Origin: Rhizaria sp. SCN 62-66
Lineage: Eukaryota
Reading direction: 5' to 3'
Assembly: GCA_001724265.1 (NCBI GenBank)
Contig: MEDY01000279.1
Span: 1 to 41,020 of the forward strand
DNA: 41,020 nucleotides
Part shown: positions 1 to 41,020 of the stretch, piece after piece
Layout: every line of letters begins with the position of its first letter
How positions within the stretch are numbered: position 1 is the stretch's first letter
Notes under the pieces: model-generated
Told to the model about the DNA's origin: nothing
The model's input: only the letters and a program-made list of their open reading frames with translations
Databases searched by the model: none
Translations under genes and position numbers: made by a program

Positions 1-780
1 GGCAGCGGCCTCCGCGGCGGCGGCTTCGGCTGCCTCGGCCAACGCGGCGGCGCGGGCGGCGGCCTCGGCGGCGGCGACCGCGGCGGCGGCGTCGGCGGCG
101 GCAGCGGCGCGCGCGGAGGCCCGCACGTCGACCGTGTCCTGCGCGTGTTTCTCCCGCAGCGCGGTCAACGCGGCGGCGTGCGCGGCGGCGGCGGCAGCGG
201 CGTCCGTCTGCGCGGCATGCAGCGCAGCCGAGTGCGCCGCATTGGCGGCCGCGGTGGCCGTGTGTGCAGTGGCGAGATCGGCGCGCACGGCGGCCAGGTC
301 GGCCTCAGCGCGCTCGAGCGCGGCGACGACCCCGGCCGTGGCGCCCAGCTGCAGCGAGTCTGTGTAATTACGCAGCGCGCGGAGAAAGGAGGACTGCATG
401 CGCGACATGACGGTGAGCAGCCAGACAAGGCAGGCGAGCCCCGCGGCGACGACGGCGTAGACGGGGCCCGGCCGGATGAAGCACGTGGCGCACGACACCT
501 GCCCGAACGGGAGGTCGATGTGGACCTGCTGACCGAAAAGCGGCGTTGCGCTGCACGTAAACAGCACGCCCGCGCAGATGCCCAGCAGGTACAGCGCGGC
601 GACGCAGAGCGGGTAGGTCCAGCGCACGCACGCGGAGCCCAGACGCTTCGGCGGAGGCGTCAGCGGGTTCGGCGCCTGGGCGAAGGAGGAGGCGGCGCGG
701 GGGGGCGACGCCGGGACGGCGGGGAGCCCCGCGGTGGTGCGGTGCTCGCTCTCGCGCTTAGCCCGGGCACGGAGGTCCAT
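1..780 (-). CDS. Partial (3' end outside window) membrane protein: two hydrophobic helices followed by an Ala-rich coiled coil
   Basis: Manual translation from ATG at 780: MDLRARAKRESEH...WTYPLCVAALYLLGICAGVLFTC...PVYAVVAAGLACLVWLLTVM...ALERAEADLAAVRADLA.... The frame is open to the window edge, so it is absent from the ORF track. GC rises at the ATG. Confidence 0.8.
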   Translation of the reverse strand, partial: MDLRARAKRESEHRTTAGLPAVPASPPRAASSFAQAPNPLTPPPKRLGSACVRWTYPLCVAALYLLGICAGVLFTCSATPLFGQQVHIDLPFGQVSCATCFIRPGPVYAVVAAGLACLVWLLTVMSRMQSSFLRALRNYTDSLQLGATAGVVAALERAEADLAAVRADLATAHTATAAANAAHSAALHAAQTDAAAAAAAHAAALTALREKHAQDTVDVRASARAAAAADAAAAVAAAEAAARAAALAEAAEAAAAEAAA

Positions 781-814
781 GAATATGCCTACGCGTGCTC
801 GAACACAGGTGGTT

Positions 815-1004
815 CTGTGGCGAGAGGGGCTGGTATGCGAATAAGCAGAACGGAGTTGGAAGAGAGGCACGAGTCGGTCAGGTTACAGTCTGCTCAGTGT
901 CACAGCATGATTGGATTTGAAAAAAATATTAAAAACACGCTTGAATACAACTATCCAGCCATGTGCCATCGGTAATTTTCTTATTTTGCGATTTTACAAC
1001 GTAC
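815..1004 (-). other. Probable 5'-UTR intron of the 780(-) gene
   Basis: GTACGT donor at 1004 and CTCTCGCCACAG acceptor ending at 815, 34 nt before the ATG. Length 190 nt, matching the other introns. Confidence 0.5.
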
Positions 1005-1305
1005 ACGGTCTTGAAACGCAAAACTAGTTTGGTCCGTTGGTGGAGGTGGGCTGGGGGGCTGGAATCGAGAGACTCGACTTTACAAAGATATATCACTATA
1101 GTGTGATCGTGTACATCAATGAATGACAATTATTACGATTATAAGCTGGTTGAAAAACATTTTATGGCAATTATGTATTCTTATCGGCTACTCTATATTG
1201 TCTATTCCTGATTGCTAATCTGTCATCTCACTTCATATTGGTAACCGTTATAACCATTCTTCTTTGTGTTTAGCCTGCACCTCGAGCCCAAAACATTGGT
1301 TCTGC

Positions 1306-3567
1306 ATGTCATCCGCGACGGCTGAGCAGGCTGCGATGGCGGCCACTGCGCCGTCCCCGCTAATGCCCGCCCCGAGTGACTCTTCATCCACCACCGCTAC
1401 CTGTGACATCACTGTTTCCTTCAGCACTCTCTCGGCCGAGGCCCGCACCAAGAATGCATCCCCTTCCCGCGCCGCGTCTTCCTCAGCCACCGCGAAGCCC
1501 GCGCGCTCCCGACCGATTATCTTGTACCCGACGTCGCACGTCCGCGGCCACCCCGAGCCGGCGGTGTCCCGGTCCAACTACTTCGCGACGCCGCCGCCCG
1601 CAGGGTTCGACTCGAGCATCGTCGACGCCGCGCGCCCCGCCGTCGACCCCGGGATGCTGCACCACACCACTATGGTGCGTCTGTCCTCTCCGCGCGGCTT
1701 TCCCGCGACCCCACGCACGGCGCTGACGGCCCCGCTGGACGACATCGTCGACGCTGTGGTCGGCACCACCGCGGCGGGCGCTGCGCGCACAAACGCGGCG
1801 TCGCTGCGGCTGAGCAACGTCCGCATCAACGTGCTCGCGCGCCGCCGCGACTCCGCCGCCGCGGCCGCCGCCGCGGGTTCCAGCTCCGCGTCTAATGAGG
1901 GCACGCAGAGCGGCGCAGACGGGGACGCGCATGTGCGGGGCGCGCACGGGGGGAATGCGGGCCGTGTGAGCGAGCTGGACATGGCTGCATTGGCGGCCAC
2001 GGGCACGGTTGATATAGCATCCGTGTCCTACTCAGACCTCATGGCCGTCGATCACGTCCTGTGGCCGCGCGTGCCACGGCAAACTCAGCAACAGCAGCAG
2101 CAACATCAGCAACAAGGCCAGCAGCCGCGTCCCCAGTGGCAGCAGGCGCGGAAGTTCGTGCTCGCCCGCAGGCCCTCAGGATCGGCCGCAGCGGCGTCAA
2201 ACAGTGCCGACGCGAGTGTAACTGCGAACTCTGAGGGCGAGAGTAAGACTAATGCGCTGGATGCAAGCGAGAGCAGCGCAAAGAGTTACGGCCCCGAAGA
2301 GGCGACCGCTCAGGAGGCTGGGATCGAACCAGAGGCGGACGGGACTGTCAGTGTAAGCGCAAACGCACACGCAGATGAGAGCGCTGTCGATGCAGTTCCT
2401 GACGACGCGAACACTGCTGACCACGCGAACAACGACGACTCGGCAGCGGAAAAGGTGACCTCTGCGAGCGCGACTGACAGCAAGAAGAACGGCGGCGCAA
2501 TGCAAGGCCAGCCCCCCGGCCGGTTGGGACGCGCCGACCGGTGGGTCGTGACCGTGGCAGGCTTCAATCTGAACGAAGGAGTCAGCGAGATGCCTAAAAA
2601 GTCAAAGTTAAGACAGTCGCAGTCGCCATCCCAGACGACGGCAGCTCAGAAGAGTGACGCTGGTGCAGCCAAGCCTGCGGCTGAAGCTGGCGCTGGACCT
2701 GCTGCTGATGCCACTGCAGACGCAGACGCTGCCGATGCTGACGACGGCGAGCCTGAGGGCGGCGGCGGCGGCGGCGAGGCTAAGGCTAAGGGCAATGGCG
2801 AGTCCAAGGGCGGCGACAGCGAGTCTAAGGGCCCCGCGTCCGTGACTCACGCCGGCTTCCTACCCCTGGGCGCGCAGCTCTCGCTCTCGCGCGAGGCCGC
2901 GCTGGCGCAGGCGCTGCTGACGCCCGCGCTTGCCGCGACTGGGCCGCGCGCCAACAGCCACGCCGTGGTGCCGCTGGCGTCCGCGCGCGAGGCGCCGCCG
3001 CGGCCGGAGTGGTTTGACGACAAGGACGCGCTTCGGAAGTGCAAGCGGGGCAACGGCGGCTCCAGTGCGAGCAACAGCAAGGATAGCAATAACAGCTCGA
3101 AAAAAGCGACTCCTGTACAGGTGTCTGCAGCCGCTGCTCCTGCGAAGACGGAGACGCCCGCTGCAGCTGCTGCCAGCAAACCGAAGCCGGCGCCTGCCAA
3201 GAAAGCCGCGGCCCCTGCGCCTGAACCTGCCGCGCCTGCTGCGGCTGCCGACAAGGGCGACGGCGAAGACGGCGACGAAGGCGACGGTGAAGACGAGGAG
3301 AAAGAGAGCAGGCCCGCGGCTGCAGTTGCGTCTTCCCAGACGCCTGCGAGCCCCCGGCCCGGGGCAAGGAGACCCACGCCCGCGGCTGCACCGGTGCCCG
3401 AGGGCGACGAGGGCGCAGAGGACGAGGCAGAGGATGAGGCCGCCGAGGCGGGTGCCAATGCCAATGCCGATGCTGAGGCAGAACCAGAAGCTGAGCGGGA
3501 AATTGAGGCTGATGTTGCGGAAGAGGCAGATGCAGGTGCAGATGAGGAAGAGGCGGATGCTGAGTAA
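1306..3567 (+). CDS. Hypothetical protein (753 aa): short globular-looking blocks separated by Ala/Gln/acidic low-complexity inserts, with an acidic C-terminus
   Basis: Long GC-rich ORF with first ATG at 1306. TAA at 3565-3567 is followed by an abrupt AT-rich shift. No family recognised. Confidence 0.8.
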   Translation: MSSATAEQAAMAATAPSPLMPAPSDSSSTTATCDITVSFSTLSAEARTKNASPSRAASSSATAKPARSRPIILYPTSHVRGHPEPAVSRSNYFATPPPAGFDSSIVDAARPAVDPGMLHHTTMVRLSSPRGFPATPRTALTAPLDDIVDAVVGTTAAGAARTNAASLRLSNVRINVLARRRDSAAAAAAAGSSSASNEGTQSGADGDAHVRGAHGGNAGRVSELDMAALAATGTVDIASVSYSDLMAVDHVLWPRVPRQTQQQQQQHQQQGQQPRPQWQQARKFVLARRPSGSAAAASNSADASVTANSEGESKTNALDASESSAKSYGPEEATAQEAGIEPEADGTVSVSANAHADESAVDAVPDDANTADHANNDDSAAEKVTSASATDSKKNGGAMQGQPPGRLGRADRWVVTVAGFNLNEGVSEMPKKSKLRQSQSPSQTTAAQKSDAGAAKPAAEAGAGPAADATADADAADADDGEPEGGGGGGEAKAKGNGESKGGDSESKGPASVTHAGFLPLGAQLSLSREAALAQALLTPALAATGPRANSHAVVPLASAREAPPRPEWFDDKDALRKCKRGNGGSSASNSKDSNNSSKKATPVQVSAAAAPAKTETPAAAAASKPKPAPAKKAAAPAPEPAAPAAAADKGDGEDGDEGDGEDEEKESRPAAAVASSQTPASPRPGARRPTPAAAPVPEGDEGAEDEAEDEAAEAGANANADAEAEPEAEREIEADVAEEADAGADEEEADAE

Positions 3568-4458
3568 GCATAGTTACTGAGAAACGTTACATAGCAAGGT
3601 CATCAAGACAATAAAATTATCAATTTGTATTGAAATATTTGTTGAAAAAGCATCTAACGATGTGGTTATCTGAATATACTGTAACATGAACTGCAGTTTA
3701 AAAATACAAAGTAACGCAAAACAAACGGAAAAATAATGGTGCCGCTGTACGCACCATCTTTGCAACTTGGAGATTGTTGAGATAAAGACGCTTGTTTTAG
3801 CTGAGTGTCGTTATCTTAGGTCGCCTCGACTTGCGGTCGCTACTACCCTCACACGACGACCGAAGTGACTTCTTCAGTTGCAGCGCGATAGTAACGGGCG
3901 CAGGAAACAAATGGGAACAAAACACAAAGGAACGAAGAAAAGAAGCACAGAAGCAGCTTCGAGATTGGGCGACTTGCATGTAACAAAAAACTAATAAACA
4001 AGATGAATTTGAAGGAGCTCTGATTGGCAGTGTCAGCACATATACAAAACAGATGCAACGAGTCTTGGACAAAAGACAGAGAAAAACAGGATGCTGGATG
4101 ACAAAATGGATTAGCGGCGCACGTTGCAGCATTCATGCTTGCCAAAAAGACGATGATGGCAACATACACATATCATATTGTGCAATTACACAAGTCGGTT
4201 GCGGAATTCAAGCCCCCGTGCGATTATAGTTGTTATTCCTGGTAGCGTGTCATCACTCGCAAAGCCTCGCCTCGTGGCAATGCTTTACGGTGCACACGAC
4301 CAGTACAAAACACACATAATGCACAGTGTCCCGAACCACCGATAAAACATAAACTATCCGACTGAGCACACCCTTTGCCGTTGCAACTAAATGTGAAAAA
4401 AAAGTCAAGCCAAGTCAAGTTTTCTCACTCTTTAAGAGTAAACAAGTCTGAGTCGCCT

Positions 4459-7400
4459 TTACTGGCGCTTGGCACTCCTCTTAACCTTGGCACGGCCGGT
4501 CCGGCGCGCGCCCGCGGCTGCCGCAGCGTCGCCGGAGCCGTCGCTGGTCTGGCTCTTCTTCTCACCGTCGGGGCTGTGTCCGCTGCGGGGCGCGTCTGTG
4601 CCGATGACGGACATGGACACGCCCATGGCCGTGGCGTCGCGATCCATCGCGAAGGTGTCGCTGCTGCCGACCACGGTCGACGCCGCGAAGGTCGGCGCGG
4701 GGACGAGCCCCGAGTCGGTGCTGGCGAGCGAGTCGCCGCCGTCACTCGCGAACGACGTCGTGTAGCCGTAGTCGGGCGACCCGCCGGGGTAGCCGGGCTT
4801 GGTCGCCACGGTGCCCGCAGTGGTCGCGGCGTGCTCGACGACGGGGATGGTCTGGAACGGGGTGCCCTCGTCTGAGTTGTCGTTGCCCGCACTCGCGCCA
4901 GTGAAAGCGAGCGCACGCGGCTTCAGCGCGCTGGGCTCGTCGTTGTAGCCGCTGTTGTTGCCGTTGACTGCGGAGTGGAACCGCACAGGCACCGCGGCCG
5001 CGGCAGGGGCGGCGGCGACGGGGGCGGCGGCGACCGCGGGGGCCTCGGTCTCCTCGTCCTCGTACTCGTCCTCCTCCTGCTCGTAGCCGTTGTTGTACTG
5101 CTGGCGCTGCGCGGCGTCGTGGCGCGCCTGCGCCTCGGCCAGCATCTGCTGCTCGGCGTAGGCCGCGGCGGCAACGACGTCGTGGTCCGCCTGCATCTGC
5201 CGTAGGTGGCCCTCGAGTGCCGACGTCGATGTCACCACGGAGCGGTGCTGCGCCTGCGCGGGCATCAGCGGGCGCGTCACGAACCCGCCGGACGTGGCGC
5301 CGTGCATCAGCACTTGCTGTTGCTGGCGGATCGCCGCAGACGACGCCGGCGCGGGGCCAGCGGCTGCTGCGGGCGCGCGGCCTGGCGCAGGCGTGGCTAT
5401 GAACGCGGGAGTCGCGGGGACGGACTGCGTGGGCGCGGCCTTGGCCGCAGCCGCGAGGTTGGAGCTGGAGGAAGAGGGCACCCCCTCGACGCCGCCGCTG
5501 CTGGTGGCGTCGGTGGGGCGCACCTGCAGCATCGGGCGCGGCATCGCGCGCGACGTGGCGCCCGCGCTGAAGGACATGCGCTGGTACGCGGGCACCATGC
5601 CCAGCGACGGCGGCGCGCCGTTCTGCTTGCTGGCGATCGCGGCGGCGCGGGCCGCGGCCAGCTCAGCTCGCGTGGACGCAGCAGCCGCCTCGCGCGCCGC
5701 GGCGTCCTGCTGGCGCTGTCGCTCCTCGGCGGCCGCGCGCTCGGCGTTGATAGCATCCATCAAGTCGCGGCCGGCGTCGCTGCCGTTGACCGACGGGCTG
5801 GGCGGGCCCGCGCCCGCGCCGCCGCCGGCGCGCAGCATCACAGACAGACGGGGGCGGTACACCTCGTCCTCGCCGTTTTCGACGTACTCGCCGTTCTCGT
5901 CCGCGCCGTAGTTGTTGTGGGCGTTGCGCGAGGGCGAGTTGCCGAGACCGAGCACTGCGGAGGCGCGCTTGGCCTTGGCTGTGCCGTTCTTGCGAGCGCG
6001 ACGGCGCTCAGCGCCCGTGGTGAAGTCGAGCTGCGACATCTCCAGGTCGCCGCCGCGCTGGGCACGCAGCTCCGCGGCGCGCTTCTGGCGGTCGGCGTCT
6101 CTCCGCTCTCTCTCGGCCTCGGCGCCATAGTCGTCGGCCTCGGTGGCGTTGTCGAGCCCCAGGTCGCGGGCACGCGCGTAGGCGAGACGCTTTTGCTCGC
6201 TCTTCATCTCCGCCTGGCGCTTTCTCCGCAGCGCGTCTAGCTCGTCGGGCGTGAGGCCCTCGCCTCCGTTGCGCTTGGCCTCAGCCTCCTCGGCGTCGAG
6301 CTCGGCCTGGAGAATGTCGTCCTCGAGCTTGCGCAGCGTCGAGAGCTCGGAATCCGCCTTGAGGGCCTCGGCCGCGTCAGACTTAAAAATGGCAGAAAGC
6401 AGGAAGATGGCGATGGCAGTCTTGGCGAGAATCGACACCATGCGGAGCAGGAAGATGTCGAGGGCGTTGGACAGCGCGGAGGACTCGATCCACTCGACCG
6501 TGGCGTTGGCGCGGAAGAGGTCGAACTGCATGCCGTAGACGAGGATCATCATGATGCAAAAAAACACCCACATGGTGAGGAAGATGAATCCAACAAGGCG
6601 AAGACCACGCGGGAAGCGTTCGAAGAGCGGACGCGTCTCATACCACTTCATCAGGTGCTCAAACGACACGTCAACCTGGGTGCGGAGACGCAGCTTGAGC
6701 TTCTGCTCGTTGCGCGGGTCCATGCGGCCCGACGTCTTCTGGCCGTAGTGGTTGTAGCGCCACGCCGCGAGACGCGCGATCTCGTTGAGCTGGATGCGCT
6801 CGACGGCGGGCGTGCACTTGGAGAACCACTTGAGCTGGTGCTCAGGCTTGCCAACATACGTGTCAGTGTTACCTTCGCCGGTGTAGCGCAGGAAGCAGAG
6901 GTGCTCAGCGTACGTGTACAGCATGGTCTTAACGCGCGCCTTCTGCGTCAGCGCGAACACGAGGGAAAGAATGAAGCCAATCGGCAGCATGATGGCGGCC
7001 GAGATGACCGAGATCGAGATAAACGCAAGCTGCGCCTGATCGTTACCGTAGAACATGGCGTTGACGAAGTAGCCAGATAGGAAGAGCACGCACGCAGTGA
7101 GCGCGCGACCCGCGGACGAGTACGAGTGCGCGTCCTCACGCAGGAAGATACTCACCCACAAGTGGTCATGACGCAGTGAGTAGATGGCCTTCGTCTTGAG
7201 CTTCTGGAACGCGGTCATCTCGACTTCGATCTCAGGGTTTTCCGTCGCGTCGGTGCGCTCTGCAGAGACAATCCATTGGCGGTGGAGTTTTCTCATCGCC
7301 TCCTTGTCCTTAATACGGTCGATTCTAACGGCAACGACGAAGAAGATGGCGCAGATGACGAACCACACGCAGATTGCGATCAGCGGCACGGGGTGCTTGC

Positions 7401-10400
7401 GGACGTTCTCGGGCGTGAGGTTGAGGAAATCACGGGCACTGATCGTGTTGAACGAGGGCAGGAAGTCCGTCATCTGGATCTTGGACCGGAACATCGTCAG
7501 GTGCGTGCAGCTGCACACAGTGAAGGTCGTGTTGAACGACACACGCTTGCAGCCATCGGTGCTCCACGCGCCACCGGTACCCGTGGCTCTCGGACTCCAG
7601 TACTCGCACACCGGCGAGAAGGAGCCGTCAATAGCACTGGGATTGGGGATCGTGATGATGAAGGCCGAGTTCGTCTGCGTGGTGTCGAACTTCTGCGTCT
7701 GCGGGATCGGCACAGTCAAGCTGTCGCCGACCGTGACCAGGAGCGGCGTGGAGCCGCTGCGCGCTTGCATCGACAGCGATACAAACGACGACGAGGAGGT
7801 GCCATTGAGGTACTCACCATCGGGCACCGAAGCCAGCGCCATGAGATCCGTGCTCTCGATGACCGAGAGCACCATGTTGACGCTGCCCGTGTTCGCAGTC
7901 GTCATTGAGCCTGCGATGTTGTTCGGCAAGGTCACACGCGCACCGCCGGAGGGCGCCGTCACGATCGAGGGCGCGGCGCCAGCATTGGTTGCGATGTGCT
8001 GCGTGACGAGCTGAATGCCACCCTGCGACAGCGAGTCGGCGGCCTCGCCGGAGACGGAGGGGCCCATTGTGTTAAAGGCCAGCACGGCCAACTGCGCAGG
8101 GATCAGGTTGATCAGCGCAGCGGCCTCGGCGCGCATGGCCGCGATGAGGGCCTGGTTGTCCGCCGACTCGGGGTTCGAAGATACGTCCTTAGTGACTACG
8201 CCACTGTGGGTGCGCGACGACAGCGTCAGGAACGACGATGATGCCGAGCCCTGGGCAGCCGCAGCGGCAGCCGCAGCCTCAGCCTCATCCTGCGCGACAG
8301 CGGCAGCGGCGATCTTGTCGCCCTTGCGCGCGCGAATGCGGTTCATGAGCGCGGCACGCTTCTTGCCGATGAGCACGCCGTCCTCGTTCACGTCCTCAGG
8401 GCCCGCGCCGATAGCGGCGTAGGGGTCCAGCGGCAGCAGGCGCGGGTCGTCGCGGAACCCGTTGGCGCGCGCGGCAGCGACCTCAGCCGCCTCGCCGGGG
8501 TCGGCGACTGGGAGGGGCACGCCGAGCACAGTCATGATGGTCTTGCCGACTGCGTTGGCGACAGAGTGCAGCACGCCAGTGCCGGCGCTTGGGCCCGCGC
8601 CTGTGCTCGTCGTCAGCGTGCTGGACGCGCGGCCCGCGGTCGTGTTGCGGTTGATGAGCGCAGCCTCAGAGTCGAACGAGCGCATGATGTTCTTCAGAGT
8701 CATCAGCATCGCGTTGGCCGACGGCGCGCGCAGCGTGGGCGTGCCAGACACCATCGTGAGGCCAGCGGCCTGGCGCATCTGCATCTTGAGCGCGTACGAA
8801 CGCACATCCGCGGTCAGTTCGAGTGGACGCGCGCAAACGCCAGCAACGAGCTGCAGAGTCATTTCGGACTGAGTCGTACTGCCTTCCCAGGTAGGCACGT
8901 TGGGGAACTGGGGCAGCACGGGCGTGCTAATGAGGCTCGTGTCCTCGAGCTCCTGGCGCAGCGCACTGAGCGCGACCTTGCGCATCGTCTGCGAGGTACC
9001 CAGCAACGTCTGCACAGCGGGGTCCTGGATCTGCTCCAGCAGCTGCAGACGCACTGCGGCGTTGCCCTGAACGTCGGCAGCGGTAGCGGTGAGACGAATG
9101 AGAATATTGGCAACGACGACGGTGAAGGAGTCGATACTGACCCTGTAGCTGGCGTCAACAAGACCAGAGTTAAGGTACATGCTGACTGGCAGCAGAGTCT
9201 CGCTGGTACTATCGCGCGCCGCCAGTGTGACGGTCACGGCCACAGACGTTACCGCGTTGTACTTGTCGTAGATAAGTGCAGTGAACGTGACCGTAGCGGG
9301 GAAGTCGAGCGAGACAACGAGGCGCGGCGAGAAGGAGATAGGCGCAATCTCGGCCTGCAGAGTCACCGCATCCAGACCGGTGCCGAAGGTGGTGTCGAAC
9401 ATGAACAGGTAGCGCAGCGGCTGGTCGCCGTCCTCGTCGCTCCATTGCTGGCAGTAGAGCGCGAACGGTACACCGGCGCGCAGCACGTGCGAGGTCGTCG
9501 AGGTGGACTCGGCGCTGCACGCGCCACCACTGGGGGGCTCGTTGATCGTCAACGTGATGGTCGACGACGCGAGCTCGTCAGGCAGCGGCCCGACCGGGTA
9601 GCTCTCAAGCGACAACGTCGTGGGGACGCTCGCCGCGGTGGGGTAGAGTGAGGCGCGGAACGTGTACGTGACACCCGCAGTGAGTCCGTTGGCCGCGAAC
9701 GCGAGCGCATTGTCGAGCAATGTTGCCGTGTGTCGGATCGAGAGATCTGTCATGTCGACATTACGCGTGTCGCAGGTCCAGTACACCACAGGGTCGGGCA
9801 GCGAGTCGTCGTTCTTTGTGACCACCGCGCGCATGCGGGTGATGGTGCCCGCGGGGAGCTTGTCAGAGGCCTGACCCTGAATCAAAACGGTGTAGTCATG
9901 GGTGATATTGACCAGCGTGATACGCGTAGTCGTCGAGGCTGAGCGCATGTTCTTGGTGATCGTGAGCGTGATGTCAATGTCAGAATCAGCAGCAGGAAGA
10001 AGGTCCGAAGCCTCAATCTCTGCTGTCACATCAACCGGCATAATCCAGGCAGGCCAGCACAGCTCGCTGGGAGAATTGACAACGGCGCAGGTCCACGAGT
10101 ACATCAACTCAAGGTCGTCGCCCTCATCCGGGTTGTGATCGCGGTCAAGCGACTGTACACCAGACAGGCTCAACGTCGTCGTGAGCGGGTGCGTGCCAGA
10201 CAGCGCCAGGATGCGCGGCAGCAGCGGGCCAACTTCGCAAACGACGGTGATATCCACATCGGCAAGAATGGCAATGCTTTGCTGTTCCACAGTGACGCGG
10301 AACTGGTACGTGTATCCCGGCTTCAGCGCGTAGGCAGAAATAGTCAACGCATTGTTATCCACGGTAAAGCTAGCATCCGGGGAGGTATCCAGCAACGCCC

Positions 10401-13400
10401 AACTAACAAAGAGGGGCGTGACCACATTCTTGGCTGCCGCGCTCGAGTTGGTCCGAGCGGTGGCATACTGCAGCAATACAGGAATGCGCGTTTGCAGAGA
10501 GGATGAGACATAAAACGTGGGACCACCGGGGACGGAGATGGTCGGCATCGGCATCTCCAGCATCACGACGGTTGTACTCACACTCACCGTGGTATCGTTG
10601 TACCAGGGTTTGACAGTAAGGCGCAAGGTGTAGTTGTACCCCGCGGGGAAGAACGACGCAGGCACGTTGAGCACGGGCATGTACGACGGCGAACTCGTGG
10701 CGCCATAACTCGCTGAGACAACAGTCTGCGCAGTCACCAGCGTGTTAAACGAATTGCGCAGCGTCGTGAGATTCAGCGTCGGCAGAGTGCTCGAGGCAAT
10801 GGCCCACGTATAGTTGAACGCACGGCCACCACCACCGGTGCTGCGGAGCGACGAAACAAGGAAGGCAGCGTCGAGGCCGACCACCGACGGCGTGTCAAGC
10901 AGGGGCACGATGGCAGCGGGCGCGGTGCTCATCGCGACCACGGGCGTCTCTTCTTGGTTGTACATCTCAGCGCGGTCGGCCTCGCCGAGCGTGCGGATGC
11001 GCGCGCCACGAACGGTAATGGTAGTGTTCACGCCTAATGAGAAGTCACGGCCGAGTTTGACACGCAGTGTGCGCGCATTGCGCCACGAGCACGTGGGCGA
11101 CTGTCCGAAGCGGTTGACGGTCGACGTCGGGAAGAAATAGGAGCAAGCGCCGGTGCCACCGGTGGCTGCAGGCTGGTTGGTGTCTTTGTTGAAGATAATT
11201 TGCACCGAGGCCATCGAGTTGGAAAAGCGCGCGACAGTGATCTGCGGGAACGGCGGCTCGCAGATCGCGGGGTCAGTGCAGACCGTGCAAACAGGGCGTG
11301 CCTGCCACCCCGTCGCGGAGCAGCCAAACTGCGCATACGTGAGCTTCGTGTTTTGAATGTAAAAGTGCTGGTTGCATTGCACGCGCGCATAAGAACCAGC
11401 AATCGTGTTGCTGTACGTCACGACGCCGTTGGTGATGTTGGGAGGAACACCGCAGTCGTAAGACGACACGCAAGGGCGCGACGTTGCCGTGCGTTCCTCA
11501 TCCACGGGGAGCCAAATCGCGGACTTCTCATCCGTACCACAGTAGAACTGGATCGGGTTCGTCTGCGACGGGTCGCCGGGGTACGCCGGCAAGGGGTCGA
11601 AGCCCTGTGCACAGCGGCACGTCATTGTCGATTCCTGAATGAACGTCTCGTCCGTCGCCGTGAGCGGAGTATCACCGTACTTGTGCGAGCACGAGTAGGA
11701 CACCCACTGCGGATTATCGCAGCGCGTGGAGCGGCACACCAACGTGTTACTGAAGGTCTCTGTGTCGATACATTCAGCCCATGACGCATCTTCGTTAGCA
11801 ACGTACTGATCGTCGCACTCGACGTAGATAGAAGAACCCTTGTAAACAGTCGTTTCCGTGGGACCCGAGCCCTCACGGATAGCGCGGCCGTTGGCAATCG
11901 TGGGCAGAGTGCACGTGGGCAGCATAGCGCACAACGGGAGCGTGACATTCGTCGACGCAATCCAACCGTTGTCAGTGCACGTGAGATCGTACGTCTGTTG
12001 ACTCTCGATCTTAGCGACATAGGGGTACTCGCAGTAATACATGGCGGTCGTGTTGCGAGAGTACGTGCCGTTGGCGTTAAGTGACGCGGCCTGCTGGTTG
12101 TAAGAGTAACCCACCGAGTCCGACACGTCCGGCTGCAGCGGGTTACACGGCGTCACAGCGCGGCAGAGTGTGCTGTCGAGCACATCAAGATCACCGGTGC
12201 TTGTGTCCAACACTGTGAACACGTTCATCGCGTCGCCGCCGTCGATTCCACTCTTCATCTCCAGCGCGACCGCGTTGGGGTAGAGATTTCCCTTGACGTC
12301 GAGGTGTGAGTCCCCGTCCTCGTTGAGACGCCAGATCATCGTGCCTTCTTCACCGCGCATGCAGTTGAAATAGACAAAAGTCGTCTCCGCACTGCCTGCA
12401 TAGCCGTCAGCGCACGTGCACTCAGCAGTCGACTCGTAGGTCGGCATTGAAATGACCGCGTCATCCAGCCGGTAGGTGCACTGAAAGCCAGCCACCTCGA
12501 TCAGGTCGCAGGACTTCTCCACGCATTCCACGGGAGGCTCGAAGCCCTTGACTGTGCACACGGACGTATCGGTGGACGCGGACGGCTTGTAGTATTCAGC
12601 ACACGTGACACGGATCGTGTCGCCAGTGTAGATAATCTCGAGTCCCGCAGTAGAGGCGGTGGTACCGTACGCGATGTCGGGCAGGTCACACGTCGGCATC
12701 AGCTGGCAGTGCGAGTCGATATTAAACGGACCCGCCGGATCCCAGCCCCAGTTCTGGCACTCGAAGTTCGCCGTGCGCACGTTAGAGTTGATGGGCTCAG
12801 TCGGGTACGCGCAGCCGACCATCGCGGTCGTGCCGACAGGGTACGCACCAGTGCCCGGGCTCGCCGACGCCGTGTACGAGAGCGTTTGATTAAACTCACC
12901 CGACTCGCTGTAGACTTCGAAGTCGAGGCAGGGCACGCGCAGAGCGCAGTCGTTCGCTGCCTGCGACTGCGAGGCTGCTGCCCAGGAGTAGGGCAGCTCG
13001 CCGAGGTCAGAGCAGATATACTGCAGCGGGGACGAGTCGGCAGCGCCGTAGTAGGTGGGCGAGCACGTGCACACGGCGCGGTAGCCGGGGTCGTAGCGCG
13101 TGGTGTTGGCGGCGACAGGCTGGCCGTTGGTGCCCAGATACGAGCACGAGAGCGACTCCTCCGACTTGGGCAGGCACCGGGCCTCGCCGCATGTGACGGT
13201 AGACCACAATCCGTTGGCGGCGCAGGTGGAGGTGCTGATACTGTTGACGGGCAGGTAGCTCGTGTCGCAGGTCACGGTGGCATTGCTGCCGAGTGCGCGG
13301 CCACTGGTGTAGGCCGAGGTGCCGTGGGCCACGACGAGCGAGCCACAGAGCGTGGACACGCACTTGAAGCTGCTGATGTTGTACGTCGAAGAAGCAACCC

Positions 13401-16400
13401 AGGTAAAGACGTTAGTGCTCTGCTGCACGCACGTGAAAGAGAGAGAGTTGGGTGCGTTGCCACTCGGCGACAGTCCAGCATTGCAAGCCGTGGTCGAGAT
13501 CGTACCAGCAGGCAGCAACACCGACACGGGGCTCAGCGTAACACCCGAAGCGTCAGTGTAGACGTAGCCGTAGTTGTCGTCCGTGGGTACGGTTCTCGGG
13601 ATACACGCCGTCTGCGGCTCGCACGACAGCGTCTGGCTCAGCAGGCCCGTCTCGAGACACGTCGCCGTGGCGACGCCGGCGGTGGGCTGGTACTGGGATG
13701 CGCACGTCAGCGTAACCGTCTCGTCGCGGTAGGCCAGCGAGGTCGACGTGACGCCGTTGGTGACAGCAGGCACGCTGCACGAAGGAACGTCCTTGCAGAG
13801 CTGGATGTTGGAGGGCAAAAGTTCGGACCAGTCATTTGCCGAGCACGTCGCGGTCTGCGTCGTGATGGCGCTGTTGATGGGCTCCTGGGGGAACTTGCAC
13901 TTGCGCGTCAGAGCGGTGCCGGATGGGTAGCCGCCAGCGGAATCGACCGACACGGAAATGCCTTGGTACGTGTACACATCATCGTACGCACCTGTAAACG
14001 GAAGGCAGTGCGCGGATTGCGCGTTACAAGTGACGATAGGGTACCACGTGCCGTCTTCCTGGCATGTCGGTTGTTCGTCCGACGAAAGGTTGTAGGTATC
14101 AATGCACGAAAGGAGGACGGTTGAGGTCACTTCCTTGAAAGGGGCGGAGTAGCCGTCGACGATGGCGTAGTCCTGCTCATAGCCAGGGCACTTAGAGGCG
14201 ACGCAATTGAAGGACGTCGGGTCGGTGATGCGCTGATCGGGAGACACCCAAAGAAAGTTCGAGCTGCACGTCGCTGTGAAGTGGTCGGGCAGCAGCACCG
14301 ACGAGGAGGATGTGCCAGTGGGACAAACCACGGACATAGTGGTGCCGACAGGATGCAAGAACGTCGTCGAATTGCTGCTGTACGTCACGGTCGCGCTCGT
14401 GTCAAGTGCGTAACAGTGGGTTTGCGTCACGCACGAGAGGGTGACGTCGAGACCCTTAGAGTCACAGTTCGCGGTTCGAATGGCGTTGGTCTGTTCATAG
14501 CCGATGGGGCAGAAGATGTCGACGGAACCACCATACCAGACCTGAGACGGCACGTAGTCGCCAATGCCGTCGAGCGAGGGCAGAGTGCATTCGCCGCGGT
14601 ACACGCAGAAGTTTTCAACGTCAAACTCGGTGTCCTTCCAGCCGTACTTCTCGCAAGTCGTCGTGCGCGACGGCACCGATGCGTTGGCGGGCTGAAACGG
14701 GTACGAGTCGCATCGACGCGTCACAACAGTGCCAACGGGCAGCACAGCGCCCTCAACGGGGTTGTAAACGGTGCCGTTGTACGTATACACGACGTCAATG
14801 ACGTTCTCGGAGAATTGCTCGCACGACATCGTGGGCTGACAGAAGGCGTCGGCGTTGAACTCCTGCCACTGCCCGACTGAGTTGTTCTCAGACTCGCAGG
14901 TGGTCGTAAACGTCTGGTCATTTGTGATGGGCCACCATTCGTTCGCGGCGTTGCAGGCACACGTCGCCAGAGTCGCCGGTGCGTACAGTCCCTGGCTCGC
15001 CGTAGTAGCGTACGAGCACACCAGCGATTCGAACGTGATTGGCTCGCAGTACGTGCGCACGCACTCATACGTCGGGTCCCAGGCGTGTGTCTCAACCGTG
15101 CACTCATGCTCAGTCTCGATACCGCTGTAGGCCGCATTGCACGTGATAGTCGCGACACCGGTGTCGAACTTGCCCAGCTCGTCGTACGCCACAGTACCCG
15201 TCTCACCAAGCATGATCGATGGACAGTCGGTGGCCTCGCACGCAAAAGAGACGTTGGTGATAAGGGTGTTGGGTGCAACGACTTGCCAGTCATAGTTATC
15301 GACAGCATCCTTAACGCACCTGAGCTGAATCAAATCGGGGTACGACTTGATACCAGAGAGACCTGAAGCACACTCAAGCGTAGTAACTGCGTCAACGGAA
15401 TAAATAGGACCGGTCAGTGGTGCGTTTGTTTCGCCGTCAAGAATCGTGATTGTAAACGACTCATCTGGATCGATAGGGTCACGGCAACCTGACTGAGTGA
15501 CGCAGGCAGGCGCAACCTCGAAAGACCCAGTCCCAGTACACATGACCTTAGAGAGGCCATCACGGGGCTCCTAGCCGTCGCCACAGGTATACGTCAAAAA
15601 GTCGTCCTCGACAACTTCCTGACCAACATTAGGGACAGACGTGACGGCGTAAGCGAGGTCGATCGGCACGATGCACTTCGCGCGCGCGACGCATATAGGT
15701 GTCGTGAACGTGGAGGCACCGTTGAACAAACCAGTCTCAGGATCACACACGGCCTCCGGAGCCGACTGTGCGGTCATTTTTCCAGTCGCAGTGCACACCA
15801 TGCGCACATGAACATTCGGGAAGTACAAAGTGGTCTGATCGTCAATCAAATCCTTTGTAACTTCAGATTGGTCCGTGTCGTCGATGCGGAAGTACGTGAG
15901 TGCGTGCAGGCCGTCGGTGGACGGGTAGCTACCCGTGGTCACGGCGTTACACTGGTGCACAACGCAGGGCTGCGCGGGGAGCGATACATCCCAGCCCGAC
16001 GCCGTGCACTTAGCCACGGAAGGCAGGCCGGTGACGAGGCCTGTGCCGGCCGCGCAGGAGAGTGCGAGTGTGGTGTCGACGAGGTTGTGCGTGGCGTTGG
16101 CAGCATCGTAAGCGACGCCGTTGACAGTGGCGATCACAACTTCGGCCCAGGGGAATGCGTCACAGTTGGTATTCTGACACGGCGTCGGATCGGCCGCGAT
16201 TGTGCCAGCCGTGCAGTAGCTGAAAGTGATGGGCGAAGAGACCTCAGGGTCAAGAACGGCGTTGCCTGTGCACGCGCACTCATAGCCGTGGCCCTCATAG
16301 AAGGTGACGGTCTGACTAGTGATGTCTTGGACAACCTGCGAAATGACGCACACGCCGTTGGTAATCTTGGGCAGCGCGGGGGCTGTGCACGCTGGAATGA

Positions 16401-19400
16401 GAACGCACTCGAATTGGTCTTGAACAGCCATTCCATTCATTTCCACTCCGGTACATTTGAAGACGCCGGTGGTAGAGCTCGCCCGCGGTTCGTACCCCGG
16501 CATACACTTGACATTCAGGGACTCACCGATCTCCATGTGGTAGTCGTTATTCGCGTCGAAGATTACGGTGCCGTTTGAGGTACCTGTGACTTGGAAGTGA
16601 AAGCTCTCGAGGAGCGCGGTCGTCACCGTACAGTAGTCCGAGTTGTCATCACACTCGGCGAGCGGATTCTCCATTAACCCACCAACCCATGCGTACGCTC
16701 CGTCGCAAGTAGCGGTAAAAAAGTCTGGATCTTCCATTTCCATGCGCTCCATCCACGTCGGACACATGAGCTCAACAACGGTGTTCTAGGCGTGGAAGCC
16801 CGCGAATGATGCGTTGGGATTGTACGTGTACAAAGCATCCACGGCGACAGGGAACGCTGCACAGCCGTTGACAACGCAGTTCGGGATGTTCTCCCAGCCG
16901 TCAGCGCCGCAAGTGAGAGTCTGATCACCGTTCGGGTCCGCGGTGACCATGCTGTTAGACACGCACGTGGCCACGCCTGTGGCGCCAACCTCAATGTAGC
17001 GCGCAGTCTCGTGGCTAACATTGTTCCACACGACAGTGAAGAGATCGAGCGCGAGATCGCTGCGACTGCACTTGGTACACTGCAGCTCGTTGCCTGTGAT
17101 CGTGCCGGTGTCGCTGTCGCAGACGAGCGTGCCCGTGTTGTCAACCGGGTACGAGCCCACGGGGCACTCCTGCACGCCGAGCGCGTCAACCGGCCACGGC
17201 GCATCCGAGGCGTTAGGAGGGTACGTAAAAGGAATAGTATCCGTAGTGGCCGTGAAGGCCGGGCACGAATCGGTGGCACAGCCGCCGATGATCTTGCCCT
17301 TCGTCGTGCAGTACACGGACACGTCGCCAGTGCCGCTCTCGTTCGGGTTGAAGGGGACGGAGCCGTCAGCACAAGACAAACCAGAGTAGGTCACACCATG
17401 TTCAAGAATGTTGGCAAACTTAGTGTTCTTGGGGATAGCAGAGTTAGCGGCGAGGTTCAAGCCCGAGGGGTAGCCGTCACGCAAATCACAAAGATATGCG
17501 GCGTCCTGACACTCAGAGAGCGAGAATGCGGGCGTCGTCGACCCAGGCACGGAGTCACCAGCTTTGTACCAGTCCCCGTTGAGACAGACCACTTGGCCAA
17601 CAGAGAGGCCACCGTCGAGGCATGCGACGTTCGACACCTCGCCGTGGTTGCGCGACACGACCATGAGCTCGGAGGCCGCGGCGTCAGCGTTGATGAGACT
17701 CGGCAAGGAGCCCGAGCAGGGCATGTATGCGGGCATGGTGAAGTCGTTGAGAGGCAGTATAAGCGTAACACCACCAACCACGAACGAGATCCAAGGCCGC
17801 ACGACAGAGCCACGACGGAAGGTCATGTCAAAGTCAAAAGTGGTCGAGCTCGAGAACACCGCGGCTGTTTGTTTGACCATGTTGGTAAGATAGAAATCGT
17901 AGGGGCCATTCAGTGTCGCCGTGATCAAAGCGCTGGCAAATGAAGTGGGCAAGTCGTCAGAGTACGAGTCCGACAGCTCAACGGTCATGCCCACCAGCCC
18001 CAACGGATACGAGAACAGCAGCGGGGCCGTAACGATGGGCACACGATACTTCATCGGAGGCAGCCGTGCGAACGAGCGGGACTGGAAGTTATCTTGGAAA
18101 GATTCGAGCACGACGAACGTGTCAAGCGTTGGCGCACGCTTTAGCGGAGGGAGAGTGCATTGAATGGTGAATGTGGACCATGAGTCAGTATGGATTTGAT
18201 TGAACATGGTGGAGCCTGGGACTTCGAAATTTCCACTAACAATGTTCCCGTCTGGAGAACTGAACATGGGATTGAAAGGCATCGAGTTAGAGTCATCGAC
18301 GGCATTCCAACGAGTGTCAAATGATACGTCACATGACACCTCAAAATCTATAATGGCTTCCGGCTCGGAGTTGACCATAAACGTGTCCTTATAGACATCC
18401 GGTAGCGTGATGATGAACGTGAGATCGCCAGATGTGTGATGGAACATCGGAAGCGTGAGAGTGAGTTTGTTCTGGACATAGTCTGAAGATGTGGCCACAT
18501 ACGGACCAGCAACAGGATGTAACATCGCGGTCGTCATCGGCGGCTCCACAGTAACTCCCTGATCCTCCGACTTGCCAATCGGGTAATAGAAACTCTCAGC
18601 AGCGACGAATGCGTCCATGGCGCCGTCGCTGTACTGCATCTGCAAGGCGAACGAGCTTGCATTGGTCGGGTACACGTAGCCGGTTCCGGTGAACTTAATG
18701 ACAAAGGTAAACGCAAACACGTTCTCCAGCTCCTCGAACGGTGCGAAAAGCGCGCCAGCGCATGCGAGAGTGTGCGAGCCTGCATCGTCGAGCCAAGGTC
18801 CGGGGACCTCGACCGTCAGCGGTTCCGTCGAGCCATCCGTATGGTGGAGAAACACCACGGAGTCGGGCGCGTACAGCCCTTGGTACACGAGCTTCATGCC
18901 GCTAAAACCGTTCGTGGCGACGTCGAAGGCAGTCTTGAGATTTGTGCGGAACATGATAGAAATCGCAACCGTGTGCGTCGTGTCGGTGTGCTGGACGTAG
19001 TGCGGCACCAGAGTGACTTCCGGCATCAGTGGCGCTGGCGTGATGTCAATCCCCGTGGGATTGTCGTCGCGTACCAGGGTGTAGGTCGCGGTCTCCATCG
19101 TCGCAGTTGGGCCGTCGATCTCGTTGGGGTTGGGGTACTCGGCCGAGATGCACACAACGTAGAAGAGCTCGTTATGGAGGTCCAACGGCATGGCGTCGAC
19201 GACATACGAGTAGGCCGTGCTCGTCGTCGTTGGCGTGGCGGTGGCTGTATTGTCCTGCGAGACCGCACCGGTGACAGTGCACGTCAGCTGCTGCCCCTCC
19301 GTGTCCTGCGTGAAGGACGACGGGGACGAGACCGTGAGGGGGTACGCAGTGGCGTCGAAAACCTTCGAGTCGAGTACGAGAACGTCGTAGTCAAGGCTTT

Positions 19401-21210
19401 CAATGCGCTGGCGAGCGAACACCGGCTTAGTTAGCAATACTGGATCGGCCGCAGCTGGGTCGTAAGCACGCACCCACGCGGAGTCGGCAGCGAAGCCGGT
19501 CTGGACCGAGAAGGGCAGGGCGTCCGAAGACGCGGGCACGAACGTCATCGTAAAAGCGGCCACCACTGTGGGCGGCGAGGTCGCGAAAGAGCATGCGACG
19601 ACGACGGGCAGGGAGTTGTACAGCGGAATGTCAAAATAAAGACCGCCTACGTCGTAAGTAACCGGGGTTTGGTTGTTAGGGCTCAGCGGAGACTGGTACT
19701 GGCAGGAAAAGCCATAGAGACCACCACCCGAAATATCCTGGTCCACAAACGCGTACACGCGTTCCACTATGCCGTCACCCTGCAGAACGAACTGCAGTCC
19801 CTCGTTCAAAGAGCCCATATCGCGCACAAACAGGTCACTGATGTACCGAATGCCGGTGGGCATAACGGCCACGGGGACCCCAGACATCATCACATAATCA
19901 TTGAATGGCGATGCATATCCCTTGTTGGTCTCGATATAGAGCGGCGTTGTGTGCATAACTGTACCACGGTCGTCAGCGGACACTTGGCTCGTGAAAGAGC
20001 AGTCAGCGATTATGATGGCGCGCGGCGTCGACGACACAAAGCGGCCTGCGGGGGCGTTAGGATAGCCCGCACGCGCGCCGGGCACGGTGAAGACGCAGCC
20101 CTCTGTATTCTGAAAAAAGACCGAGAACGTGGGCTGCTCCACTGCATCTGGCTCAACAGGGCTATAATCGTTGCTGAAAGCGAAAAAGTAACGGGCGCGG
20201 GTCAGCCCACCGATGTTGTAGAGGTAGAGCTCGTAGCCGCCCGTCTGGTCGAAGGCGATGATGGGGTTCACCATCGGCGCGACGACAAGCGCGGTCGCGA
20301 TCGCCGGGTGGCCCTGGAGAATAGGATAGAACAGAGTTGCAGTGACGGTGTGAGATGAGCAAGCGGGTTTTGCGGGAGTCAAGGTGGCGGTGAAACAAAG
20401 GCGACTAAACGAAACAACAGATAAAGCGGTGCTGTGTCCAACTCCTGTTCATGACCAGGAAGTATATGCTGACATACCGTGAGAGCCGCGACAAAGATGC
20501 TGGGCGGGAGGAAGGCGATGTCCATCGATAACAGCACGCCTTCAGGAAAGTACTCCATCCAGTTTGAAATACGGGTAAGAATCATCGTCACAGTCCACGT
20601 CGACGGGTCGTTGCACTCTTGCTCGCTCGACACAGCAAAGAGGTCTGCCATGGCTACCTAGGTACGGAGCGAACCCTGGCCAGAGAGAGTCAACTCCTGC
20701 GTGGAGTTGATTGCAGTGCAGCGGGTGAAGGTGAGAGCCACATCGACATCGAAAATCGTACTACCGACAACGCCACCAACGTTGACCACGAGGTCGCCTG
20801 TTGCGGTGGGAACATCAGCCCATGAGGCCGGGTAGGGGTAGGCAGCGGAGAAGCCTTTGAGCTTGATTTTGAAGCTACCAACTGAGTCGCTCGACTCATA
20901 GACCAAGCTGCTGGTCTCTGTGCCCATCAATACAGGCGACAGTGATACCTGAGAGGAGCCCGCAACTGTGGAAGCAATTGTGCATGGTTATATACATGAC
21001 AAACCAACAGCACGGGGGTGAATGAACAGTCGATGGAGGGAAGATGTGAACACGAGGGCAGTTTAAAGTGAAGCAGCTCACGGCGGAAGATCTCGTGGAA
21101 GATAATAAACGCATAGCGAGTCGTAAGAATGTCAGGTAGATGAGAAGAGACGTACCAAAAGCTACACATAGCGCTAGCACCGTGACAAAGAGTCTGTGGA
21201 GACCCAACAT
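4459..21210 (-). CDS. Giant polycystin-1/REJ-like adhesion receptor (~5465 aa): signal peptide, ~1000-aa beta-rich region, long sushi/CCP array, REJ, GAIN/GPS, 5 TM, low-complexity tail. Exons 21210-21156, 20965-20478, 20313-4459. Contains 3 in-frame TAGs.
   Basis: The spliced N-terminus MLGLHRLFVTVLALCVAFVAGSSQ is a signal peptide. ORFs 20658-20930 and 20379-20651 share a frame, as do 16786-20382, 15571-16767 and 4459-15543; each pair is separated only by a single TAG. CCP-like C..GY..C..W..C repeats, REJ motif NEPPSGGAC...CQQWSDED..PLRYLF, GPS CEYW...WSTDGC...CSCTHLTMF, PKD1-type HLWVSIF. Confidence 0.85.
6383..7395 (-). other. Five-helix transmembrane region resembling the PKD1 N-terminal TM domain, without PLAT
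   Basis: Hydrophobic segments PLIAICVWFVICAIFFVVAV, ALTACVLFLSGYFVNAMFY, FISISVISAAIMLPIGFILSLVF, LVGFIFLTMWVFFCIMMILVYG and ALDIFLLRMVSILAKTAIAIFLLSAIF. Confidence 0.75.
7489..7612 (-). other. GPS motif with intact HL|T autoproteolysis site
   Basis: VCEYWSP...WSTDGCKRV....TVCSCTHLTMF matches the GPS consensus. Confidence 0.9.
9230..10910 (-). other. REJ (PKD/REJ-like) module; boundaries approximate
   Basis: Ig-like repeats (FNYTW, LKPGYTYQFRVTV, SLDRD...YSWTC, LTAGVTYTF) followed by INEPPSGGAC...WSDED..PLRYLF...YDKYNA. Confidence 0.75.
11300..17700 (-). repeat. Array of roughly 30 divergent sushi/CCP-like Cys-rich modules; count and boundaries approximate
   Basis: Recurring ~60-70 aa units such as CGVPPNITNGVVTYSNTIAGSYARVQCNQHF...CSATGWQARPVC. 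The array continues across the TAGs at 15571 and 16786. Confidence 0.8.
20314..20477 (-). other. Intron 2 of the giant receptor CDS (164 nt, phase 0)
   Basis: ACG|GTATGT ... TCCTATTCTCCAG|GGC. Splicing resolves the frame difference between ORFs 20379-20651 and 16786-20382. Confidence 0.85.
20966..21155 (-). other. Intron 1 of the giant receptor CDS (190 nt, phase 1)
   Basis: TTTG|GTACGT ... CTTCCACAG|TTGCG joins the signal-peptide exon in frame to exon 2. Confidence 0.8.
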
Positions 21211-21237
21211 GGCACCGATTGTGTGTCAACAAGGCTT

Positions 21238-21481
21238 CTGCAAAGGGGGGTTGAGGCCAATCAAACTAGGATGCACACTGGGGTCAAGACAGACAATAGG
21301 AAATGTGTGAGACAAAAGGTACACCAGAGGCAACAGATGTTTCATAACAGGACGCAAAGCAAGATCAACAAACGACGGCAAAGGCACCATAATTGCTCTA
21401 AGAAGGAGCCTCTCCTCTTCTTCAACCAGCGTGCTTTGCTTGACCAGGACCGAAAAAAGAGCAAGATTGAAAAGATCGTAC
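21238..21481 (-). other. Probable 5'-UTR intron of the giant receptor gene (244 nt)
   Basis: CTG|GTACGA donor, pyrimidine-rich body, and CCCCCCTTTGCAG acceptor 27 nt before the ATG. Confidence 0.55.
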
Positions 21482-21786
21482 CAGTAGTGTAATAATAATG
21501 TGTATACATAGCACGTTTATTATATCCACACTTTAACAGTATGGAGAGATAATAAACACAATTGTGTAATTTATTCAACAACGGATGACCCTAGATTGAA
21601 CGAGGAACCTACTTGAACATCTCATTAAGACTCGTTGTTCAAACGGCTTCTGTCCATTTGGTGATCTCTACACGAGAGAGATGTTCAGGAAATCAAGTGG
21701 CGCAGGACACTCATGCGTTAGCTCTCTCACTGTGCCGTAAATCGCTCACATACATCTTTCTTGCGAGTTCGTGACAAGAGCTCGAC

Positions 21787-23694
21787 TCATTTCTTCGTCC
21801 TCCGCGTCTGCTCCTTGTCCAGAATCGCGTCAAACATGCCCGCTTTTCGCTCCAGAGCGAGGATCTCGCGGTCCAAATCGTCCAGAACGACCACATTTGA
21901 CGGGATCATCGTGTCCGTAAGTCGCGCTGCAGACTCGACCTTGCCGTTGCCACCACTGCCACTGCCGCCGCCGCCCGCGCTCTTGGTGTTCCTGCCCTTG
22001 GCGCCGGCGCCTGTCGCGCTCTTGCTACCGCCGCTGCCGCTGAGGCCCTTGTTCGCGCCGACGGGGGCCAATCGCGCGGGCTGCTGCTGCTGTTGCTTTT
22101 GAGGTGGCAAACGCCGGGCGCCCATCGTGTTGCTTGTGCCGCCACCCGCCGCACCCTGCGCCGCGCCGCCCGCGGCCGCGGCCGCGCCGGCGTCGGCGTC
22201 GGGCTTGAGCAGCGCACGTAGCGACCGGGAGGGTGAGAGCGACCGCGTGCTGGCGCTGTGCACCAGGTAAGGGTTGTCGTCGCGGGAGAGCTCGTTGTAC
22301 CCGAAGCCGGGCTCCACCACGCGTGCGAAGTGCGGGTCCGGGTACGGGTGCTGCGGCGGCCACAAAATGAAGCACAACATAGAGTGAACGAATATGAGAT
22401 GGCGATGCGGACGTCGAAGACAAGTCAACATAAGGAAAAAAAAGAAGAAATTGTTCGCAAAAAACGCTGCATGAACAATACAATTAATCGTACCTGATAA
22501 GTCCCACTCGACAGCAAAGCCTGCTGCGAGGATGACTGTCCCAGAGGCGGCAACGACGCCGGCACAGGTCCCTGTTTCTGCTGCTGTTGGAGCGGCGCGG
22601 TGCCATTAAAAACGTTTCCGTTCGCCGCGCTATTAAATTGCTGTTGTTGTTGCTGCTGTTGCTGTTGCTGCTGTTGGGACAGCTGACCGCTCATGAGCTC
22701 GGCCGTGACCTGGGCCTTGAACGCGCGCCGCACAGCGGGATCTGCGAAGCGCGAAGCGGCGACCGAAGGCGCGGGCGCGAAGGCCGCGGCGCGCGGGTGG
22801 TGCAGCATCTTGCTCGCCGCGCTCGCGCTTGCGGCCGCACGGGAGTACGACTCGCGGTCGCTCAGCGCACCCACACCGACCGTGGATGACCCGCCGGGGA
22901 CGCCGCCCGCGCCACCGGAGGGCCGCCGCGGGGAGAGCGCGTCGGAGTCACCCGCGCCGCTGCTTCCGCCGCCGCCGGAGAGGTTGTGGCGCGTGTATAC
23001 CGTCTGCATGCGCGCCTGCGACAGCGTCACGCCGTGCCCACCGACGCTGCCATTGCCGCGGGCGCTGCTGCCGTCGGGGGACGCCGAGGACGTCGTGTGC
23101 AAGAGTCTGCCGTCGAGGCTCGGCGGCGGGCGCGGGCGCGAGGCACTCGCAGGGCTGGCAACACTGCCTGTGCCGCTGCTGTTGTTGCCAAACGACTGCG
23201 ACAGGGTCATGGCCGCGTAGGCCTGCGCGTGTGACTGCGAGTCTCCGGGCGCGCGCTGCACCGCGCGCGACGGGTGCGAGTGGTGCGGCGTAAAGCGCCC
23301 GGGCGACAGAGCCAGCGGCGGGTGGTGCGCCGGCAGCGCGCTCGAGTGGTACTTGTCGCCGGCAGCACCACTGGCACCGCCCGAACCACCGGCCGAGTGC
23401 GCGGGGTCGGCGTCGCGGTAGCTGTGCTCGTCGCCGCGCGCGTCGCCGTGGGCAGCAGAGTGCTCGCGCAGCGTCTGCAGGTGTTGGAGAGTCCGCACGC
23501 CGTCAGTGGCCTGGTGCCAGGCGAGCTTGGGCTGGTATGCGTGCTCGCCGACCGTCACGCTGGCCTCGTGCGACGCCGCCGCCGCCACAACGTAGGGCGC
23601 GGCCGCCTGGGACAGAGCCTCGCGAGACGACACGGGAGGACGCGCGGCGCCGCCCCCGTCTTCGTCACCGCCACCGTCACCATACGACTGTTGC

Positions 23695-23726
<32 letters not shown>

Positions 23727-24347
23727 CTGTTGCTGCTGCATTGCTTGCTGCTGGGGCACGCGGGCGATGTGGCTGGGTGGGGGGATGAGCGAGCCGACGA
23801 CGTCAAACTTGATGCGGATGCCGGGGCGAACCGCGGGCTCGCCCTGGTCGTCAACGCCGTAGTCCTCCGCAGACGCAGTGTAAGGGTCGCTCGAGTTGAT
23901 ATTGCTCGATGACTCGTTGCCGTTGGAGGCGTGAGAGTTGTTGTTGCTTCTAGAGTTCCTAACTGTGTTGTTGTCGTTGTTTCTCGAAGCAGAACGCGCT
24001 GTAGCTTCATCGTCGGCAGGCAGGGACAAGTCATTGTTGCTGCTAGGGTCCCCCTTGGTTTGCTTCTGCTGGTCAGGGACAGACGTCACGGAGCCGTCCT
24101 GATGCAGCATCGTTGAGTCCTCTTCTTCAACAGTAGAAAAGCCGAGGTGGTCCGTGCCGGCCGCGCGCTGCTGCTTGCCGGCGCCGGTGTTGGCCACCGA
24201 CGAGGCGAGCGACGGGGCCGAACGGGTGGGAAGGTCCTCTTCGTCCGAGTCGGTGTCACCGGGGGCGGGGAACCACGAGAAGAGGCGCTCCTGCTCGTAT
24301 GGAACGTCAATGCGCTTTGCCATACCCTCGGGCCAGTCGTTAGACAT
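21787..24347 (-). CDS. Hypothetical, largely disordered Gln/Ser/Ala-rich protein (805 aa). Exons 24347-22494 and 22350-21787.
   Basis: ORFs 22425-24356 and 21787-22431 join in frame through a CAG|GTACGA...CCGCAG|CAC intron. Ends at TGA. Short C-terminal helical segment (LDDLDREILALERK). Confidence 0.75.
22351..22493 (-). other. Intron (143 nt, phase 0)
   Basis: Canonical GTACGA donor, T-rich body and CAG acceptor; restores the frame. Confidence 0.8.
23688..23752 (-). repeat. Mixed CAG/CAA polyglutamine tract
   Basis: (ctg/ttg)n on the + strand; encodes QQQAMQ17. Confidence 0.9.
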
Positions 24348-24793
24348 CGTGGACAAGAAGGGGATAAGCGGCTAAGGCGGGGGCGCGCGGCCAGAGCAGT
24401 TCTTGAGTGCTAGAACGAGAGGACTCACGAATAAAGAGTCTGCCTGTTGTGAAACGAAGAACTGGAAGGTTTAAAGATAGAAAACGGCGTGTTAGTGTTA
24501 TTTGGGTTAGGTTCATTCACAAAATCCCAGATAACGGATTTCCGATATTGATACGATCCCAGCAAATCCGGCAGTCTTGACCTCATCGCCACAGCTGTTG
24601 TAACGGTCGCCGAGCTCAACCGCAGCGCCCACCGACATAATGTCATTTCAAGTCTATAGATAGAGCATTCTAAGCATAACAGGTCGTAACTTGAAACTAT
24701 AGTTTGTATTTCAATTCAATAAACAGTTGGGTCAATATAATACTTTCATGGTTCTTGTTTACACAGCCAATGCGGTGGTTTTGTGTTAGCGGT

Positions 24794-26514
24794 TCAGATG
24801 TTAGGCAGCAATGTGTAGAGCTTCTTCTGCTTGCCCGCCTCATCAACCCGCGTCGTCGACGCCGTGGTCTTGCTCATCAGCGCCTTGATGATCGTGCGTA
24901 CCTCGTCGCTGGCATTCTTGGGGTTGAACGGGTGCAGCAGCTCGCGCAGCAGGTCCGCACCGACTATCTCGGCCGACGGGTACTTTGCGGCGAACACCGC
25001 CTTGACAGACGCCACCGTCACCGCGCGCCCATTCACGTGCACCACCCCACCCACCACAACGGCCTCCGCGCCCGCGCCGCCCGCGGGGGCCGCCGAGCCG
25101 CCCGTAGCAGTGAGTGAGAGCCGCAGCGGGGCGTCTGCGCCGCCGCCGGCCGCGTCGGCGGCCCTGGAGCTGGGGCGCGCGCGCTTGGCCGTGTGGGTGA
25201 TCGCGTTCTCACTGTTGGCGCTCGCGGCGGCGATCGCGGCCGCAAGGGCGTTGCCGCCAGCGGACGCACTCGAGCGCGCGATGCCCATGCCCGCGTACGC
25301 CGCGGGCGCGGCACTGGTGGTCGCGGCGGCAGGGGCGGCGGCGGCGGCGGCGGCGGCGGCGGCCGCGTCGTCGTCGTCCTCGTCGTCCTCGTCGTCCTCG
25401 TCGTCCTCGGCCGCGGCCGCAGCGGCAGCCGCGGCCTCGGTGTCGGCGTCGGCGGTGTCGAGCGCTGCGAAGCCTTCTTCGCGGAGCGCCAGGAGCCGCG
25501 CAAGCTCGGCCTTGTCGCTTGTCTTGCCGAGTAGCGATGACTTGAAGTTGGCCTCCCCCTAAGCACGCATGAGGACAAGATGTAGACGTAAACGGGAAGG
25601 ATTATTACATGTACGAGTGAAAAATTACGTTTGAACAAGATTAGCTATTGAGAAAATTCATGATATACTTATTCCATATCATTTTCAAAAACTCATAGGA
25701 TCAGAGCCACATTAAACACATGACTTGATCAAGGATTACATGTGCGCGCATTTCTCATTTCGCGGCGTACCTGGTCATCAAAGGTCTCGAAGTCGTCGGC
25801 GTTCTCCTCATCCGCAGCCTCGTCGTCGTCAGCCTCGCGCGCGTACTCAAGCTCCTCCGCGAGCTGCCGCGGCTTCCGCGCCCCGAAGCCCTTCTTGGCC
25901 CCCGCCTTCTTACTATCGCCCGCGGGCGCGCCGCCATCGGTGCCGTCGGCCGCAGCGTTGCGGCGGCGCGTGAAGGACATGTCGAGCAGCGACACGCGCT
26001 CTGTGTTTGCGGCCTCCTCCTCGGCCTTGAGGCGCACCTGCTCCAGCCGCTTGTCGTTCTGCCGCGCGGCCTCGGTCTCGCGGAAGCGCTCCGCCTCGGC
26101 CACGGTCGCAAAGCGGTCCTGCGCGGCCACGCGCGTAAGCGAAAGGAACTGGGGCGGCGTCGCGTAGTAGCTGTTGGTGCGCGCGTCGTACGAAAAGAGC
26201 CAGTAGTGGCCGAAGTCGGGCTTCTCGAGCATGCCGTTGTAGCGCGTCCCGGTGCCCCTGTCCGTGAGCTCCCACGCGCGTGAGCCCACGCCGGTGGTCT
26301 CCAGCCGCGCGTTGGCGGCCACCGCGGCGGCCGCGGCAGCGCGGCGCGTGATGGCGTCGGGCGCGCGCGTGAAGGACGCGAGCCCCGCTGGGGGCTGCAG
26401 CGTCAGCTGCGCCGAGAGGTCGCGGGCGTTGATAACCTTGGCGAGCAGCGGCGTGCCGGGAGGCAGCGGCCCGTTCACGGGCGCGTTGCAGTAGACGGGG
26501 ATGCGGATGCTCAT
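24794..26514 (-). CDS. GTF2F1: Transcription initiation factor IIF large subunit (RAP74/Tfg1-like, ~502 aa). Exons 26514-25771 and 25558-24794.
   Basis: The N-domain WELTD..GTRYNGMLE....YWLF......YYATP......RFATVAEAE resembles the RAP74 dimerisation domain (G.EG..Y.IF...A.P...LT.EEAE). It is followed by an acidic middle (LEY......ETFDDQ) and a winged-helix-like C-terminus (VTVASVKAVF...DLLRELL). The start codon is inferred. Confidence 0.75.
25559..25770 (-). other. Intron (212 nt, phase 0)
   Basis: CAG|GTACGC ... GTGCTTAG|GGG, AT-rich; joins ORF 25729-26667 to the frame of ORF 24794-25288. Confidence 0.85.
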
Positions 26515-27536
26515 CGGGCGCGCGACGCCTGTTGCGAGGGCGTGGGCGAGTGGGGACGACGCCGAGGAGGAAGCTTGCGACGAGAAGCGTGTTGCTTTTT
26601 GATCAAAGTAGTTGGGAGCGAGAGGACTGTGCTTAGAGGAAAGCAACGCAAAGAAAACGATGGGCAACAGTCGTAGATGTGTAAATGTAATGCTATGAAG
26701 CTTTGAGAATGTGCGTGTAGATCATGACAGAGACAGAGACATATACTTAGTAGTGGATTAAGTATCAGAGCCGTTGCTCATCGGCAAGACCCACTCAGGA
26801 TAGGAACACTGTTTCGCGGGGAAATCGAATAGCCACCAAATACTACTGAGATCAAAAACCACGAGAAAGCATACATAGTGCTACATTTACATATACATCG
26901 TGTAGTCTATGAGTTTTCATTCCGCCGGTTGGATGTCTTTGTTTGGTGGTTGGTGTAATTCTTACTGGACCGAAAAATTTGTTGGGTAACAAAAGCTGTA
27001 TGTGGTCAGACTTGACCCCAGCATTCAAGACAAGATATCATTGTATATTATGTTTTTTAGTACATATCTCAAGGTCTACTTTTACGAAAGGTTGCGTTGC
27101 ATGTGTTTTGTGCATTTAAAGTCAGCTTGCTACGGTGTCGGAGGATTATGGAGACAATCCAGGGAATCCAGCAGTCTCGTCCTCTGGCGAACAAAACAAG
27201 CTTCATGTTCAAAGCTGTACCACTGACACTTTAAGTCGCATTTCTTTCATGTCAAAATATGAGCTGCAGTGGTATTACATGTTCGGTGTATGCAGTCCGC
27301 TCTGTACTTGATCAGTACTCATTCAATATCGCAGGGTCCTATGCACTTATCGACCATTCCCTGCTTTTGCCCGCCTGAGTGCAAAATACTCCCAACGTTG
27401 AATATGAGAAACATATGACCTCGAATCCCCTGATAACTGCACCATGTTGTCAATACCCCTAACATTTTGTATAGTCGTCTGCTGAGTCCTACCTTCTTTA
27501 GGCGTCATCGGCGGTGTTTTCCATCGAAGAAACACC

Positions 27537-28537
27537 ATGAGTCGCTCCCCAAATAGCGGTGACGACTTCCTCACTCTCGGGCTCTCCGCGCTCTCGCTCA
27601 ACAACACCTCCAGCGCGACCAACGAGGACGACAACGACCTCGACGACCGCGGCGACACCGTCGTTGCTGTTCCAGAGAGTAACAGCAACAGCAACGTCCG
27701 CGGCGTGGTCCCTTCGCGGTCGCGTGCCGGACTGCGCACCACGCGCGGGCTAGCCGACCACAGCACGGGCCGCACGCTGGAGCGCAGCAACCTGGGCATG
27801 AGCAAACGCGGCAACAAAGAAGACGGCACCGATGCCGCGCACATCATGTCCTTTGCGGTGACCAACGTCATCCTGGTACTTGACATTGACAACGAGCCGT
27901 TGAGCGAGAGCGAGAAGCGTGAGTTGATCCGGCAGCTCAACGCTGACAGCAATCTGCGCATCAAGTCGCAACGCGGTAACAGGGTGCTCGACGACCGGCG
28001 CGACGCGCGCATTGGCACGGCGCTGAAGCAGGGCCACGCCATCTCGGGCCACTCTACCGTGTTGCGCGCGCGGCAAGCGCTCATCAGCACGAGGTACAAG
28101 ACTTGAAATCAACTGAATAATGCTGGATGATACGCGTGCAAAGTGAACTCTTTGTTTTTGATTGTTTTCACGCTCCAGTCTGGATTCTTTCCGTGTTAAT
28201 TCTTTCCATGTACTCGTTCATCTATCGCACGTGTGTTGCTCTTGTCTCAATTATGTCTTCTCTCAGGGCGATGAGTCACGACGCCGCGCGGATGACCCTT
28301 GCACCCGCACTTGCCAGTCTGGCGATGGTGGACCCCGACACGAAGCAATTCACGACCGTGGGCGCCTGGCTCGACTCCTGGGAGGCGAGCCGGCTCCGCA
28401 GCCCTAAGACGCGCAGCCAGCACAAGAAGGCCGAGGAGGCGAATGCGGCGGCCGCGGCGGCCGCGGCGGCAACTGCTGCTGCCACAGCAGCTGCTGCATT
28501 GGCGCTTGGCAAGGGCCTTGGTCGGCTTGATGCGTGA
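27537..28537 (+). CDS. Small protein with an HNH/His-Me-finger-like motif (275 aa). Exons 27537-28093 and 28267-28537.
   Basis: The motif TDAAHIMS...QLNADSNLRIKSQRGNRVLD resembles the D-x-x-H...NL...N ββα-metal signature. An AG|GTACAA...CTTCTCTCAG|G intron joins ORF 27537-28106 to the frame of 28127-28537. Ends at TGA. Confidence 0.65.
28094..28266 (+). other. Intron (173 nt, phase 2)
   Basis: GTACAA donor, T-rich body and TCTTCTCTCAG acceptor. The join is in frame and removes the TGA at 28104. Confidence 0.75.
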
Positions 28538-29147
28538 TCGCTATCGCATCAAACGTTACATCCGTAACAGTTGGGCAACTTGTTACAAGAGTTGCAGCAA
28601 CACTTCATGAAAGGAGCTCTCAGTGGATGAAGTTTACTGTAATAGCACGCATAATTGAACCGCGTGGCTCATTGAAATGATGAGACAAACCTCATTGGTT
28701 TGGTGCTTTAATGGTACTGTGAGTGTGGCTCGAGGCTTGCAATGATGGTGCATACTGAAGATTGGTTTTTAAGACTGGTTTTATATAATTAAATCGATAG
28801 TTACATAGCTCAAATATAAATTTTGTCGTATATTTCCGATATAGGTATGATGGTACATAATTATTTTGTAATAATACAAATGATGCACATGCTTTCTAAG
28901 TTAAAACTCGGTTTTCACAAGCTCCGACAGCGTACCCGAAAACGGTTCTGGTTCGGCCACCAGTGAGCGAAACGGACAGACAAAACATGCCGTGGGTCGC
29001 TTGCGATTGATCGTCAAATACGTTTTTAGCTGTTCTTCAAAATAATATGCTTGATTTTACGTGCCATACTTCTTTTTCCAACTCGGTCTTTGCGACTATA
29101 GCCCACACAACCCTTCGTTTAGGAGCCACTTCTGTCGAGGCAGAATC

Positions 29148-30862
29148 ATGGAGTCCCCTGCGTCTCTCACGCGCGCGGCGGACGCCAGCCGTCTCGAAGA
29201 TGATTTGTTTGATGATGATAACGGAGAAGTTGGTGAACTGCAAACCATCACGCCGCCGACAGCCTCTCCGAGTCTAAATCCCGCTGCAGCAGGTCTCCCC
29301 GGCATCATGTCAACTGCTTCCCTTCCAGGCGTTGTTGCCGCCACCGCCAACACTCCTGCCCAAGCGGGGCAATCTTCTGACGCGCGCGATTCTGGAGTGT
29401 TTGTGCTTGACGCTTCACCGTCTGCATCCATGCTGAATACTGCGCCGTCAGCCTCATACCTTGGTCCGCAGACGCACTCCGCAGCCGCTGTGACCCCTGT
29501 TTCCGCAGCTGCTCCAAGCACCAACGAGACCGCCGCCGCAACTAAGCCTGCTGTCACAGATGCCACACCCACTTACACGGCACCTGCTGAGCAAACTGTT
29601 GGTGTTCCTGCTGATGCTGAGCATGTTGCACAGACTTCAGAGCCCATGCAGGCCTCGCACGACGCTCTTGCTGCTTTAGACGCTGTTCCAGCTGCCACTC
29701 CTGCGGCATCGTTGGAGCCCGCTGATGTCGCTTCTGCGCCCACAACCAATGTATCCGGTGCTACCGTTGTTGACGCGTCCAATACTGCTGCAGCTCCGGC
29801 CACTGACACTGCGAAGCCTGTGCCAACGGGAGCCACACCCGGTGCGGCAACAACAACGACTAAATCGACAACTACTGAAGCGAAGACAGAGGCACATTCT
29901 GGCGTAGCTGCGACGGTTCACACTGGCACCGCGAAGCCGCAGCCTGAGTCTGACCCGAACTTCGACTTCGACTCTGACATCGAGCCTGACTCTGCAGACA
30001 CTGAGACGAAGACTTCAACCAAGACAGACGCCACCGCAGCAAAGCCAGCACAGCCCCAACCGGCGCACACTGACGCTGACGCACAGTCGCCGTCCGACTT
30101 GCAACGGCCGTCGCAACCCCAGGCGCACCCTGTATTGGGGTTACTGTCAAAGCTTGCCGCCTCTGCCGCGGTGCTGACGCCTACCCCACCCGCGGGCCCT
30201 GCGCCTGGCGCCTCCGCCCCCCCTCGACTGGCGCCTTCCGCTGCCGCGCCCGCTGCACCCGCATCCGCTGCACCCGCATCCGCTGCGCCCGCGCCCGCCG
30301 CGGCCTCACCGGCCGCGCCCGCGCCGGTCCGGCCGCCCCCCTCAGCGGCAGCGCCGGCCCGGCCGGCACCGACTGCCACTGCGGATGCACTGTCTGATGC
30401 CGCGACTGCAGCTCTTGCGGCTGGCACTGCGTCTCCCGCTGCTGCTGCGACGACGACTACGACTGCGACTACACCAACCGAGACTGCATCGGCACCGACT
30501 AAGACGGCAGCGGCCCCTGCTGCGGCGAGTCCTGCAGCGGCGGGCCCTGTGGCGGCTGCCCCCGCGAAACCCGCGCCGACGGCCGCGGCCCCTGCTCGGC
30601 CGCCGCCTGGACGCACTGCGCCGATCCCGGCAGGCGACAGTTCTAGCACGGCGGACTCGAATCGCAGTGTAAGTGTTGGCAGCAGCAACGCGCCGGCTAG
30701 CTCTACCGCTATAGCAGACAATTCAGCGAGTGCCGGTGCAACCAACAGTAATCCCAACGCGAGGCCGGCAGCGACGACTGCCGCTGCACCGGCGCGTGCG
30801 GCGCCCACGCGCGCGCCGCCTGCTTCCGCTCCCGCTGCGGTTGCGAGTCCACCTGCGCAGAC

Positions 30863-30911
<49 letters not shown>

Positions 30912-33900
30912 GAGCAACAACATAACAAGAACAATGGCACTAATCGCAATGGTGATGTGGCGCAGAACGCTATTCACGCCACAACACTGCCCTTGCTCAG
31001 TCCAATGGCAGCGACAGCGACGACCCCGAGCAATAGCAACAGCCAACCTGCTCTCATGACCCCTCGCCGCGGCGCTGACGGCGAGGAAGGCGACAACAAC
31101 GACGGCGCCGCGTTCTCGCAGTCAATGCGCCGCCGCACTGGCCCCTCGGCTGAGGCATTTGCCGAGGAGGTGACGACGATCGCCTACACGCCAGAGCTCG
31201 CGCGCGGCAGCTCGCTTTTTTACCCCGGGCTGGTGGATGCTGCGCCGCGTCTACCGCCGCCGGAGCCGCCCGGACTGAGCTCGTCGATGCGCGAGCGCGA
31301 CCGCGGTTCGTTCAGCCCCAGCAACAGTAACATCAACCTGAACATGCCGCCGAGTCCCGGTATGAGCCCGCGACTTGTGGCGCGTAATGACGGCAGGGGA
31401 ACTGGGCACATGTCTCCCGGTCTTGGTCTGACGACTCAGAGTCGCATGCAAAGCACCAACGCCCTCGGCAATGGCAAGCATCCGTCATCAGCGCTGCTCC
31501 TGCCTCCCGACGAGCTCTTGCGCTCTTCATCGACCACGCGCAACGTCATCGCAAGCAACGGCGTCACCACGATCACCAGCCCGACGAGCCCCACCAAGAC
31601 GCTCCGCCGCGACGCCTCCTCCGCCGCAGGCGCGGGCGGCGTCGAGGCGGGCGGGTCGCCGCGCGTCGGCGTGCGCTCCTCAGCCGCGGTGGCGCGCGAG
31701 TGGGATGACAGCGACACCGACTACGTGGCGCACTTCACGACGGACCACGAGAAGATCCGCCGCGACGCCGCGCTGCTGGCGCAGACCGCCGCGCAGGCCG
31801 AGGCAGAGCGGGCCGAGGAGGAGGCGTCTGAGCGACGCAGGCGCAAGAAGGCCGCAGCTGCCGCGAACGGCGAGGACGGGTCGGGTCCGAGCTCGCCGAA
31901 GCAGAGCACAAAGACTGTCGAGGGCGGCGCCCGCCGCGGGAGCAAGAGCAAGAGTCGGCGCAAGAGCAAGGACAAGTCGTCGTGGGACAGCCTCGGCGAC
32001 GATGACGAAGCGAGGGACACGTTTGACGACTACGACAACAGCGATGACGATGGTATGTCTCTCGACCTCGACCCTGAAGAAGCCGATGGGTTCCGCCGTA
32101 ACGACGGCGACGACGACGGGATGGACGACGGCTGGAACGACGACGAGGACGACTACAACGAGGACGATGACGGCGCCGGCAGCGTCGACTCGGAGGAGTT
32201 CTGGGCTCGCGCCGCCGTTGATGCTGGTATCGATCCCGAGGAAGAAGAAAGCTCCAAGCCCTTTGACGACCCGCGTCTGCGTCTTAACTGGCCCGGTATT
32301 ATGCTTGACCCCGACTCGATGACTGAGGCCGTGTCGCTGATGAATTTTCCACAGCACGCTACCACTGTCACGCTGACTTCGCCTCGCTCAGTGCAGGCGT
32401 GCGCGCGACTCGGCATTCTTCCTACGCAGCTCCTGGCGCGGCCCGTCACGTGGTTTGAAACCGAGCTCACGCGGCAGCGCCACGGAAACGCGTTCATCTC
32501 CCAGAAGAACGTCCCGCGCTATGCCAAGATGCACTTCAAGCACGCCGAAGAGAAGCGCCAGGCGGACCTCAAGGCGTGCCGCGCTGAGCGCGCTGTGGTC
32601 ATCAAGGAGCACCAGACACGCCGGCATGCTCAGCTGCAGCAACTGCAACAGCAGCGGGAGCAGGAGGAGGAGCGTCGCAGGCAGGCTGAACAGGCGCAAG
32701 AGCTGGCAGAGAGCAACGCTCACGCTGCGACGAGATCCTCTGCGCAGACGAGCGAGATTAACAAGAGCAAGACCGTCACGATCAAGGAAAGTGCGAGCAG
32801 CTCTAACATCGCTAGATCTGCGAACGAGGAGGAGTTTGGCGACACCAAAAGCGTTATCAGCCTCACTGACGACGGTCACGAGCCCAACGACGCCGAGCTG
32901 GAGGCCTTGCTCTCTGGTGCCGGCGCTGGCGGCATCTCCGGCTCTGGTAAGACATCGGTGTGGGCTCTGCGCGAGGTCGAGCGCGTGAACCGTCTTGTGC
33001 GCCACCAGCGCGACTTGATCCGCGCCGCCGTTGCCAGCGAGAGCGAGCGCGCTCGTCGCATCGCCGCTGAGAAGCAGCGTCTCTTGCAGCTGATCGAGAC
33101 CGAAGAAATGCAGTGTCTTGTGCTCACATCACGACTTTCTATCGAGTTTAACGTTGCTTCCGGGCGTAAATTCGCGTTTGCAACACAGCTGCATCCCGAA
33201 GACAGCGACGCTCGCTACACCGCGGTGCTGCAGGAAGCTGCGCGCACGCGTCGTGCACTCGAACTGCAGGTTGAAGGGCTGGCCCGCCAGGCGCGTGCCA
33301 ACGAAGCGCAACAACAGCTTCGCGACCGTGAGGCGAAGCGTCAAGAAGAAGTTCTCGAGCGCGCTGCTGCGCTGGCCGAGAAGGAGAAGGCTCGCCAGGA
33401 AGTCCTGACTCAACTACGGCAGCAGCGGGCTGAGGCGGCTGCAGCGCAACGCGCGAAGCGGGAGCAGCGGCAGGAAAAGGCGCGCACTCTCAGCGAGCGC
33501 GAACTGCGGCTGCAGGGCCAGGCGCAGCGCGTGCGGCAGCGCAAGGCCGAGGAGCGTTCGTGGGCGCTGCAGCAGGAGCGCGAGCTCGACAAAGAGGAAG
33601 CCAAGCTCAAGGGTATGCTCAAGGAGCGGCGCCTGATCGCTGCGCGCGAGGAAGAAGTGCGGCAACGTGAGGCTGCGGCTGCTGCGGGACTTGAACGTGC
33701 AGCAGAGCATGAGGAGCGTGCCCGCGCTCTCGACGCCCGGAAGCGCGAGGAGCTCAAGCAGCGCGGTTTGGAGATTGCGGAGAAGGTTGAGAAGAGCAAG
33801 GAGATCCGCACACGCCAGCAGGAGCAGTCTGCAAGCCGCATCGCGATCGTCGAGGCACGGCTGGCCCACGCCGAAGCGCTGCAAGCGCAGGCGCGTGAGG

Positions 33901-34433
33901 AGGAGAAGGCCCGCCTGAGCGACCGCAAGGTCATAGAGGCCCTCGCCGCGGCTGACCGGCAAGAGCACCTGGAGCGTCGCCGGCGCAAGGACGAGTACGC
34001 GGCACAGCAGGTTGTCGCCAAGCAGGCTAAGGAGGACGCGCGTCTGGCAGCGATGAAGGCCGAGTCTAAGCAGTGGGCAAAGGACCGTGAGCTGCTTCGC
34101 CATGCCGGCCAGATCCAGCTTGAAGCTGCGCAGACGCGGCTGGAGAAACTGCGCGCGATGGAAGCGCACAAGATCGCCCGTGTTGACCCCAAGGACGCCG
34201 CACAAATCGACAAGCTGCTCAACCTGGATCAGCCTCTAAGTGCGATGCACAGGGACGCAGTCGCTGCAGCACTTGCCAGGAGCAGCGGTGGCGCTGTGCC
34301 GTCGAGTCTGCCGCCTGCTCGTGGCGCTAAGCCGGGCGTGACTGCAGGATCTGGTGCTGCTGGTTCGTCGACGAAGACGAGTAACAATAGCTACGGGAAC
34401 ACGCGGGGCCGGCCTGTGGGTGAGCCATACTAA
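29148..34433 (+). CDS. CCDC177/CCDC185 (DUF4659)-like coiled-coil protein with a long disordered Ala/Pro/Thr N-terminus (1761 aa)
   Basis: LTSPRSVQACARLGILPTQLL...HAEEKRQADLKACRAER (~32370-32600) resembles the CCDC177 LTSPRSLEAC...CRAER motif, followed by a long E/R/K/Q coiled coil. First ATG at 29148. TAA is followed by AT-rich DNA. Confidence 0.7.
30864..30908 (+). repeat. Pure (CAG)15 microsatellite encoding polyGln
   Basis: 15 uninterrupted CAG units followed by CAA. Confidence 0.95.
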
Positions 34434-34742
34434 AAAGTTAAAGTACGCGAGTGTCCTACCTAACTTGTATTACAATGATTTTATGTTTTAATATGAACAC
34501 AACGCTTTATTACAATTAATTTTATTACATTACACACTGTTTGGTCCGAATAAGTAAACATGCTCAAGAGTACATAGTAATAAGAATCCCTGTCACATCA
34601 TCGAGCACAATGTCAGAAATATGATTAAATACATGTGTATTTTAGTGTTTGTAAGAAGTACGTTGATATAAACAAGAATAAACAATAGATAGTGATGGAT
34701 AGACACGATTGAGTCTATAAAAGGAACTGCACCGTGTTGTGC

Positions 34743-37700
34743 TTAGGCTTGCTCGGCAAACTGGACCTGCGCCAGCGTCTTCTCCGTGATAGCCCTCAGC
34801 CTCTGCGCCACCGACTGCAGGCAGCGCACGGCGACGGCGAGATCACCAAGTCCGCGGCCGTCGTAGCGTCCCGACGCGAGCCCCGCAGCGGCGCCCTTGG
34901 CGTCCGTGGTGAGATTCAAGTGCATGACGGCGCGCACGAACGAAAGCGTCGACACCAGCGTGCCGGGCTGCGCCTCGATGAGCACGTAGCACATGACCAG
35001 GATGAAGTCCTCGGCAGACGCAACGACGGGGGACGCGCGCCATAACAGCGCCGCGTCGGCCGGCGCCGCGCCCGCGACTGCAGCGGGATAGCCGAGCGAG
35101 GCGCCGCGCTGCAGCCCGCAGCCGGAGCCCACCGCCGCGGCCGCCGTCGCGTGCGCGAAGTTGCCGTACCGGTCGAACTGCGGCAGCGCGGCGGGCGCAG
35201 GCGCAGTCACGCTCGCGGTCGCGGCGGCAGGAGTCGCCAGCGCGGGGATGGGCGAGGCCGCGGCGGCCGCAGGGCCGGCCTGCGCAATAAACGCCGCGCC
35301 CTCTGCCGCGAGTCCATAACCGCTGTTGAGGCGGGCCGTGATGGCGGGAGGCAGCGCGGCCGCAACGTCTGCGCCGCCCGCAAGGCCCTGCGGGAGCGTC
35401 GCGAAGACGGACTGTAGCCCGGCCGAGAGCACGCCGCGCAGCGTCGACAGCGCGCGCACGCGCATCCACAGCAGCGGCGCCGAGGACGAGCCCGACGTGG
35501 CGCTCAGCGCGTTGCTCTGCACGCCCGACGCAGACTGCGCGGCCGACGCAGCGACAGCAGCCGCGGCGGACGGCGCGGCGGTGAACTTGGCCAGCTCGCG
35601 CAGCGCGGCGGTGAGGGTGGCGCGGCCGAGGCGCGGGGCGCGCTGGGCGCTGAGCGCGATCAGCGAGGCGGCAGTCGCGCACATCGCGGGCGTCAGCGAA
35701 ACGCGCGCAGCGGCGGCGGCGGCGGCCACAGACTCCGCGGTGGGGTCGACCCAATCAATTGTGGTGCTGATACCGTTACTGCTGGTGGCAGCGCTTGCGG
35801 TCGTGAGGGCGACTGTGGCGACGGTCGCGGACGAGCAAGCGCCGGTGCTATCGATGATGCGGCGCACGGCGAGCGCGTCCGCGGCGGCCGCAGCGGGCCC
35901 CGTGACGTTCATGTGTGCGTACCAGGACGCAAAGGTGGGGAAGGCGCGGCGCAGCGCGGCGAGGTCGGCCTGCCAGCGGCCGTCCGCGGTCGGGCACTGC
36001 ACGTAGACCTTGGAGTGCGCGTGCGAGACGATGTAGTCCGCGATCGCAGCGGCGGCGCGCGTAGCCGCCGCAGCCGTCCCGGGCGGCGCGGTAAGGCTCA
36101 GTGCGGGCGCGATGCTGCCCAGACCGGCGATGAGCCCGCCGCCGCCGCCACCAGAGTAAAGCAACGCGTCGGGTGCGAGCGCGCGCGCACCGGCGGCCGC
36201 GGCGGCGGAGGCGGCGGCCGCGGGCGTGGCGCCGGCGGGGGCGGCGGGGGGCTGGATGACTGCGGCCGGGCTGGGCGGAGTGAGCATCTGGTACACCAGC
36301 GCCATGGGGTTGGGCCCGGCGAAGTTGGCCACGTGGCTCACGACCTGCGTGTGCGAGACGACCTGCGCCGAGCGCGCGTGATGCAGCGAGACCGCGAACG
36401 CAGTGTTCACCACAGAGCCACCACTGCCGGCCGCGGCAGCGGCTGCGGCGGCGGCAGCGGCGGCGGCCGCGGCGGTGTTGGCGGGCGCAGCGGCGGTGGA
36501 AGCCGGGACAGCGTGCGTGGTGGCCGCCGTCATCAGCGACGAGGCCGAGAGGAAAGACGTATGCAGCGGACGCAGCGCCTTGACGTCGGAGATGACGTAC
36601 TTGTGCGTGAAGTTGGCGACGAGCTTGAGGCGGTGGTCGAGGCGCTTGGAGCACTCGGAACACGCGAAGCGGTCGTTGTGCGCGTCGGTGGGGAACACAC
36701 CGCCGCAGCCCGGGTACAGCTGCGCGCCGACCGCCGGCGGCGGCACGCGCACGAAGCGGCGCAGTGCGGCGTCGGCGGCCAGCATCGAGTCGCCGGGCCC
36801 CGCCGCGGCGCCGCCGGCGTTGTTCTCGGGCAGCGACCAGGTGTCGATGAGCGTGCGCTGCGTCTGGAGCTGGCGCTGCGTGAAGTTGAGGTTGAGCGGC
36901 AAGTTGTTGAGCAGGTACGAGTGCAGCGCGTGGACTTTGCCCATCACGGCGGCGAGCAGGCGGCGCAGCTGCAGCGTGCCCGCGACTGCGGACGCGCACG
37001 CATTCTGGCGCGCCGTCAGCACGCGCGTCGCGCTCGCGATCACGTCGTCCGCGCCCGCGGTCAGCACTACGGGAAGCTGCGCCGACAGGATCGCGTCGCG
37101 GCGCGCGCGGGCAAAGGCGCGGGCCAGTGCAAGGAGAGGCGCGTCGTCGAACGAGAAGGCGGCGTCACTGCCGCCGGGGAGAGCCAGAGCAGAGGCGTTG
37201 GCTTCGGCGGGGCGGCGGCGCCAGGCAGGGGGACAGGCGTGCACGACGGTGGTCAGCGCCTCGAGAATGGACGTCGACGGGGCCTGCTGGTTGTGCCACT
37301 GCAGCGACGACGACACCGCGGCGAAGCACGCGAGCAGGTGCGGCAGGGCGCCGGCACCGGCAGCGTTGGCGACGACGAGCGCGGATGCCACGGAGGCGGA
37401 GTCCAAAGGGGGGAACACGGACAGAGCGGCGACGGTGGCGTTGACAGCGGCGCGCAGTGCCTGCATCGAGTCGCCAGAGGTGCTACTAGAGCCCTTGGCG
37501 TTCGAAGCCAGAACAAGCGCATTGGCCTTGGCGTCAGCGTTTGCGTTATCGCTGTCACCGTCACCGTCATCGTCGTCGTCGCCGTCGCTGTCAGCCTCGG
37601 CGGCGAGCTCGGCGCTTAGCACGTCGGGGTCCGCGTTCAGCAGCATTGCCACGGCGTCGTCGCTGGTGGCGGCGCGCGTGATGCGGCGCCACAGCGCGTC

Positions 37701-40221
37701 CTCGACGCGCGCAGCGCGCGCCGTGGCGGCGTCGACCGTGGCCGTGGCAGTCAGCTCTAGCTCCAGCACGACGTGCGACGTGCCGGCCGGCGCGGGCAGG
37801 AACGCCGGCAGCGCTGGCGGGCCCGACGCGGCGGCCAGCGCGGCCGCGGCCGACGGGGGGCCCACGGCGGCGGCCGCGGCGGGCGACAGAGCGTTCGCGG
37901 CGGCCGGGGACGCGGTGGCGGGGCGCGGGGACAGCGCGGTGATGAGCTCGATCACGCGGGCACGCGCGCGCGCGGCAGCGCCAGAGCTCTTGTGAGCGAG
38001 CGCGTTCGTGGTGCCAACAGGCGTGCGGGTGCGCGCAAGGTAGTGCTTGGCGAGGATGTGGTGGATCGCGTACAGGTCGTTCGGTGGAATGGCCAAGATG
38101 TCGATCGCGGTCGGCTGCGACATGGCGCGCTCGAATAGGCTTTGTCCCTTAGCGCGCGCCGCAGCCGAAACGCCACTGGCACGACGGCGGCGACGCTTGC
38201 CGGTCTTCGCCGCAGGCACCAGCGCAGTTGTCTCAGCCGCAGTCTCGCCAGGGAATGCGTTGTCGTCGCTGTTCTCGTCCGCGTGCGGCGCCGCGACGAG
38301 CTTGTCGAGCAAAGCCACAATGCCGCCGCCGAAGCGCGCGGCGAGCGTGGGCACGATGGACGGCACGGGCACGTGTGCGTAGAGCCCCGCCGCGCCCGCC
38401 GCCGCGTTGGCGCTCATGGCCAGCGTCAGCGACTGCGGCTGCGGCGCCGCGCCCGCGTTGTTGGCCGCGCTGGCCGCAGCGACGGCGGCCGTCGCGGCCG
38501 TCACGGCGGCGTGCGCAGCGGTCGCGGCCGCGGTCGCCGCGGCCACGGCGGCCGTCGCGGTGGTCAGCGCGGGCGAAACGATCGCCGGCGGCCGCGCGGG
38601 CGTCAGGTGCGGCGGCGGCATGTTCGGCGGCGCGGGCCGGCCACCGGCGCCGGCGCCGCGGGGCGTGAGCGGCGCCGCCGACGGGGGGCTGCCGGACGGG
38701 CCGGGCGGGCCGGCGCGCATCGACGGGCTCGGCGGCACGGGGCCGCTCGCGCCAGCAGCGGGCGGACCGTTTGCAGCGGCGGCGGCGGCAGCGGCGGCAG
38801 CGGCAGCGGCAGCGGCAGCGGCTGCGGCCTGCTGCTGCTGGAGCTGGTGCTGCTGCTGCTGCGCAAGTGTGTGCGCCTGCGACAGCGCGTGCTGCTGCTG
38901 CAGCAGCTGCTGCTCCTGCTCCCACGCGCGCGCGCGGCGCAGCGCCTCGTCGGCGGCGCGCGCGCGCCGGGCCGCAGCCGCGAGCCGCAGCCGCGCGGCG
39001 CGCAGCGGGGCGCGCGCGGCCGCCGTCTCCTTGCCGAGCAGCGCGGACGCGCGCGCGGAGACGACCGTGAGCAGCTCCTTACGCAGCGCGTCGGCCCAGT
39101 TGACGCCACTGTTGCTCGCGGTGCTGAAGATGTTGCTGCTGTTGTTGCTGTTGACCGCCGTGGCAGTGGCGTCGCGCGCGTCGGTGAGCACGCATTGCCA
39201 CAGCGCATAGTTGGCGGCGGCGGCGATGGAGAGCGCGACGGTGTGCAGCGAGCGCCGCGCCGCGAGCAGCACAGGCGAGCAGTCCGACACGGGCAGCGAG
39301 CCCGCGCCAGACTCGGCCGTGGCGCTCACAGCGGCCTCGGCGGCGGCCAGCGTCGTCGCCGTCGGCAGCGTCACCTCGGACCACGCGATCGCGGGGTAGA
39401 GGAACAGGAGGAAGTACGCGCGGTAAGCGCTGTAGCGGCGCAGGTGCTGCGGCGAGGCCAGCGCGCGCAGCAGCGCCTCTGGCGTCGCGCCTACAGTCGC
39501 CAGGCAGTGCAGCGTGAACGAGGCGTGGTACGCGTCCGTCCCCACCGCGGCCGCGGCTGCTGACTCAGCAGTCTTCGCGTTGGCGCCTGAGCTAGAGCTA
39601 GGCTGTGCGGACGAGAGCGCGGCGGACAGCGCGGCCGCGCCGGCGGTGGCCGCGGCGAGTCCGTGCGTGTTGTAGGTCCAAAGCGCGGCATGCTGCCGCA
39701 GCAGCTCCTGCAGCGGGTGCAGCGGATCCAGCAACGCGAGCAGCGGGCGCGGCAATCCGCCCCATTCGGAGGCGGACGCGGCGAGCAGCGCGGTCCACGC
39801 CGCGGCGTGCGAGTCGGCCGTCACGTGCAGCCGCAGAGTCGGCAGGTCCACGCCGGCGGGCAGCGCGGGCGCCACGGGCGCCGCCGCGGAGGCCAGGCGC
39901 GCACCGGCACCGGACGCGGCAGACGCGGTGGGTGTGGTGGCCATGGGGCCCGAGGACGACGACGAGGGAGTGAGGCGGGGCAGGACAACGATGGGCCGCT
40001 GGCCCTGCTGCTGCTGTTGCTGCTGTTGGGCGGCTGCAGCTGCGGCGGCGCGCGCGCGGTGCTGCTCCTCGGCCTTGGCCTGCGCGGACAGCAACGACAG
40101 CGGCGAGTCGGCCACGTCGACTTTCTCCGTCGCCACAGCCACGGGCGACGCCGCGCCGGACCCGGAGCCTGTGCTGGCTGCGCCGCTAGACGCGCCGTCG
40201 CTCTCGGGTGCGGGCGCAGCT

Positions 40222-40252
<31 letters not shown>

Positions 40253-41020
40253 CGGTGGCGGTGGCAGGGCGAGTGCTGCGGTAGGCGGACACCGCGGCGG
40301 TGGCATAAGCGCGCACGGCAGCGAGGTCCTCAGCAACAGTCATCATAGAGTGGCCCTTAGCGTCGCTCTTGGCGCCCGCAGCAGTCCTGCTCTTGCTGTA
40401 GCTGGAGCCGGTGGCCGCGGCGGCGTCAGCGTCGGCCATAGCGCGCGCCACGGTGGCCACGCCGGCGGGCGTGTGCGCCGTCGAGCCCAGCACGCGCACC
40501 AGGATCAGCTGGCACAGGCGCTGCAGAGGGCCGCCGGAGCCGGAGCTAGACGCGGCACCAGAGCCGTGGGGCCCGGAGCCCGACGCCGAGGTCGTGAGGG
40601 CGAGCTGCGTCAGTCCAGCGTTGGCGCAGCTGCTCTCTGCCGCGCTGGGCTTGGGGCCGGAGCTGGAGCAGAGCGCGGCGAGCGCGTCGGCGAGGGGCTC
40701 GGCGGCCAGGTGCGTGATCGAGCCGCACAGCACCGCCTCGGTCGCCACGAAGCCAACGGGGCGTGCCTCGGCCTCTTTCTCCTCGCGCGCGCGCGCCGCG
40801 GCGACGTACGCGGCCAGCTGCGGCTCCTGCTGCGCCTCCGCGGCCGCCGCGGCCGAGGCGGCGGCGGCGAGCGCGGCGGTGATGTTCGCAGCGGCCGCGG
40901 CGGAGGTCGCCGTGAAGGTCGCGGCGGCGGCGGCCGCGGCGGCGCCGTGCGGGTCTTCGCTGCTCGCGGCCTCCGCAGCGGTGGCCGTGGCGGCGGCGGC
41001 CGCGGCCGCCGCGGCGGCCT
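34743..41020 (-). CDS. Partial (5' end outside window) GAPVD1/RME-6-like protein: degenerate RasGAP-like domain plus C-terminal VPS9 domain, heavily padded with poly-Ala
   Basis: The frame is open from the window edge to TAA at 34743. RasGAP-like AYFLLFLYPAIAW...RRSLHTVA....AN and IDILAIPPNDLYAIHHIL; VPS9-like SAEDFILVMCYVLIEAQPGTLVSTLSFV...LAVAVRCL. Confidence 0.7.

Follow-up and report, generated by a model that had tools for sequence, protein, structure and literature searches.

The window, by which we mean the whole stretch of 41,020 nt that was analyzed, stems from an uncultured, GC-rich eukaryote of wastewater and bioreactor communities. Its minus strand contains a giant gene of three exons with three in-frame TAG codons. 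The splice model was derived independently of an initial annotation of this DNA, and the gene is arranged as follows:

4459..21210, minus strand: whole gene, three exons, 5,465 codons plus TAA; spliced CDS of 16,398 nt
21156..21210, minus strand: exon 1, ATG and signal-peptide-like start MLGLHRLFVTVLALCVAF..., read from the sequence
20966..21155, minus strand: predicted intron 1, GTACGT...ACAG, 190 nt, placed by frame logic
20478..20965, minus strand: exon 2, which carries TAG#1; one stop in 163 codons in the coding frame
20658..20660, minus strand: TAG#1, codon 121, context ACC TAG GTA, identical in run X3
20314..20477, minus strand: predicted intron 2, GTATGT...CTCCAG, 164 nt, GC 0.50
4459..20313, minus strand: exon 3, from the splice model
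16786..16788, minus strand: TAG#2, codon 1357, context GCC TAG AAC
15571..15573, minus strand: TAG#3, codon 1762, context GGC TAG GAG
4459..4461, minus strand: terminal TAA, codon 5466; the orthologue has the same ...KRQ end

The positions of the three TAGs on the minus strand were as the initial annotation had given them, and the independent splice model exactly reproduced its codon numbers 121, 1357, and 1762. The claimed absence of internal TAA and TGA codons was also confirmed, as the spliced CDS contained no further stop before the terminal TAA. The main ORF (4462-20448, minus strand) comprises 5,329 codons with two TAGs and neither TAA nor TGA. The alternative frames of the CDS contain 118 and 189 stops, and those of exon 2 contain five stops each, compared with only TAG#1 in the coding frame. 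These counts show that the gene frame is real coding sequence and that the TAGs are exceptions within it. The TAGs are genuine genomic codons and not assembly errors; independent assemblies carry TAG#2 and TAG#3, and run X3, which belongs to a separate study, is identical to the window.

Whether TAG#1 lies in frame hinges on both predicted introns. The acceptor CTCCAG of intron 2 links exon 2 in phase 0 with the long ORF, the GC3 values of exon 2 flanking TAG#1 are 0.66 and 0.72, and the exon has a weak collinear similarity to the N-terminus of the orthologue. A nearer TTTAG acceptor for intron 2 is out of phase. A contig from an RNA library, X15 (20731-21170), crosses predicted intron 1 unspliced.

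The TAGs might be spliced out within unrecognized in-frame introns (exitrons), which we consider extremely improbable. Each TAG is preceded by a C and could act as a YAG acceptor, and upstream GTG-type donors are spaced so as to keep the frame (246 nt from TAG#2; 180, 228, and 237 nt from TAG#3). However, these candidate donors are of the GTGNG type, whereas the two credible introns begin with GTACGT and GTATGT, and a search for introns with a strong donor and a pyrimidine tract spanning any TAG found none. Moreover, GC3 is at the coding level on either side of TAG#1 and TAG#2, the orthologue alignment runs straight across TAG#2 and TAG#3, including the YEPRDG motif, and excision would remove cysteines of sushi modules. 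A joint that skips a TAG was not found among the contigs compared. Gene-specific programmed read-through of an ordinary UAG via local sequence or structure, which would yield mostly truncated products and little full-length receptor, would explain both the restriction to one gene and the constrained downstream ORF. UAG-CARYYA is a leaky stop motif, but it is not matched by TAG GTA GCC, TAG AAC ACC, or TAG GAG CCC, and the 120 nt following each TAG fold no better than shuffled sequences (z +1.32, -1.03, and -0.72). With three leaky stops in series the yield would be vanishing, and we judge this possibility to be very improbable.

From the N-terminus onward, the predicted product comprises a signal-peptide-like leader, a divergent N-terminal stretch, sushi/CCP repeats, a REJ domain, the GPS motif, and a putative multi-pass membrane region that is followed by a low-complexity tail. 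A regular expression together with manual reading placed many sushi-like modules over about 11,400-17,300. The following features were located:

15430..15693, minus strand: sushi/CCP module with TAG#3; phmmer against PDB, beta-2-glycoprotein I, E 7.1e-5
14035..14133, minus strand: top-scoring Pfam Sushi stretch, PF00084, E 7.5e-10
9175..10194, minus strand: REJ domain, PF02010, E 4.5e-27, profile positions 95-429 of 452
7489..7614, minus strand: GPS motif with HL|T in ...CSCTHLTMF, PF01825, E 9.4e-11
6400..7480, minus strand: membrane region, about five hydrophobic segments predicted by eye

These matches bear out two statements of the initial annotation, namely that the GPS motif is intact and that TAG#3 lies inside a sushi module. 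The GPS also matches adhesion GPCR GPS sequences in PDB (best E 3.2e-8). The order of REJ domain, GPS with HL|T, and multi-pass membrane region is like that of polycystin-1/PKDREJ-type REJ-GPS receptors and the GAIN/GPS of adhesion GPCRs, and a long extracellular repeat array is common to REJ-GPS receptors and the window gene. In contrast to polycystin-1, PKDREJ, and adhesion GPCRs, the extracellular part of the window gene is built from sushi-like modules and about 1,100 aa of orphan N-terminal sequence. Pfam did not detect a PLAT domain, a PKD channel, or a 7TM family in the window gene. The REJ domain, the GPS, and the membrane region are all encoded downstream of the three TAGs, and a hypothetical product stopping at codon 120 would be devoid of any recognizable domain.

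Among 1.84 billion representatives, the relatives found comprised only the ORF of the window itself, a single orthologue cluster, and a weak match. The orthologue P0007 from a related organism is 5,332 aa long, stop-free, and collinear with the read-through protein, and its 5,332 codons do not include a single TAG. Identity to P0007 is 33% before TAG#3 and 39-57% after it, with the highest conservation (57%, codons 4301-4800) in the membrane part. Codons 1763-3300 encode 90 cysteines, and every one of them is conserved. A further orthologue sequence, L001, also has a hydrophobic leader at its start.

All three TAGs are located within the faster-evolving N-terminal third. The weak alignment around TAG#1 places this codon opposite G in L001/P0005 and opposite D in P0007, and TAG#2 is opposite Val (GTC), preceding a conserved NTV. 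The TAG#3 site is the aromatic position after Cys2-x-x-G of the sushi module, where beta-2-glycoprotein I modules have Y, F, and Y; the orthologue has Tyr in the conserved YEPRDG, encoded by TAC, which differs from TAG at the third base only. Thus, the residues facing the TAGs (G/D, V, and Y) do not point to a common amino acid.

These residues also bear on A-to-I editing, which at some life stage would turn UAG into UIG, read as Trp; the full-length protein would then be made only from edited transcripts. Editing that corrects premature stops has been described in filamentous ascomycetes (PMC4817773, PMC11156358), and an excerpt of PMC10776026 lists 71 genes of Fusarium graminearum with TAG-only premature stops corrected in this way, six of them with two sites. 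The 'PSC pseudogenes' of Fusarium and Neurospora, as excerpted there, resemble the window gene in that TAG-only premature stops affect a small number of genes that are otherwise intact, sometimes at two sites, which is just the pattern that editing would yield. A Trp could also be accommodated at TAG#3, where the sushi module has an aromatic position. However, the orthologue codons at two of the sites are TAC and GTC and not TGG, so editing would restore no ancestral Trp. Local 61-nt folds gave no hairpin signal (z +0.30, +0.50, and +0.63), and only the A of TAG#2 is found in a loop. To our knowledge, such editing is confined to Sordariomycetes, and a gene encoding REJ, GPS, and sushi domains is, as far as we know, atypical of this group. 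Taken together, we regard editing as improbable.

The initial annotation had argued that random decay would usually also give TGA and TAA. This argument fails: 1,489 nonsense paths by single-base change exist in the gene (3.1% of all paths), and 60.2% of them lead to TAG. The chance of three TAGs out of three nonsense mutations is P = 0.22, and the restriction to TAG is therefore a weak argument. The caveat that the other genes lack in-frame TAGs was correct, as such codons occur in one of eight genes and are absent from about 6,577 other ORF codons; with equal rates assumed, the chance that all three would fall into the receptor gene is 0.09. These numbers suit the alternative that, under the standard code, the receptor was knocked out by one TAG and later gained another one or two, so recently that frameshifts or other decay have not become visible. 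Such a loss of a surface receptor could be adaptive, or could reflect drift in bioreactor populations. We consider this a real possibility, albeit a doubtful one. Several further observations favor it: the TAGs are confined to the third of the gene with the denser strain differences, the orthologue residues are variable at two of the three sites, and the nucleotide at +4 is G after TAG#1 and TAG#3 and A after TAG#2. G or A at +4 provides a strong termination context. In addition, the related organism has a disrupted allele of the orthologue with a frameshift after ...APTITR, seen in L001/P0005 and independently in P0009, which shows that knockouts of this receptor gene do occur. Amino acid mismatches to P0007 amount to 84/2,743 downstream of this frameshift, compared with 23/2,207 upstream (Fisher p 6e-7).

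Variants of the gene were used to compare the TAGs between strains. TAG#2 is fixed in all sampled variants, being common to the window, P0003, X4, and X3. It is retained in the X4 contig 15153-17076, from a strain about 0.3-1% divergent from the window, and the ORFs P0002 (four contigs) and P0003 (three contigs), which represent two protein variants on seven contigs, both terminate at it. In contrast, TAG#3 is polymorphic, and X4 has TCG (Ser) at this site (15572 T>G on the plus strand), which favors a segregating loss-of-function allele. The X4 differences are unevenly distributed: 37 (21 + 16) occur in 15153-18557, and 2-5 per contig of 0.8-1.7 kb were found between 6783 and 15176. One region stands out:

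15496..15663, minus strand: X4 divergence hot spot around TAG#3; of 21 differences in one 1,924-nt X4 contig, 14 fall here

Three codons of the hot spot have two changes each, and a donor copy was not found within the window. Through recombination, TAG#2 may have an age unrelated to that of the other differences.

Over 17.1 kb, X4 and the window differ at 88 substitution places and by no indels. The codon comparison covers 40 of 96 listed differences, and within these 40 the synonymous changes account for 21 of 36 changed codons overall, 18 of 31 downstream of TAG#2 (14 of 21 once the hot spot is left out), and 12 of 20 downstream of TAG#3. The neutral expectation is 25-30% synonymous, compared with 58-67% downstream of TAG#2, and the p values for the excess range from 7e-5 to 5e-3. 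The strain differences thus show purifying selection downstream of a stop that is present in every sampled variant, which is hard to reconcile with a recent knockout, unless TAG#2 swept very recently or recombination occurred. Furthermore, since nonsense paths make up 3.1% of all paths, two extra neutral nonsense changes would be accompanied by about 60 further neutral changes in the lineage. Premature stops, one of them polymorphic, and a frameshifted allele in a related organism are shared with segregating loss-of-function alleles or a young unitary pseudogene; the window gene differs from the latter by the lack of indels, the synonymous excess past a fixed stop, and the retention of all cysteines.

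The synonymous excess, the absence of indels, and the kept cysteines argue that translation passes the TAGs. Both this passage and its means are what we infer from the sequence. The best explanation, which we hold tentatively and would call not quite probable, is that the three TAGs reside in a giant REJ-GPS-sushi receptor gene that is conserved and functional, and that the ribosome reads UAG as an amino acid. The ribosome would not stop at UAG, and the full-length receptor would be made. Decoding of UAG would rely on a cognate tRNA(CUA) or on efficient suppression, with UAA and UGA retained as terminators, and UAG would be a very rarely used codon, that is, a young or low-use stop-to-sense change. 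Tyr would suit TAG#3 as the inserted residue, but TAG#1 and TAG#2 lie at variable positions. Searches for tRNA genes and Rfam RNAs within the window found neither. The ends of the 7-8 genes in the window comprise four TAA, 3-4 TGA, and no TAG; under the standard code with a TAG share of 20-30%, this absence has a chance of 0.06-0.21. The proposal of the initial annotation that UAG is a rarely used sense codon can be upheld in part. It agrees with an intact and conserved gene that has a stop-free orthologue, with the fixation of TAG#2, with purifying selection without indels, and with the gene ends in the window, but not with the polymorphism of TAG#3, the differing residues at the three sites, and the presence of in-frame TAGs in a single gene.

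UAG-only nuclear codes are known from exLh (UAG=Leu), Iotanema spirale (UAG=Gln), and phyllopharyngean ciliates (UAG=Leu or Gln). The window gene is like them in that only UAG occurs in frame and UAA and UGA close genes. It differs in that UAG is found at conserved Leu or Gln positions in the known codes, whereas the window TAGs face G/D, V, and Y. UAG is also common in exLh and phyllopharyngeans, judging from source excerpts, whereas the window has three among about 12,000 codons, and a single gene holds all of them. For the rhizarian exLh, an excerpt of PMC5304391 gives 384 UAGs in 71 genes, with 56 UAA and 15 UGA terminators, and for known UAG-sense ciliates 78-91% of the genes have at least one UAG according to an excerpt of PMC11687900. 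In Amoebophrya, reassigned stops are missing from about half of the transcripts (PMC6394959, in excerpt), which provides a precedent for an uneven use of reassigned stops among genes.

The main ORF of the predicted receptor gene (4459-21210, minus strand, three predicted exons) occupies the minus-strand frame 20448-4462. It comprises 5,329 codons and contains exactly two stop codons, both of them TAG (16788-16786 and 15573-15571), with 0 TAA and 0 TGA. The 5' end of the gene was rebuilt independently, which resulted in the following predicted elements:

21210, minus strand: predicted start codon ATG
21155-20966, minus strand: predicted intron 1, 190 nt, GTACGT...ACAG
20965-20478, minus strand: predicted exon 2, containing a further TAG (20660-20658)
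after exon 2, minus strand: predicted intron 2, 164 nt, GTATGT...CTCCAG, with an acceptor that keeps the phase with the long ORF

The spliced CDS of 16,398 nt has TAG at codons 121, 1357, and 1762, TAA at codon 5466, and no other stops, and thus reproduces exactly the codon numbers of the initial annotation; the alternative frames of the CDS contain 118 and 189 stops. The first TAG depends on two predicted introns. The 163 codons of exon 2 include 1 stop in the coding frame, versus 5 stops in each alternative frame, and GC3 is at coding level on either side of this TAG. Two other intron models at this site were rejected: a 21-nt GT..AG stretch around the TAG is far below the length of both credible introns, and an acceptor at the TAG itself would throw exon 1 out of frame.

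Contigs from two RNA-labelled public libraries, X5 and X15, cover parts of the receptor gene, but such contigs cannot demonstrate transcription, and none among the pieces listed lies over the TAG sites. One contig of X15, a polyA RNA library, crosses predicted intron 1 unspliced (20731-21170), and the predicted 5' gene model is therefore without RNA support. The unspliced contig could be due to DNA carry-over, to pre-mRNA, or to a wrong intron model.

Contigs of four public runs were aligned to positions 4300-21400 of the window. In run X3, which stems from another study, the sequence was identical over the whole receptor gene. Run X4, which stems from a third study (2025) and represents a slightly divergent strain, showed 88 substitution places and 0 indels. 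For the X4 contig at 15153-17076 (1,924 nt) the list of 21 differences is complete, and none of them falls at 16786-16788, so that the second TAG is kept in X4. The third TAG is replaced there by TCG (Ser) through a T>G exchange at 15572 (plus strand). In addition, the ORF that ends at the second TAG is represented by two protein variants, which differ at 1 of 1,162 residues, were found on 4 contigs and 3 contigs, respectively, and share the terminus ...GFHA. Because of the X3 identity, the retention in X4, and these two variants, the TAGs are not assembly errors. The observation is real and exceeds chance or error. The second TAG is fixed in everything sampled, and the third is polymorphic.

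Around the third TAG, 14 of the 21 differences of the X4 contig are concentrated in 168 nt (15496-15663), and three codons are doubly changed. Local divergence amounts to roughly 10% in this hot spot and to about 0.3% outside it. Possible causes are a tract introduced by recombination or gene conversion with a more distant allele, and diversifying selection on the sushi module; no donor copy was found within the window. Parsimony on the states TAC, TAG, and TCG at the third TAG as evidence of an ancestral TAG was dropped because of the three other doubly changed codons in the surrounding tract.

Pfam families detected in the receptor were Sushi (PF00084, E 7.5e-10), REJ (PF02010, E 4.5e-27), and GPS (PF01825, E 9.4e-11, ...CSCTHLTMF), the latter confirming that the GPS motif is intact, as had been proposed. 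REJ is followed by GPS, which is the order of the polycystin-1/PKDREJ type, and the four-cysteine modules fit the Sushi profile and belong to the sushi/CCP group. By these domains, the gene product is a REJ-GPS receptor of the polycystin-1/PKDREJ-like kind that carries an array of sushi modules. It shares REJ and then GPS with polycystin-1/PKDREJ, whereas PLAT (PF01477) and the polycystin-type channel domain (PF08016) had no match in the receptor at E values up to 5. All three TAGs precede the REJ domain, the GPS motif, and the hydrophobic membrane region (membrane segments were judged by eye).

The sole matches of PDB sequence searches were the GPS of adhesion GPCRs and, for the module with the third TAG, the CCP modules of beta-2-glycoprotein I (E 7.1e-5). 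This TAG occupies the canonical aromatic sushi position, opposite Y, F, and Y of three beta-2-glycoprotein modules. At the equivalent position, the 16 regex-picked modules of the receptor have Y (9 modules), F, L, and S (2 modules each), and the TAG (1 module). The N-terminal region (17400-20313, about 1,100 aa, protein P0002) matched no Pfam family; it is an orphan extracellular domain, since one orthologue cluster is its sole relative among 1.84 billion representatives. The ESM Atlas yielded a GPS cluster only and gave no taxonomic lead.

Word-indexed protein searches around the TAGs retrieved nothing but ORFs of the window itself (P0002 as the near match and P0004 as the longer one, with no shorter one), and a related-locus search, for which the C-terminal 1,001 aa served as the query, gave no match in metagenome, genome, or viral contigs. 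An exhaustive HMMER search of the 1.84 billion representatives returned 3 proteins, of which P0005 aligned over 800 residues (E 2.6e-88). The 90% cluster of P0005 includes P0007, a stop-free orthologue of 5,332 aa from a related organism with the same C-terminus (...KRQ) as the receptor. A global alignment of the receptor and P0007 was collinear throughout, with 33% identity before the third TAG and 39-57% after it, and within codons 1763-3300 all 90 of 90 cysteines of P0007 face window cysteines. P0007 has 0 TAG in 5,332 codons. The first TAG stands opposite G, or D in P0007 (weak alignment). The second stands opposite Val (GTC in L001, the DNA of a second strain of the related organism), followed by a conserved NTV, and the third opposite Tyr (TAC in L001), within a conserved YEPRDG. 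The residues are thus G/D, V, and Y, and only the Tyr site is conserved (n=3).

This alignment bears on two explanations under which the TAGs would be absent from the mature message or altered in it. Hidden in-frame introns (exitrons) around the TAGs are scarcely credible, because the orthologue aligns straight through the sites, sushi cysteines would be deleted, and GTG-type donors would be required, unlike those of both credible introns. A-to-I editing of UAG would account for the TAG-only pattern, as the fungal type of UAG correction yields exactly such TAG-only "pseudogenes", according to the passages of PMC10776026 that deal with them. We nevertheless regard it as improbable in the present case: at the orthologous positions L001 has TAC and GTC instead of TGG, local folds gave no hairpin signal (z +0.30 to +0.63), and the A is in a loop at the second TAG only. 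Context-driven programmed read-through is even harder to accept, given that the known leaky contexts are absent at the three TAGs and that the 120 nt following each of them fold no better than shuffled sequences (z +1.32, -1.03, and -0.72).

The main rival explanation is that the TAGs mark recent loss-of-function alleles under the standard code, a serious possibility, although we doubt it. It is in accordance with the presence of premature stops, three TAGs, with the polymorphism of the third TAG (TCG in X4), and with a frameshifted allele of the same gene in the related organism. This frameshift relative to P0007 follows ...APTITR and was found in L001/P0005 and independently in P0009, i.e. 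on two contigs (about 6,900-7,150 in L001). Downstream of the lesion, the shifted-back frame of L001 still runs without a stop over 2,792 codons, as far as the contig reaches. Amino-acid mismatches with P0007 number 84 in 2,743 downstream of the frameshift and 23 in 2,207 upstream, so downstream divergence is three times the upstream value. As far as these sequences indicate, knockouts of this receptor gene do occur in the related organism.

Against loss of function in the window stand the strain differences. The analysis comprised the 40 differences listed out of 96 (four runs together), of which 39, located in the main ORF, affect 36 codons, all in one gene. For these 40 of 96 differences, 21 changed codons were synonymous and 15 non-synonymous; the ratio was 18:13 downstream of the second TAG (14:7 without the hot spot) and 12:8 downstream of the third. 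Random mutation of the receptor sequence would yield 25-30% synonymous changes (binomial tails 7e-5 to 5e-3), and relaxed constraint (dN/dS near 1) was thus not seen downstream of the second TAG in this subset. The strain differences should postdate the second TAG, because it is common to the strains, unless recombination decoupled the sites. Loss of function could escape the synonymous excess only by such recombination or by a very recent spread of the second TAG, which is present in every variant sampled. Further marks of decay are lacking, with 0 TAA/TGA and 0 frame breaks in 5,465 codons and 0 indels versus X4, in agreement with the earlier description of a gene free of frameshifts and internal TAA or TGA. 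The downstream differences resemble those expected in a gene that is translated, and they are the strongest argument that translation passes the second TAG. The receptor gene is conserved and intact, and the available strain data show continued constraint on it past a fixed TAG.

The best single explanation, which we hold tentatively and at somewhat less than an even chance, is that the organism translates UAG, either by a low-use, probably young stop-to-sense change or by efficient suppression. UAG would be decoded as an amino acid, and the full-length receptor would be made past the TAGs. A more specific proposal, which is rather unlikely, is that the organism is at the very start of such a reassignment. 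UAG would then have been lost as a terminator already and might be decoded as Tyr, because the third TAG is one third-base step from the TAC of the orthologue. Its re-entry into coding sequence would so far have affected a handful of weakly constrained sites, with the second TAG already fixed in the species and the third still polymorphic.

The gene ends in the window (n=7-8) comprise 4 TAA, 3-4 TGA, and 0 TAG. The TAA codons are located as follows:

3565-3567: TAA, gene end
4459-4461, minus strand: TAA, end of the receptor gene
34431-34433: TAA, gene end
34743-34745: TAA, gene end

The lack of TAG in this small sample of 7-8 terminators fits a code change, though under the standard code it would arise by chance with a probability of 0.06-0.21. 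The initial annotation had argued that random decay would usually also give TGA and TAA. This argument fails, because at the GC3 of the receptor gene (0.77) 60.2% of the 1,489 single-base changes that create a stop codon give TAG, and three TAGs out of three have p = 0.22.

Several further results weaken the code-change reading. In-frame TAG was found in 1 of 8 window genes, and ~6,577 other stop-to-stop ORF codons of these 41 kb contained 0, as already noted for the other genes; the TAG directly upstream of the ORF at 22425-24371 lies in non-coding sequence. With equal rates among window genes, the probability that all three TAGs fall into the receptor gene is 0.09. The orthologue lacks TAG and has three different residues opposite the TAGs. 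All three are confined to the N-terminal third, which evolves faster between species (33% versus 39-57% identity) and between strains. Frameshift knockouts of the same gene in the related organism point in the same direction. Finally, UAG is used widely in the described UAG-only codes, in contrast to 1 of 8 genes here: the passages on codon counts give 384 UAG in 71 genes for the rhizarian exLh (PMC5304391) and at least one UAG in 78-91% of genes for phyllopharyngean ciliates (PMC11687900), although supplementary codon-usage tables might show lower use. Of the proposal that UAG is a rarely used sense codon, the intact gene and the constraint past the fixed second TAG thus stand, while the TAG-only argument fails and the restriction to one gene in eight and the residues G/D, V, and Y weaken it; the proposal is partly supported.

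The route from stop codon to sense codon is still debated from end states, with codon capture and an ambiguous intermediate as the alternatives. To our knowledge, every described UAG-sense lineage already has the codon in most genes. If UAG is read through here and yet almost absent from genes, early steps would become observable, i.e. the tRNA, the eRF1 state, and the first codon sites. If the alleles are knockouts, they are a useful warning that most nonsense mutations in GC3-rich genes are TAG, and that "TAG-only" interruptions of such genes do not by themselves speak for a code change. The evidence is from one gene, and the finding deserves follow-up, because a code change this early is not described in the pertinent passages of PMC5304391, PMC11687900, and PMC12153298. 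The last of these, a trypanosomatid comparison, explicitly found no intermediate stage of such a reassignment. A literature search, which was not aimed at nascent cases, found no description of UAG reassignment at so early a stage and nothing relevant on wastewater protists with UAG reassignment.

The other genes of the window include:

24794-26721, minus strand: two-ORF gene, no Pfam match at E 0.01
34743-41018: very long ORF, 2,091 aa, 65-76% GC, Ala-/Gln-rich low complexity
29055-34433: very long ORF, 1,792 aa, 65-76% GC, Ala-/Gln-rich low complexity

The first of these may resemble the TFIIF large subunit, with a winged-helix-like C-terminus. Neither very long ORF matched a Pfam family, and 0 families were found in the 7 other window ORFs altogether (E 0.01). 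ARAGORN found no tRNA in the window, there was no Rfam match, and an eRF1 gene is not among the genes of the window. Antisense to the two very long ORFs, many long spurious ORFs occur, some pairs of which are split by TAG; such TAGs do not count as additional in-frame cases. GC varies between 52% and 76% in 2-kb steps, both strands carry long ORFs, introns are short and AT-richer, and the proteins are rich in poly-Q and poly-A, features that point to a eukaryotic origin. According to a search of public runs, the sequence occurs in metagenomes from bioreactors, wastewater, and sludge (several studies, 2015-2025). The contig is therefore metagenomic and belongs to an uncultured protist.

Follow-up and report, generated by a model that had tools for sequence, protein, structure and literature searches.

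Three in-frame TAG codons interrupt a giant receptor gene of an uncultured protist that may read UAG as an amino acid

The window, by which we mean the whole 41,020-nucleotide stretch of DNA that was analyzed, carries on its minus strand a giant receptor gene (Table 1). Its product runs from a signal peptide through an N-terminal region and an array of CCP/Sushi-like modules to a REJ domain, a GPS motif, transmembrane segments, and a low-complexity tail, with the hydrophobic segments placed after the GPS motif. The array as a whole was matched by Pfam Sushi in 5 stretches of 13000-17265 (E 4.9e-13; above the Pfam cut-off, as are REJ and GPS), and the nearest Atlas clusters of the receptor are REJ/GPS proteins of eukaryotes. 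The Sushi/CCP array and the REJ and GPS elements followed by transmembrane segments resemble those of polycystin-1, PKDREJ, and adhesion-GPCR-like receptors. The protein differs from the polycystin-1/PKDREJ type, however, in that the Pfam search found no PLAT domain and a family search with its N-terminal 1000 residues returned no match.

Table 1. Features of the receptor gene, in window coordinates; an asterisk in a peptide marks the TAG codon.
Feature	Position	Strand	Details
Giant receptor gene	4459..21210	-	3 exons, 5465 codons plus TAA stop
Exon 1	21156..21210	-	start codon and signal peptide MLGLHRLFVTVLALCVAF; signal peptide called by eye
Intron 1 (predicted)	20966..21155	-	190 nt, GTACGT...CACAG
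Exon 2	20478..20965	-	contains the third in-frame TAG; in register with orthologue alignment
In-frame TAG	20658..20660	-	exon 2, codon 121 of spliced gene, LRT*VAM
Intron 2 (predicted)	20314..20477	-	164 nt, GTATGT...TCCAG; restores frame from exon 2 to the 15.9-kb exon 3
Exon 3	4459..20313	-	15855 nt; TAA terminator at 4459-4461
CCP/Sushi-like Cys-rich module array	11299..17265 (limits approximate)	-	Pfam Sushi E 1.6e-11
Cys-rich module with TAG 16786-16788	16648..16863	-	class C..F...YTY...P-x-GT....C; phmmer and HMM self-search
In-frame TAG	16786..16788	-	codon 1357 of gene, P0001 residue 1221, FHA*NTV
CCP-like module with TAG 15571-15573	15499..15678	-	phmmer and HMM self-search
In-frame TAG	15571..15573	-	codon 1762 of gene, P0001 residue 1626, GDG*EPR; polymorphic
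REJ domain match	9175..9570	-	Pfam PF02010, E 1.4e-10, 40.8 bits (cut-off 25)
GPS motif (...CSCTHLTMF)	7489..7614	-	Pfam PF01825, E 1.5e-10, 41.8 bits (cut-off 22.5)

The spliced coding sequence is a multiple of three, and three TAG codons are its sole interruptions in the gene model. A single minus-strand frame of 5329 codons, from 20448 to 4459, is open except for two of them, those at 16786-16788 and 15571-15573. These are the two codons reported in the original prediction, and a frame check recovered both, together with all 13 of its peptide strings that were looked up; the third lies beyond the span it covered (15544..16800). The orthologue described below aligns to exon 1 with its signal peptide region. 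Intron 1 is predicted from sequence: its 5' splice site is of a type that two further introns of the window share. A contig of RNA library X5 (20731-21170) runs colinear, unspliced, across it. The source of the DNA is an uncultured wastewater protist, intron-poor and with a genome of 63% GC.

The three TAGs are genuine codons and not assembly errors. X4, an independent strain with a divergence of about 0.3-1.1%, comes from a different study and was sampled in 2025. One of its contigs (record 21, 15153-17076) has all of its 21 differences listed and none falls at 16786-16788, so the TAG is kept there, while a T>G change at 15572 replaces the TAG at 15571-15573 with TCG (Ser). That an independent strain retains the one and carries TCG at the other is what sets these codons apart from assembly errors. 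Run X2 has the reference letter at 15572 (depth 4.1), and its contig 19865-21054 covers the TAG in exon 2 with 0 differences; the listed X4 contigs end at 20639 and 20663, on either side of it. The low read depth of the runs compared (4-8x) could suggest an artefact of sequencing or assembly, and the introns that the organism does possess could suggest that the TAGs lie in short introns that keep the frame. However, separate runs and a second strain show the TAGs again, alignments of the orthologue and of the sister repeats cross them without gaps, and the introns of the window are 143-212 nt long with GTAYGT 5' splice sites. These explanations are thus largely refuted, and we give them hardly any weight.

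How the window uses its stop codons bears on two readings. Either this organism decodes UAG as an amino acid and terminates with UAA and UGA, for which we see about an even chance, or its code is standard and recent nonsense mutations (null alleles) have produced the TAGs in a very large, fast-evolving surface-receptor gene, one that is dispensable or being lost. The second reading is less likely but has to be taken seriously. The approximately seven gene ends of the window comprise four TAA, three TGA, and no TAG, and no in-frame TAA or TGA occurs in the 11,367 window codons counted. The absence of TAG from gene ends runs against null alleles and in favor of decoding, although at an assumed TAG share of about 20% of stops 0/7 would still have a probability of about 0.2. 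All three TAGs lie in one gene, with 0 in the 5956 other codons of the window, a pattern that null alleles would explain and that counts against decoding. With TAG use spread evenly over codons the chance of such confinement is about 0.11; with TAG use that follows Tyr it is 0.43, since 200 of the 266 Tyr codons counted in the window fall in the receptor gene. For Gln, Leu, and Ser the corresponding probabilities are 0.06, 0.11, and 0.10; confinement to a Tyr-rich gene consequently favors Tyr over these residues by 4-7 fold. The exclusive use of TAG is itself weak evidence of decoding, because random nonsense hits in this GC3-rich frame would produce TAG 60-65% of the time, which fits null alleles, and three of three with a chance of about 0.24. 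A search of the window for tRNA genes found none, which also counts against decoding.

The residues that face the TAGs were sought in sister modules and in a relative. A Pfam search with each of the two TAG-bearing modules alone returned 0 families at E<=10. Repeat HMMs were built from the receptor protein itself and their columns scored per amino acid. At 15571-15573 all four included sister modules have Tyr (HMM emission 0.39, with Ser at 0.041). At 16786-16788 the included sisters have V, V, V, P, S, A, and R, with Tyr in 0/7 (emission 0.018, and 0.096 for Ser). Among 1.84 billion representatives the receptor has one relative only, the orthologue P0006/L001, which is colinear with it from the signal peptide onward and places one residue opposite each TAG: TAC (Tyr) at 15571-15573, within a conserved YEPRDG[IL]S motif, GTC (Val) at 16786-16788, and GGC (Gly) at 20658-20660, where the alignment is of moderate quality. 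Tyr had originally been favored at both sites then known. That assignment is supported at 15571-15573, one of the three TAG sites. It is not reproduced at 16786-16788, for which the Y, Q, and L sisters had been drawn from a module class other than that of the TAG module, and the Gly-facing third site does not support it. The two-column repeat-HMM check that had been proposed yields no clear winner either (joint shares of V 0.24, Y 0.15, A 0.12, S 0.09, L 0.06, and Q 0.02).

These unrelated residues (Gly, Val, and Tyr in the orthologue, Ser in the allele) argue for null alleles and count against decoding. The orthologue, with 0 TAGs in frame over about 5000 codons, also counts against decoding. 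The relative's copy also contains a frame break, which is in line with a dispensable gene. Furthermore, a plain TAC>TAG mutation would give the same Tyr column, which therefore does not tell a reassigned codon from a null allele. Under null alleles the orthologous TAC is one step from TAG, the Tyr column reflects this mutation, the site is polymorphic between strains, and the TCG allele represents the older intact state.

Comparison of strains provides evidence on the other side. It rests on 40 of 96 differences listed, among which 34 codons of the coding sequence are changed: 20 synonymously, 13 non-synonymously, and one from TAG to TCG. The synonymous proportion among these listed differences (20/33) exceeds the neutral fraction of 0.25-0.32 (P 3e-4 to 1e-2 overall), and the excess persists downstream of all TAGs, where 12 of the 16 listed after codon 2000 are synonymous (P 3e-4 to 5e-3). 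No frameshift or indel separates the strains over the 16.4 kb of coding sequence, and both X4 indels (3705 and 21674) fall outside it (chance about 0.01). Neutral decay that produced three nonsense hits would imply about 110-125 substitutions and, at assumed indel-to-substitution ratios of 0.03-0.1, 3-10 frameshifts, whereas the gene has none. At the listed sites only one haplotype is found per sample (other_depth = all_depth), with no hidden intact allele seen, and the TAG at 16786-16788 occurs in two strains that were sampled in different years by different studies. All of this speaks against null alleles, and the receptor gene with its three TAGs appears to be kept under selection. Note however that the region with two of the TAGs (15153-17076) has 8 synonymous and 10 non-synonymous changes, not clearly different from neutral, and diverges 3-4 times more than the rest (1.1% versus about 0.3%), with non-synonymous differences concentrated in the module at 15499..15678. 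Such near-neutral change fits null alleles and counts against decoding, and recombination could have placed a young null allele on a background of older diversity shaped by selection.

Given the synonymous excess, the intact 16.4-kb frame, and the absence of TAG from gene ends, decoding is the reading we favor. It is also supported by the anatomy of the whole gene, with its signal peptide, two frame-restoring GT-AG introns, TAA stop, and colinear orthologue, and by the precedent of codes in which UAG alone is sense and UAA remains a stop. The original claim that TAG is translated while TAA terminates is in this respect reasonable, at about even odds, though its inference of the amino acid was weaker than stated. 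Under decoding, ribosomes would read through all three UAGs, and sense decoding would be expected to hold genome-wide. The codon could be read by a tRNA with anticodon CUA; alternatively, very efficient suppression may combine with weak recognition of UAG by eRF1.

The standard code could also be retained if the gene alone were rescued, by editing of UAG in its mRNA or by programmed readthrough at the three codons. A-to-I editing of UAG to UGG has been described for fungal sexual-stage transcripts, and rescue would suit TAGs that are restricted to one gene seemingly under selection. However, every listed X5 difference also occurs in X4 DNA, and no editing is thus seen in the X5 contigs shown, which cover no TAG; the sequences 3' of the codons (TAG-GAG, TAG-AAC, and TAG-GTA) match no readthrough context known to us; and full-length protein would be very scarce after three leaky stops in a row. 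We judge rescue to be highly improbable.

Published codes offer close comparisons. UAG encodes Leu with UAA as stop in the uncultured rhizarian exLh and in three TARA phyllopharyngean ciliate MAGs, and Gln with UAA as stop in Iotanema spirale, Hartmannula sinica, Trochilia petrani, and Protocruzia tuzeti, according to the sections on these codes in PMC11687900. The same sections place UAG in 78-91% of the genes of such organisms, at positions where Leu or Gln is conserved, and mention tRNA(CUA) genes in two of the genomes. The likeness to our case is an in-frame UAG in an otherwise intact gene with UAA (here also UGA) as terminator; the differences are that here all three UAGs lie in one gene, the facing residues vary, and the window yields no tRNA gene. 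The UAG-only ciliates further have 27-54% GC (PMC11687900, same sections), in contrast to the 63% GC and 143-212 nt introns found here. The original prediction was right that UAG=Gln and UAG=Leu have precedent, but it missed a third case, the ulvophycean green alga Scotinosphaera sp., in which, according to the sections consulted of PMC8271138, TAG stands at TCC/TCG Ser positions that are conserved and termination falls to TAA and TGA.

The window does not single out one amino acid. Tyr is the best candidate and takes about half of the decoding reading, with Ser, Leu, and Gln as further candidates. A new nuclear code with UAG=Tyr, UAA and UGA as stops, and a Tyr tRNA with anticodon CUA can be put forward only tentatively, as a somewhat unlikely sub-case of decoding. 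Yeast and Escherichia coli have classical amber suppressor tRNAs that insert Tyr, and UAA and UAG both encode Tyr in Mesodinium (NCBI table 29), a code that shares Tyr as a candidate meaning of UAG; there UAA is a sense codon, whereas here TAA ends four genes and is never in frame, as UAG=Tyr would have it. The sisters and the orthologous TAC at 15571-15573 and the Tyr-richness of the gene favor Tyr. Against it stand the two other TAG sites, the joint HMM share, the Ser codon of the near-identical X4 at the very site that suggests Tyr, and the identical signal left by nonsense mutation. As had been originally stated, UAG=Tyr with UAA as stop lacks a known precedent: our literature search, which included the Discussion of PMC11687900, turned up no published nuclear code in which UAG alone means Tyr.

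If UAG instead meant Ser, the TAG/TCG difference between strains would be synonymous. In favor of this reading, recognition of tRNA by SerRS ignores the anticodon, the X4 codon falls exactly on the window TAG, Ser occurs in the sister column of 16786-16788, and the window stops are TAA and TGA only, as in the Scotinosphaera code (in the sections consulted of PMC8271138). Paralogues and orthologue nevertheless have Tyr and not Ser at 15571-15573, the confinement of the TAGs to one gene is poorly explained, nothing marks the organism as a green alga, and the single allele difference favors Ser only about two-fold, as estimated from the 8 synonymous and 10 non-synonymous changes. We consider UAG=Ser improbable.

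A 16-kb receptor gene with three TAG "stop" codons thus still looks functional, and for this reason TAG may be an amino-acid codon in this organism.

The span 15544..16800, in which the original prediction had noted two in-frame TAG codons, lies inside one very long reading frame of the minus strand. Standard stop codons divide this frame into three ORFs (see the table below), and readthrough of TAG merges them into one of 5329 codons that contains two TAGs, at + 16786-16788 (FHA*NTV) and + 15571-15573 (GDG*EPR), and neither TAA nor TGA. Upstream, two predicted introns of the GT-AG type (190 and 164 nt) extend it to a start codon at 21210, where a signal-peptide-like leader is found; the spliced coding sequence of 5465 codons ends in TAA and contains a third in-frame TAG in exon 2 (+ 20658-20660). 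Three kinds of domain in the encoded giant protein score above their Pfam cut-offs, an array of Sushi/CCP modules (PF00084; 44.9 and 49.7 bits against 20.7), a REJ domain (40.8 bits against 25), and a GPS motif (41.8 bits against 22.5). Hydrophobic segments, read by eye, follow the GPS motif. The combination of REJ, GPS, and hydrophobic segments resembles that of polycystin-1-like REJ/GPS receptors, except that Pfam found no PLAT domain in the giant gene. In the Atlas, the REJ/GPS part adjoins eukaryotic REJ/GPS clusters. Taken alone, the two TAG-bearing modules of the original span gave no Pfam match at E<=10, and it is their internal similarity that ties them to the Sushi array.

Contigs of X5, a polyA RNA library, cover parts of the giant gene, and none of those shown lies over a TAG. 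One of them (20731-21170) is colinear with the DNA through predicted intron 1 (20966-21155) and represents either unspliced RNA or carry-over of DNA. Because this contig runs unspliced, the case for splicing of intron 1 is made by homology and reading frame. Gene-specific editing or readthrough of the TAGs in an organism with the standard code appears very unlikely to us.

We placed the Logan contigs of four public sequencing runs on positions 3500-22500 of the window. The contig tables of X2, a run that shares its study with the possible source, and X3 are identical and may represent one data set filed twice; they were counted once. X2 agrees with the window: at 15572 it has the reference letter, with a depth of 4.1, and its contig 19865-21054 covers the third TAG without a single difference. 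X4 is a different strain, sampled in 2025 in another study, which diverges from the window by ~1.1% in 15153-18557 and by ~0.3% across the greater part of the gene. Its contig 15153-17076 has 21 differences, all of them listed, and since none touches 16786-88 the TAG at that site is common to both strains. At 15572, X4 has a T>G change that turns TAG into TCG (Ser), and the third TAG lies between two listed X4 contigs. Every run showed a single allele at every listed site. As the TAGs recur across runs with one allele per run, an assembly error or a hidden intact haplotype is unlikely, and the two TAGs on which the original prediction was built are real. We regard an artefact of any kind as extremely improbable.

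Signs of selection bear on whether the TAGs are young null alleles in a giant receptor gene of an organism with the standard code. The codon counts are based on the 40 of 96 strain differences that were shown, among which 34 codons of the coding sequence were changed, 20 synonymously and 13 non-synonymously, with TAG>TCG as the remaining one. For the giant ORF the neutral synonymous fraction is 0.25-0.32, and the excess of synonymous change, 20 of 33, speaks against null alleles. Both X4 indels (n=2) fall outside the coding sequence (7 nt at 3705 and 2 nt at 21674), an outcome with a chance of ~0.01 by our own arithmetic. Nonsense changes make up ~2.4-2.7% of random substitutions in the giant ORF, and therefore three neutral nonsense hits imply ~110-125 substitutions together with 3-10 frameshifts, given assumed indel-to-substitution ratios of 0.03-0.1. 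The coding sequence contains no frameshift. The gene is otherwise intact and carries the mark of purifying selection, and we found in it none of the frameshifts, mixed stop types, or neutral pattern of a decaying pseudogene. The null-allele reading nevertheless has points in its favor. Through recombination, a null allele of recent origin could come to lie on selected diversity of greater age; the tyrosine column expected from decoding as tyrosine is equally expected from a TAC>TAG nonsense mutation; and because 60-65% of random nonsense hits in the giant ORF would be TAG, the chance of three TAGs out of three is ~0.24. On balance, we consider null alleles a doubtful explanation, though one to be taken seriously.

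Features of the giant gene and its neighbors, and synonymous changes between strains by region
Feature	Coordinates	Strand	Observation
ORF under standard stops	16786-20448	-	reading frame
ORF under standard stops	15571-16785	-	reading frame
ORF under standard stops	4459-15570	-	reading frame
Intron of neighboring gene, 212 nt	25559-25770		joins ORFs 25732-26721 and 24797-25558; CAG/GTACG 5' splice site
Intron of neighboring gene, 143 nt	22351-22493		joins ORFs 22494-24371 and 21787-22350; CAG/GTACG 5' splice site
All listed codons			20/33 synonymous; P 3e-4 (p0 = 0.30) to 1e-2 (p0 = 0.40)
Codons after codon 2000			12/16 synonymous; P 3e-4 to 5e-3
Codons between the two TAGs of the original span			6/11 synonymous; not significant
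Differences in region	15153-17076		8 synonymous vs 10 non-synonymous; near neutral

Non-synonymous changes cluster in the module with the TAG at 15571-73, where codons 1596-1651 hold seven of them (including TAG>TCG) against five synonymous changes. Diversifying selection, relaxed constraint, or conversion among the repeats may lie behind this cluster and the 1.1% divergence of the region.

The identity of the residue was approached with HMMs iterated on the giant protein itself and scored at the TAG columns. From the register of the Sushi repeats, tyrosine had been favored at both sites of the original span. At 15571-73 this holds, since tyrosine occupies the column in all four sister modules (emission Y 0.39). 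At 16786-88 it fails: the sister residues are V, V, V, P, S, A, and R (emission Y 0.018), and the modules with Tyr, Gln, and Leu that had been aligned here are of a different class. In the joint shares, Val (0.24) comes ahead of Tyr (0.15), Ala (0.12), Ser (0.09), Leu (0.06), and Gln (0.02). The exon-2 domain has no internal paralogue, which leaves the third TAG with no repeat column opposite it.

HMMER, run exhaustively against 1.84 billion representatives, returned one true relative, protein P0006 (32% identity, colinear); a weak match of 247 aa (P0007) from the same search was left out of the comparisons. Scanning metagenome contigs with P0006 gave only the 15-kb contig of this relative (L001). 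The residues that it encodes opposite the TAGs are GGC Gly (20658-60), GTC Val (16786-88), and TAC Tyr (15571-73), the last within a conserved YEPRDG[IL]S motif. L001 carries ~5000 codons of the orthologue, with a single frame break and without any in-frame TAG. At the break (~6770-7150), two long ORFs overlap (60-7148 and 6770-15146, neither with an in-frame TAG) and the frame switches once, owing either to a genuine frameshift or to a fault in the assembly. Short introns holding the TAGs were rejected, as the alignments are gapless at these codons. The present evidence exceeds that of the original prediction by a third TAG, by one TAG common to the strains and one polymorphic between them, and by an orthologue for comparison.

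No consistent residue stands opposite UAG: Gly, Val, and Tyr are found in the orthologue and Ser in the X4 allele, and three sites are too few to decide. Tyrosine has good support at one of the sites and lacks it at the remaining two, and where it is supported the X4 allele reads serine. Distribution is a second guide and favors tyrosine: of the 266 Tyr codons counted, 200 belong to the giant gene, and the probability that all three TAGs fall in it is 0.43 for Tyr, 0.11 for Leu, 0.10 for Ser, and 0.06 for Gln. If UAG is decoded, and limiting the choice to tRNAs one anticodon change from CUA, tyrosine would be the best candidate. Overall, decoding as tyrosine seems rather unlikely to us and decoding as serine quite improbable.

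Across the window, the approximately seven gene ends comprise 4 TAA, 3 TGA, and no TAG (P ~0.2 under the standard code), a small sample that includes one uncertain gene model (27486-28106); within it, UAG is not used to end genes. No in-frame TAA or TGA occurs in 11,367 codons, and the three UAGs of the single 5465-codon gene compare with 0 in the 5956 other codons of the window. A TAG at 25559-25561 that looked in frame was discarded, being the 3' splice site of a neighboring gene. The 41-kb window contains no tRNA genes and no Rfam matches. On the whole, we see the question of whether UAG is decoded in this organism as evenly poised.

The DNA comes from a eukaryote whose few introns tend to lie towards the 5' ends of genes. 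Besides those of the giant gene, two further GT-AG introns (CAG/GTACG...YAG type) join neighboring ORF pairs. The window has 63% G+C, rising to 75% at its right end, and the low-complexity proteins it encodes are rich in Ala and Gln and have no Pfam family. No family scored above cut-off in the neighboring genes, and none was matched at E<=0.01 in ORFs 1219-3567, 29055-34433, and 22425-24371. Runs of poly-Gln (CAG) and poly-Ala mark the long proteins of low complexity that the neighboring genes 1219-3567, 29055-34433, and 21787-24371 encode. A lone Ala-rich ORF of 2091 codons (34743-41018, 75% G+C) has a TAA stop, remains open where the window ends, and has as its sole Pfam match a weak VPS9 hit below cut-off (E 0.015, 16.1 bits against 27). 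The label 'TFIIF-alpha-like' for the gene at 24797-26721 was dropped, there being no Pfam support for it. A hint of ciliate identity (Ciliophora) from the Atlas, based on 9 members of one REJ cluster, was likewise rejected, as the G+C content, the size of the introns, and the use of TAA as a stop are unlike those of typical ciliates. The window occurs in data sets from bioreactors, wastewater, and activated sludge, in public DNA and polyA RNA runs of several studies; five further runs (X6-X10) contain only small shares of its words. A homologue search returned only the window's own pieces, a comparison of its peptides with metagenome and genome contigs found no further DNA of the organism, and a full-text literature search that included activated sludge found no report on it. 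The organism appears to be very poorly sampled among public protein sets.

Several nuclear codes offer comparison. According to PMC11687900, UAG is Leu with UAA as stop in a rhizarian and in TARA phyllopharyngean ciliates, and Gln with UAA as stop in Iotanema, Hartmannula, Trochilia, and Protocruzia. UAG is Ser in Scotinosphaera, for which PMC8271138 describes TAG at TCC/TCG Ser positions and TAA and TGA as stops; the parallel is notable, since here the stops are identical and TAG alternates with TCG between strains. A single ciliate is described with UAG as Glu and UAA as Lys. The sources for these codes are PMC11687900, PMC8271138, and PMC10553269. In the Mesodinium code (table 29), UAA is also Tyr, whereas here TAA ends 4 genes and is never in frame. 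Our full-text literature search found no publication on a nuclear code in which UAG only is Tyr.

The three sites do not agree on a residue, and membership in the class of UAG-reassigned nuclear codes is not established. An undescribed code, in which UAG would be read as Tyr by a tRNA-Tyr(CUA), UAA and UGA would serve as stops, and UAG would be sparse, is one that we hold to be rather unlikely. If that tyrosine reading holds, a UAG that is rare (~3 per 11,000 codons) and still polymorphic with TCG between strains at one site would point to an early stage of stop-codon capture.

To our knowledge, the meanings of UAG and UAA nearly always change together. Each case in which only UAG is a sense codon informs the co-evolution of release-factor specificity and suppressor tRNAs. 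Should the TAGs prove to be null alleles instead, the finding would be an ordinary one, that of a giant surface-receptor gene under loss. If UAG is decoded, this organism would provide a UAG-only case outside ciliates, in a GC-rich genome with very low UAG usage, the early stage that is disputed by the 'codon capture' and 'ambiguous intermediate' models; and if the residue is tyrosine, a new codon assignment would be added.
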